A DNA stretch of 64,000 bases from Basidiobolus meristosporus CBS 931.73 (lineage: Eukaryota > Fungi > Basidiobolomycota): the NCBI GenBank assembly GCA_002104905.1, contig MCFE01000016.1, positions 186,001-250,000 on the forward strand, given 5' to 3'. Below are positions 1-64,000 of the stretch, one piece after another. The notes under the pieces are model-generated. The model saw only the letters and a program-made list of their open reading frames with translations, was not told the DNA's origin and did no database searches. How positions within the stretch are numbered: position 1 is the first letter of the stretch; every line of letters starts with the position of its first letter. Made by a program: the position numbers and the translations under genes.

Positions 1-1699
1 GTGGAATATTCTAATGAAGTCCTGAGTGGGAATGAAACCAGAGTTTTCTAAGATCTATGGACTATAATTTAGGTGGCCAAGTCAAGTCAGTACTGAGGTG
101 AAATACTCAAATTCACAACCAGCCATAAATACCTGCTCTCCCTGTCACTTCCAGTATCTCCAGACTGCAAATGCAAAGATGTCCAAGTAATATTATATAT
201 CATCGATCACTATTTATCTTGGCAGATATAATTGCTCAATTGGGTGAAAGTAGCACAGATGCCAAGTTATATCAGCTTGGACACTTGGAACTCTGTTTTT
301 TAGATTTGTTTATTTCCTGTCCTAGGCCTTGGCTGGACACATGAGCTTTTTCACCCAAATACCAGGTGTCCAGATCATCAAAAATCACAAAGCTGCCAAA
401 ATATTCCAAGCTTTCTGCATATGCATTTGAAATGATGCTGAGCATACTCTACATATTCCTACAGTATTGTAGAAGTATGAATACTGCTCTGATGTTTGAT
501 AGATTGTCAAGTAAAGATCACTTATGTGATTGTGGAACCTGCTAAAGATTATCTTGCATTACTTTGCCAGGACCTTTTGGAACATTTATCAGGTAGTATT
601 AATGTAGGTATATATCAATATGATTGAAAACCTACCATTGTCTTGAAGTATTACTCAAGCCTGGCCCATAGAATCCGGTATTGATTCAGAGTCATTGAGC
701 TAGTACATCCTTTCCCAGCTGTGACAATTTACAGAATCCACATTTGGTGGCCTCATCGATGTAGCCAAACCATTTTGGAGGTTTGTTTCCCTCTTACAAC
801 AAACAGGCCATGTAGTATCTGGATCAATTCCAAGCACCCAAATCAAATCACTAGGCACATCCTGTGCGCACATGTAATGATGCCATCCGCGGAGTTTGTT
901 ACTCGGCATCCACCGCAGCTGCATCTGAATGCTCTGCATCTCAGTAGGAGAGGTGAGCACGCCACACAGAACTTGCGTACCGAATCGAAGCGAAACGGCG
1001 CGGTGAGCTAAATACCACCAGATTACAGCATTCCTACCTCAAGAAATACTTCCTCCCGAATTAATGTAAACTTCCCGAGTCATCATTATCCCAACCGATG
1101 TGTAGATCCCAGGAGACCAAGTGGGTTCGGAGCATCAACCCAACAAATACTCCTGCGCATCAGACCTTCATGATCTTACACCGAAAGCTGCATGTGACGC
1201 TCCGTTGGAACAGCACAGCAAATAGTGACGAGGAACCATGAGTCCCCGAGGATAAAAATAGCCACCCCAGAAATACACCGGTGCCCATAACAAGTACATT
1301 GTTCAAATGATTGTGTAGGACGAGTTCCCGAATGGAAGCGAGAGTGTCAACAAAAGGGCTCATTGGTGGAGGTCTGGGGATTGAAAAAAGTGGGATTCCA
1401 TCCAGTTGTTTGTCGTCGTACAACACACCTCGACCAACATCGTAAATTTACGCGTCCGATGAAACGGATGGGACACCGCCCATCCGAACGAGAATCAGTC
1501 CAAGAGGGAATCTATTATTATCGGGTCCCATATATGGACGAATCATCGTACAATCATCCGTGTTGGAGATACGACGTCACACGAACGGAGAGGCTTGTAG
1601 CTGGTTCGCTACCAGATCGTCCTTGCCCATATTTAAGGTGGCCACAGGTTGGGGTCTGGAAGCAGCAGCATCTCCATCCCTGTGTACGTCTTTGCTAAC

Positions 1700-2695
1700 A
1701 TGGTGAATACGAAAACCCCGCGTCGAATGAGAAACATCATTATTGGCTTGGTGGTAGTGATTGTACTTGCAGTGGTAGGCGGAGTGATAGGGTACCTGGT
1801 GACCAGGAATAAGAAAACCTCTCATAATGGCATCACTATTGACCCTAACCTACACCAATCGTTTTGGGGGATCAACTATACCCCTTTGAAGTCCCAATAC
1901 CCAGGCTGTGGTAGCAAGCAGCAGGATATCACCGACGACATCAAGGTTCTATCCCAGCTTACTTCCAGACTACGGCTGTATGGAATGGACTGCAACCAGG
2001 CCGACTACACTCTACAAGCCATCCAGGATCTGAAGGTGAACATGCAGGTGATTCTGACCATCTGGGTAGATGGAAACCAGACGACCTACCAACGTCAATA
2101 TGACCAGTTCTTTAGCGTCCTGCAGAGGTTTGGCCCCAATCAGATCTACGGAGTCTCAGTGGGCAACGAGGCATTCTTCAGAAAGGAGATCTCCCACCAG
2201 CAGCTGTATTCCCGTATCTCAGATGTTCGTCAGAAAATCCAAGGCCTGGGCTACCACATCCCCGTCACCACGTCCGATCTCGGCTCCAACTATACGCCGG
2301 AATTGATCGGTCAGGTCGACTTTTCCATGGCAAATGTCCACCCCTATTTCGCAGGGACTCTGGTGAAAGATGCAGCCAACTGGACATTCAGCTATTTCCA
2401 AGAGAACATTGCTCGGCAGTCTGTAGCCGCCGGCAAAGACGCCATCATTTCCGAGGTTGGTTGGGCAACCCAGGGGGATCCGGACCAGGGCGCCGTTGCC
2501 TCCGTCCCGAATCTTCAGACATTCCTAGACACCTTTCTTTGCCAAGCGAACCAGCAGAAGGTCAAGTACTTCTGGTTCGAGGCCATGGATGAGCCGTGGA
2601 AAACACAGCAATTCACCCTCCTGGAGGGTAACTGGGGACTCCTAACCACAGATCGTAAGCCGAAGGCGACCATTCCCAATTGCCAAGCCAGCTAG
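1700..2695 (+). CDS. Glycoside hydrolase family 17 (beta-1,3-glucanase/glucanosyltransferase) with N-terminal membrane anchor
   Basis: ORF track 1649-2695; ATG at 1700 followed by TM segment (IIIGLVVVIVLAVVGGVIGYLV); GH17 motifs RLRLYGMDC, VSVGNEA, MANVHPYFAG, ISEVGWAT, YFWFEAMDEPWK, EGNWGL. Start codon uncertain. Confidence 0.9.
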   Translation: MVNTKTPRRMRNIIIGLVVVIVLAVVGGVIGYLVTRNKKTSHNGITIDPNLHQSFWGINYTPLKSQYPGCGSKQQDITDDIKVLSQLTSRLRLYGMDCNQADYTLQAIQDLKVNMQVILTIWVDGNQTTYQRQYDQFFSVLQRFGPNQIYGVSVGNEAFFRKEISHQQLYSRISDVRQKIQGLGYHIPVTTSDLGSNYTPELIGQVDFSMANVHPYFAGTLVKDAANWTFSYFQENIARQSVAAGKDAIISEVGWATQGDPDQGAVASVPNLQTFLDTFLCQANQQKVKYFWFEAMDEPWKTQQFTLLEGNWGLLTTDRKPKATIPNCQAS

Positions 2696-3216
2696 TTGCG
2701 TCCCTTCAGCATATCCAACTCCAAAATCATTCCACCTCCATCCATATCCTCTGTATAATACCAAAGTAACCTTCAACTCCTGGAGGGGTGAACAATCTAA
2801 CTCAAGCGACTCCCTTCATATTCTTCAATAAAGCATACCAAGGCCGACCGACCCACTGCCATTAGTTGGAAGGATCGTTTATTGTAGAGCATTCTATGGA
2901 TGAGGTGCGCCCAGTGCTGCACTCCCCAATTTGGGATATGTACTAGGGATTCATTCGATTGTGGTACGTGGAGAGTGGTGGATGAGCAACAGCTTCGCGC
3001 GCGGGTGATTTCTACTGGTACTAACTAGCACAAGAAAAACCGGACGATTAGTCGTCAGTGAGTATTGATACAGGGCTCCTTTGGATATCTGTACATTCGT
3101 ATATATTTCGAGGAATGGAAAATTCTCTAGACTGCAGTAAACACCCGTCGCCACGCAAACATTCCCGCGGCAAAGTGGTCAAATGCGGGGTCTCGTTGGG
3201 GCTGCATAAGATCGTA

Positions 3217-6101
3217 TCAGATATTTCGCACATGAGCATTGGAAAGTCTGATCAATTCTGAAGTCACGAATGCGTCCAGGCAGCTTGACGTCAGAAGGTT
3301 CACAAATCGATCCAGATGGTGCCCGAATATGTCTTCGTTGCCGACAGACAACACCTTCAAGGTCTCCAGGATCTTACCACACAATGGCCGAAAAAGATCG
3401 AAGGTGGGAAGCGTACGCTCGGACATTTTGATGGTCAGTCTCATCAACGAGAGCACCAATCCGGGGATTTCCGAGATCCGTCTTCTTGACTGGGTGTCAG
3501 CAATGGAGCATATATTTTGAAGCGCAAGGATCGCCATTTCAGCAACTACGAGCTCTTTTTCCTGGGTGAGTAGACGCAAGTTATCGAATGGGATGTGCTT
3601 GAGTAGTATGCTAAAGATCTCACGATCAGTAAAGAAAACCTCGAAGATTGCGGTCCGATTTCCGTAAGGAACCGTGATCTTGGCCAACGTTTCGACAGCT
3701 AGCGATGAATAGGTATCGCCGGCGTTTTCGAGGAAGTCGATTAAGCTTTTGATGATCAGCCGGGTGGCATCAAGTGACACGAGGTGCATCATACTTCCGA
3801 TGTTGGAGAATATCACAAGGATGTTTTTGCGATTCTCTAGGAGGCACATGTTGATACCCTTGCAGCCTCCAACCCCGAAATACTCGGTCAGTGTGTTGAC
3901 AATCTGAGGTTGGCCCGCAATGAACCGTTGATTTTCTGGCACAAAGGTCAGATTCCGGATGATATTAGTAACACAGCATGATATCTGACCAAATAAATAA
4001 AGGTCGTCCTTGGCGATTACCGTGGTGTCCTGGACTTGACAGGACTCCACGTGGGAAGCTTCATAGAAACGAGAATACGACATGTCGTCAGAGTTTCCAA
4101 GTGCTGGCGATTGGCTTAATTTTTCAAGAAAGTCAACCAGTAAATCCATCAGCGCCTCCAACAAGTCACCGCACTGCTCCAGCAGAAGAGAACCGTTTCG
4201 TTCAACAGTAAGCATGGACAAAACGTTCAGGGCATTGATCATTTCCATTCTGAGGCTTGACTTCAGCGACATGGTTAGCGCATGTATGTCGATGTGGCCT
4301 AGTAACAAAAAGTATGGGTCAATCTGAAGCTCAACACAATAAGCGCGACACAGAATATCTTACCTAAATCGCCAAGTCTTGGTTGTAGGGATTTCAGTAC
4401 AGGTTGCTGAAATAAGCGTAGATCCACTCCTCCGTAGCTTTCAACGGAGCGTATCTGTGGCCTGTATATTGTGTTTTCGGAATGGGTTTCTTGTTTTGAT
4501 GTACTTGGACTACTCGGGTTTAATCCAGCTGGATCCATAGGGCTTTTGTTTGTCAAGTTTGTGTTAAGGAGGGGTGGGATTGGTGATAGCTGATTGGTGA
4601 TGGGGGTCGTTCCACCTAGAGGTAGGTTGTCTCCAGGGGATAGAGTTGAAACCATGCTGTTGCTTACTCCAAGCGAGGCTTCTCCATTGGTAGTAATGGT
4701 TTGGCCTAGTGAGTTCCTTGAGTAGTGATTGGGCAATGTGGTTTCCGTTTCGGTCAGTGCTGGAGCCTTCGCCTGCACCTGAGAAAGGTACGCTTGCTCA
4801 AACGGGAATAGTAATTTGGCATAGCAATTTTTCAGGGCCCAAGGAACATTAGCGTCTGTATCACTCAAGCCTAGGCTTTTGGCAACCTGGGGCCATGCAG
4901 CATCTTTGTTGACCTACATTCAAGTATTAAAAATCAATTGAGAACGGGGAAAGACCGGGTGAATCCTCCATACCTGTGACATGCCTCCCAGGCCCGCCAC
5001 CATAGAATAGAGCACCCAAAGGTTGATTACTTGTGATCCAATTTGGGGGAGCTGTGTTATAGGGGTATTCCTTTTGCTCATAAAATCTGAGAGTGCTTTG
5101 AGAAATTGGGAATGGGTGAAATCTGGCTTGGTCCCAATTGATGCCTGCTTCGGGGCTAGCCCTGAGAAAGACGCTTCAGGCATCAATGTTGCATTCCCTT
5201 TTCCGAACGTTTGTGATACTGTAAACCCGGACTGGCCATTAGGTTCGTCCTGACTAGCGCTGTATTGCTGTGAATTGCTCGAATTATGAGAATTTCCAGA
5301 AGGTGCATAGCCATTGGATGCACCTTGAGCTAAAGAAGAGGGCGTGGTTGAATTTTCTCGGGCATACGATTCATATAGCTGAGGATTCGAGGTGAAGCTG
5401 ACCGAAGAGCCTGAAGATATGCCATAGTTGGGCCCAACATTATCCAAAGAAGCGGGATTCTCCATCAAAAGACTCTGTTGAGAACCGCTTGCTGGGAAAC
5501 CCGAGGCAGAATTGAAGCCAGTATTCCATTGCATAGCATTACTTTCATTTCCTGTTGCAGTAAGGGTTTTACTCGGAAACTGCGAGGTATTTCTAGTTAA
5601 ATCCAATTTTTCGGAGGCAAATGTGTCGCGAGAAGCATACTGACCGGGGAACAATATATCATTTCCCAGTGAGGAGTTCGAAAAATCGGTTCTTTGCTTT
5701 AATATGCTGTCGTCAGTCTGAACCAAGTCCGGGTCACCGAGATTAGATAGCAAGGTTTGCTGGTTGATATTGGTATTTGGTAAGTTTTGGCCCGAAAAGT
5801 CTGAAAAGAGCATGTTCCCCGGTCCTCTGGAAGTGTTTATCGGAGATGTAAAGCTCGAGCCGGAAATCGGCAACGAAATGGTTTCCGACGAATAGAATTG
5901 AGTGGTATCGACAGAATCACCATAATTCAGCCCGAGAGCGAGATTCAACTGCGAGAAATTTCCACCAGACATATATGGATTTGTCATGGCTGCATTGGCA
6001 CTCGACGCGTTGAATTCTCTAGAGGAAGGATAGGGGTAGATCGTGTTGTTGGATTGTATTTGTCTCGAGGGTTGTAGATGGTCGTGAATGTTTGGATTCA
6101 T
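3217..6101 (-). CDS. SWI1: SWI/SNF subunit SWI1/ARID1-like (ARID domain + C-terminal BAF250-type helical region), spliced
   Basis: Three minus-strand ORFs (4920-6110, 4299-4868, 3217-4308) joined by short GT-AG introns; ARID split across an intron (FLKALSDFMSKRNTPITQLPQIGSQVINLWVLYSMVAGLGGMSQV / WPQVAKSLG...LKNCYAKLLFPFEQ); C-terminal SLKSSLRMEMINALNVLSMLT. Confidence 0.85.
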
Positions 6102-7074
6102 AGTAAGCAACAGAATTGAGGTTATTTACCGGTTAGTGTACTCTTGAGTATCACTCGTTCGCGTTACTTAATAGTTGATATTATATGGTAAATAAATCGC
6201 GAATATACGGTAGAGTGGAAGTAAATATTAGACTGGAATTTTTACCTTTCTTTAACTGATTGGTAGTTCAAGCCTTAATCTATTTTATGTGATTTACCGC
6301 ATGGCTGCCAATCACCAGATAAAGAGTGAATCAAGTGTGGAACGAATAGCTAGGCGGATTTTAATATTTTTATGTGATGTTATTGCATCGTGCTACCAAT
6401 CAATACTTATGTTATACGCTATAGCGTAGCAATGAAACAGTCTTGATATACAAGTCGATCTGTATAAGTCTGGGTTATCATTTCCCGAAAAGTGGTTATC
6501 AAGCATATAGCCACACAATATAGGGCATCTGCCCTCAGTCTCTCAGTTTCATCAACCGATATTGGTCCTATGTACAATTCTTTAATAAGCGCCAATTTTC
6601 ATCAGAATACATTCTCAAGAGGCAAGCCATATGCATCCCATTCATACAAGATAGTTGATATCAAGAAAGGAGCTGCGATTGATTTTATGGACAACTATGT
6701 CGTGATAAGCTAGACTCAAAAGTGTCTGGTCAATACAGCTGAGATATATTTACAGCTCAAATACTTAAGTGATCAAAATTGGCCTTGAGATTCTCTTCTA
6801 TCGAAAAGTAGGAAAAGCTCGGGAAAATTGTTGAAACAAAAATGGATGGCTTTGAATTCGGAAGTCTATCAATAGGCTCTGTAATAACTGACGGAGAGTC
6901 TTCAAACTTTACAGCATTCTATTGACCTGTAACGTCCACGGCGACTTTCCATGAGCAATTCGTAAAGGTGACAGCATGCGATTGGTGGTTGTAAGATGTG
7001 CTTTTGTGTGTAAGCCCGGTGACTCAAAGGTTTGACGTTCAAATACGGCATTTTGTGCAAATTAAATAGGAGAC

Positions 7075-8415
7075 TCACATGTAACATATGTATTGACTAT
7101 CGCCAATAGTTTGATATTTGGTAGCCTGGTAGAAATACACCGATACGTTTTCTTCAGCTTGGGTAGAATCAATACTAGAGAAAGGGAATCCCTCGTCAAG
7201 ACTGGGTTTGTGACAATGGAAAGTCAGGCTTTTGGGGTCTTGTTCGTAGTACCGAATGGGGCTGGATGCCTGGCCAGCTTGCCTGTTTGGCCGATGAAGA
7301 ATGGCTTTCTCCAATGGCTCCACGATCGAGTACCGAAGATTGATTGCGGCGTAGCATTGATCGCTCTGAAGAAGCCTAGCAGCATCCTTACGGCTCAGTA
7401 GAATCTTTCGAACCACAAAGTTGAGAATTGATGCAAGCTTTGGGTACTTGTAATCATCTTCTAAGCTGCATTCCCCGTTGTCGCTATAGCTTCGAAGCTT
7501 TTCGTACCGAATATGGTAATGGAATATCAAGTCGTCCTTTAGGTCGGGCCAAGCGTTTTGAATAGCAGGGTCTACGAGAAATACAATGGCATTGAGGATA
7601 CCCTGGGAAGAAGTCCCGATGAAGGACAATAGCAGAAAGGTGTAATTGATCCGTTTGTTCAGGTAGATGTCCAACTCAGAAATAAGATTGAAAGACTGAG
7701 TGAGAATCGGAATAATTGGGTATAGTATCACACGGCGCACAACTTTGTTCATAGTCGACTCGATGGTGATAGAATCGCTGGTGAAGAATTTTCTTCTATT
7801 TCGACGTTCTCGGGCAATCTTGATCACAACTAGGAGAACTACTATACAGCAGTAAAAGACCCCTAACATAGTCCAGAAGTAGAGAGTCACCCATGTCCAG
7901 AGCATACGCTCGGAAGCATCATATATGTTATACCAACAAGACTCCTGATACAGGTCGTGCCCTAGTCTTCCACCAAGCAAAGGGGGCAGTGAAATCGCTA
8001 ACGAGAGTAGCCCAGCAACAGAAAAATAATACTTCTCGTAAGCTTGGGTCTGTCGTTTACCATGAACAAAGATGACTTGGAGGTTAAAAGCTATCATAGC
8101 AGTCAGAAAGGTAGACAGATGGGTTGTTTGAATATGGCCCCAGACACTAAGAGCGCATAGCAGTCCACTCTCTTGTGAGATGTCGCTGACGATCTGGAAG
8201 CCAGAGTAGAATAGATCCACCACGGCCACGGCAAACGTCAGCCTCAGGGACACGCGATTGACCAGGTGACTCTTAAAACTGTGGAATATTATGAAGATAA
8301 GAACAACCGAAAGGCTAAAAAACATAGAAATAAGATTTAAGGGAACCGCTACATCGATCAATGTTTGACTCTGTTGAACACTGATTTTTTCGACTTCATT
8401 GTGGAGCTCTATCAT
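7075..8415 (-). CDS. Seven-transmembrane receptor, Git3/cAMP-receptor-like GPCR
   Basis: 446-aa ORF with 7 hydrophobic segments; NRVSLRL after TM1, C..SVWG in TM3, CWY in ECL2, RVILYPII, SQGILNAIVFLVDP in TM7. Confidence 0.8.
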   Translation of the reverse strand: MIELHNEVEKISVQQSQTLIDVAVPLNLISMFFSLSVVLIFIIFHSFKSHLVNRVSLRLTFAVAVVDLFYSGFQIVSDISQESGLLCALSVWGHIQTTHLSTFLTAMIAFNLQVIFVHGKRQTQAYEKYYFSVAGLLSLAISLPPLLGGRLGHDLYQESCWYNIYDASERMLWTWVTLYFWTMLGVFYCCIVVLLVVIKIARERRNRRKFFTSDSITIESTMNKVVRRVILYPIIPILTQSFNLISELDIYLNKRINYTFLLLSFIGTSSQGILNAIVFLVDPAIQNAWPDLKDDLIFHYHIRYEKLRSYSDNGECSLEDDYKYPKLASILNFVVRKILLSRKDAARLLQSDQCYAAINLRYSIVEPLEKAILHRPNRQAGQASSPIRYYEQDPKSLTFHCHKPSLDEGFPFSSIDSTQAEENVSVYFYQATKYQTIGDSQYICYM

Positions 8416-9763
8416 CGTGTGTGGACATAGAGAACGGCTAACGGCTCTATGCTTTTTGAGGGTCCAAAAATAACAAGCGGGTCGCAGGTAGTGGCCACTA
8501 CGTGGTGATGAAGTGAAGGGCAGCCTTTGAAGAGGGCAGGGTCAGGCTGGACTATAGGGAATACTGTATCCGTCCAAGTGGCGTATTTCAGTACTGATCA
8601 CGGTCGAGAGATGTTAGAGAGCCACAGAAACTATGTTCAGATATAGGCCCTACTCAAGTCCAAGGAAATCAACCTAAAGTAAATCTTTCCAAGAAATATC
8701 TAACAATTAAACAGATGGCAGGAGGGTGGTGACAGGCTTTATATGAGGGCTAAGTTGACTATTCGGAGCGTCGGCCGTACGAAGAAGTGATTACATCTTG
8801 GGCGTTACATGGTAGAAGAAATTGTATAATATGCACCGTCAATATTGTCAAGGATGCAAGGCTGTGCAGAATGCATGATTGATCTTACCATTAAGAAAGG
8901 TGTCAATTCTATGATTTAAGGAGCAGGGTTGCTAAATATCAGTGATTGCTTGGCGAAATAAACCCAGGCAGGCACATACTATCACATTCTCGCTTATCGT
9001 GCGTCACTATAATCGACAGTGCATGTTCTTACATGAATTATTACGACTAGCTTTAAGCATTTGCTTTATTTCCACTATACAGGCGTGTCCTATGACGATG
9101 GTTTTCTCTGAGAGGCGCATGTCGGAAATTCTACGATGTTTCTGCGCATGCCGGAACTCTTGCCTCGTGCTTGGGCGAGGTCTCGGGATATTTCCAATCA
9201 TTGTTGTTTGTATGCCGAGGCTGGGATCCATCTCTGTAATGATACACATATGTGAAGGAATATGCAAAAGCTGTATCAAGTAGCTCAAACCAGGCTGTGA
9301 CTTTTCAAGTGACCAGAATCACCATCACAAAGGACTCGATCCTTTAGCATACAATGCATCAGGTAAACAACAGAGCCAGAGTGTTGCTTACGTGATGGCG
9401 CTGGTGACCAAATCCATTCAACACCGCTCGACCGGGGCAAAACGTTGCGAGCCAATCACGTGATTTAAACGAATTTCCCAGTGTTGCCGAGGTCGGGATA
9501 CTTTCCGATGTCCTAGAGGCGTACCTGATAACAATGCACTTTAGGTGGACCTAGAGTTCATATAAAGATCGGGAAAGTTAATTTTACAATTACTAATAGA
9601 TTCCCTAAATTCTGTTTGATCGATTCCACTGATGCAGCAATCGGATCCATACGCATCGAAACCGCCAAACCAAACGTCGTTACATTGAATGTGGCTCAAG
9701 GCATTTATATGCATATATATACGTCAAAAGCAACAAACTCGAGCTAACCCTCTTCAAAGGATC

Positions 9764-9958
9764 ATGTTCCACAAAGCCTTGATTTTCCTGCTGCTGGCGA
9801 TTGTTGTGTTGGGACATCCATTGGAGGAAGGATTGGAGGATTTTGAACGAGACCAGCTTCTAGTCGAATTGACACAGGCACCAATCATAGGCGATTTGCT
9901 GAAAGGAATACCGTATTTGAAGTACATATTGGGGGCACTAGTTCCACTTGGCCTGTGA
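9764..9958 (+). CDS. Small secreted protein (64 aa): signal peptide, acidic spacer, hydrophobic C-terminal peptide
   Basis: ATG at 9764 inside ORF 9689-9958; MFHKALIFLLLAIVVLG signal-like N-terminus; TATA-like TATATATA about 50 bp upstream. Confidence 0.6.
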   Translation: MFHKALIFLLLAIVVLGHPLEEGLEDFERDQLLVELTQAPIIGDLLKGIPYLKYILGALVPLGL

Positions 9959-10831
9959 GCGTTCTCGAAAATCCACTTTCTAATAAAATGTTCCTTCACA
10001 TTGAGATTCTCGGACAATACCAAGCATGCAGTTCATGAACCAGTGGAAGTAGTGGCGCCAAATGAATTAATCCATCCTCAAGCCCACGATGACACACAGG
10101 GACAGTCGGGTAGTCCAGCCAGAGCATATTGAGGAGGGAAAGAACCGTTTATGGGTTTCGTGGTAGCAGGCCCACTTTTTTGACGAAGTGCTAGTTGAAG
10201 TCTGATCATTCTGGACACAGATAAACACCTTTAAGGGCTGAGACCTACGGTAACGTGTGAAAGAATCAAAGACGTGCTTCATGTTCAGCTCTATTGCATC
10301 CATCCACAGGTAATGGCTTCCTGGCCAGTGTCTGGATATAATAGTATTAAAAGGGAGTACGCAGGAATTTGGGGTCTTCAGCTTAAGCAGAAGTCACTGG
10401 CGTTTACATCAACCGTGGCAAAAGCAGAGCGACTCGGAATACAACACGGTACACAGTCCAGCTCGGTATGCATTGCAATATTTGTATCCTACTCCATTAG
10501 CCGGGTTCGGAGTTGATAGTAACGCATGATGGGATTTTCTTGACGGAGTGTTCATCGCATCCCTTCGAATCCCAACTGTAGATTGGCTTTTCTGACAAGT
10601 GGGCTTGTAAGGTTATCACACAAATCAGATCACTCTGATGATCGCTACTGAAAAGAAAATCCGTAGCGAATTGATTGGACAGAATTCGACCAATCTTTAG
10701 AATTCCATGAGGATTGAAAACACAGAATTGAGTGTCAGTTCACTTTCATCAAATTCCTATCAGATTCCACTGTTGTCAACAAAGGTTGTGCAGTTCGCTA
10801 GACTAGTAGCTGAGATACCAGAGTTAACAAT

Positions 10832-11872
10832 ATGCGGTGGCTCTATACCTGCATACTATCTACGTTGCATTTTAGCTTTAGAATATATCTATTATTCCTG
10901 GATTTTATCGAGTATCTCAAGTATGTATTTGGAAGTAGCGCACAACCAAGCCTGAAAACAATCAAATGGCACGTCAGGTCACTGCAGAAGTTGCCGAAGA
11001 ACCTGGGAATCATTCTTCCCGCAGCGGTCCCCAAGTCGCACCTCGCAGCCTCTATAGCGGATCTTGCTTCCTGGTGCATTGCCACCGGAATCCCGTATCT
11101 CACTGTTTTTAGTTCACAAGGTAATTGACGGTTCTGCAACACTTCATCGGGTTGACCGTCGACTCATCCCATCTTGGTTTGCGTAGAGTTATCGAAGCTC
11201 GAGTTAGGAACCATTACCGAAGAGATAGTACAGCTTACAGAGGAGTACTTCGTGGATTGTGGGTGGAAAGAGCCTCCAATTATTGGAATCAAAACAATAC
11301 ATTCCCTGGTGAAATGCGAGCTAAACACTCTCGTTTCCCGAGTATCTAAGCACAAGCCTCAGATACCAGGTGATAGGATTATGTATTTTGGAAACACTCT
11401 GGCTCAAGGCTAAACGTCCTCTATACCACAGATCTACAAATCACCATACTATCCGAAGATTCGGGTAAACATTCCATCGCAGAAGTGTCGAAGAAGATTC
11501 TGCAGAAAGTGATGAATGAAGAACTTGAAGCGCGCGAGATCGACATTTCTGTCTTGGACAATGCCTTGTCAGGTAGGCCCAGCTTACGGTACCCCTTTCG
11601 CTTGTGCTGGTTTAATGGAATTTTTCATCAGATATTCCGGAGCCCCAGTTGTTGCTTCACTTTGGTAAACATTTAACGCTAGAAGGGTTTCCACCGTGGC
11701 AACTTCGGCTTACCGAAATATAGTGAGTAGTGTTTATGAACGCATTGGACTTGAGCACTGATTGATCTCGTTTTTTCGTAGTAGTTGTACACACACCACC
11801 AGAGTCATGTATTCAGATTTTATTAATGCGATGTATCGGTATGCGAATTGCGATCAGCGATTTGGCAAGTAA
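10832..11872 (+). CDS. NUS1: Dehydrodolichyl diphosphate synthase complex subunit NUS1/NgBR, multi-exon
   Basis: Exons read LQKLPKNLGIIL...IADLASWCIATGIPYLTVFS, ITILSEDSGKHSI, PEPQLLLHFG..LTLEGFPPWQLRLTEI and C-terminal YANCDQRFGK* (RxG motif); stop TAA 11870-11872. Confidence 0.9.
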
Positions 11873-12399
11873 GATAGCACATTATCACCAATAAATAGAG
11901 GTACTAGGTTTGCTATATGTCAATATGAACAACGAAGAAATAGGCGGATTAGCGAGTCTATGGGGACCCATCAGGCGCCATGGTGCACGAAGTGCAAGTG
12001 ATGTGCTGGGAGGAGTCCCGAGTGTGTAGTAAACATGGGATGGCAATGAATCCAAAGCCACACATGTTATACAGCCGAACACTGCTGTGCACAGAATACA
12101 CAACGAAATCTTGGTATATGCTGGATTGAAGCATTTTGGGTTGTAAATGGGTTTGACTTGGAGGGCAGACTCCTTGGTTCGAGGTGGTTTTGGGACGTCA
12201 TTCGTGCCAGCATGTCAGTCGAGTGTGGAATGCTCATGATCCTACACTTGATCCCCATACATCCAAAAAAATACACGACTGTTCCATCTGATGGTTCTGG
12301 TGTGCGTATGGGCGATTTGAATCGTTTATTGAGTTGAATTTACAAGAGTTTAGGCATGGCTGCGCAGGCTTTGGACCTACGGATTGAACTCATCTCATT

Positions 12400-12927
12400 T
12401 TACCATCCGAAACGGAAGGCTACGCCCATAATGGTCAAAGCGAAGATAAATTGCACTGCTCCAAAGCCTATTCTAGATATGGGATGTGGTACGATCAGCT
12501 CCACGCATATCCATATCAAGGCAACCACCAGATACAGCCAAGCTACGATCATCGAGCCTCTGGTGACGCCGTAACCAATGGCACTAGCAACGAGCACCCA
12601 CAAAAAGGTGAGGAAAAGGTTCCTAGCCAAAGCCTCAGCCCGTGCAAGATTACTGCTGAGAGGGAGGAGTGGCGACTTTGCAGAATTGGTGGTGGCTGGG
12701 GTGTCCTGGTTTTCGAAGGTGGGGTGAGCAGCGTCGGTCGATCCAACGCGCTCTCGCATTGCTGGTTGGCTAGCTGCAGTGGTGGGGACTAAGCCGTTCC
12801 AGTTCAAGAGGTGCCTTCCTAGTTGAAGTAGTATCCAGACGAACCATAGTATCCATAAAGCGATGAAACAGTCTCGAATATAATGGTCACGCTTAGTCCA
12901 GAGAGAAGTGGGATCCCATACAGCCAT
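12400..12927 (-). CDS. Hypothetical multi-pass membrane protein, paralog of 13948-14409
   Basis: 175-aa ORF with ~4 TM segments; shares RD.FIAL...W..W.LL, AR..F.T.LW...S..G.G.TRGSMI..W.Y and terminal GW with the neighbouring ORF. Confidence 0.75.
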   Translation of the reverse strand: MAVWDPTSLWTKRDHYIRDCFIALWILWFVWILLQLGRHLLNWNGLVPTTAASQPAMRERVGSTDAAHPTFENQDTPATTNSAKSPLLPLSSNLARAEALARNLFLTFLWVLVASAIGYGVTRGSMIVAWLYLVVALIWICVELIVPHPISRIGFGAVQFIFALTIMGVAFRFGW

Positions 12928-13947
12928 GGTTTTTGATGTTCGCAGATTCCAAGAATTTGTAGTGTTGGTAGGGATAGGGAGAGTCGGAAGTTATATAGAC
13001 AATAGCGATACGCTTATGGATGACTTGTCAGTCAAGCGTCATGACGTCGTTCGACCATACCATTAGATCATCCAGTCGCAGACGAAGCGACATGAAGACG
13101 AGGAGTTGCTCTATAAGTCACGAAGATTCGCCACGAACACGACTGGTCATGGCCAAAGTAGATGGAGAATCGTCGTTTAAGGGATTGGGCGTTGGGAGGA
13201 GAGTCATCGTTGTAGCTCTGTTGATGTCATTGTAGCCACGATGCATAAGTGCGATAAGGAATACTCTGCCTACCAAGGAGGAGAATCATGGTAATCGGCC
13301 ATCCGCCTGGATATGCTAACTGATGGTGTGTGCAGCTGTGCGGTGAATCAAGCTTATGGTGTCGTTGCCAGTATAGGAAGGCTAACCTACTGGTTGTAAT
13401 GGTTCAGAGCGGCAGCGGCTAGAGACATAACACATAGAATGTGCAGCGTGTGATGTAACAAGAGATAGCATAAGGGATTTTGGATCACCTCCAATCTGAT
13501 GTCACGCAATCGAAGCAGCATGCAGTCTCCAAGTCAGATCTTGCCCATGACACCGGGAGTTGATGAGAGTGCAATGATGCTAACGCATCGTATCCAATCT
13601 GGAACCAGAGCCTAGGTGGTCTCATTTAGAACTCTCTTCGTCAAATCACCAGCTCCCCATCTGGTTGATTGTATCATACACCCACAATGCCGCAGGACAG
13701 ATGGCTTACATCAGACTTCAGTCGTCCATATCAGGCGAGATGAGCAGAATCCCGACAATGGGGATATTCAGCGTCATAGATATTGGATAGTCAAGCAGGA
13801 AGCACCTCCATATTTAGGATCACCCACTGGACAAGGAAAACCAACTGCGAATGAGCAGGCCAGAGGATAGTATAAGTAAGGAGCGCTACGAGCATAAAGA
13901 GAAGAGCCTCAACCTTATTTACAAGCAACATATATACATACACTAAC

Positions 13948-14409
13948 ATGGAGCCTTTTAACCCCCAATATTACGGGAACCTACGCTTCGCTGAAAACAA
14001 GAATATGCGCGACTCGTTCATCGCACTGTTCGCTTTTTGGATCATTTGGGCGCTGCTGATTCTCGCTGACCACGGATCGGATTTCACAAGGGCCGAGAGC
14101 ACACCAGCTACTGTCGACTCCGCTTCCACAGCCAACTTCTTCACCAAATTCCGAAGAAATATAAGCCATTCGCGAAGAATTGCTCGGAACGTATTTATCA
14201 CCATGCTATGGATGGTAGCTTCCAGTACCCTTGGATTCGGTCTCACTCGGGGCTCGATGATCCTCACATGGATTTATTTCGTTGTAGGACTCGCTTGGGT
14301 ACTTGTGGATCTTGTTCTGCCCAATGGTATCATTGACTTTGCTTTTGGTTCCTTGGAGTTTATACTAGCATTGGCCGTGATGGGTATCGGCTTCAGTAAA
14401 GGATGGTGA
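13948..14409 (+). CDS. Hypothetical multi-pass membrane protein, paralog of 12400-12927
   Basis: 153-aa ORF, good ATG context (cactaacATGG), TATA-like TATAAG upstream (~13870), clear alignment to the divergent neighbour. Confidence 0.75.
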   Translation: MEPFNPQYYGNLRFAENKNMRDSFIALFAFWIIWALLILADHGSDFTRAESTPATVDSASTANFFTKFRRNISHSRRIARNVFITMLWMVASSTLGFGLTRGSMILTWIYFVVGLAWVLVDLVLPNGIIDFAFGSLEFILALAVMGIGFSKGW

Positions 14410-15391
14410 TTCTCTGAATCGAAGTAGTGATCTGCAGCAATTTATCAGGCTCCCCTCAGGGTTGACGCTGATAATAGTGACCGCAAAGGACTCAAATTCA
14501 TCCGAGAGGAATCTAAATCTGTCTAATCTCCATGTTTTATGGTATAAAAAATAAAATTGTGCTTATGTCGTCATACCCAGTCTTGGTACTTTTGCTCCTG
14601 GGATGCGTTTTTGGATTACTTTTAGAGATGCACTCTTCGTAGTTCATTGGCGTGGCCATATATTCACCTTATTTTTGTAGATTTCGATGGTTTGCAAATA
14701 TCGGAATGCTAGCCGTGGTTCAAACTCTGAATCGGAATAGGTCAACAGTAGCAAAACCTACAGTTTCAATCATTGATATAAACTGTGAGCCTATTTCTAT
14801 ATATGTTTACCAAGTTGCGAATTAAGGTAGTTCCAGTGATTGTCAAAGATCTCAAACTTATCCAGATCGCTGAAAGTAAAAGTGGGAATTTGGAAGTGAT
14901 ATGGAGGATTTGGAAGAAAGAGTTGCGTCACTGGTAGATTTATTGGGTTGAGGTAATACCCTAACACTTTGGTGTGAAATCTGCAAGTGTACTTGATGTA
15001 GGCCCTGGTAAGCTGCTTTTGAACCTTGTGGCCTTTTGGGCATGTTTGAAAATAAGGAAACTTTCAGCATATCTACTCTTTCCAAGAATTGGTCAATAGT
15101 AAATGAAGTTAACTGACATTAATTCCATAATAAAGAAGGGTCTGTGAATTATATAATATTTGGGTGTAATATTAATTTTGTGCAACACCATCTAGTCTTA
15201 TGCTTCTCGCACAGCATTGGGATAGGTTTCCACATGCACCTGCATTACTATTACATTGTTACAAAATAATACAATACTTCTGCCCTGAATATATATCAGC
15301 TACAACACATGTACAATAATTACATGTTGATAATGTCACAAATGTCCAGCTTGGTGATTGATTGATTGTATTTTCTACAAATAGTATTTTT

Positions 15392-15534
15392 TGTTGTAAG
15401 AGTCTTGGAGATATTGGAAGTGATTGGGAGAACAAGTAGATTATGTGGTTTTCACTTAATGATTTATTGAATGTAAAAGTAGTATTTATACTTTTACATG
15501 GTCTTGGCATAGTAAACACAAAGAATAGGCTTAG
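15392..15534 (-). mobile_element. Copia LTR family B, solo LTR, 3' part (split by element A)
   Basis: Reverse complement matches the 3' end of the LTRs at 17941-18290 and 55987-56336 (ends ...CTCTTACAACA). Confidence 0.85.
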
Positions 15535-15883
15535 TGTTGTAATTATTGAATTGTCACCTAAATATTCATGCTAACTTAGTCACATAGATCTTATTCTGTG
15601 ATTAGCATTCTGTCCTGACTAGATTTCTTGTTGGGATTTACTTAGAATATTTTCACCAAATTGTCAGGTACCCAGATTATTATTTTTCTCAAAGTTGTCC
15701 AAAAGACCCCAAACTTTGCACACATATTCTTGGGACCTTCCTTAACAAACTCTACACGTTTGTTTCCTCTACTTTATCAAAAGTATAAATACCATACTTT
15801 TGATCAATAAATCTACAAGTGAATAACATGTAAATCCTCTAGTTCTCCACATCACTTCCAATACTCCTCAGAATATTGCAACA
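15535..15883 (+). repeat. 5' LTR, family A
   Basis: TGTTGTAATT...ATTGCAACA; matches 18852-19200 with one mismatch seen by eye. Confidence 0.95.
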
Positions 15884-15895
15884 GGTTATGAGCCC
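15884..15895 (+). promoter_or_regulatory. Primer-binding site (tRNAiMet anticodon-arm type)
   Basis: GGTTATGAGCCC directly after the LTR; reverse complement GGGCTCATAACC matches the initiator tRNA-Met anticodon arm. Confidence 0.85.
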
Positions 15896-17940
15896 TGAGC
15901 TTGCTGTCCTCTTGGTGTCTACTATGCTTTGGATCCTTTTCTGCTAGTCTGGAGAAAGACTTTCCGCACTATTGCTCCGCTAAGGTTAAAGAAGACTACC
16001 GCTGCTAAAGGACTATGTTTATGAGGATATTGCTGTGGAGAAGAAGGCCTTGCCTTCAAAAGATGCCTTCAGTAACTATCCAAGTTAGTTATGAAGAAGA
16101 GTCAATCAAACTGGCATGTAATTGTGTCAAGAAATATAGTATGTTGGTGCTCTACCACTACTGAAGAAAATTGCGTAAATCCAGCAATTGAGGGTCCAGA
16201 TCTACAATGAAATATACTGCAATATGTATTCATATGACCCCAGTTGACTGTTAGACGAGCTCTTGGATAGGATATTATCCTGAATTGCAAAAAAAAAAAT
16301 AGATCATTATTAAATGATTGCCGGAGGAGGATTTTACCAAAAATCTGTTGCCACTCAAAATACAGCTGAGAATGCAAATACTGGAGCTGTTAGCCGCCAT
16401 TCTGGACTATCTACTGATGGAAAAAGATCTCAGAAACAAGCTTCCTGAATTTTAAGGATCCCAATGATATGTAATACATATATATCCACCTGGAGTACGA
16501 ATATGTACTACACAATCCATTAGAAGAATGCTATAATTGTATCAAGTGTTTTGATACTGAAACCAGTGTACCAGGAGCTAAATATGGAGCTGTTAGACGT
16601 GCTATCACTCTGTTTAAGTCTCAAAACAGTGGGAGAAAGTATTATACAAATTTAGCAAAATCAACTCATGAAGATTCTACCGCCAGCCAAAGGAGTGAAG
16701 CATATAATTGCAAGCCTGATTGGAGTATACAACCAAGCAACAGTTGGTCAGTACACAGCTAAGAGCCACTCAGAAGATAACACAGTACTTTATACTTGTT
16801 ATATATATATCACTTATTACAGTGGGAGAAAACACTTGGTGATATTTAACTTCTCTGGATAAGATCAAAAGAATTTTGATTGATCAAGTCACCGCCAAGT
16901 TCTGCAACTCAAAATACTGATATATTGGAGTCTGATACCAAAGTATTGATGAAGCTAGCTATCAAATGCAGTTTATTTGATCAAATTTGGTCAACTCTAT
17001 CAAAAGTTATGAATGATCTAAGTGGATGCTGATTTTGATTATTTCACTCTCAAATAGTCAGATATTCTGGAACAATGATGTCATGGAGACTCTTGTGCTC
17101 AAAAACACCGTGGTCCCACCTGCAAGGAAGTCCAGAACCACCCCACAAAAGGAATTATCCCTGGGTCATCAGCAGAAAAAGAAAAGAAGAAAAAATGGAA
17201 AATACTACTACCGCAAACTAGGGTACTTCCCAAATGGTGCCAAAACTTATGTAGGCCATATTTGGACTATCTGGCAATGCAGATATGTTCTATGGAGCCT
17301 CTTGTACGAAGTTCTCAAGCTAGAAACCCCAGAAGAGCCTTGAAACTTCAACAGGATCTGTTAGATATTGTAGTATATATTGGAACAGATTATTTAGTGC
17401 AGAAGTCTTGATGTCTGCTGTCTATGGAGCTGAAAGAAAAAGGTGCAAGGATCAACCAGATGGTTTTTATGGATTCTGAAGACACTGAGAAGATCAGTTA
17501 GCCTTGGAAACCAAGCTCAAGGTTGAAAATAACTATCAGGAGAATAAGGATAATCAAAGCCCTTGTTAAGGAGAATCTCACTTCTGGAAAAGCGCCAATC
17601 TCTATTCTACAAGTATATTCTGATAAGACAAAAGCAGCTGTATCAATCCAAATCAGTAGAAGCACTCTAAGAATAGCTACCAAACAACCCATGGTGTTGT
17701 CCAATACCAAACTGGGTAAATCAAGAAGCAAATGGACTTTGAATCTACCGCATATGAAGTAATCAGTCCAAAGAAAGTTATTGCTATTTAAAGAAGACAA
17801 AGATGACCATTCTAGATCATATTTGTGGATCTGAATCACTAAACAGACGTGGTTCAAGTGGGAGCAGGCCATCCCAGCTCAGAGTTGAGCAAAAACCTTC
17901 TTTTTTTGGCCATGTTATATGTGCCACAGTGCCAGGAAAC

Positions 17941-18290
17941 TGTTGTAAAAATTCGTATTTTCCACCTAAATATTCACCTAACTTAGTCACTTAGATCATC
18001 ATCTTCAAATCCTAGAGAATACTGACCAAATTCCTTGTCGGGATTTACTTAGAATATTTTCACCAAAATACCAGGTACCCAGAACATGAAAATTCTCAAA
18101 GTTGTCCAAACAGCCCCAAACTTTGCACACATGTTCTTGGGACCTTCCTTAATCTATTCTACGTGTTTGTAATGCCAAGACCATGTAAAAGTATAAATAC
18201 TACTTTTACATTCAATAAATCATTAAGTGAAAACCACATAATCTACTTGTCCTCCCAATCACTTCCAATATCTCCAAGACTCTTACAACA
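17941..18290 (+). mobile_element. Solo LTR, family B, nested in element A
   Basis: 350 bp TGTTGTAAAA...CTTACAACA; TSD GAAAC at 17936-17940 and 18291-18295; about 10 differences from 55987-56336. Confidence 0.92.
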
Positions 18291-18851
18291 GAAACAAGGA
18301 TAATCCGGATCAGGCGTAAATGACAAAACCTTAACTTGACCCAAAGTAGGTCACTATTTTTTACCTCATATAGCATCTATATGATGGAAGTAACTGTCCC
18401 TGAGCCTAATATGGACACACAGTGAAATTGTCTAAATGGATTAGACTGTTGGCCGGAAATAAGGAAACTCCAGATCTGCCGTAAATGACAAAACCTTAAC
18501 TTGACCAAAAGTGGGTCAATTTTGCTCAAATAAGAAGCATTGGATAGCCCAGAGGCTATATACCATTATTACAATCTGTCAATTAGACTCAGCTTATTAT
18601 TCAAGCCCGTACAACTGATCAAAGTTGATGATTAGTATTATGATCAGATCATTCAGATTTTTAGGCATATTACTAAGTAGATATGCATACTGAATTCCAA
18701 GTTACTTGTTCTATTAAGTTGAACACAAATGCATACACCTTTGGATAATATATTAGTCCAGTATGCAAAACAGTTAAATCTTATACGCTTATTACAGATT
18801 GCACACTCACAATATGTATTTATTACTCATGAATATTTTGTTGAGTGGGAG

Positions 18852-19200
18852 TGTTATAATTATTGAATTGTCACCTAAATATTCATGCTAACTTAGTCAC
18901 ATAGATCTTATTCTGTGATTAGCATTCTGTCCTGACTAGATTTCTTGTTGGGATTTACTTAGAATATTTTCACCAAATTGTCAGGTACCCAGATTATTAT
19001 TTTTCTCAAAGTTGTCCAAAAGACCCCAAACTTTGCACACATATTCTTGGGACCTTCCTTAACAAACTCTACACGTTTGTTTCCTCTACTTTATCAAAAG
19101 TATAAATACCATACTTTTGATCAATAAATCTACAAGTGAATAACATGTAAATCCTCTAGTTCTCCACATCACTTCCAATACTCCTCAGAATATTGCAACA
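18852..19200 (+). repeat. 3' LTR, family A
   Basis: Preceded by PPT, followed by TSD CTTAG. Confidence 0.95.
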
Positions 19201-19393
19201 CTTAGGAAGGTCCCAAGAGCCTGTGTGCAAAGTTTGGGGCTGCTTGGACTACTTCTCTAATTTTCATGTTCTGGGTAAATATTCCAAGTAAATCCCAACA
19301 TGGAAATTGGTCAGTATTCTCTAGGATTTGAAGGTAATGATCCAAGTGACTAAGTTAGATGAGTATTTAGGTGGAATTACAAATTTTACAACA
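19201..19393 (-). mobile_element. Copia LTR family B, solo LTR, 5' part (continuation of 15392-15534)
   Basis: Reverse complement gives TGTTGTAAAATTTGTAATTCCACCTAAATA...CTTTGCACACAGGCTCTTGGGACCTTCCTAAG, a diverged copy of the 5' part of LTR B; outer flanks TTTTT / TTTTC are a near-perfect TSD. Confidence 0.8.
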
Positions 19394-19639
19394 TTTTCAT
19401 GGTATCAATGTGTTTTGTTGTAAAGATCCAAGATATTCTTTACTATTTCTAAGTATTAGTAAAGTAATATATATTCAAGATCTATACAAAAGTATATAGA
19501 GTTTTAGATATTCAGTTTACATTTGAATCATTAATATACTTCAAGATTCTACTTAACTTACTGCTAAGCAATGAGTTGCCTACTTAAGATTCAGTCTGTG
19601 AAATGCTCAAGTGATGTTACTGAAGTAATCAAGATTTTC

Positions 19640-19834
19640 AGGCTTGTCCAAAAGCCCCAAAACTTTGCATACAACTTCCTAGAATTTTACTAAAGGCACT
19701 CCCATCATTAGCATCACAAAGCTCCTACAAAAGTATAAATAGCTTATTTTCAATCAATAAAAAGTTAAGTAGGCATCATACAATTACAGCAATTCCCCAA
19801 GTTACTTTCAGTATTCCTTAGATTTGTGCTGCAG
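19640..19834 (+). repeat. Degenerate LTR relic related to families A/B
   Basis: Contains the shared core TTGTCCAAAGCCCCAAAACTTTGCA and AAGTATAAAT; 5' boundary not resolvable. Confidence 0.4.
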
Positions 19835-19849
19835 CAAGCACCCTGACAA

Positions 19850-20830
19850 GCTCCAATATTGTCATCACTGTCAGTACTTCACAAACTTTAGTAATATATC
19901 AATATCTCACATACTAGCTTTTCTTGTGAAATGTAATTCTCATAAAATATGCAAGTTACCAAAGTGTTGTTAGTTCTGGTTTGTCAAGTATGTTGTAATT
20001 ATTAATTTGTCACCTAGATATTCATGCTAACTTAGTCACATAAATCTTATTCTTTGATTAGCATTCTGTCCTGACCAAATTTCTTGTTGGAATTTACTTA
20101 GAATATTTTCATCAAATTATCGGGTACCCAGATTATGATCTTTTTCAAAGTTGTCCAAAAGCCCCCAAACTTTGCACACATATTCTTGGGACCTTCCTTA
20201 ACAAACTATACACGTTTGTTTGCTCTACTTTATCAAAAGTATAAACACCATACTTTTGATCAATAGATCTATAAGTGAATAGCATGTATATCCTCTAGTT
20301 CTCCACATCACTTCCAATACTCCTCAGAATATTGCAACAAAGTACATCATTTCCAAACCATACACACTGTCAGCACCTTTGAAGTATTGCCTTATCAGTG
20401 CTATAAGATAAAGCTTGTGAGCTTTCCAGAGAATCTTGAGCTTGGTGTCATAAGAGTCTTCAAGAGAATGGAGGTTATTGGTATTACATATAGCTTAGGC
20501 TCCAAGCCATGTACACCACTTTCAAAGATTTTACTAACAAAGTTCATTTAATAGTATAGAGGCTCAGTCAGGTCTCAACAACTCAACTTGCGAGTATCAT
20601 GCAACTCTGCTGGTTCATCCAATCACTTCCAATTCTCTCCAGAGATTCTATTTGTACCCCAAATCATGTACAGCATCTCTAAGCTCTTACAGTAGCAACA
20701 GATTTAGGATGAGCATTTCAGGGTTTATCAATTGGTCAAGTCAAAGCTTAAGATATGTACATAATACAAGATAGTTTAATCATAAGTAAGCTCCAAGTCA
20801 TTTAATCATCTCCAGAGTCCACATCGCTCT
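19850..20830 (-). pseudogene. Decayed Copia RT/RNase H remnant (interrupted by the solo LTR at 19991)
   Basis: Minus-strand IRQYFKGADSVYGL (~20350-20400) resembles the Copia RT ILRYLKGT..YGL motif; CpG-poor; boundaries approximate. Confidence 0.35.
19991..20339 (+). mobile_element. Solo LTR, family A (more diverged)
   Basis: 349 bp TGTTGTAATT...ATTGCAACA; TSD AAGTA at 19986-19990 and 20340-20344. Confidence 0.92.
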
Positions 20831-21298
20831 CATCTGGAAGTGGAGCAATGTAGTACCAGTCAGCCTCAAGAAGCATTACCGTTTGTACCTTGGATGAGAT
20901 GGGAATATGGATTTGATGGGGAGATGAGGAAATCGATACATCTTGAGACCATCATGGCGACCAAAATAAAATCAGCGACTATTTGTATACATTACTCGCT
21001 TCCCCACACTGATTGGAATTTTTTTGGGGCTGACCATGTTACTCGCAAGTCTTCAGAAATGGGTATTTGGTGGCCTTTTAATGATATCAATTAATTTGAT
21101 CCAATAGGATGGGTGGATATGAGACTACATTGTTCACATTGGACTTGTTATCCGCTTTACCCTCTGTAATCACTCAGTACCTGCTCGCCACCAAGAGCAT
21201 AAGAAACTTCTCGAGTTTGGTAGCTTTGGTATCAGCAAACAGACTCAGTGGCCTTCCACATACATATCAACCTGTCCACTCTGAGTTGCGCTTGAAAC

Positions 21299-23205
21299 AT
21301 GTATAGAACAAACACTCGTAAGGCTGCAAGTGTCACCTCAACCTCCCGTGACGCTGATACTGTCTCGGCCGTTGAAAGCACCGCAAGCTCTGCCCGCCAG
21401 AGACAGTCCAAGCGTGATGAGATCATTCGGAAAAAAGCAGAGGCCGAGCTTTCTCGAAAGAAAACAACCCCCAAACGACAGGCCACTCGGTCCAAGAAAA
21501 CCCCAGGGACGGTTTCTGCGCTACACCATTCAGCCGCACTCACTATTCGTGAAAACATCTCCATCATTGAGGCGTCTCAGCTCATGGCAGCCAAAAGAAC
21601 CGATAGTGTGCTGGTCGTGGATTCCGAGGAGCATCTGTGCGGGATTTTCACCTCCGTCGACCTGACTTATCGCATTGTTGCCCAATCCCAAGATGCCCGC
21701 AACATCCCAGTTTCAGCCATCATGACCAAGAATCCACTCTGTGTCACCAACGATACCTCCGCCAGCGATGCTTTGAATATTATGGTGTATCACAACTTCC
21801 GCCATTTACCAATTTGTAACGATGAAGGGGATGTGGTGGCATTGCTCGATATCACCAAGTGTTTGTGTGAAGCGCTGGATAGGATGGAGCGTGCGTATGG
21901 CTCCAGCAGAAAGCTATACGATGCATTGGAGGGAATTGAGAAGGAGTGGTCGGTTCAACAAGCGCCAATGCTTCGTTTCATGGAATCTCTGCGGGACAAG
22001 ATGGCTTGTCCCGATTTGTCCATCCTTCTTGATGGAACCAGCCCGCCAGAAGTTTCGCCTAGGACCAGCGTTCATGACGCAGCCAAGTTAATGAAAGAGC
22101 AGAAGACCAATGCAGTACTGGTCATGGAGAATGCTCAACTGGTCGGCATCTTCACCACCAAGGATGTTGTTTTACGTGTTATTGCTGCTGGATTGGATCC
22201 CACCAAATGTAGCGTCGTGAGAGTGATGACCCCACATCCCGACTGCGCTAGTGTTGATTTGACGATCCTCGAGGCTTTGAGAAAGATGAACGGTAATACC
22301 ACAGCTTGGCTCCTTTGGGGACTTGTATTTCAGTGCTAAGCATTGCTATTTCTAGACGGTAACTACACCAATCTTCCGGTGATAAATCCCTCGGAGCAGA
22401 TTATTGGATTAGTCGATGTTCGCAAATTAACCCATGTAACCTTGAAGACTGTGAGTATTCCTACCTGGCTTCCGCACTTGCGCATATAGTCATCTTACTA
22501 ATCCCTTACCAGCTTGAAAACATCCAAAGCGGAGATTCCGAATCGGATGTCGGCCCAGTATGGAGCAAATTCTTCACGGCTTATGACAATGACACGGAAT
22601 CCATCACCTCCGACGCCCGTAGATCTGAAATCCAGGTACCCGGCACCCCGGAGATTTACCCCCACGAGTCTGCCTCGGTTGTGGAAGAGACTGCCTCAGG
22701 TGTATACTCCTCTTCTTACCTGGCCGACGGGACCTTTGTATTTAAATACAGCACCTCAGACGGGAAGGTCCATCGCATCATAACCGAGTCGAACAACTTT
22801 GAGAAACTCCGCGACATCATGTACTCAAAGCACCACAGTCTAGATGGCGAAGATCAGGATATTTGCTATGTTGACGACGAGGGGGATGTTGTGGTCATAT
22901 CCAGTGACGCCGATCTGCAGCATGCTGTTAACATGGCCAGGCACCATGGGTTGGATCGACTAAAGGTCTCCATCGGAACCGAATTCGTCGAGAACTCCCA
23001 TGAAGAAACCCGATCAGAGGTTCGTGGATCAACACCTGTCCCCACACCTAGCGAACCAACCCCAACCCCAACCCCTACTCCGTCACAGCCATCTAAGCCC
23101 AAGGGCTCATTCGGATTGCCAATTTCCGATGAGCTGCTCTATGGACTTGCGGGAGGATTCGCGGTTGCCACCGTGTTGGGATTTGTCATGTCCAGAATGA
23201 AATAA
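21299..23205 (+). CDS. CBS-CBS-PB1 protein with C-terminal TM (Mug70/CBSCBSPB-like)
   Basis: CBS pairs (MAAKRTDSVLVVD...GIFTSVDL; FRHLPI; GIFTTKDVVLRV), PB1 (YVDDEGDVVVISSDADL), C-terminal TM; introns 22293-22355 and 22451-22512 keep the frame. Confidence 0.9.
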
Positions 23206-26200
23206 CTTCACCCTGCCCCACGTATTCCATCCCAAGTACTACTTTCATAGCCAGCATTTAAACTGATTAAACTCATTGCCTACCAGCCAGTTAGAATCCC
23301 ACATGATCGCTACTAGCGAACGCACGAAGTCCATTCCCCATCTTACTCCAGCCCTCTAACCATCGCCATGATTCCATCAAGGCAATAAATAACAGGCAAC
23401 ACAATATACAGATGTGTTTATGCACATAAATATATTTACGTGCGTGAGCCGCTCTGTTGTTACAAATGGTTGAACGTGGATTAGGGTGGATCTGAGTATG
23501 GTGTAATGGAGAAACCTAGATCAAGGCAATCATCCCACACCACAGCGATTCTTGGGGGGTGGGGGATGTCCATGGTTTCATCAAGACGATCTAAATTATC
23601 CACTGGCTGGATTCATCGCATGCTGAAAACGATTGGAGCCCTCTTCACGCCTGGTATAAGTGATCTTGAAGGAACAGGAGCCAGAGCTTGGCACCGGGCA
23701 GTGTGGCCGTCACCAATTTGGTCGGTGGCAAGCTGGTACCCAATAGAGAGCGTGGCCCACGGTTTCACCTGCAGTTCCATAGTTTATTTTGTTCTTGGAA
23801 GCCATGAAAATCACCAACTTACTAATCCCCATCACCTGTCAAAACGGATGAGCTGTCAGAAGCAAGGAATGTAATGCAAGGAATGCCCGGCATTTTCCCA
23901 CGGCCAGTGAAAACTTCCACCCATCGACGGGTACGGCCAATGAGCTTCGCGGATGGTCAATGTTTTTCCAGTTTCATGACTTCGTATTCAAGACAACCAA
24001 GTGTAGTGGGAACTATGTGAAAACTGGGGTTCTAAATATGGCTTAGCGAACGCGAGAGTATGTGCTGAGAAAGCCGGTCGGGGTTTCGAAGCATTACCCA
24101 ATGCGGCGTCGCTTCGGCTTATATTGATCTACATCAAGTAGCAACCATTCAAGGTGGTCGTCATTCCTATTCTGCACCATGCTATGGCTTGTATCCCCCA
24201 CCACAATGGCGCGATGAGTCAGGTGGTAATGTTGGGTTGTATTTGGAATGATCTGGATCAGGTTGATTAACACATGTCCATCTAAACCGATTTTCACGGC
24301 GGTGATCCAGATGCACTTACGACTCCCTCCAGAGTCTCCGATTAGCTCCGACCCATTGTATTCATACGAATCATGCTGAATGAATCACGGCGCACACCGA
24401 ATAGATCCATCAGCACTCGGATCTCAGGGAATGTGGGTTGATACGGAGCAGAGAGGGTGTTACGAGTGCTTCCGTCTCTTCATTTATTTCATGCGCAACA
24501 GCATGAATCTGCTCTAGTACAATATGGACCTTGTGCAATGATCCTACTGAGCAGTTTGGTCTTGGCCTTGAGGCACTAGAAACCCTGTCCAGAGAGATTT
24601 ATACTGGATACACTAGCTTTTGTGCTAGTAACATGGAACCAACATCAGCATGAAACCCCGTTCCATATATGGGGTGTGTTAGGTTTCTAATATGGATGCT
24701 GCCTTTGCCAAAGCATCCGATCCGGAAAAATCACGTCGGTGGATGCCATAATGGTTGACGAAGAGCCTCATCCCTGGAAGAGCGCAGCACGGTGTGAAGT
24801 GTGTAAAGTCTTGAGCTCCTCGGCGTATAGGTTTCGGAGCCCGGTTAGATCTCCAGTGATCTCAGCGGGCAGGAGTCGGCCCCAACTGCTGGTTCCAGGC
24901 CTGGGCGTGTACATGGGAATCAGGAGTAGCCAACCTCCTGGCCCCGAAAAGAGCCAACTCTAGCCTCTACCCAAGGGAGTTGCCGTGCAAACCGACGGCG
25001 CTTCGCTATCTTCGCATAAATCAATTTTCTATCAAGTTTCAAATAAAGATGGATTAATCTGGTCATTTCTACCGGAGTTGGGTCGCATCCGAGTGGTAAT
25101 TTATGCAAATCGGCCCTGAAGGCAGCGATATTGCAACATCTCATGACATGACTAATTGATTGCTACGAATACTGGCTCCACTATTGCCAAACAACAAATT
25201 GTTGAGATAAAACACGCGTTCTCCTGTGCAATCATTGTGAAGGAATACTACGATTGGCTCGAGTGATGTGAGCATCAAATTGGCTGTGACCAGAGATATT
25301 ATTTGTGCCAAACGGTTTCAGAGTGCGAAATCATAACAACAGCTAGTCGTGGCCGGAGTAAGGCTGCCTGGCAATCACCCATCCCACCCACCCACCTGCT
25401 CGTCTTTGCATTGACGACGTCCAGCCGAGGCCAATCCCATGGCCTAAAGCAAGTGCCCAGAGTTTAGACTTGGCGACTGACGTTCTAGCCCCGTGCCCGG
25501 GAGAATCCACGAAGTTGAATGCCTCTATCGCAAATAGGCAACTAGATTTACATTAGCTTGAATCTGCTGAACTACCCCAGTCTAGATCTCAGTCACAGGA
25601 AGCCAACTTCCACGTGATTGCACCGAGCTCGCAAAGTGATTGAGCATCGGGAGATCAGAATTGAATATCTATCGAGAAATAAAATTCGAGGATTTCGAGC
25701 AACTTCCAAAATTATCATATTAGTATCATTAATGTGTGTCACACCCACCTATTAGTATCTACATAATTTTCTGCCTAATAGAGACAAGTGTTTCGAAAAT
25801 GCAGTAACAGTACTCATTCCGTTTTACTAGTTTCACCGTTAGGAATACAAAATCTGTCTATTTATGTTGAAATGAGCTATTGACGAAAGAGATCTCATTC
25901 TGGATGGAAAGTCAAAAATATAGCAGTCAAATCGGTTACTATTCACTGAGCCACTCGCTGAATAATTATCTCATTTCGGAGGGTTTGGATTGCTCAGGCA
26001 ACGTATTGAGTTGTATTCAGTCCGCCCTAGTTCCTTTCAATTTCTGACGTTTGGTTTGTTCAAATATCCTGAATCTCGGTGCCACAAAATCTTTTCCCAG
26101 CTGTGCGAAGGTTTCGGTTAGCTTGATTCAGAATGGTATAAAAGCGATCGCTCTTCCCCTCTTCCTACAACTGTCAATCGTTTAAACACTTACTAATCCT

Positions 26201-27983
26201 ATGAACGCTCTCACAACGCACAAGTGGCAGGATTTGCCTTACGAGATATTGGCCCTCATTTTCCCGTACTTACAACCATTCCAACACGACTTGTTTGCTG
26301 CCTCTTTGGTTTGCCGACAATGGTATAGTTTCGCAGTAGGAAACTTATGGCATACACCCCAGTTCAATTCGGTGGGTTCCTTTGATGTGTTCGAGAAATG
26401 TTTACAAGCCCAACCTCATGGTACACTTGCTACTGGCTTCATCTTATCCACTGCCCGCTATCTCACCAACCTTTTGATCTTTTTTAGCTTGCCAAGTCGT
26501 TAGAGAATTTCATCTGAAGCACTATAAAGGCCATCTTTTCCCATACTCCTCCATTCAAGCAATTGTAAGCCAACTGCCAGCCTTGACGTCCATCCAACTT
26601 CCTCTATACAACCGAGTAAATGGCTCCGGACCATCGGCGGAGTGCCTGTTCTCATTAACACAGGCGAAGCCGAATCTTCGTAGACTCCGGTTTAGTTGTG
26701 AGGAAGACAACATCCAGCTGATCACCGCACCCGAGAAGTTCTTTTCCTTCATGAGAAACTGCCCCAACCTCACGGAGCTCGGTTTTCAAGCACCTATGTA
26801 CCAACCAACAGAACCTGTTCTGGCCTCCACTTTGCCTGAACGGGTAGCCGAATTCAGAAAAACTCTCTTCCCGATAGAGTCTCTCAAAACCCTGGAGTTG
26901 AACGGTGCCGTGGTGGAAATGACTCTATTTACCTTGTTTTTGCCTATGGCGCCCAACCTCCAGAGCCTTTCGATCAATCTCAACGGAATCCAGGAGGATT
27001 TCATCGGAAAGATTGCTTCCATTTCCCCTCAGATCCAGTCTTTGAAGCTTGCCTCAAAAGACGTGTATTCAGTCAGTCAATTGGTGGAAGATATCGCATA
27101 TTATTTCCCGAAATTAAGCCAGTTTGATTTATCCCTGGCGTCTGCACATCCTAGTCAAGCTGACGACCAAAGCCTATCGAAGTTCTTTGAGATCAGCTCG
27201 GGTTCTCTGACCTCCCTAAGATTAGAGCGTACCGGTCTAAGTATCCACGGTTTGGTTTCACTGGGCAAATACGTCTCCAAAAATCTTGAGCACCTGAAGC
27301 TTCACGAAGGGTTTCATTCGCACGACGGAGAATTGGTTGCCGCGCTGGAGAATATCTTGAAACGTTGTGGGAACAGTCTCAGGATTTTCGATTTGCGGGA
27401 TGTCGATGGGCCATTGGAGGCTAGAATCGGTGAGCTGATATCGAAGTATTGCCCCAATTTAGAGGAGCTCTCCCTAGGTGCCCATAATTTCTGCGAAGCT
27501 AGCCTGTTATCAATCGTGCAACAGTGCGGGACTCGCTTGCGCAAGTTGAGTCTTATGGGTGGCTCTGGAATGACGCCTAACGTGGTCCAGACTATCACCG
27601 ACAAATGTCACTTGATTCAAGATCTGCGTATTCCCGCAAGCTCCCGTCGGTCGAAACGACAAACCGCGTTAGATTCAACCGTTCTTATTCCATTGATACA
27701 GAAACACGGTGCACGTCTCACTCATTTGAATGTGAAGTATTGGTCCATCAGTAACGACATCTTAGACACCATCGCAACTCACTGCACTCGTAGTCTGCGT
27801 GTGTTGAGGATAGAGCGTAATGACACGCTATCTCGTCCAGTCCTACTGAAAACGCTGAGATCCTGTCTCAACCTGGTTTCTGTTGATCTGTTAGAGACTA
27901 CTTCGTCGTGGACACTCCCAGACTTAATAGAGAAGGAGGCTGAGCGCAGATCCATATTAGATGACAACTGCTGGTATGATTGA
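26201..27983 (+). CDS. F-box / leucine-rich-repeat (RNI-like) protein
   Basis: F-box WQDLPYEILALIFPYL...ASLVCRQWY; one intron (GTACAC...TTTTAG) joins in frame to ORF 26583-27983 with LxxLxL repeats (CPNLTELGF, CPNLEELSL). Confidence 0.85.
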
Positions 27984-29356
27984 TTCATCGATGATATCAA
28001 TCGGAGCTAGCCTACATCACCCACCACACCCACACGGCCATTTACGAAAAACGATCTTCACTTTGTATACACGTAGACAATAGTCTTCCTTGGGATTCAT
28101 TTTATACATAGCGTCAGCTCCTGAGGAAGATGCTTCTCTATCCTTGACCTTCCCCTGCGGCAAGAATCTTGCTTCTGTGTGACTGCCGCCCCATTCAGCA
28201 TCTTTCGTCTTTCATGCATCTATCCTTACACTTGTACACATACATTCTTCATACTTCATTGCTACAGCATCCAAGTAATGCTCAAATATACATATTTCTA
28301 TTGCAACTACACGATACAAGTCAGCCTCGATTGTGTACTTTTGTATCCATATTGGAGCACCTTTTCGGCCGAATAGATGATGGAGGCGGAGGGGCCTAGG
28401 TATCCTGCCGATGCCATATATTTAGAATCTCAGTGGAATGGCCTAAGCCACCGCGACTTGGCCATTGACACCATGCTCAAATGACTCAGCATGATCTGGT
28501 GCGGATAGAATATATATAGGCCCATTGCATTGAGGCTATTCTAATTCCCAGCCTTCAGGCCGATTTTGTCAATGGGCCAGGTTCCATTCTAATGTCTATT
28601 GCTTACAATCCATACCACGATCGATGGAAAAATTTTGGCATTGCCTCGGCTGCATCAGGGAACCATGGCCCCGGCCAACATTGTGTAAAGGTAATCTTCG
28701 ATTCATCTATTTACTCACCAAATATAATATTTGCTCTCACTGGTCCCGGACTGGAAATCAACCAGAGCACACAGTCTGATAAGACAAACAATCAGCGGAT
28801 AATACGATGTAGCAGCTTAATAAGTGATTGGTGCACCACCGAGGTAGCCAGGTCACTATAAGGTGATAGGCAGTTGCGGTGTTTTGGAAACCGGCATTAG
28901 GAGGTCGAGGCGGATACTCTTGATCCGTGCTCATAGGTATATCTACTTCGATGTATATATGTTGGCATTAGAAACGACCGAACTTATCACGGTTTCTCAG
29001 GTTCATCTTACCGCCTTCGAAATTCCACATACTTGCTATGATATCTGGTGGGTTTAGAGTTGGCCATGATAGCAGCAGCATCTACCACATAATGCTCCTT
29101 CATATGTTTGTAGTAGCTGTAATGTAACACTGTATTTTCCACTTATCCCGAATTATCCCATATCGCTGAGAATGAGCGCAGATGGATACAAGACCAATTT
29201 ATTATTGAGCCTGGTTGAGTAGTGCATAACACGAGGAATGCCAATTTGCTAAACTCGTTTTTCAGTCACTAAATAGTTACAAGTGGTAGAAAAGTGGAAT
29301 GGCATGTGGGCCAGATTTACCACATGCCAGCACCCCCAGACAGCACTACCAAAGCT

Positions 29357-31318
29357 TCAACGCCCTTTTCCTAAGACTCGATCTAAATTGAATGCGGCTG
29401 ATATCAATGCAATATGCGTAAATGCTTGAGGAAAGTTCCCCAACGATTCACCACTTTTGTTGATCTCTTCCGAGTACAAGGACAAGTGGTTCGTATATCC
29501 TAACATCTGCTCGAAAATGACCATCGCATGATAAAGCAGCGCTTTATCATACTTGCCCGCCCTCGTAAGCGCTTCCACCAGCCAGAATGTGCATAATGAG
29601 AAGCTACCTTCCTCCCCACCCACCCCATCTTCGGCTGCCATATGGTTGTATCTGTAGACCAGGTTGTTCTCAACGAGACCTCCTTTCTCAGGTATCTTCA
29701 TGATGGCTTTGATGGTTTTCAGCAGCCGAGGGTCGGATGGTGCAATGAAGAATACCAATGGCATCACCAAGATGGCCGAATCCAGCGTAGTAGGTGACTC
29801 GTATGATTGAGCGAAAAATTCCAGTTCAGAATTCCAGCCTTTCTGCATTATCTCGGTGTAGATCACGTCTCTTATGGTGAGCCATTTCACTTTATCAGTG
29901 CACGGGAAGTTGCTCCTCTTTTCGGTAAACCGTATGGCACGGTCCAATGCCACCCAGCACATGACTTTGGAATAGATGAAATTTTGCTTGGCACTTCGGA
30001 CCTCCCAAATACCCATATCCGGCTGATCCCAGGCCTCACAAACGTAGTTCACCAGCCGAGTGACATACAACCACATGTCATACGAGATGGGTTTGCCGTT
30101 CTTATTGTACAAATAGATTGCATCCAAGAGCTCTCCATATATATCCAATTGTAGGTGGTCTGCTGCCCCGTTCCCTATACGTACTGGTCTTGATTCGCGG
30201 TAGCCTTCCAGATGATGTAGTTCTATCTCTTCCAAGTCCTTCTCGCCATGTATAGTATACATGATTTGTAACGAGCCATCGGGATTCATGTTGGACAGGA
30301 TACGCTCCAAATAGCCCATGTAGGCGTCAGCCTCCTCAATAAAGCCGAGTCGAAGTAGGGCGTATATTGTGAATGCCGAATCCCGAATCCATGTGTACCG
30401 GTAATCCCAGTTTCGCGAACCCCCAAAATGCTCAGGCAAACTGAAGGTGGGGGCGGCGACGATAGCGCCGGTTGGAGCAAACACCATCAGTTTCAGGGCC
30501 AACGCACTTCGCAGTACGGTCTCGCGCCATTTGCCGTTGTATGTTGAGTGGCCGATCCACTTTCTCCAATAAGACAAAGTGCCATTGAATAGCTTCGACA
30601 CGAAGAAGTTGGATAGATGAGGATCGAGCCCGGGGTCTTGCGGAACCTCACGCAGAATAAATGTAATCGACTGTCCTTCGGATAGCGTTATTGTGGTGGA
30701 AACACCGGGGCCTAACATTCCTTCTCTTTCCTCTATATCATACTTCCAGAATGGAGACTCATGCTCGCCGCAATCAAAAGTAAATCTAAGATCCATTGTC
30801 AGCTCAGGAGAGGCAAACTCCACCCTCCACGGCCCTAAGTGATCCTCACTCCTGGCATCTTGCATAACGTGCACGGTGGTGGTATGCTTACTTCGTGCGT
30901 AATTGAAGGCCGGGAAGCATTCTAATTTCACCTCGATCGTTCCTCTTATCGCCTCAATCCTGCGAACCATCCACGGTAGTAACACATTGCTGTGGCCAGG
31001 GATTTCTTCTGGATGATTCATGAAATCGGTGATTTGGGACACCCCATGATCGCTCAGGAACTTAGTGGTGAGTATATTCGAATTGGGCAAATACTGTTGT
31101 TTTATGGAAGTGTAATTCAGGGGAGTAATCGAAAAATGGCCTCCTTTATTCTTGTCCAAGATACGTGCAAACACGGAAGGGCTGTCGAAGTGTGGGTAGC
31201 AGTAGTAGTCGATCGCACCATCGGTTGAGGATAGTGCTACGGTTCGCATGTTTCCAATCAGCCCATAGCTTTCGATGGGTAGATAGCCAGTTTCACTGCG
31301 ATCTTTGTAGGCAAACAT
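29357..31318 (-). CDS. Glycoside hydrolase family 15 (trehalase/glucoamylase-like, with trehalase-like N-terminal domain)
   Basis: 653-aa single-exon ORF; PIESYGLIGNMRTVAL, FDSPSVFARILD, RNWDYRYTWIRDS, QLDIYGE, GIWEVR, LYSEEI...LGNFPQAFTH. Confidence 0.92.
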   Translation of the reverse strand: MFAYKDRSETGYLPIESYGLIGNMRTVALSSTDGAIDYYCYPHFDSPSVFARILDKNKGGHFSITPLNYTSIKQQYLPNSNILTTKFLSDHGVSQITDFMNHPEEIPGHSNVLLPWMVRRIEAIRGTIEVKLECFPAFNYARSKHTTTVHVMQDARSEDHLGPWRVEFASPELTMDLRFTFDCGEHESPFWKYDIEEREGMLGPGVSTTITLSEGQSITFILREVPQDPGLDPHLSNFFVSKLFNGTLSYWRKWIGHSTYNGKWRETVLRSALALKLMVFAPTGAIVAAPTFSLPEHFGGSRNWDYRYTWIRDSAFTIYALLRLGFIEEADAYMGYLERILSNMNPDGSLQIMYTIHGEKDLEEIELHHLEGYRESRPVRIGNGAADHLQLDIYGELLDAIYLYNKNGKPISYDMWLYVTRLVNYVCEAWDQPDMGIWEVRSAKQNFIYSKVMCWVALDRAIRFTEKRSNFPCTDKVKWLTIRDVIYTEIMQKGWNSELEFFAQSYESPTTLDSAILVMPLVFFIAPSDPRLLKTIKAIMKIPEKGGLVENNLVYRYNHMAAEDGVGGEEGSFSLCTFWLVEALTRAGKYDKALLYHAMVIFEQMLGYTNHLSLYSEEINKSGESLGNFPQAFTHIALISAAFNLDRVLGKGR

Positions 31319-34300
31319 TGTTGAGTGGAGGGAAGTAATAAGGTGGGTTTCCTGGTAGCCTAACTTTTATACTACTCATTTCCGAGGTACAGTTCGGAGC
31401 AGTGGTATTCATCAATTCTCTGATTTGGAGCTCGCCCACGCACTCGGCATGGTTGACTCAAATATGAATCGAGGCGGCAGGGTCGACCTATGAGGAGGCT
31501 CAATGGGATGTTGTGACTAATCTCTTTAGGCAAGACTAAAACTCACAGGCGGCCTTAACAGTAGATATGCGCCAATGAAGATCCTGTAGAGTCGATACCC
31601 ATTAGTAACTGGAGCAAAGAGCAGCCTGTCAAGTTTGCTAGCTAGTGTTACGACTCGATCAGTTGAGATTGCAGGAAACATCACTCTCTACTGGCTAAGT
31701 CTTTCATTTTTCCAGGGAGAAAAGGATTGGTCGGCTCACCCAGCATGAACTGCTTTTAATACTTAGGCGAGAGTCACTGAAATACTATCAGATAAATATA
31801 ACCATGGGTATTTGAAGATCACCCACCGCCGACATTCGTAGGTAACCATTAGTAATGTGCTAGAATCACCAGTCATGTACACATCAGTTTGCACACTTGC
31901 GGAATACTGGTAAGTATTGCCAAGAGCCTGGCCGGAAAAATTCGTCCAAAAAATGCAATCCCAGTCTTGAGTTTGAAATGATGACAGCCTAATGGCTACT
32001 GCTTATTAGTGAGCGATTTAGTGATTGCGGGTAATCGCTTCGTTACGCTGCGACTGGCTTCAAGAGATAATTGGTAAACGATGAGAGAAATATGTCGTTG
32101 TTAAGCTGCTACCGCTGGTAACAATATGTTCATCGCTTCTTGCATTATTGGCCCACTTTATGCAGCTTCGTAATCTAACACGACCCATTTATTGGTCGCT
32201 GGTGTGAAAATGCTGTAAACATTTGCGTAGTGCGTATTTATTATTCAATAGTATTTTTTCATGCAAAGCTAATTTCATTCAACACAGACAGGCCCAGCTC
32301 ATTAAAATAGCACCCTAGGCATCTTCTAATTAGAACGTGTCTTTGAATCGTAGATCCATATCTGAAAAGCTCAACTGCAATATACAGACGTAGAGCACCC
32401 CGCAAAGATGCTGATCATGCCTAAGGCCTGCGACCCAGCGTCTATTAACCGGCATTTGCAAATTTCAAGGCGTGTGCTCAACCGCTTGGGTGACTGCTAT
32501 GATGACTGTCAAACATACATTGGTCAGAACGAAGGGCAACTTAAGAGCTACATATATCGTCAAACATGTAAAAGATACCATTCAAATAGAGTCTTCAAGG
32601 GAATTCATTGATTTGAATCCCAGTTCTGGCCGGAAAATAATACGATGTCTCTTATGTTTACTATGGAACAGACTCTTGCTCTTTCTCCCAATCTCTCTAC
32701 TAGCGTAGAGGGCCACAAGGTTCATATTCTTAGGTTTGATTGGATTGGACCTCAATAGCATACCATCTATAATATTCCCCATGTTTGATTTACTCCACGT
32801 TCATCTGTATATCTCCGCAGTTGACAGTGTGTCATTTGGCTTGGACTGGTTACGAATCATATCACACCTGACGCCCACTCTGTTGTCGCTGAACCCGTCG
32901 TTGTTCAATGAGAGGGCCAGTGAACAGCGTAAAGAGATACGAGAACGGTGAGGGCACAATTAGGGACGAGTGCTCGCTCCAGCCAGTTTTGCGGCAGAAA
33001 TCTCGATGTGCCAGATTTTCTTCCAACCACCAGTGCCGCTGGGATATGGATAGGATCAGACGATAAATGAAAATGCAATTGATTGGATCAAATGTCAGGT
33101 TGGGTTTTCTATCTAACCTTCTGGTTATGCCTGTAAGGTAGCTGAAAGTGGCTTTCGTTAGTTCGAACGAGTGACTTTTTGAGCGATACTTCAGTACCAT
33201 CCGTCCAAACGCCTATTAATACGCTGGAAGGATTTCCGCTAGAATGTTTTGGAACTCCTTTGGCGTATACAACCACCACGAAGGCATTTGCCAGGCGGTC
33301 TTGAAAGACTTTAATACGGTTTCACAGGCAAGTTGTATGTATGGAAGATCTCTTTCAAGAATACTCCTCTGATCTGACCCTGAAACCTGGTGGGTCAGTC
33401 GAAGAGCCAACCAAATCGGAAATTTGTTCATCTAGGGGTGACCAAAGCCCAATCCAGAACGGATCGAAGCCCGGCAACTAGTAAACCTCGCAGAGCCACC
33501 ACGGTACATCCCAGCCCGCTCAACATTTCATTTTTTGATTGATGCTAGTTTCCTTGATCCGTGGGAATGCTCCCATCGTGAGGGTGCGAAGCCCAGCTGC
33601 TATTGGGAGCAAACACGTACGTATCCGAATTCCAGCGCCCACTACCTGCAGAACACACGATGGGATATAGGGCGCAACAGTCGATAACCAGGAAAAAGCG
33701 ATAACAAAACTGTGTGACCCAGGCTGGCTTTCTAATATTTCGTATTAGCAGCACAATGAACCAAACGCCGCATCGGCCGGATAATGATGAAGACCTTCAA
33801 GGACGAGGGCTACATCAGGACTGGTATCAGCAAGGCGTTAGTGCTCCATCTCGTCTCATAGTGATAGGTGTCCTGGAACATAAAATATGATTGATACACA
33901 AGAATCTTTCAGATCAAACGCCCAGAATCCGATCAGTTGCCTGGTTTAAGATCACCAAAGCGACTAAAAGCATCGCCTGCAACAGGGAATGTTGGTAGGT
34001 TTAGTGTTGGGTGATTGTCGTTGATGCCAAGTTTCATAAAGTCTTGAATCAGGAATAAAGGGCCAGTTCCATAAGAGTCAACTGCTGTCCGCATATCTCA
34101 CCGAAACAGTACGTCAAGCGCTGATGTGATGGTTGAAGAGCACTTGTTGCCAATGTATAATCCAATGCCATATCTCACAATGCCCCTCAAAACAATCAGG
34201 TTCAATTTGATTTAACCCAGTATCAGTGCAGGCTTGCTTCGCAACAGGCCGCTACGGCTGCTGTAAATCTCACCACTGCTGTCAATATCTTCAGCGGTAT

Positions 34301-35467
34301 CAGCATGATGCACCAGTCTGGACAGACAAGAGTGAGGTTTTCGAACAACCTAGAGAACACCTTACTGCAACCAGGGTGGGACGCAATTGTTGGATTCTGA
34401 TCTCGTACCCGCCTCATTAGCAGCAATATCAGAAGAGTGCCTTTTCATGGACTGTCCAAGCTCGACAACAATGAAGTGTGATCGTGAGTCAACCTTTTCA
34501 AATCATGAAAATGGAGGTTTCTGTATGCTCCTCACTAGTACAGCCATGCCATGAAATCCAGTACTAACCCCTTTTCTGATAGTCTCGAAACGCATTGAAC
34601 AACCCTGCTGGCCAGACATCTTACACACCTGTGACTATGGACGAGTATTTATGAAGCGCCAATAAATAGACTTTCGAAGGCCAAAATGGCGTAGGACCTC
34701 GAAGTGGCATACTAGGGACGGCATATCAAATAACACGAAATCAGTGCCAACGTGAGCACGAATTCTAATTTCAGTACATTCAAGGAGCATCTTGTATCAT
34801 CATCCACCACCTGAATATATGGCTAATCTATTGTCAGTTCATGCTTCTCATAGATGAGCAGCAGCACCAGAATTCATGCACGGCCATCGTTTTCGAGTGA
34901 CAACGGCTATGTTACTAGTACTTCATTTCCATCGTGTTACAGCCTCATTATTTTGTATCGTATACGGTGCGTGTGCGTACATTCTCTATTAGGTCTTATT
35001 TGTAGATTATAATTAACAGTCAACTAGCAATAATTACGAATCCATATATGCGTAATTTCTTACTTCATCCACACTTGGATCTATTCTTCAACGGACGGAT
35101 TCAGCGTCCATTTGTTCGGCTAGAAGACTCCCATATGCTTTGCACATCATGATCCGTCACCATGCTCGTTTGCCGGTAGCCTTACAGTGAGTGGTAGGAC
35201 GGTATCGAATTTATTTGAAATATCTGGAGCATGCAGTAATGTTGTCTGCTAGAAGTGAGATGCTATGAAGGTGGATACTCCTAGAGTTGCTTTACAGAAG
35301 AAATTCTACTGCCAATGAATTCCACTGCGCTGAGAAGCCTTCAATCAACATTGCCCTTACTCAGTGGAATAAGAAGCATTGGCCTTTACATCTATTTTCA
35401 ACATTCACAACCTAGCTTACATCCTGTCCGTTGCAAAGACCAATTAGTGGATACACCTCTACGGGGA

Positions 35468-38400
35468 TCAATTCTTGTGCCGTCCTACAAGAGCATGAAA
35501 AATACTCCAGCAGCTGCTTTTGATGTCGAATGGCTCGTCTGATTGCGCAAAATATCCTCGCATATTATCAGGAGCATTTCGAGGAACGGATCGTGGCCTG
35601 TACCCGTCGCTGCTGTATCTGCTGTGGGGTTCTGTGACCTTCGGTTCTTGAGAAGTTCGGTATTCGTAATGAGAGTCGGTGGCATTCGGTTCTTGGTAAG
35701 CTCGATACTGGTGATGGAATTCGGTATCGTTCGGCTCTTGGTAATCTCGTGGCGCTTGTGTACTTGACCGCCGAGTGAACGTGGAACTGATCCTCTTCAT
35801 GAGAGGCGTGGGGCTGAATTTTCGGTGGAGAGAATGATTCCTTGAAGTATGGCTTGAGCTAAGTGCAGGTGAAAGTGATACTTGATCATGTCTAGTCGAA
35901 TGGATGGATTCTACTGTGGTACGGGATGAAAATCGAGATTGGCGTTGAGTGATGAAGCTTGGTGCGATGTACGGTGTTTCCGTCCGCCATTCTGTAGAGC
36001 TGGGTGTATCGTTGAGATCACACTCGTATATAGTATTCTCGCTATAGTCAATACTCGGAAGTCTGGCTTTTTCTTCATCTTGCGTTGTTTCTATCGAATC
36101 TTCTTGCGAGCAGGAATCCAACTCGGAGGCACTCTCCTCACCTTCGATGATATTGCTTTTGCTGTCAGTGAGCTGAGATTGAGTGAAATATCGAAAATGA
36201 ATTGGAATAATCGGGTTGGTGTAGGAACGTTTCTCTGTCATGGGAGGGCCTTCATATTGATCGGGAACCAGGTCGCAATCATCGAGAGTGGGTGGTTGGT
36301 CCTCGTGTAATTTCAGTGATTCAAAGGAGAGATGGACCCGACGAGAAATGAAGCAGGGACTCTCCACCACCAATGTATTTTCAGGTTGTATATTGAGTGG
36401 TTGAAAGCTATCAGCATGTAAGTCGTAGTCGAAAATATCGGCTGAATCCTCTTTAGGAACTTGGTGAGGTTTCCAAGGATTATTATCTTCTACAGCTAAT
36501 TCATCTAGATTGGCATCAACTAACTCCGGATTGTCTTGCGTCTCAGTAGATACTTCAGAGGAGGGAGTGCTGCTAAGCCGTGAAGAATCTTGGCTTTTGT
36601 GAAAATCGTGGAATTTTCCTAACAGTAGCTTTTGAAAATATTCTGACTCCTTCAGGCATATCTGGATAGGGGCTGGAGCTTCACTATGCTGTTGGGTAAT
36701 ACAACCAACCGCAGACCGAGGTCGAAGTGCTTTGCACAGCTGAGGTAATTTAGGTGTCGGGAGCTCGATCTGAGGACTTGACGCGCATAAAGTTATGGCT
36801 TTCCTATACCTTCCGGACTTTCTGAAGGCACTTAAAACACGCGTGTCGATAGTTGGTTTTTGGATCTTATCTACACCGGAGAAAGAGATGTTTACATAGG
36901 CATTCTTGGGCTCGGAATGCACAGACGATTGAGAAAGCAGTAGACAGTGAATGTGTGATCCACAACTATTACTCTGATCTTGGTATAGTGTACTAGGGGA
37001 ATTATCACGATGATTCCAACTTGCCACAATCAGTGTTGCTGTATTCTCAACTCCTTCAGTTTTGGTAATGGATGAAAAGTTGTGGAGTGTTTGTTTGGAT
37101 GCTTTTCCGGGAAGGAGCACTATAGCAAAGCTCAGCTGTGGCTCAGCCGCATTTTCAGCTATCAATTTTCTAACACCCAGCATACTGCCTTTATGCGAGC
37201 TAAGCTTTGGCTTGTATCTTTGAAAAGTCTGTGGCCACTGAACAGCATAGCTCGCGGCTTTAGCTCCATGAGCTGAGGAACAATTTCCGAGGGTGAATTC
37301 TACAGTCTCCGAGGGGCTTCCCTTTAATGCCAACTTTTGAAGATATCCTAAGATTTCAACTGAGGTTGACTTCCACTGGTTTGCACCATGAGTGATGCTT
37401 ACATCTCTACTGACTGTATTTTCCAGCTCCAATACGGTATCCATCAATGGTGCATTGGCTTTGGAATAACTAAATAAATGGATAAGAATCCCTCATCCAG
37501 CAAGTGATCTCAAATTCAATGGAATAGTAGGTTACCTCTTAAGGGAAGCATCCCGATCATGGTGTATGATTTGCAAAAGCTCCCTGAGGTTGGTTGAATT
37601 ACGACTGTTGTAGTGCAAATTTCGAACCGAATCTTCACTCAAGTGGTTGATTTTGTTATCCAAGAACAGATTAAAAATCTTAGCGGCACTGTGTTGCTCC
37701 TCCTGTAACAAGGCGCTAGGGCAACGATCGGAGGCTGTATTTTGTGTGAAGGGACCTAACTGATGGACAGATGATTTTCCAGTGAAAACGTCAGCTGCAG
37801 AACTAGACGAAAGGGCCATGATATCTGTAGTTACTTGTGGTAGTTTATACTCCACATTATTACCCAATGTGATTGTAACTATTATGCATATACTAGGCTT
37901 TCCGAGTATATCCTTAACCTCGAGTGCTATATTGATCTTCTGCATGCTATAGTGAGGTTCGCTCTCAATGTTGATTTGTTCCCTGTCACAGTGATTTATA
38001 GGATTCTCATAGACACTCTTGAACTCGCCCTGATTAGCTCCTACACCACAACCTCCTATGAACTCATGAGCTCCGTGCTGTTGGCTTCTTGGCTGTATGG
38101 AACATTGCACATTTGAATCGTACGGATGGTCAGCTGATTGCCTTTGCAGGCTAGAGTTACCATTGGCATCAATAGGGAAAAGCCCACTTTTCTGTTGCGA
38201 GTCAAGCTTCAATATATACTGCGTGTCATTGTTGATGTTGTTACTTTGATGCTCGTCATTTCGGCCTGTGATACGAAGTCGACTATCGTGATAATACACT
38301 TGGCCTGAAGAATCTGCTTTATCCAGAGTCGCAGCCGCGGAACTATTATGCCACAATAGTTGCTCATTAGGGCCCAGTTTTGTTATTCCTATTTTTGTGC

Positions 38401-41400
38401 AATATTCCATAGCGTTCTTGAGGCTCCCATTGCTGCTGTATTCGAGATTGTTTGTCTGCTCCTTACCACCACCTTCGTCGCAAAAGGTTCGAACCCTGAT
38501 GCCCGCAGCATTCATTCCATACGGCTGGGCGTTCTGATCAGCATGAGAATCACCACCATTACTCTGAATAACATCCTGTTCAATCATATCCCGAAAGCCT
38601 AGACTATTGGTCGAAATATCTGAATCCCTACATGGAGACGAACGTTCTTCTGGCTTGTATTGATGCGCATCGATGCACATATCGTTTAGAGATATGCTAG
38701 ATATGTGAAATGCAGTAGATTCAGTCTCTGTCTTCGCCAGAGCGCACCCCAAGTTTAGATCCATACAATGAGGCACATCTATTGATGAATCTATTAATCG
38801 GTTTTCACTAACTGTCTGGTCGTTTTCTACGAGATCGGCTTCAGTTGTTTCGTGATATTGGACTTTGCAAAAGCTATCCCCAGCCTCTGTTGTGTGTAAA
38901 ATCGCTGTATTACACTGCTCCGTATCGTCACCGTCCACTGGATTGATTTTTGAACTGAATTCTTGGGTTGTTGGGCTTGGAATAGTAGTCTCTATATCAA
39001 GAGATTGTTTTTCGAAGATAACCCGGTTCTCCTCTATCGTACGCTCCTGTATATAGTATGCTGGATCAGAATCGCCACTCGGGAAATGGTCGCTGCTTCC
39101 TTGGTTACAATTCGATTTAGTGCTGTCATGTTCGATAGCTCCATCCTTTAAGCCTTCTTCCCCGCTGACTGCAATATCCAGATGATCACAAGATATTATT
39201 GCATGGTCAGCTACGTCGTCCCCGCCATCAAAGTGACCTTCATTTGATTGTAGTTCATCTATCCTTGTTGATACCTCAATATCTAGAGAATTAGCAGTGT
39301 TTGTAGCTGGTTCATTCTGGCACTCCTGCTCCACTTCAGCACTCAGACCCTCATCTATGACTCCACATGAGGAATTGATGGCCTCAATTTTGTCAATTTG
39401 ATCATGCGATCGCATGGTTAATTTGTCCATTACAGGGGCCTCATTGACGATCTCGCACTCGCCAACAACCTCGTGTACCACCCCGTCTTTGACCGAGGTA
39501 AACTGTTCCTCAAGCTGGGCGTTTTCGGTGTCACTCTGGTCAAACCCATTAGAGGAGAAAACAGGTCTATCAGTGGCACCATTTTCGTAGTCAGAATTCA
39601 GCATTGCACCAACACAATCTGTTGGCAATACTTGTTCTTGTGAGTGCAATGGATTAGATGCTGCTTCATTAGGATTTTTTTCCTCAGCCAGAAATGAGCG
39701 CTTGGGGGAATTCAGATCTTCCCCAGGCTTTATCTGCTCTGCCAGTTCACCAGGGGTGTCATTGGATGTTGAAGAGTGGACGACTACTTCGCCTACACAG
39801 TCTACCATAGTGATTTCTGTGGGAAACCGTGGATCTTCATCAGGATCGCTTGACTTCTCCACTCCCTCTTCCACATTGTCTGGTGAAGAACTAATCATCG
39901 TTTCTTCCGTAGAGATCAGACTGCTTTCTACCAAAATCGATTGCTCACACAACTGGGAGTCTACACGGGCAATTGGGGATTCGTTCATCATATCAGATGT
40001 AATGAGTGCTTCTTCTAGGGGGGTAACGTGATCTTCATCCATTGTGACTGATTGCTTAGGTGAGGACAAGTCTTCATTGAGGTTACTCAACTCGATCACT
40101 GCTGTTTCAACCTCTCCCCCAAGTGTGGAAGGCTCAACATCCATCTCTTCCAGGGAGGTCACATTGCTTTCTTCTGTTGTAGCCGATTGCTCTGACAAAT
40201 GGGTATCTTCACAGGAAGCCACTGGCTCTTCTATCACCTTTTCATTTGTCATGTCTGAATTAGACTCAATGGCTCCTTCTGAAGAAATTACAGGACTTTC
40301 GCCTAATATGGTTGATTGCTCAGGTGAATAAGAGTCTTCATTGAGATTACTCTTCTCAACCACCACTGCTTCATTTTCTTCCTTAAGTAACGAAGGCTCA
40401 ATACCTATCTCTTCAGATGAGTTCGAGTTGTTTTCTTCGGTTGAAACTGATTGCTCAAGCAAATGGGAACCTTTGCTGGAAACTACTGGCTCTTCTATAG
40501 CATTCTCGCCTGTCACGTCTGAATTAGATTCGATGGTTGCTTTTTCTAGTGAGATAACAGGACTTTCATCTGCTATGGCTGATTGTTTAGAAGTGTATGA
40601 GTCTTCAACTGTTGCTTCAATCTCTTCTCCAATCATGGATGGCTCAATACTTGGCTCTTCCGGAGAAATCATATTGCTTTCTTCATCCATTACGATCAGA
40701 TGCTCAGGCGAATAGGAGTCTTGGCTGGAAACCGCAGACTCCTCCACCACCTCCTCACTAGCTGTATTAGGTTCGATGACTGCTTCCTCTAGTGAGGTAT
40801 CAGGGCTCTCCTCCACCGAAACTGGCTCTTCAATGGTGCATGAGTCTTCATTGGGGACGCTCTGGCCCTCCTCTATTTCTTCACTCACCACCTCTTCCAG
40901 GTTAGTAGCACAACTCTCCTCTACTATAGTTGATTGCTCAGCGGCGCACGGGTCTTCATGACAATTATCCAACTCTTCAGGCACTTCTTCGCTCGCTTCA
41001 GCAGGTATAGCAGACTCGATAGCTACCTCCTCCAGAGAAGTAACAGGCCCAATGACTACTTCCTCCGAACAGTGAGTTTGATCCTCTTCTAATACAACTA
41101 ACTGTGTGGGTGATTGTGAGCCTTCATTGGAGATGCTCAACTCTCTCACTATCTCTGCATTCATTTTTTCAGGTGAAGAGAGCTCAACATCAATCTCTTC
41201 TGAAGGTGTTGTATTGCTTTCTTCCGTTATAACTGATTGCTCAGGCAAAAGAGGATCTTCACTGGAAACCACTGGCTTTTCCACCACATCCTCATTTGAT
41301 GAGTCCGATATATTTAACTTGGTGGCTACATCGTCTGGAGAGGTAATAGGGCTCTCTTCTACGGAGATTGGTTCCTTAATAGAGTATGACTTTACGTTAG

Positions 41401-42952
41401 ATGTTTTCGAATCTTCCTCTGTTTCTTCTGTATCCACTTCCTCTGGAGAGGAAGTTTGATCGCCTTCTACAACAACTGATTGAGTGGATGGCTGCGAACC
41501 TTCTTCAAAAATGTCCGACTCTAAGGCCATCTCTCCGTTCGTTTCTTCGTGTTTAGAGAGCTCGACATCAGCCTCTTCCGGAGAGACCGTTTTGCTTTCT
41601 TCTGTTACAATCGATTGCTCATTCAGATTGGAATTTTCACTGGGAATCACTGGATCTTCTGGTATTTCTTCGTTTGTTGTATCTAATATATTAGACTCAA
41701 CGGCTGCCTCTTCCAGAGAGGTAGCTGGGCTCTCTTCCACAAAAATTGATTCTTTAAGGGGGCATGAATCTTCATTAAAAATGTTCGACTCTTCTGCTGC
41801 TTCATTCGCTTCACCATATGTAAAAGACTCAGAAACTACTATTTCGTCAACTGGTATTGATTGTGTAGGTGAATGTGAGTTTCCTTCGGACATATATAAT
41901 TCTCCAGCTGTTTTATCGCTCACTTCCTCATGCGCAGATGCCATGTCGCATACTTCTTCTAGGATCGCCAGTTCGGGCAAACTTGAGCATTCGGTGGAGC
42001 CCATAGGTTCTTCGGTTCTCTCGTTACTTGCTTCAGTCTGTACGGAAGTCTCGGTAACTGTTTCTTCTGGAGATGAATCCGAATTTTTGTCTGCAAACGC
42101 CACCTCGTCACTTGCCGTATTTGAGTTAGACTTGGTAGCTGTTTCCTCCAGTGAAGTATCAGGGCTCTCCTCCACCGAAACTGGCTCTTCAATGGTGCAT
42201 GAGTCTTCATTGGGGACGCTCTGGCCCTCCTCTATTTCTTCATTCACCACCTCTTCCAGGTTAGTAGCACAACTCTCCTCTACTATAGTTGATTGCTCAG
42301 CGGCGCACGGATCTTCATGACAATTATCCAACTCTTCAGGCACTTCTTCGCTCGCTTCAGCAGGTATAGCAGACTCCATAGCTACCTCCTCCAGAGAAGT
42401 AACAGGCCCAATGACTACTTCCTCCGAACAGTGAGTTTGATCCTCTTCTACTACAACTGACTGTGTGGGTGATTGTGAGCCTTCATTGGAGATGCTCAAC
42501 TCTCTCACTATCTTTGCATTCATTTTTTCAGGTGAAGAGAGCTCAACGTCAACCTCTTTTGGAGACACTAAATCATTCTCTGCCGTAAGTGCTGTTTGTT
42601 CGGGTGGATCTGGAAATTCGTTAGAGTCAAGAGGTTCTTCCACCAATACTCCATTCGTTTCTTCAAGTGTGAAAGAGTCGGCGGTTTTTTCTTTTAGGAG
42701 CGAGTTACAACTTTCGTGTATCAAAGTTGACTGCTTTGTCGAAGGATAACCTTCTGCATCGAAAGGCGCTTCCACTATATCTTCGACCAGCTCATCAAGG
42801 GTATCGGACTCAGTGGCTATCCTCTCACAAGTATTGTAGGCACTTTCTCCTAAAATAGGGGGCTGTCGAGCTGAGTGGATGCATTCACCGGAAAGGCTCG
42901 TCTCCTCCACTATTCCCTCTTTCTCTATGCAGGGCTGGTCAGCTGCTGACAT
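35468..42952 (-). CDS. Very large acidic low-complexity repeat protein (~2470 aa, two exons)
   Basis: ORFs 37532-42964 and 35468-37447 join in frame through a 66-nt GTAACC...TTTAG intron (37535-37470), giving ...SLK-S-YSKANAPLMDT; Glu/Ser-rich degenerate repeats. Start uncertain. Confidence 0.7.
40791..41201 (-). repeat. Internal ~410-bp duplication, copy 2
   Basis: Near-identical to 42150-42560 at an offset of 1359 bp (453 codons); encodes SPEKMNA..SVEESPDTSLEE. Confidence 0.9.
42150..42560 (-). repeat. Internal ~410-bp duplication, copy 1
   Basis: Matches 40791-41201. Confidence 0.9.
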
Positions 42953-44541
42953 GTAACAAAGCAATATATGTTTCTCTACGGGCCACTACTTGTCCCAAAA
43001 GTGATTGAATAGCTTCACTATAACCGCCAGAGCCAGCCAGTGTATGTATATATGTAAGTCATAGGCCAGGACAAGAGCATAAAAGAATACCTGTAGATGA
43101 GCTATATTATCCTCATAATACCAAGGATTCTATTAATGCTTGAATTCCGTTTGGCCTAAGAGTGCTCAATTGGCTGATGTTGGTAAAATAGTCACATTGA
43201 GCTGTAATACCATCGCACGTCCTGCAGTACAATTGTCGGATTAATATCATTAGATGGCCTTGAACAAAGATCTACCTAAATGGACCATTTATTTTAGAGC
43301 CAACAATGGTATTCAATACTAATTCGTCAGTGTTTTTGGCAACCAAGAACATATTATTGGAAACATGCAAGTCTTCTCCGAATCCAACATGAACATTTAC
43401 TATGTGAATCCGAATACACCTGCATGCTCTTCTCTGGATATGACAATAGTAACAGTGGCGTTTCTAGCGAAATAAAGAATCCATGTAGCGAACTCGGCCT
43501 CGGTGGCATCACATACCCCTACTTGTTCCCAGTGTTGTTGGCACGCTAGTTGCTATTTCGGACCTGCTTCTCATTTAAGCACTAGTGAGCATACATGCTC
43601 AATCACATAATAGGTATCGCTTGCTCCACTTGTCACCCTCTAGCTGTAGTTGGCAATCCGCTGGGTTAAACGCTGAAGATGCATTTTGTCGTCAATTGAT
43701 GAGGTTGTGCTACTTGAAACCTTGCTTATGCTATGTGTCGCAAAGCATACATTAAGCTTCTATCCTTCAGGTGACCTGATTTGCGTTGTGAGCACCAAAT
43801 GAGGCAAACACCCTGGAATTTAAGCTTTCTAGCAAGGTACGCCTCGGATCAGCAGGGGCTTGACTGCCAAGAATCGTAACACTGATTAGTGGTCGTCTCC
43901 GAATCAGAATCACCTTACCAGCGTTTCTACGGGACCCATCAGCAAGCAACAAGTAACAGTTGGTGCGGATTTAATTGCATGCTTAAACAACACTGACCTT
44001 TGGGTGGAAGGGGATACTTTGGGCCAATCACCCCTCTGACGTCTATCTGCCTTTCACGATAAAGATGATTGGCACATGGTCCAGGTTTGAGAAGATACAT
44101 CTGACGCTCATTGCATGAGTACGATTCGGGACCAATATCGATTTCAAGGGCTCCCCATCCGCTAATCGCCGCATTTGCATGATTTATTAGGTCTCACATG
44201 ATGGAGTTCTCTCACTGGTCTTTAGGTGAATTTTCGTGACGAAATATAGAAAACAATCTTAACAAGGGATTGAAATTCTCCTTTTTTCTGGATTTCTTCT
44301 CAAGCCCGTATTCCCTCCTCTCGCTTGGTATTACGGTTTTGTTTTTGGGTTTTCTTTAGTTTCATTTTGGTGACTTTCTCTATTTCTTGTCGGTATATTT
44401 TATGTATGGTTACTCTGATATTGGTGTGTGTATTAACTTGAAATCAACTTCTCTTTCGTGCTGTGTATCGTTGTCATATCTTTCTGTTGAATTTTGTGAT
44501 TTTCCGTGATCTTTCCACCCTGGATATCAAAAACACAGAAC

Positions 44542-45555
44542 ATGTCTTCAGATCGTAAAACTGGTCGCGTCAAGTTCTTCAACTGCCAAAAGGGTTATGG
44601 TTTCATCATCCCCGATGATGCCGCTGAGACCGGAAATGCTGAAAGTAGGTGTATTTTCTTGCTCATGATCGCTATTTACCCGTTTTGTTTGGAAGGTACC
44701 AACGTGCTTAGCAGTTGGCGTACGAATATTCCAGAACACAAGCATGGTTTCATAAATGGGCTATTTCCAATCGAATAGTCCGCTTTGAATCGTATCGAGC
44801 GAGTTGCATATCGCAGCTTGTTCTAGCCACATCATCTCTGTCAATTCCCTTTTTAACCATTCCTTTACTTCTTGGGGTTTTCTGTAGTCTTTGTTCATCA
44901 CAGTGCCATTCACAACGATGGTGGCTTCAAGAGTCTCTCGGAGGTAGTATTTCCCCTCAGCCTGTCCCACGTAAACATCTCACTTATGTTAATTTTAACA
45001 GGGCGAGGAAGTTGAATATGACTTAGTACAAGGCCCTAAAGGAATGCAAGCAGCCAACGTTTCTGGCCCTAACGGAGCTGCTGTCAAGGGAGCTCCGAAC
45101 TTCTCCAGAGGTGGATACGGAGGGTTAGTGTTTGATCCACTAACATTACCAGACTTTGTTGATATTAATGCTGCTTGCCTAAAGATACAACAAATTCGGA
45201 GGAGGTTACGGGTCTCATGGTAAGTAGCTGCGTGATCTAATCGCAGCTTCATAACCCATACTTATGGTTATTTTAAGGTGGATACGGCCAAATGGCACAA
45301 GGTGGGTACGGTCAATTCCCTCCCTCTGGCTATGGAGGTCAAGGCGGCTACGGTCAGTTCCCACCCTCATATGGAGGACAACAAGCGTTCGGAAACCAGG
45401 GTGGTTTTAATGGTGGTGGTTATGGCTATGGTAATCAATCCTTCCCCCATGGACCTGGAGGCTATGGCCAATCGTACGGTCAGCAGCAACCATACAATGG
45501 GGAATTCAACCAGCCTTCCGCCTACGACAATTCCAACCAAGGTGCTCAGTATTAG
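44542..45555 (+). CDS. Cold-shock-domain protein with Gly/Tyr/Gln-rich tail, multi-exon
   Basis: TGRVKFFNCQKGYGFIIPD / VFVHHSAIHNDGGFKSL / GEEVEYDLVQGPKGMQAANV (RNP1/RNP2 of CSD) followed by GYGQ/GGYG repeats. Confidence 0.9.
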
Positions 45556-46076
45556 GGAAGCTCGAACCACACCCCCTCATTTCGTCCCTGTACTGTGATT
45601 CAAGCCATGTATTTCGGAAACATCTAAAGTTGTATGCTGGGAACTAATACTGAAAAAAGTCTCATTCTACCAGCTCGTTTGTCAAAAGGTGGTGTAGTTG
45701 GCATTTTTAGTGTATATGTCTGTTCAATCCTCCATATCTTTCTTGTCATCTTTCAAATGAAGTGCACCTCCGTTTTCAGATATCCTTCAGATTTGTTTCT
45801 TCAACCAATACTTTCTTGAACGCGATACTATTTAATAATAAACAATAAGAATATCCATCGATAACTACCACTCATGTGTATGTACGTCAACGTACATGTA
45901 CATTTGATTGGTGTTGCACATGGGATCGTAACCAATTACTTACCCAGCGATGCAAATTTGATTAACTTCATCACAGTTCCGTTAATATTGCGTAGAGTGA
46001 TATTGAGTGACTTGTGTGTTGTACCTTTCATCATAAACCTAATCCTACAACACCTCAAACTTACAAGCTTGTTACC

Positions 46077-46803
46077 ATGTCTGAAGAGCCTTGGGATGAT
46101 TGGGAGGCAGCTGAAGATGCCGGGGTAGGTGCTTTTCCCAATGAAGAAATAGAGGCGCATGGCATCCTTTGTTCTGGAATCTGATTTAAACTGAAGTTAT
46201 TGTCTACCACTAAATAATCTCCCTTGCCCATCCTAGTTTGACCCCAAGCCGATAGCTAATCAAGACGAAGAGAAAAAAAACCACGAGATTTGGAAGAAAG
46301 CGTAAGTGAGAAAAGTGTTCAACAATCCAAAGCACCTTTAAACCTTAATTACTACAGCAACTCATACGGCCCCGTCGAAGTCGTTCACAACAATGATCTG
46401 CGGACAGGATATGTTGAACCGGTAAATATATCTCATTCTCTATTAGTACATTGTTAGCTTCTCCTTTCCCATCATATCCTTTTCATCTCAATATAAGCTT
46501 TCAAGTCCACTCTATGGCAGTAATAAAATGTGCTTTCCTTCTGCAACGTCCCACGCACACCTCTTTTATGCTTGGCTGATCTGCATACTTAAACTCCTTC
46601 CCTAGGTTAAAATCCTTCGAAGAGCCAATAACAGTGCCCCCAAGAAAGATATGACCGATACAGTCAGCTCCCGGGTCAAGACTATGGAGGAACGGAAGGC
46701 GGAATACGAGGCAGCCAGAAGTAAGATATTTGGTACTGAGAAATCAGATGCGGGCCCCACGTCTGTCGCAACTTCCGGTGCCAATCGAATTCCAAAGAAA
46801 TAA
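46077..46803 (+). CDS. SUZ-domain protein (SZRD1-like), multi-exon
   Basis: MSEEPWDDWEAAED exon; last exon VKILRR...KTMEERKAEYEAARSKIFG (SUZ signature). Confidence 0.8.
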
Positions 46804-47726
46804 CGTTCGGGAGAAGTGAGCTATTGACGGCCGTGTGTTTTCAGCAATGTTGAATATTGGCAACCATATCCCAGGATATATTTGACAGTTCAAGCAATTA
46901 TTAAATATTTATAGATCCTGCATATTCTCTAAATACGGTCGGCACAAGCGAATAAAGAGAGCATGGTACCCACCATTAATGTGTGATGACAGCACGCGCA
47001 GAGGACAGTGTCCATTACTTTGATTCTACCAAGGCTTGTTGCTCTCGAGAGCCTGAGCTTTTGGGAAGAGTAAGTGTTCGATGGTGTTGTGAAGGAAGTC
47101 TTCGACTCCAGATCGTGATCGGTCAGATTAGATCCTTACAGATGATAAACTTCCTTCTCGACTGTATTCCAGCGACCAATCCAAAGAAACGAGACTGCAA
47201 GTAATGAGCCTATTGTTGCTTAGATCCAGCATTATATGATAGCCTGTTGATGGTATATCTGGCTCGACATCCTGGTCATGTCAAGCATGGCGGAGATCAC
47301 TGGAGTCCCAAATGGAAAGGCGCGTGATTTGTGGTGGGGCGGGTTCCTGGGAATTGTGGACTTCGCCAACGAGGAGTCTGGGCTACGCCGAATGATATCT
47401 GGTCGAGACTTCCGGTGATTTACTCAATTGATCGCCAATGTACAAAGAGGTACAATTCTTCGGGGAAATAATAATTCACCAGGCCAACAATGGAGTGGTG
47501 ATTATCAATTGTGCGCACCAAGTTCCTTAAATATGAACTAACGCACAGCAGGGTTGTTGTATCTTTGTCGACCTGTGAACCCATACCAGATTTGTTCTTT
47601 GGCGCACTTTTTCCCTGTTCCTGTCACTGCCCCGTCCCGATCCCTCAGAATATCGTGGATTATATCGAAATAGTGGCAAGAACAGTATCGAGACGTTCTG
47701 TTCTCGTTAGTGAGTAGAGTCTCTAT

Positions 47727-48104
47727 TTGAACAAACTGTCGAGTTTCAAGGAGCGTGGAACTAGACTTCGGGATCGACTTCGAAGGTCAACCACTACTAA
47801 GCACCTTCGAAGTAGTGATTCTGAAGTCAGTGAGAATACTTCCGATACCAACTCAGCCAGCCCTGCCAAGTTCAGGAATTCTCTACTGCAGCAGCTGTTC
47901 CGCCACTCGAGTCTCAGGAAAGCAAGCCAATCCTCCATAAATAATGACCAGAATAAACCGAGGAAATATTCCTGTTGCAGAGTCCCCTATCGAACGGATG
48001 TAGATCCACCGCCCCCAGGGAGAATATCATTTGATGACATGCTATCTGCTGATGAATTCACCATCAAAGTTAGTCTAACTCCAGCGCTTATTAGAGGAGA
48101 CTGA
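47727..48104 (+). CDS. Hypothetical Ser/Arg-rich protein, probably the last exon
   Basis: Open frame ending ISFDDMLSADEFTIKVSLTPALIRGD*; no clear ATG; upstream exon(s) unresolved. Confidence 0.4.
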   Translation: MNKLSSFKERGTRLRDRLRRSTTTKHLRSSDSEVSENTSDTNSASPAKFRNSLLQQLFRHSSLRKASQSSINNDQNKPRKYSCCRVPYRTDVDPPPPGRISFDDMLSADEFTIKVSLTPALIRGD

Positions 48105-48426
48105 GCATCCGTTCGCCAGCTTCCGCAAATATCTGCTTCAAACGACGAGGCATGACTCTGTCTTCAAGCCGACAACTCAGCCACGTAGAACCATCGTAAC
48201 AGTTAAACTAACTCCGACCATAACACACGCCCATTAAATAGTAAACTGTAGTTTAGAAAACCCTTTGTATAGAATAACGAAATGGATCATTCCATCCATT
48301 TTTGACAAAATACTTGGTTGTACAGTGGAATGAGCCAAAATAGAAAAATTCGAAAAATTAAAGTCAATCCTACTAAAGAGCTACTACACTGCGATACGCT
48401 TGCCACCGCATACTGGCTTTCCATGA

Positions 48427-50041
48427 TTACTGCGCCGATTTTGTCAAGCTAAGCTTCAATATAACCACTTGGGCTATCTCTTCACGATGGAAATACCTGT
48501 TTCCTTTGCACAGGGGAAGCTGCTCGACTTTGATACCCTCCTCGTCTAAAGGAGCGTCAATGAATGAACCAGATACTCAAACTACTAGGAACTGTACCTG
48601 TGCTGGCATCGAACTGCGCAAAAGTATTTTGGTTCCTGATTGTGGCTGCTAGTATGACCTCAGAGCCGCGGACCAAAAAGTATTTGAACACTCGCACCAA
48701 GAGTGGAATAATTGCTGCGTCGTAGGTCTGCGGAAAAAATGGTTCACACACTTGAACTAAAGAGAAGCCTGGCAAACGAACAATACCACATCAGCACCGA
48801 TAACAAGGTCAAATGGTTGATTAGCAACCTCGCTTTGCTCTAGGTCCTCCCAAGAGAGCTCGAGACTTGCGGTGTTTGGGCAGCGTTCGCTATCTGGATA
48901 CCGTTAGTGATTCTTCCTGGATGTTCAAAAAGTCTGAGCTGCCTACTAAGACGAATGTTGTTTTCAAGCTCGGTCAATACATGAGTACTATAATCCGTCA
49001 TGGTTACTTGCTTGGCTCCAGCGTGCGCACAATACAGCCCTAGATAAAAAGATAAGCAATTTATATGATAGTTTTCAGATTCCATCCCTTACCTAGAAAT
49101 CCTACACCTGACCCAAGTTCCAGGATTCTCTTGTTGTTGATGTATTCAGGATGGGATTGGAAATATTCCGCAAGATTAAGGCTAGATGAATGTTATCTTA
49201 ACCTCATAGTCTTTAACGATGTAATACCAGAACCTTACCTAGCTTCCCTATTTAGTTGTTAGGTCAGTGTATAAAATGTCACATTAGAAAGGCGCAGTTT
49301 CAGAGATATCAAGTCTGTTTTCGTACCATGTTCGAAGTCCAGTAGTACCTATGCCAAGAAGTGAATACTCAGAATAAGACCACGCTAAACATTTAGCTTT
49401 ACCTTGTGAAATGAGGCGCTGATCTTCTTTGATAGTGATGTAAGTCTGACACTGCTCATCGAGATAATAGGTTTTATAGCACGCTTCTGAAGGTGGCCCA
49501 GATACGCTCCTTAATAGTGATGGTGAGCAGAAACCGGAATATGGTTGGTATACAGCATACGGAGAAAATACTTTGTTTGCATCATTAGTTGAATGTAATA
49601 GTCGAGGATTGCTTCCGAAATTTCCTAGGAAACTAAACTAAGTTTTGTTGAATGGAGTGGATTCTGATGCAAATATTCTTTACATGTTGCTGATTTTCCA
49701 AGAGTTTAATATACGCCTTTAAAAAGCTTATGGTGTAGACTGGGGAGCAAGGATACTGCAGGAAAACAGGATCGCTGAGGAGCTGAAAAAGTGTCAGCAC
49801 ATCGCAATTCCTTAAATGAATAACGAAAATACCTTTTGATGGAATTCATCTTGCATTTCCGGTTCGGCGTAGAAATTGGCCAACTCCAAAGTATCTCCCT
49901 CGCCCTGTTGGAGTTAGCAATGAGTGCCGAAGTCGAGAGAATTATCGTGACAGAGCTAAAAAGTCTTACCCAGTACAGTAGCCGTATAGGCACCATCTGA
50001 AAGTACTGGCGTTTTAATAACTCTATGGAAGGTTTTACCAT
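48427..50041 (-). CDS. EFM3: Protein-lysine N-methyltransferase EFM3/EEF2KMT (FAM86)-like, multi-exon
   Basis: N-terminal LLKRQYFQMVP (FAM86-like); exons ISQGTTGLRTW, ILELGSGVGFLG, VTMTDYSTHVLTELENNI, VILAATIRNQNTF; stop at 48427-48429. Confidence 0.8.
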
Positions 50042-50353
50042 GGCGATGCTCGTTGCTCTATGTTATTCGAGAGAGTACTACCAGGCTACTGTGATATGGT
50101 TTACATTTAACTTTTTTTTGAAAGGTTCCATATATGGCTGAAAACAAATTCGTTCATAGATACCAGACGAAATAATCAAATTTCATATTCATCATTTATT
50201 AATAAGCGTCCATCTTGAAGTTGGAAACACTTGCAAACGCTTGACAGCAAGTATACTACTCTGCCTGCTAGGATAACATTTAAGTTGAACGTATGTTAGA
50301 TGTAATTGGAGATTAAATAGATTAAGGGTACTTGGGGGCTAAGTAAAGAATAC

Positions 50354-51841
50354 TCAATATTCATAACGTTTCTTTGCGGCCGTCACTTCCTTTCGTCGTT
50401 TGGTCCGTGCATCAATAACCAACTTCCAGAGTCGTAAATAAAATACCTTGGCCCCCTTCTCTGTTATGTTTGGACATTTTAGACAGCGTTCTATAAATTC
50501 TCCTTCCGGGAGTCGACAGAGTTGTAGTCCACTCTCGACCGGACATAACACCTTTGGATCGACGTATTTTGACGTCGACTTGATCCACTGCACCATCTCC
50601 TCATGCGTCCAGGTAGCGGGATTGTTTGGATTCGGTTCAGGCTTGACACTAGGTGGCATTACTCGAAGTGGCGTGGTGTACCGCAAGGTATTTAGGCTAT
50701 GCTCCATGTCTGTGCTGGATGGTGATATATTGGCAATTACTACTGTGCGGCATTGCCTAGCTGTTGCTAATTCAAAGGCATCCTTCAAGAGAAGAGTAAG
50801 CTTGGAGGTACGATAAGGTACATGAAGATACTGCGTCTGGGATTCAAGTTGGGATCTGGTGCGGATACATTCCTTTAATGTCATTAAGGATTTGTTGATC
50901 TCTTTGGTTTCTTTTAAACGCTCAGCAGTGTGAAATTTGGAATCGGCATGCCGTTCAGAACCAGCCAAATCAACCAGGAAAAACTTGCCGTCTTCGAGCT
51001 GCGTCAAAACGGTATTTTGAGTCCTGATACGGCAAATTGAATGCGATCGGCTAGAAGTCTGGTTTTTGTGGGTACTTTCAGTTTTACGATATGAAGCTGC
51101 GAGTTTCAATAATTCAAGGAATTGCTCAATTGAAGTAACCTCCACTTCTTTTGCTCCAGCAACTTGGACAACTCCAAAAGTATCCTCCATGATCTTCAAA
51201 GGCTCTCGATCATTAAACAAGTCAAAGGTTTGTGAGCCAAGTATTTCAAAATACGACAGAAACACTCGAAACTGCAGTTGGCCAGCTTCTCCTAAATTCT
51301 TAGGGGAATTGATCTGCTTGATGATATCGTAAGCAACTAGCTCTTGAAGCCCAGTCAGAGTGTAGGTTTTGCCACTCCCTGTTTGCCCATAAGCAAACAC
51401 TGTTGCGATTCCGCCTTTCAAGACTAACGGAACAAGGGAGGAAACTGTATGCTCGTAGATAGTGTCATTGTCGTCTTCAGGCCCAAAGGCATAATCCACT
51501 TCGTAGGATTGGCTTTCTATTTTTGGCACACCATCGAAACGCACCTCCAGTTTGTGCGCGACAGTGGTTGGATTTCGAACAGATATTGCATTTAAACATC
51601 CTCTTGCAACTTCATGCTCAAACAATGGTCTTGTTCTAAGAGAAACAATGATATCTCGTGAATCTTCTTCCAGGGGCTTTAAAGCATCGGAAAACTGTTT
51701 CGCTAGAGGCAGTGACTCGTTCCTTTTCTTAAGTTCGGCACGGTAAAATCCTTCGTGATTATCTTCAGAATGAAAGAATTTAGGCTGCACTTTTGGGTTA
51801 CTTATTTCTTGTGTTAGTACGCCAATACTCTCAGTTTTCAT
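50354..51841 (-). CDS. Kinesin motor, kinesin-13-like
   Basis: VSLRTRP, DYAFGP, FAYGQTGSGKT (P-loop), SSRSH (switch I), LVDLAGSER (switch II), HVPYRTSKLTLLLKD; single exon. Confidence 0.93.
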   Translation of the reverse strand: MKTESIGVLTQEISNPKVQPKFFHSEDNHEGFYRAELKKRNESLPLAKQFSDALKPLEEDSRDIIVSLRTRPLFEHEVARGCLNAISVRNPTTVAHKLEVRFDGVPKIESQSYEVDYAFGPEDDNDTIYEHTVSSLVPLVLKGGIATVFAYGQTGSGKTYTLTGLQELVAYDIIKQINSPKNLGEAGQLQFRVFLSYFEILGSQTFDLFNDREPLKIMEDTFGVVQVAGAKEVEVTSIEQFLELLKLAASYRKTESTHKNQTSSRSHSICRIRTQNTVLTQLEDGKFFLVDLAGSERHADSKFHTAERLKETKEINKSLMTLKECIRTRSQLESQTQYLHVPYRTSKLTLLLKDAFELATARQCRTVVIANISPSSTDMEHSLNTLRYTTPLRVMPPSVKPEPNPNNPATWTHEEMVQWIKSTSKYVDPKVLCPVESGLQLCRLPEGEFIERCLKCPNITEKGAKVFYLRLWKLVIDARTKRRKEVTAAKKRYEY

Positions 51842-52929
51842 TATGGGTGGAGTTAATATCGAGCCAGCATATTATGGCTAGTTTTATAAGCCTACATGGA
51901 GCTATTGTTGGTATGGGTATGCTGCGGAAGATAACCAATGATACTCAATGGCCTGCATATGTGGGTGGGCATTTGGTGTAACAATACCCTAGTGAAAATG
52001 TATATATCGAGGGGCTACACACTCTCTAGGCCTGATGATCCCTGAATCAATTATCAGTATCTTGGCAATCCAACAACAACCCAATCATCACCAACAGGCT
52101 ATCCGTTTTGTAAATTCTGGTTTATGTAACCCTCTGCTCCAACTCTCCACACCTTGCTCCCTCCAATCACAACCACAATAGATCTACTGCGAGTCAATCG
52201 AGATACAAAAGAGTAAACAAACCAACTTCTATCTCACAAAATGCTTTCACGTTGGTCCGACTCAGATGATGAGCAATATACCTAAATAATGAGCCAATCA
52301 GAGTAGTATACTGGCGGGTATGGGAACAGAAGTCAGTCATCGCAAGAGATAACGGGGTGGTGAAGACAGAGCTGCTCGAGACTCTTCGCACGAATATATT
52401 TTTGACACTGCACATAAGGCAAGTTACTTGAGAATATTCGATTGCATTCAGTGAAGGGTCATCTACATCTTAATATATCGTGTCCAAGAGGAGTGTCATC
52501 AATACAGTTGGCAGCATCCCTCCTTAAATTCTCACGGAAAGTAGAAATACCAAAGAATTATGACTACTTCCCAGGCCTTAGTTACACAATAATAAATCTT
52601 GGCCTCAGTTTAGAAAAATGAGCACACTCAAGGTTTCAAGCAAGGAGATCACATTCTTTCATAAGAGTGGTTTCAACAAATAATAAGAATGCGAAGCGCC
52701 TAACCATTATTTTTCATCGGCCAATTCGGACGCCGTTCCCCCGATCAAACAGATGGTTCAACTTTTTAACCGAAAGGCAGGCTAATCTGAAGGGCGTCAA
52801 TTGCTAGTGTGTAGAAACTAGTTACAATGGGTTATCAGCCGCAAGCTACGTCATGTAGAGCTAGAATATTATGAAATGGTACTTCCATTAGTGTATCCTA
52901 ACGATACCACTTGAAGCTATTTAGCGGGA

Positions 52930-53420
52930 GAAATTAAGGATTGCCTGGGGAGAAGTAGCTGGGAATGCTTGTATTTCACCATGAAACAATGCTAGCCTAT
53001 TGGCAGTGTAAACAGATATACCAGGTAGCAAGAAAGTGGCTTGTACACAAATTTTGGGAATATGCATTGTGTTGTCAAGAATAACATTGCATCAATCTGT
53101 TCAAATATTAGGATCTAGCATATATTCAATTAGTCAAGTCTCAATTCTAGTTGCTCCATATTGCAACTGCCCTGAAGTATTCATAAATGAAATGCACATC
53201 AGAATGGTGCATATACCCCGCTGGGCACTTTTTGTACTTGCAAAAGCATGGTCAGTATATTTCAATAGAGCATTTCCCACTTTTACATTACCAGATTGCT
53301 CCCCCACGAAATACTGGATTAAGAGAACAGTGCTGGTTTTTGACTTTTGTAAGCAGTATGTATGTATACGCTAGCAATGTGGAACTCGCCCATTTTTGCT
53401 GCTCCAGAATAAAGACCAAG
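52930..53420 (-). pseudogene. Possible decayed Tc1/IS630-type transposase remnant
   Basis: Minus-strand fragments VILDNTMHIPK and PSYFSPGNP loosely resemble DDE_3 motifs (MDNASIH, PPYSPDLNP); CpG-poor; weak. Confidence 0.22.
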
Positions 53421-54400
53421 GACTGTATGAATCATCAGGTCCTGCATTTATACTTCACTACACACAGTCAACAATCTGTTTTCCAATTAGGGCTCAATCA
53501 AGGCGCTGAAGGTAAGATCGTCTGGTGCACCCTGCTGTATTACACACAATAACATATAAACAGGTCATATTTCGACAAGTCTCGGGTTAATAATCCATCC
53601 TCAGTTCTAACTAACCCTGGATATGGATGGAGCAAGTGTGAGTCTGAAGAGGTTCTGTATCATGCGCAACTTGCACTAGCACACCCATCAAGTCCTCTCC
53701 GATCGACAAGATCTAATGCATACAACCTGTTTGACCTTGCATTACTTTTCTCACCATGAGTAATGCTCGGCTGAATCTTGGTGGCACAAGTGCAATGGTT
53801 AATTCATGCCATTGAAGAGTCGCCAGTTCGTTAGATTTTAGTTGCACATGCTAATTTTGAATCTAGCATCCTTAGTAATACCACTTCTATAATCGGGACT
53901 CGGGGTTACGCTTAATGACAGTTGAAAGTGGCCAAGTACTCCTATCATATATGTTAGTTGGATGTGGTCGAAGGTTGGTGATACTCTGCCGCTTACCCGT
54001 AGAGCCTTCGACTTGCTTCTGTTGGCGATCGTTAACCTAAATAAGATTCCTGTTACCATAGCTAATAATAGTGAGTGAGCCACTCCTGTTCAAGAAATTG
54101 CCTTGCCTATCATCAGGGCTATTTCAAGTTCAATGGGCATGTATAACTTGACCCAGGCAAATTAACTCAATGGCTCATGAACACAACATCAATGCTTGGC
54201 CGAATTTTACTTCAATCAGGCTGCATCCGCTTAGTGCCTGTGGCGGATCATAGTATTGGGTGATTTTCATTGATGTGTATATGCCCCATCATCAATTTAC
54301 CTATATCAAGGGTGCTTATATAGATGTGTTTGTGCAGCTTATAGCTCGTCGAGTACATTCCCCATTGCCAACCTGGAAGTTCCCCTCTAAGCCTCGAGCG

Positions 54401-55395
54401 ATGTATGAATACCGCAACCTACTTGTTTCTAGCTTGGCTGCAGTCGTTGCACGTATCTTGACTCATCCATGTAAGGCTACGAATGCTGTGCGTATGTATA
54501 ATTATTCTGACACACCTTCCAAATGTTAGTGGACACGCTCAAGACCCGCTCACAAATTTCAAGCAATAATGAAAGTCTTCTTTACACTCTGCAAAAGATA
54601 TTAGCTCTTGAATCCTTTTGGGCTCTCTACAAGGGCTTGGGAATTGCACTACTCTTTAACGTGCCTGCTTTGACGGTGTTCCTAAATACTTACGATTTGG
54701 CCAAGTACCTAATTTCATTTCATACGGGTCTTAGTTCGAAATCCTTTTTGAATCACATGATATCTGGCTGTTTGGCGGAGATCGTTTCAGGCTTTCTATG
54801 GACTCCTATGGAGGTCATCAAGATCAAGCTTCAGGCGTCCACAGCCAAGGTGTTCGAATTTCATGAGGAGGAGACTCTTGGGCTGGCAAATACAGGGTCA
54901 ACAAAGTGTTCTCGATATGATACTGTACAAACTACAGCAGGTACGATACGAAACATTCTGGCAGTTGAAGGGGTGGCTGGGTTTTTCAAAGGATACTGGC
55001 TAAGCCTTATGGTGTTTATACCGAATTCAATGATATATTTCGTATCTTATGAATACTTCAAATCTCTCTTCTTTTCGCTCGCATTCCCCAACAGTACTCC
55101 TAATGCCATCCCAGCAACCTTACTGGCAGCATCCATTTACGCATTGTCCGCTATACTATCATGCACTGTGGCTGCGGCAATAAGCAATATTCCTGATGTT
55201 ATCAAAACCCGTTGGCAAGTTCTTGACCAGCACGAACGCGAAGAATATGGCAGCTCCCTGGCTATGGTAATTCATATGTGGAGAACAGAAGGAGGGTTGT
55301 TTGCATTCACTCAAGGAATTGGCGCACGTATTGCATATATAACTCCTAGTATGGTTACATCTATGACAATATTTGATCTGTTGAAGAGATCTTAA
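54401..55395 (+). CDS. Mitochondrial carrier family protein
   Basis: Exon 1 MYEYRNLLVSSLAAVVARILTHP plus an intron, then LDTLKTR; further PxD/ExxK signatures PMEVIKIKLQ and PDVIKTRWQ; GLFAFTQGIGARI. Confidence 0.9.
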
Positions 55396-55986
55396 TCCTG
55401 AAACTACTATATTAAATCCTTTTTTCTTGATTTACAAATGGCCTCAAAGTATTGGACTTGATGCATTATACTGGGCTACATAGCTCTTGTGCTGCCATAG
55501 CATGCCCAGGAATGCCTATGGAGCCTGTTGATCCTATATTCAGCCACATAACAAGTAGTACTTTCCTAAACCTTAATGCATAGCAACCCCAAGGCTTCAC
55601 CTGCCTATCTAGAGAAGCTTAATATTTGGACTCTTCTAAGTTAACAAGAGCAATGATAGTTCTTCAGTGCTCAAGACACTGTTCAGTAGGAAGGTGGGTA
55701 GCAAGAGGGGTAGGAATAATATATGAGCAACATTAATAAGGGAATATGATAGGAATCAATACTTGTCATAAAGGAAAGGTGCTGTCTCAGATATTGCTTC
55801 CAAAGGTGTGTCAAGCATTTCTGGTAGGCCAACTTGGGCTTTTCTTACTGCAGAGTATAGTTGGCAAACTTCTTGACATCTGGATCACCAAGTATAGTTC
55901 TCCAGCAGGAGCCAGGTATAGTGTGGTTAGTTCTCTTCCAGGCCATGATCAGTGGATTGTTGCAGTGGTGAGTCTGCACTATAATC

Positions 55987-56647
55987 TGTTGTAAAAATTC
56001 GTATTTTCCACCTAAATATTCACCTAACTTAGTCACTTAGATCACCACCTTCAAATTCTAGAGAATACTGACCAAATTCCTTGTTGGGATTTACTTAGAA
56101 TATTTTCACCAAAATGCCAGGTACCCAGAACATGAAAATTCTCAAAGTTGTCCAAATAGCCCCAAACTTTGCACACATGTTCTTGGGACCTTCCTTAACC
56201 TATTCTACGTGTTTGTAATGCCAAGACCATGTAAAAGTATCAATACTACTTTTACATTCAATAAATCATTAAGTGAAAACCACATAATCTACTTGTTCTC
56301 CAAATCACTTCCAATATCTCCAAGACTCTTACAACAGGTTATGAGCCCCAAGCTGTCACTCTCTGCAATGTCTACTACTGCTATTACTGGAATTTTTCCC
56401 TCTGCTGAAAAGTTGGATGGATCTAACTACCAAGTGTGGAAGGTGAAGATGAAGATGCTGCTGCAAGAAAGAGGCCTTTGGGATATTGTCATGGGAGAAG
56501 AATGCCCTCCTAAAAACGTGGGAGAGGAAGCCTTAAAGTACCAGAAGAAAGAACAAAGTGCCTTTAACTGCATTTGCCTTAATGTCAAGGACAAATTGCT
56601 AATTCAATGCTCAAGAGCAAAAACGGCAAAGAATGCCTGGAAGGCAC
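55987..56647 (+). mobile_element. Copia element family B: 5' LTR + PBS + 3'-truncated gag
   Basis: LTR 55987-56336; PBS GGTTATGAGCCC 56337-56348; gag KLDGSNYQVWKVKMKMLLQERGLWDIV...AKTAKNAWKAL ends abruptly at TTAGGG (56648). Confidence 0.9.
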
Positions 56648-56783
56648 TTAGGGTTAGGGGGAGGGAAAGTCCCCAAGGTAGGTGAAATCTTTATTTGAAT
56701 GCAGACAAGTCTAACTACAAATAAAGAAGCCAGCTGGGAATAGAAGATTCCCAAAGTAAACACTAAGTTGAATATGAATAAAT

Positions 56784-57512
56784 CTAAGCTAAAGTTAAGG
56801 CAGTATCCCAGAGTACACTGGAGTTCAGGTTCATGTGGGAGTGAAGTAGATAAGCTTGAGAGATATAATAATCTTTGAGGAAGTGGGTAACAGCAGGTGA
56901 AGGGGAGTTTTTGATAAGTGAAGTGAATCTTGAGAGCAGAGATTCCTCTAATGAGAAGGTCTTGTAAACTGGAGAATCAGGAAACTCTTTAAAGGCATGG
57001 TCAGTAGGTTCCCAGTAGAACTGGTCAGAGACATTTTGAGAGAACTCTTTAGCAATACTTTTGTCAAGTACTACCTCCAGAGTGTGATGGTTGATAAATC
57101 TCATGTTAACAATCTTGGATAAATTGTAACCTTGTTGCTTGAGATACATCCTATGCTCAGATATAGGAATGAACTCCACATTGGCAAAGTAGCAGACAGC
57201 CCAGTCAGTAGCAGGAGGCAAATCAGAAGTAGTAGGAAACTTTCTTTTAGTCTTGGGAGGAGCGGCAGGATGTCTTGAGGAAGCAGGAACAGGCTTTTTG
57301 ACAGCCTCAGAGTAGGAAGAGTGAGCAGGAGCAGATGATTCTTGGGGAGTCTTGTCGACAGGAACCGTTGGCTGAGAGACAATAGATTCTTGCAGATCAG
57401 AGAAGGCAGAAAACAGCTTTTGAACTTGTTTCTTGAGTAAAGCATTTTCAGCTTCAACAAGTGCAAGCCTTTCCTCAAGGAAGGAAATCTGAAGGGAATG
57501 GAGTGAAGGCAT
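56784..57512 (-). CDS. LINE ORF1-like protein (242 aa, coiled coil + conserved C-terminal domain)
   Basis: ATG 57512 (MPSLHSLQ); LEERLALVEAENALLKKQVQKL coiled coil; W...YFANV....IS..R......SKIVN......LE...D block shared with LINE ORF1. Confidence 0.8.
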   Translation of the reverse strand: MPSLHSLQISFLEERLALVEAENALLKKQVQKLFSAFSDLQESIVSQPTVPVDKTPQESSAPAHSSYSEAVKKPVPASSRHPAAPPKTKRKFPTTSDLPPATDWAVCYFANVEFIPISEHRMYLKQQGYNLSKIVNMRFINHHTLEVVLDKSIAKEFSQNVSDQFYWEPTDHAFKEFPDSPVYKTFSLEESLLSRFTSLIKNSPSPAVTHFLKDYYISQAYLLHSHMNLNSSVLWDTALTLA

Positions 57513-57553
57513 AAGAAATAAGAAGAAGAGGGTAAGATGGGGTGGGAGGGTGG

Positions 57554-58105
57554 GAAAATTAGCAGGGAGAAGAGAAGGAAGGAGCAAAAATTCCAGAAGT
57601 CAGAATTTATAGATGGATGGACAAGGGTAGATGGATGGATTATTCCTAGGTTAGGAAAATTAGCAGGGAGAAGAGAAGGAAGGAGCAAAAATTCCAGAAG
57701 TCAGAATTTATAGATGGATGGACAAGGGTAGATGGATGGATTATTCCTAGGTTAGGAAAATTAGCAGGGAGAAGAGAAGGAAGGAGCAAAAATTCCAGAA
57801 GTCAGAATTTATAGATGGATGGACAAGGGTAGATGGATGGATTATTCCTAGGTTAGGAAAATTAGCAGGGAGAAGAGAAGGAAGGAGCAAAAATTCCAGA
57901 AGTCAGAATTTATAGATGGATGGACAAGGGTAGATGGATGGATTATTCCTAGGTTAGGAAAATTAGCAGGGAGAAGAGAAGGAAGGAGCAAAAATTCCAG
58001 AAGTCAGAATTTATAGATGGATGGACAAGGGTAGATGGATGGATTATTCCTAGGTTAGGAAAATTAGCAGGGAGAAGAGAAGGAAGGAGCAAAATTCCGG
58101 AAGTC
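57554..58105 (-). repeat. Tandem array of 101-bp monomers (~5.5 copies)
   Basis: GAAAATTAGC recurs at 57554, 57655, 57756, 57857, 57958, 58059; copies essentially identical; TATAAA on the minus strand of each full unit. Confidence 0.95.
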
Positions 58106-58151
58106 TTAGGGTTAGGGGAGGGAAAGTCACCAAGGTAGGTGAAATCTTTAT
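58106..58151 (-). mobile_element. Tail-only (~46 nt) 5'-truncated retroelement stub
   Basis: Plus strand TTAGGGTTAGGGGAGGGAAAGTCACCAAGGTAGGTGAAATCTTTAT, immediately followed by a second tail at 58152. Confidence 0.8.
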
Positions 58152-58240
58152 TTAGGGGGAGGGAAAGTCACCAAGTTGGTGAAATCTTTATTTGAGTTAA
58201 GAACTAATCTAGGTACAAATAAAGAAGCCAATTAAGAGGT

Positions 58241-61090
58241 CTAGAACCTCTCTAATAAGTAATCTAATTTATGTTTTGTTTCATCTCTTATGTTTGTTTC
58301 AATAAAGTAAAGCTCATCAGGGGTAAATATAAAATTCAGGGGTTTTGGGGGAAGTACAAATTGTAGATGTTTCTGATCAATATAATCCAAGACTGGAACC
58401 CAGCCTGGGATTAGGTGTAGTAGGAAAGGTGTGTGGACTTGTAAGTAGCTCTGCCACATAGATCTTAGATGGTCCTGAGCCAGTAGTCTTGGTTTCTCAG
58501 CTTTTTGAAGTTTTGAAGCAAGCTCTGTTACTACAGCAGAGCCAACCAGGGTGTGCCAGCAAGAAGATTTCAGGGAGGAGTTAGATTGAAGCCATTGTTT
58601 GATGGAGGGGTTATGTGATTTCTGAAGTTTGACTAGGAAGGAAGCACGGAGATAGACCATTCGGATTTGGTATGGGTAGAAGCCAAAGGCTCCATTAGTT
58701 GCATGGATATAGGGAGATACTGGAAGATAAGGTACCAAGGATCTGATACACTGATGGAGAAATTTATCCAGGCGGTGAAGTTCTCTGGAGGTTAGGGGTA
58801 TAATGTGGAGACCAAACTCAAGTACCGGCAGTACATACTGCTTCAGAAGTATAGGGATCTTTTGAATTGGAGTGTCTGGAGTGACTACTACCAGAAGCTT
58901 TTTGAGAGCCTGTTGAGCAAGACGGATCCTATTATTCAGGTGGAGCTTTGAGTCAATCCCATGTTGACAAAATGGCAGACCTAGATATATTGCAGTTTGT
59001 TGTGGCAGAATGCTAGTGTTCTGTATAGTTGTAGTGCATCCAATTGGGACTGTCTTGGAAATTGAGAGTGAGAGGTTGTTGGCAGCCAAGTACTTCTCAA
59101 TGATGGCAGTGTCTGCTATGGGATTAGGAGTAGCAATCTTGATATCATCCGCATAGAGAGTTAGTAGTGGATAGGGAGAGTCTGGTGAGGGGCCTTTTGG
59201 AAATAAAGGAAAGTCATGTAGGAATATCACAAATAGTAAGGGACCTAGTACAGATCCTTGGACTACTCCATTTGGAACCTCATAAGTCTCTGATGTACAA
59301 CTTGGATGCAAAATTTTGGCTGAGTTCTCACAAAATAGAGAACGTACAAGAAGGGTCATTGGTAGTGTGGTAACTGCTAATAGCTTTCTCCAAAGCAGAG
59401 CTCTGTCCACAGAGTCAAAGGCTTTAGTAATGTCAAACAGAATGGTTGGAAATGAGAATTGAAGTGAATGATCATGGCTTAGCACTACAGCCATATCCAA
59501 GGAGAGTTTGGGCAAGAAGCCAAACTGAGAAGGATGGAATGGATATAGTTGAGATTGCAAGGACCTTGCAATTATAAGCTCAAAGATTTTCCGGCAGGTT
59601 GGCAGGAGTGAAACTGGCCGGTAAGAACCTGGGAGTGAGTGTTTCCCCTTCCCTTTGTATAAGGGTATTACATTTGCCTGTGACCAGGCCTTTGGGGTAG
59701 TCAATTGTTGGGCACAGATAGAGTAGAATGGGAGAAGTAAGTGACTCATTTTGGAGTAGCACACCCGGAGTAGATCGTAGGTAATCAAGTCATGTCCAGG
59801 TGCAGTATTTGCAGGAAGCTTCTTTAAAATTTTCTCCAGAAGCTTTGCTGAAACCAAAATTGGAGATGTTGGACTGCTAGATATGTTACCAGTATGGTAG
59901 AAAGGAGGAGTGGGATGCACGGTTGAATCAAAGAATATAGGGGCCAGTTTGTCTGGTGATGGTATACTCCTTGCTTGGGGTCTCATGGCTTTATATACTC
60001 TTGATATGGACCTTGTGGTGGCATTCATATTTACTAAGGGCAAGGTATCCATGATATGAGCCCATAATCTAGTGTGCTCAGTGATCTGTAGTGACTTGGA
60101 GTAGGAGATTGCGCTTTCCAGGAGGTTCTGTGTTTTTGGGTCAGGGAAACATAGGTAGCTGGAATTTAAGGCAGAAATGATGGATTTCCATTTAAGTTGG
60201 TTTGCAGATGGCTTTTGGTAGGACTTGGTGGGCAGGGCCAGACAGCCAGTGATTATGATGAAATGCTGGTAAAATAGCCATAATGCATTTATATCATCAC
60301 AAATCCATGCAGGTAAGCTGGGAAATGCATATTCTGTAAGCAAGGATAGGTAGCTGGCAAAGTCCTGTGTCTGTGATACTGAAGCTTTGGCTGGCAGGAT
60401 TGTAAATGGCTGAAGAAGGGTGCCAATTGGTAGGGTTTTTCTGGCAGAAATGATAATATGTATTGGCTTGTGATCAGATTTCTCTAGTGAACCACAGCTG
60501 ATATCCTCTGGAATGCTTGTAACCTGGTGGATGTATTGTAAGGCAGCTGGAGTAGCTGTTACCCAGTCAACACAACGTTGAGCTTGCTGAGTGTTTACAG
60601 TGACCAGATGGTTTTGTCGGAGGAACTTTGTAAAGTGCTCCTCTCTAGTTCTAAGTCTGGATGAAATAGTGGTGATATTTTCAGGGTGGGGAATATTTAT
60701 ATCTCCCACTACCATACAAGGGATTGATGAGCTGTTAATGAATTCTGATGTGGCCAAGAAAATTGCCAGTGTTATGGAGTTAGACAGAGATGGAGGGAGA
60801 TAGATAATAATGGCTACTATAGTTGGAAGTGTTAGAGCATAGCAGTAATACTCATAGATGATGGATACATTTGCTGAGGGTGCAAGCTTAGAAGATGAAA
60901 GAGCAACAAGTGCCATTGAGTGAGCTGGAAATCTTGGGTGAGCAGATGAATATGCATTCAGTCTAGAGGGAAGTTTTGGCAACTTAACATCAATTAGTAG
61001 GAGCAAGGAATATTCCTTTTTCAGTAAGTTTTCTAATTCAGCTACAGTTGGAGTGATGGAGTTGCAATTGAGTAAGAGTATGTTTTGTAG
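58241..61090 (-). CDS. LINE ORF2: AP-endonuclease + reverse transcriptase (no ATG upstream of APE motif I)
   Basis: Open from 61090; APE ILLLNCNSI, IYLPP, VGDIN, CVDW, SDHKPI; RT TAPGHDLI, YRPVSLL, QFGF, DITKAFDSV, GVVQGSVLGPLLF, YADD, YLGL. Confidence 0.93.
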   Translation of the reverse strand, partial: LQNILLLNCNSITPTVAELENLLKKEYSLLLLIDVKLPKLPSRLNAYSSAHPRFPAHSMALVALSSSKLAPSANVSIIYEYYCYALTLPTIVAIIIYLPPSLSNSITLAIFLATSEFINSSSIPCMVVGDINIPHPENITTISSRLRTREEHFTKFLRQNHLVTVNTQQAQRCVDWVTATPAALQYIHQVTSIPEDISCGSLEKSDHKPIHIIISARKTLPIGTLLQPFTILPAKASVSQTQDFASYLSLLTEYAFPSLPAWICDDINALWLFYQHFIIITGCLALPTKSYQKPSANQLKWKSIISALNSSYLCFPDPKTQNLLESAISYSKSLQITEHTRLWAHIMDTLPLVNMNATTRSISRVYKAMRPQARSIPSPDKLAPIFFDSTVHPTPPFYHTGNISSSPTSPILVSAKLLEKILKKLPANTAPGHDLITYDLLRVCYSKMSHLLLPFYSICAQQLTTPKAWSQANVIPLYKGKGKHSLPGSYRPVSLLPTCRKIFELIIARSLQSQLYPFHPSQFGFLPKLSLDMAVVLSHDHSLQFSFPTILFDITKAFDSVDRALLWRKLLAVTTLPMTLLVRSLFCENSAKILHPSCTSETYEVPNGVVQGSVLGPLLFVIFLHDFPLFPKGPSPDSPYPLLTLYADDIKIATPNPIADTAIIEKYLAANNLSLSISKTVPIGCTTTIQNTSILPQQTAIYLGLPFCQHGIDSKLHLNNRIRLAQQALKKLLVVVTPDTPIQKIPILLKQYVLPVLEFGLHIIPLTSRELHRLDKFLHQCIRSLVPYLPVSPYIHATNGAFGFYPYQIRMVYLRASFLVKLQKSHNPSIKQWLQSNSSLKSSCWHTLVGSAVVTELASKLQKAEKPRLLAQDHLRSMWQSYLQVHTPFLLHLIPGWVPVLDYIDQKHLQFVLPPKPLNFIFTPDELYFIETNIRDETKHKLDYLLERF

Positions 61091-62749
61091 TCAGGCAGAC
61101 TCTGAGGTTGCCTGTTCCTGCTGAAACTCTTGCACTGCCCTTTGTAAATTTCCAGAATTATTCCACAACTCTTCAAATGGAGCTTGTGTAATGTCTTTCA
61201 GGATTCTAATTGCTTCCTCTTTCAAGAAGTAGGCCACATCATAGGTTGGAGCCTGTTTCTAAATGGCAGCAAAGAAAGCCATAATTGCCATGTGAGCTGG
61301 GGGCTTGTTGAATATTCCTGGCTCAGTGTCCATTGACTCTGGTGGAATGATTGTGAATTTGGTAGACACCCAGTTTAGATTTTTTGCCAGATACTTAGTC
61401 AATGCAGTGGAGAAGTTTCTGTCCACAATCATTTCTAGGATCTTTCCTCTTCTCCAAGCTAGGTTAACAATTTTTGAAGTGTCAATATTTAGAGAGCGGA
61501 ATGTATGTCTGATGTTTGATATAGTAGTCCATGGAACATTGGCAAAGTATAGCAAGGACCAATTCTGGAGCTGAGGTAAGTTTGCTGGAGGCTTATAGGT
61601 AGACTTCCTGGCAGGTTGTGTGGTAGGCTTTAGTGTTTCCAAGGTAGCAAGTTGTGGTTGAGACTTTTTAGAATTACGTATGACTTTGGAAAGAATTCTG
61701 CCAGCAACTGTGTCAGGAATGTTAGTACTTGTTGATGGTGCAGGGCCTGGCTCCTGGTACTGCTTTTGTAGAATACTTGAGTATGTCTCTTTTTGTTTTC
61801 CTTTATCCAAGGTGCTATGCCTTGGAATGGGATTTTGGGGAATAGAGACTTCAGGTATCAACTCTGGGGTCTGGTGATTGTCCAACATTGTTGCTTGAGC
61901 TTCCAGCTTTTCCTCTAAGATTTGAACTCTCTGCTTAAGCTCATCATTTGACGCTATAAGTGTGGCATTGTTTGGAGCCAGGTCAGGTGTTGAGTTATGA
62001 AGGCAGGTTGAGCAGCGTTCTAACTCCTTTGTTTGGTCATCCAACTTTTCTTCTAAGGTTTGAACCCTCAATTTGAGTGCACCATTTGAGGTTAGAAGCT
62101 CCAAGTTATCAGCCTGCAACTTCTTTAGATCCCTAAATATCTCAAATATCTGTGCCTGCAAGTCTTTAGCAGTGATATTTCTGATGGGTACTATTTCCTC
62201 TAGGAGTTCTTCTTGAGCCAGGTGAGCATTGGGACTTGAGCACTCTACTGAAGGAGTTGCTGGAATTTCCTCAATGTCTGACAAAACTCCTTCACTTGCA
62301 GCATCAGTTGTATGATTATCCTGAGTAGCAGCAACAACCTCAAGTTCACAAGGACCAGTTGAAGTAAAACATTTCTTGGGTGGGACTATCTCAAGAGGCT
62401 TGGGTGGGACTTTTGCTTTGAATGGTGAGGTACTAGGATCAAGAATTGGGACTGGGACAGAAGCTATGGTGTCTATTTCAGCAGCAGTTGCTGTAGAGCT
62501 ACTGGGGCTCTGACTGGCTGGTTTTTTGGTCTTTGCCTTCACTCCTGCTACCAACTGGTCAAGACCACAAATCTTTGTACAGGCCTTGCATTGGACCTGC
62601 TTGACCTTATTCTTGCCAGCACGGCCATTGAGCTTCCATTTGCCTCTGATACCACAGGCAGTGCAGTCAAGTTTTGAATACCATCTTCTGAAGAGAGTCA
62701 GATCCTCTTTTTCCTCACTGGTAAGAATCACCTTACTTTGTGGAGGCAT
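61091..62749 (-). CDS. LINE ORF1 (Zn ribbon, coiled coil, conserved C-terminal domain) with an internal TAG at 61261-61259
   Basis: CTACG...LNG...QVQCKAC; coiled coil LKLRVQTLEEKL; frame continues 55 codons past the TAG to TGA at 61093-61091, and those codons align with the paralog at 56784. Confidence 0.85.
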
Positions 62750-62811
62750 ATTTCAATTTCCTAAAAAAAAAAAAAACAAAATGAGAATCTTTAGTGTGAT
62801 GTAGTCTCTAT

Positions 62812-63339
62812 GGTTAGGGGGGAGGAAAGTCACCAAGTGGTGAAATCTTTATTTACTTATGACAAGTATCTAAAGAAGCCAAGTTAATCTGAAGTTATTC
62901 CTAGAAAGCTAGGTCTGAGAGATATCTTCCTGGTAAGCCAGGTCTGAGAGTTGAGAAGCTGAGTGGTACTATATTTCCTAGTTAGCTAGGTCTGAGAGAG
63001 GTTTCCTGGAAAGCCAGGCCTGAGAAGTGAGAATCTGAATATATCTGAGCTAAGTTATACTGGTTTGCGGTAGCTGAATTGTGGCCGGAATGGCCAGTAG
63101 ACTGGGGGAACTGAGAAGAATTTCTGGGCAATCACTGGCCATATTTACTAGGCAAATCTGGCCAATTAGCATTTCAAGGATCTCAGCCAATCAGAGCCTT
63201 TACTTTGCCCGATGGTTGATCAAGCCATCTCCCAATGAGCACACATCAATTTATTAATCAAATTTTGCAGGATCCAGGATTTGAACCCACAACCATGGGT
63301 ATGGAAGGGTTAGGGATAACCACAAGGCTAAGTGTTCTT
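62812..63339 (-). mobile_element. tRNA-derived SINE, copy 1 (528 bp), with LINE-type CCCTAA tail
   Basis: A box TAGCCTTGTGG (63330-63320), B box GGTTCAAATCC (63287-63277), 32-nt spacing; 3' stem-loop + CCCTAACC tail. Confidence 0.85.
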
Positions 63340-63866
63340 GGTTAGGGGGAGGAAAGTCACCAAGTGGTGAAATCTTTATTTACTTATGACAAGTATCTAA
63401 AGAAGCCAAGTTAATCTGAAGTAATTCCTAGAAAGCTAGGTCTGAGAGATATCTTCCTGGTAAGCCAGGTCTGAGAGTTGAGAAGCTGAGTGGTACTATA
63501 TTTCCTAGTTAGCTAGGTCTGAGAGAGGTTTCCTGGAAAGCCAGGCCTGAGAAGTGAGAATCTGAATATATCTGAGCTAAGTTATACTGGTTTGCGGTAG
63601 CTGAATTGTGGCCGGAATGGCCAGTAGACTAGGGGAACTGAGATGAATTTCTGGGCAATCACTGGCCAAATTTACTAGGCAAATCTGACCAATTAGCATT
63701 TCAAGGATTTCAGCCAATCAGAGCCTTTACTTTGCCCGATGGTTGATCAAGCCATCTCCCAATGAGCACACGTCAATTTATTGATCAAATTTTGTTGGAT
63801 CCAGGATTTGAACCCACAACCATGGGTATGGAAGGGTTAGGGATAACCACAAGGCTAAGTGTTCTT
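63340..63866 (-). mobile_element. tRNA-derived SINE, copy 2 (527 bp)
   Basis: A box 63857-63847, B box 63814-63804; about 10 substitutions and one G indel relative to copy 1. Confidence 0.85.
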
Positions 63867-64000
63867 GGTTAGGGTTAGGGGGGATGATCATCACCAAAGG
63901 GTGAAATCTTTATTTAAATAATAAATAAAGAAGCCAAGTTTGAATATGAATATCTGAGATGCAGGAAACCTACAAGATAAACTTGGACTTTGCTGTATCC
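63867..64000 (-). mobile_element. 3' end of a further CCCTAA-tailed element (runs off the window)
   Basis: Plus strand GGTTAGGGTTAGGGGGGATGATCATCACCAAAGGGTGAAATCTTTATTT...TAAAGAAGCCAAG; same tail grammar, different body. Confidence 0.8.

What the first reader, a model, noticed from the sequence alone, without database searches (positions are those of the whole stretch)
56648..64000. Head-to-tail consortium of telomere-repeat-tailed retroelements (LINE + ORF1-only element + tRNA-SINE): a fungal HeT-A/TART-like array
Seen: six consecutive minus-strand units (3' ends at 56648, 58106, 58152, 62812, 63340, 63867). Each begins on the plus strand with TTAGGG-type repeats (TTAGGG TTAGGGG.. or GGTTAGGGGG) followed by the same tail. 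All share one polarity, with no host DNA and no TSDs between them, and their bodies are of at least three different kinds. Established: TTAGGG is the widespread fungal telomere repeat. Drosophila HeT-A/TART/TAHRE, Magnaporthe MoTeRs and terminal Penelope-like elements form same-polarity arrays with 5' ends distal, and an RNA ending in CCCUAA can pair with a G-strand 3' end to prime reverse transcription. Inference: one APE-RT enzyme mobilises several partner RNAs onto telomeric-repeat DNA, extending rightwards. I know of no described fungal system combining an APE-LINE, a gag-only partner and a SINE with such tails, but I cannot search the literature.
Basis: partly seen in the sequence, partly recalled or inferred. 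Interest (0 to 1): 0.95.

Follow-up and report, generated by a model that had tools for sequence, protein, structure and literature searches.

The report
Telomere-tailed retroelement array in Basidiobolus
The last 8.6 kb of this Basidiobolus meristosporus contig is a real head-to-tail pile-up of retroelements (a LINE, two ORF1-only elements and a SINE-like element) that all end in the telomere repeat; it recalls the transposon telomeres of fruit flies, but it is not yet shown to lie at a true chromosome end.

Summary
The window is Basidiobolus meristosporus CBS 931.73, contig MCFE01000016.1, positions 186001-250000. The contig stops 1,232 bp past the window, still inside the array, and its last bases are TTAGGGTTA.

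There are at least 8 minus-strand units:
- an APE+RT LINE with ORF1-UGA-ORF2 in one frame
- two kinds of ORF1-only element
- two SINE-like copies
- two fragments of 46 and about 70 nt

All end in one conserved 3' module of two hairpins and a C-run, followed by 1-3 CCCTAA repeats. LINE relatives with only 43-65% ORF2 identity carry the same module, as does an ORF1-only element from B. ranarum.

Two further loci of the same genome hold mixed arrays of the same polarity. One lies at a contig end. The other lies 25-35 kb inside a contig, with host genes on both sides. An unrelated second LINE family there also ends in CCCTAA repeats. No solitary copy occurs in 87 kb of non-array DNA.

Every junction with unique DNA lacks a telomeric tract. 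A conserved endonuclease is present. tRNA ancestry of the SINE-like element is unconfirmed.

Verdict: a real, apparently undescribed telomere-tailed LINE/ORF1-only/SINE-like consortium that builds same-polarity arrays. A HeT-A/TART-like terminal role is plausible but unproven.

The parts
55986..56343 (+). Copia-type LTR-like repeat just upstream of the gag fragment. It is part of the non-element DNA on the proximal side of the array.
   Evidence: It belongs to repeat families D2/D6/D7, which also have copies at 15.5-20.4 kb. A related LTR follows the Copia pol fragment in L037.
56344..56647 (+). N-terminal part of a Copia gag ORF, cut off by the array at 56647/56648 (...GGCAC|TTAGGG). This is the founder junction. 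There is no telomeric tract here.
   Evidence: Pfam Retrotran_gag_2 (1.1e-13) and DUF4219 (6.2e-11); sequence.
56648..58105 (-). U1, ORF1-only element type 1. The 3' module plus (CCCTAA)2 tail lies at 56648-56731. An intact 242-aa ORF lies at 56787-57512. The 5' region holds 5.5 monomers of 101 bp (57553-58105), each with TATAAAT.
   Evidence: ORF. Homology to the LINE ORF1 C-terminal half: BLASTP 4e-11, collinear alignment. Tandem repeat at 99%. Copies 96.0% and 97.7% identical at another contig end.
58106..58151 (-). U2, a 46-nt extremely 5'-truncated U1-type unit consisting of hairpin 2 and the tail only.
58152..62811 (-). U3, LINE-A. Layout: 3' UTR module and tail 58152-58240; ORF2 58241-61090 (APE + RT, 949 codons without a stop); conserved in-frame UGA 61091-61093; ORF1 61094-62749 with a premature in-frame TAG at 61259-61261; short 5' UTR 62750-62811.
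   Evidence: RVT_1 3.4e-20. The APE model has pLDDT 89 and matches APE1/ExoIII at E about 3e-12. The UGA-CUN arrangement is present in 5 lineages. The premature stop is absent from the sister copy. A 98.6% identical copy lies in L036.
62812..63339 (-). U4, a SINE-like non-coding element of 528 nt. Its 5' head has A-box-like and B-box-like motifs. Its 3' module and tail match the LINE's.
   Evidence: tRNA ancestry not confirmed.
63340..63866 (-). U5, a second SINE-like copy of 527 nt, 97.9% identical to U4 and with the identical 5' end.
63867..64000 (-). U6, the 3' end of ORF1-only element type 2. It continues past the window to L010 20750, with a 266-aa ORF and 3.2 monomers of 103 bp. It is followed by U7 (about 70 nt, U1-type) and by the terminal TTAGGGTTA of the contig.

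Best explanation
This is a community of non-LTR retroelements of Basidiobolus that share one way of starting reverse transcription.

Shown:
- An autonomous LINE encodes ORF1p and, through an in-frame UGA-CUN stop, an APE endonuclease + RT.
- Its RNA ends in a conserved module: a 10-bp stem, a CACC/GGTG hairpin and a C-run. This is followed by a single-stranded CCCUAA(1-3) terminus.
- ORF1-only elements and a SINE-like element carry the same module.
- Units stand head to tail in one polarity, with direct 5'-end|tail junctions.
- In all three loci of this genome the 5' ends point to the nearest contig end, with the G-rich strand running outward.

Inferred:
- The partners are copied in trans by the LINE RT. 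The RT binds the module and initiates within the CCCUAA terminus on a DNA 3'-OH.
- Arrays grow because each new copy is primed at or next to the previous one.
- The most likely route is addition to an exposed chromosome or broken end (first a break in a Copia gag, then the 5' end of the last unit). Abortive synthesis and template jumps would give the 46- and about-70-nt units.
- On this reading the array is (sub)telomeric and extends outward, to the right in the window.
For: - Array and junctions.
- The contig ends 1,232 bp past the window, still inside the array, on TTAGGGTTA.
- Shared 3' module. It is present in LINE, ORF1-only and SINE-like units, in LINEs with 43-65% ORF2 identity, and in a B. 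ranarum ORF1-only element. The structure gives 96.8% paired cells against 41-49% when partners are slid. Two pairs change on both sides. Fold z-scores run from -2.3 to -4.5, with the telomeric tail unpaired.
- APE fold and RT.
- Second array at the end of contig MCFE01000090.1 with the same polarity.
- In that array the LINE-B copies decay towards the proximal side: 7, 22 and 36 private substitutions per 833 columns, and the most proximal copy has a degenerate invariant motif.
- The polarity points to the nearest contig end in 3 of 3 loci. In B. ranarum the tail likewise faces unique DNA while the element runs off the contig start.
- A second LINE family (27% RT identity, unrelated ORF1, different 3' UTR) also ends in CCCTAA repeats and shares the arrays.
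- No solitary copies in 86.8 kb of non-array DNA.
- U4 and U5 differ by 2%, so they are separate copies rather than a fresh duplication.
Against: - No contig end is a proven telomere. Contig 16 stops 9 nt into a tail and contig 90 stops inside an element. Young tandem repeats break assemblies anyway.
- One array (L037) lies 25-35 kb from its contig end. It has about 6 kb of host genes on its 5' side and Copia plus an NRPS gene on its 3' side.
- No junction shows a telomeric tract longer than 3 repeats, so pairing with real telomeres has not been seen.
- The APE catalytic motifs are invariant across lineages, which argues that nicking of duplex DNA matters.
- The age gradient rests on one array and could reflect subfamily differences.
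- That TTAGGG is the telomere repeat of Basidiobolus is assumed from other fungi, not shown.
Confidence: 0.5

Rival explanations
1. The arrays are interstitial and built by tail-targeted insertion. The LINE endonuclease nicks TTAGGG-like DNA, and the short telomere-like tails of resident copies are its preferred targets. After a founder inserts anywhere, new copies land in existing tails and nest head to tail. Contig ends then coincide with arrays only because assemblers break at young repeats. On this view the family behaves like microsatellite- or repeat-specific LINEs, with no role at chromosome ends.
For: - A conserved, apparently functional APE domain.
- An internal array with host DNA on both sides, whose 5'-most unit is a full-length LINE-C abutting host DNA, as expected of a founder.
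- Tails are the only TTAGGG runs of 2 or more repeats in the regions examined.
- Contig 90 ends inside an element rather than on telomere repeats.
Against: - Founders sit at sites that are neither telomeric nor similar to one another. A TTAGGG-specific nuclease would rarely produce these.
- Polarity relative to the nearest contig end is the same in 3 of 3 loci, and unique DNA meets the tail side in 4-5 junctions against one 5'-side junction.
- In L036 the unit next to the 3' flank is the most decayed. This model accommodates that only if a still older upstream unit exists.
Confidence: 0.33
2. Multi-unit blocks are made in a single retrotransposition event. After reaching the 5' end of one RNA, or aborting early, the RT jumps to the 3' module of another RNA, and the resulting concatemer is integrated once. 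Arrays would then be few events rather than many. This can operate within either of the other two models.
For: - Direct 5'-end|tail junctions without any target sequence.
- Very short units of about 20, 46, about 70 and 83 nt that consist only of the 3' module.
- 2-nt overlaps at some junctions.
- Template jumping is an established property of LINE-type RTs such as R2 (my own knowledge).
Against: - Units within one array differ in decay (7, 22 and 36 private substitutions).
- U4 and U5 differ by 2%. Each of these could also come from different source RNAs.
- The model does not explain the polarity towards contig ends.
Confidence: 0.12
3. Assembly artefact or chance: the array is a collapsed or chimeric consensus of dispersed copies.
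For: The array lies at a contig end of a draft assembly.
Against: The same head-to-tail organisation appears at two other loci of this assembly and in independent Logan short-read assemblies (L004, L005). In the B. ranarum assembly (L011) a full tail is followed directly by a second 20-nt tail fragment before unique DNA. The motif count is far above chance.
Confidence: 0.03

Closest known systems
Drosophila HeT-A / TART / TAHRE telomeric retrotransposons (Jockey clade)
   Same: Mixed-family, head-to-tail, same-polarity arrays with 5' ends distal. An APE+RT element (TART) works alongside a gag-only partner (HeT-A). Promoter-bearing repeats lie at element ends. (PMC13534243 abstract; otherwise my own knowledge.)
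   Different: Those elements end in poly(A), and their host has no telomerase repeats. Here the RNA ends in the canonical telomere repeat, a SINE-like partner is included, the host is a fungus that presumably has telomerase, and a terminal location is not proven. One array is internal.
Bombyx TRAS1 / SART1 telomeric-repeat-specific LINEs (R1 clade)
   Same: APE-type LINEs whose integration depends on the telomeric repeat. They have a fixed orientation relative to the repeat strand and accumulate near chromosome ends (my own knowledge).
   Different: TRAS and SART insert at a defined nucleotide inside long (TTAGG)n tracts and carry poly(A). Here no junction lies in a tract of more than 3 repeats, and the repeat is part of the element's own 3' end.
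Endonuclease-deficient Penelope-like elements (Athena, Coprina)
   Same: The 3' ends carry short reverse-complement telomeric repeats thought to pair with G-strand overhangs. They are restricted to chromosome termini (abstract of 10.1101/2021.04.23.441226; my own knowledge of Gladyshev & Arkhipova 2007).
   Different: They have a different RT class and no endonuclease. Here there is a LINE-type RT (best solved match is human L1 ORF2p) with a conserved APE domain.
Fungal telomere-associated retrotransposons MoTeR, FoTeR and Cnl1 (CRE/SLACS-type clade)
   Same: They are fungal, form arrays at chromosome ends, include non-autonomous partners, and have tandem repeats biased to the 5' region (PMC12857005; PMC1635262).
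   Different: Those encode a restriction-like (REL) endonuclease and form their own RT clade. Here there is an N-terminal APE, a separate ORF1, UGA read-through and a shared 3' stem-loop module.
Stringent LINE-SINE pairs sharing a 3' tail (e.g. eel UnaL2 / UnaSINE1)
   Same: A conserved 3' stem-loop followed by a few short terminal repeats is shared by a LINE and its non-autonomous partner. The RT recognises the stem-loop and starts in the repeats (my own knowledge; see the PMC5135761 abstract).
   Different: Here the terminal repeat is the telomere repeat, the partners include ORF1-only elements, and the copies are arrayed rather than dispersed.

Membership tests
Non-LTR (LINE) retrotransposon with APE endonuclease | Reverse transcriptase domain of LINE type | tested here: met
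   Pfam RVT_1 3.4e-20. The best solved relatives are human L1 ORF2p (1e-22) and R2 (1e-9).
Non-LTR (LINE) retrotransposon with APE endonuclease | N-terminal apurinic/apyrimidinic-type (EEP fold) endonuclease with catalytic residues | tested here: met
   Pfam is only weak: 21 bits, below the cut-off, for the window copy, and 27.5 bits for P0001. The AlphaFold model (pLDDT 89) matches APE1/ExoIII at E about 3e-12 with TM about 0.62. Y, GDxN, D and SDH are invariant in 23 LINE APE domains.
Non-LTR (LINE) retrotransposon with APE endonuclease | Variable 5' truncation of copies; target-site duplications | tested here: inconclusive
   5' truncation is abundant (U2, U7, and the truncated copies in L036 and L037). 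TSDs could not be tested because no single-copy insertion with both flanks was available.
Stringent LINE/SINE partnership (shared 3' end) | The non-autonomous element carries the LINE's 3' recognition structure and terminal repeats | tested here: met
   The alignment and consensus structure cover LINE, ORF1-only and SINE-like units.
Stringent LINE/SINE partnership (shared 3' end) | SINE head derived from a pol III gene (tRNA/5S/7SL) with an internal promoter | tested here: inconclusive
   An A-box-like motif lies at nt 10-20 and a B-box-like motif at nt 53-63, and two copies share the identical 5' end. ARAGORN finds no tRNA and Rfam reports none at E<=10.
HeT-A/TART-type telomere-forming retrotransposons | Head-to-tail arrays of one polarity with 5' ends distal | tested here: met
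   Window, L036 and L037: all units have one polarity, with 5' ends towards the nearest contig end.
HeT-A/TART-type telomere-forming retrotransposons | Arrays constitute the physical chromosome end | tested here: inconclusive
   Two arrays run off contig ends. One is internal. No terminal (TTAGGG)n cap is seen.
HeT-A/TART-type telomere-forming retrotransposons | Poly(A) 3' end; Jockey-clade RT | tested here: not met
   The 3' ends are CCCTAA repeats, not poly(A). The RT clade was not determined.
TRAS/SART-type telomeric-repeat-specific LINEs | Insertion at a fixed position inside long telomeric repeat tracts | tested here: not met
   All junctions carry 3 or fewer repeats. Founder junctions lie in Copia gag, Copia pol or unique DNA.
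EN-deficient Penelope-like elements (Athena/Coprina) | Absence of endonuclease; PLE-type RT | tested here: not met
   An APE domain is present and conserved. The RT is of LINE type. Only the telomeric 3' terminus is shared.
CRE-clade fungal telomeric retrotransposons (MoTeR/FoTeR/Cnl1) | Restriction-like endonuclease downstream of the RT | tested here: not met
   No such domain was found. The endonuclease here is an N-terminal APE. The family definition is taken from PMC12857005.

The most novel reading that the evidence does not exclude
Basidiobolus chromosome ends are built or repaired by a multi-family guild of APE-LINEs, ORF1-only elements and a SINE. Their RNAs end in the telomerase repeat and are reverse-transcribed directly onto chromosome or broken ends. 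This would be a fungal, telomerase-compatible counterpart of the Drosophila HeT-A/TART system. It would be convergent with terminal Penelope-like elements, but would use endonuclease-bearing LINEs and would include a SINE.
Probability: 0.35. Interest if true: 0.85.

Novelty: new variant of a known kind. Interest (0 to 1): 0.66.

Why it matters
Retroelements that specialise on chromosome ends are known in four forms:
- Drosophila, with poly(A) elements and no telomerase
- silkworm, with insertion into long telomeric tracts
- EN-less Penelope-like elements
- CRE-clade fungal elements with a restriction-like nuclease

This would be an APE-type LINE lineage that encodes the telomere repeat at its own RNA 3' end. 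It shares that end with ORF1-only and SINE-like partners, and with an unrelated LINE family, in an early-diverging fungus. If terminal, it would be an independent origin of retroelement-based end extension in a telomerase-type background. It would also give a tractable case for how RT priming on G-strand ends evolves.

Even if interstitial, it is a clear example of a stringent 3'-module recognition group that includes gag-only elements. It also shows a LINE with a conserved UGA-CUN stop between ORF1 and ORF2, which suggests read-through expression of ORF2.

Tried and rejected
- Exact look-ups of the LINE ORF1, the kinesin ORF and the 290-aa carrier ORF found nothing. The contig end was reached only through the annotated carrier protein.
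- A metagenome scan with the tail pattern found nothing. A protein-pattern scan found only distant LINEs at mostly 24-33% identity (a few short segments up to 50%). The tail pattern is also absent from the prokaryotic-genome and viral collections.
- A homology search with the U1 ORF found a single B. ranarum fragment.
- tRNA detection on the SINE head failed with ARAGORN (default and relaxed) and with Rfam.
- The ORF1-only protein model shows a coiled coil, a beta-alpha-beta-beta-alpha-beta domain and a helical C-terminal domain (pLDDT 70). It has no significant structural match (best E 0.04, generic ferredoxin-like folds). An 'L1 ORF1p-like RRM' therefore remains an analogy of layout only.
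- A sequence profile of the APE domain finds no PDB entry. Only the fold comparison does.
- The Copia-like copy at 15.8 kb in the window diverges beyond the LTR, so it could not give the uninterrupted target sequence.
- The RT clade (Jockey, Tad1, L1 and so on) could not be assigned because no labelled reference set was available.
- Literature searches found no description of this system or of the Basidiobolus telomere repeat.
- I considered that the window's Copia-gag junction and L037's Copia-pol junction might be two halves of one insertion. I rejected this because the tail faces the Copia fragment in both, which is incompatible with a single insertion.

Full report
**1. Where the window comes from**

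A single-exon GH15 gene of the window is on record in NCBI assembly GCA_002104905.1, contig MCFE01000016.1 (251,232 bp). This places the window at contig positions 186001-250000. A neighbouring mitochondrial-carrier protein is annotated as Basidiobolus meristosporus CBS 931.73. Fetching that gene with flanks gave the rest of the contig as locus L010, where window position = L010 position + 44400. Most of the window is gene-rich host DNA with GH15, kinesin, CBS, ARID and GH17 genes. The last host gene ends at 55395. It is followed by a Copia-type LTR and the first ~100 codons of a Copia gag (Retrotran_gag_2, DUF4219). That ORF is cut at 56647|56648 by the array.

**2.

- The tail motif GGTGAAATCTTTATTT occurs six times, all on the + strand and all at the predicted places. 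Shuffles predict 0.06.
- TTAGGGTTAGGG occurs three times against 0.26 expected. Isolated TTAGGG hexamers elsewhere in the window are at chance level.

Read in element sense (minus strand), the junctions are:

| Junction | Sequence at the join |
|---|---|
| U7 / U6 | ...CCCCCTAACC \| U6 5' monomer |
| U6 / U5 | ...CCCTAACCCTAACC \| AAGAACAC (SINE 5' end) |
| U5 / U4 | ...CCCCCTAACC \| AAGAACAC |
| U4 / U3 | ...CCCCCCTAACC \| LINE 5' UTR |
| U3 / U2 | ...CCCCCTAA \| ATAAAGA (U2) |
| U2 / U1 | ...CCCTAACCCTAA \| U1 5' monomer |
| U1 / Copia | ...CCCTAACCCTAA \| Copia gag |

There is no host DNA and no duplication between units.

Beyond the window the contig continues for 1,232 bp. It holds:
- the rest of U6, with a 266-aa ORF and 3.2 perfect 103-bp 5' monomers
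- U7, a U1-type fragment of about 70 nt
- the final bases ...TTTTAGGGTTA

The array therefore has at least 8 units and runs off the contig end. The G-rich strand is oriented 5'->3' outward.

**3. What the units are**

*U3, the LINE.*
- ORF2 has an RVT_1 domain. Its closest solved relative is human L1 ORF2p.
- The N-terminal 240 residues give only sub-threshold Pfam APE hits.
- They carry the motifs LLLNCNS, IDVK, YLPPS, GDxN, CVDW and SDH. Most positions of these motifs are invariant in five lineages.
- The Y, GDxN, D and H positions are invariant across 23 LINE endonuclease domains, and the S and D of SDH are nearly invariant.
- An AlphaFold model (pLDDT 89) matches APE1/ExoIII structures at E about 3e-12. 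The element is therefore an APE+RT LINE.
- ORF1 has an N-terminal Cys4 zinc-ribbon-like motif, a coiled-coil-like stretch and a conserved C-terminal half.
- In all five lineages available, ORF1 and ORF2 are in the same frame and separated by a single UGA followed by CUA or CUC. The APE motif starts a few codons later. This suggests ORF2 is made by stop-codon read-through.
- The window copy has an extra premature TAG at 61259-61261, 55 codons before that UGA. Relatives and a 98.6%-identical sister copy have a sense codon there. The sister copy has its own stop in ORF2.
- The LINE in the array is therefore young but not the active source.

*U1 and U6, the ORF1-only elements.*
- They are of two types, with ORFs 41% identical.
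- Their ORFs are collinear with the coiled-coil, central and C-terminal parts of LINE ORF1 but lack the zinc ribbon.
- The model shows a long helix, a disordered linker, a beta-alpha-beta-beta-alpha-beta domain and a helical C-terminal domain. It has no significant structural match.
- Both carry near-perfect 5' monomers of 101 and 103 bp, each containing TATAAAT and a telomere-like motif.

*U4 and U5, the SINE-like elements.*
- They are 528 and 527 nt, non-coding and 97.9% identical, with the same 5' end.
- They carry A-box-like and B-box-like motifs at nt 10-20 and 53-63.
- No tRNA is recognised by ARAGORN or Rfam. 'tRNA-SINE' is therefore unconfirmed.

**4. The shared 3' end**

All units end in GGCTTCTTTA...loop...AAATAAAGATT(T/A)CACC-loop-GGTG-pyrimidine spacer-CCCCCTAA(CCCTAA)(CC).

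The same module ends LINEs from Logan assemblies whose ORF2 is only 46-47% identical to the window's. It also ends an ORF1-only element in B. ranarum.

RNAalifold gives a 10-bp stem with a variable loop and a 4-bp CACC/GGTG hairpin:
- 96.8% of cells pair, against 41-49% when partners are slid.
- Two pairs change on both sides.
- Individual folds have z-scores of -2.3 to -4.5 and leave the telomeric terminus unpaired.

This is the anatomy of 'stringent' LINE/SINE partnerships. The RT recognises a 3' stem-loop and starts in short terminal repeats. Here those repeats are the telomere repeat. Trans-mobilisation of the partners is an inference from that shared module.

**5. Other loci**

A profile search of 1.84 billion representatives shows the family is narrow. 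About six representatives score above 370 bits before generic LINEs begin. Two of them are B. meristosporus gene models, and their loci were fetched.

*L036, the end of contig MCFE01000090.1.* The contig begins inside a U1-type element. It then holds, in order:
- a truncated LINE-B (48% ORF2 identity to LINE-A, same module)
- a truncated U1-type element
- a U3-type LINE
- 660 bp of other DNA
- a ~200-bp element with telomere-like ends
- two more LINE-B copies
- unique DNA and five tandem CHAP-domain genes

All units are in one polarity with 5' ends towards the contig end. The three LINE-B copies carry 7 (distal), 22 (middle) and 36 (proximal) private substitutions per 833 columns. The proximal one has a decayed invariant motif.

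*L037, contig MCFE01000243.1.* This locus is internal. It holds, in order:
- a SINE whose (CCCTAA)3 tail abuts host DNA
- about 6 kb with small host genes
- a 10-kb array: full-length LINE-C, a LINE-B fragment, LINE-B, a SINE, the ~200-bp element, LINE-B and a truncated LINE-C
- a Copia pol fragment and an LTR of the window's Copia family
- an NRPS gene

Again there is one polarity, with 5' ends towards the nearer contig end, which is 25-35 kb away.

LINE-C has 27% RT identity to LINE-A, an unrelated ORF1, a different 3' UTR and frame-shifted ORFs. It nevertheless ends in CCTAACCCTAACCC or CCCCTAACCCTAA. Two LINE families with different recognition sequences thus share the telomeric terminus and the same arrays.

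In 86.8 kb of non-array DNA from these loci there is no solitary copy of the module and no run of two or more telomere repeats.

**6. Mechanism**

Three routes give head-to-tail, same-polarity arrays with direct junctions:
- (A) serial priming on an exposed DNA end
- (B) endonuclease nicking of the TTAGGG tails of resident copies
- (C) template jumping between RNAs within one event

Points favouring A:
- founder junctions at unrelated, non-telomeric sequences
- the polarity towards contig ends in 3 of 3 loci, and in B. ranarum the tail facing unique DNA while the element runs off the contig start
- unique DNA almost always on the tail side
- the proximal-old gradient in L036
- the contig ending on TTAGGGTTA
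- two LINE families converging on the telomeric terminus

Points favouring B:
- the conserved APE
- the internal L037 array, whose 5'-most full-length unit abuts host DNA
- the absence of any demonstrated telomere cap

Contig ends are also expected wherever young repeats are arrayed, so their coincidence with arrays is weak evidence.

Route C best explains the units of about 20, 46, about 70 and 83 nt, and it can act within A or B.

I put A (terminal or sub-terminal growth) at about 0.5, B at about 0.33 and C alone at about 0.12. That TTAGGG is the Basidiobolus telomere repeat is an assumption from other fungi. I found no paper that states it.

**7. Comparison with known systems and novelty**

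- Known fungal telomere-associated retrotransposons (MoTeR, FoTeR, Cnl1) belong to a CRE/SLACS-type clade with a restriction-like endonuclease (PMC12857005). This family fails that defining feature.
- It fails the poly(A) tail of HeT-A/TART.
- It fails the in-tract insertion of TRAS/SART.
- It fails the EN-less, PLE-type RT of Athena/Coprina.
- It shares functional traits with each of them. With stringent LINE/SINE pairs it shares the 3'-module logic.

Literature searches found no description of it. I could not query Repbase or Dfam. I rate it a new variant of a known kind. The consortium and its telomere-repeat terminus are solidly shown. The telomere-building role is a plausible reading that remains untested.

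Noticed in passing
window 61091-61093; also L002 905-907, L003 1666-1668, L004 2669-2671, L009 2112-2114: In all five LINE lineages ORF1 and ORF2 are in one frame, separated by a single UGA followed by CUA or CUC. The endonuclease motif starts a few codons later. This is a conserved context that suggests ORF2 is expressed by stop-codon read-through, which would be unusual for a LINE.
   Followed up: partly
window 61259-61261; L036 about 3690: The window LINE has a private premature TAG in ORF1, where relatives and a 98.6%-identical sister copy have a sense codon. The sister copy has its own premature stop at ORF2 codon 149. Both copies are young, and each is broken once.
   Followed up: yes
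L037 6380-11700 and 15609-16413: A second LINE family, LINE-C, sits in the same arrays. It has 146-bp 5' monomers, a 530-aa ORF1 unrelated to LINE-A, an ORF2 in another frame and 27% RT identity. Its 3' UTR is different, but it also ends in CCCTAA-type repeats.
   Followed up: partly
L036 6849-7065; L037 13116-13321: A ~200-bp element with telomere-like motifs at both ends lies directly upstream of a truncated LINE-B at two loci, although the LINE-B truncation points differ. Its nature is unknown.
   Followed up: no
window 57553-58105; L010 20418-20751; L037 about 6380-6820: The 5' ends consist of near-perfect tandem monomers of 101, 103 and 146 bp. The 101- and 103-bp monomers contain TATAAAT plus a telomere-like motif (CCTAACCT or CCCTAACCC in sense). 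A terminal unit would therefore expose GGGTTAGGG-like motifs on the outward strand.
   Followed up: partly
L036 10790-18266: Five tandem genes encode 181- or 231-aa CHAP-domain proteins. This domain is typical of bacteria and phages. The genes lie about 1.7 kb from the array on contig MCFE01000090.1. This looks like a subtelomere-style expanded family, possibly acquired horizontally.
   Followed up: no
window 35468-42964 (minus strand): Two very long ORFs of 659 and 1,810 aa have no Pfam match. The larger one contains internal 264-nt direct repeats.
   Followed up: no
window 15388-20357 and 55986-56354: There is a cluster of Copia-type LTR fragments in direct and inverted orientation (families D2, D6, D7, I1-I9). 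The same LTR family borders the arrays in the window and in L037.
   Followed up: no
window 63310-63318 and 63837-63845: The head of the SINE-like element contains CCCTAACCC (sense) between its A-box-like and B-box-like motifs. This may be a coincidence or may relate to the telomeric theme.
   Followed up: no
L037 413-973, 2467-2769, 4368-4655, 5217-5474: Small paralogous ORFs sharing a ...QVDQTLYQPS... motif lie in both orientations in the 6-kb host segment between a SINE and the internal array.
   Followed up: no
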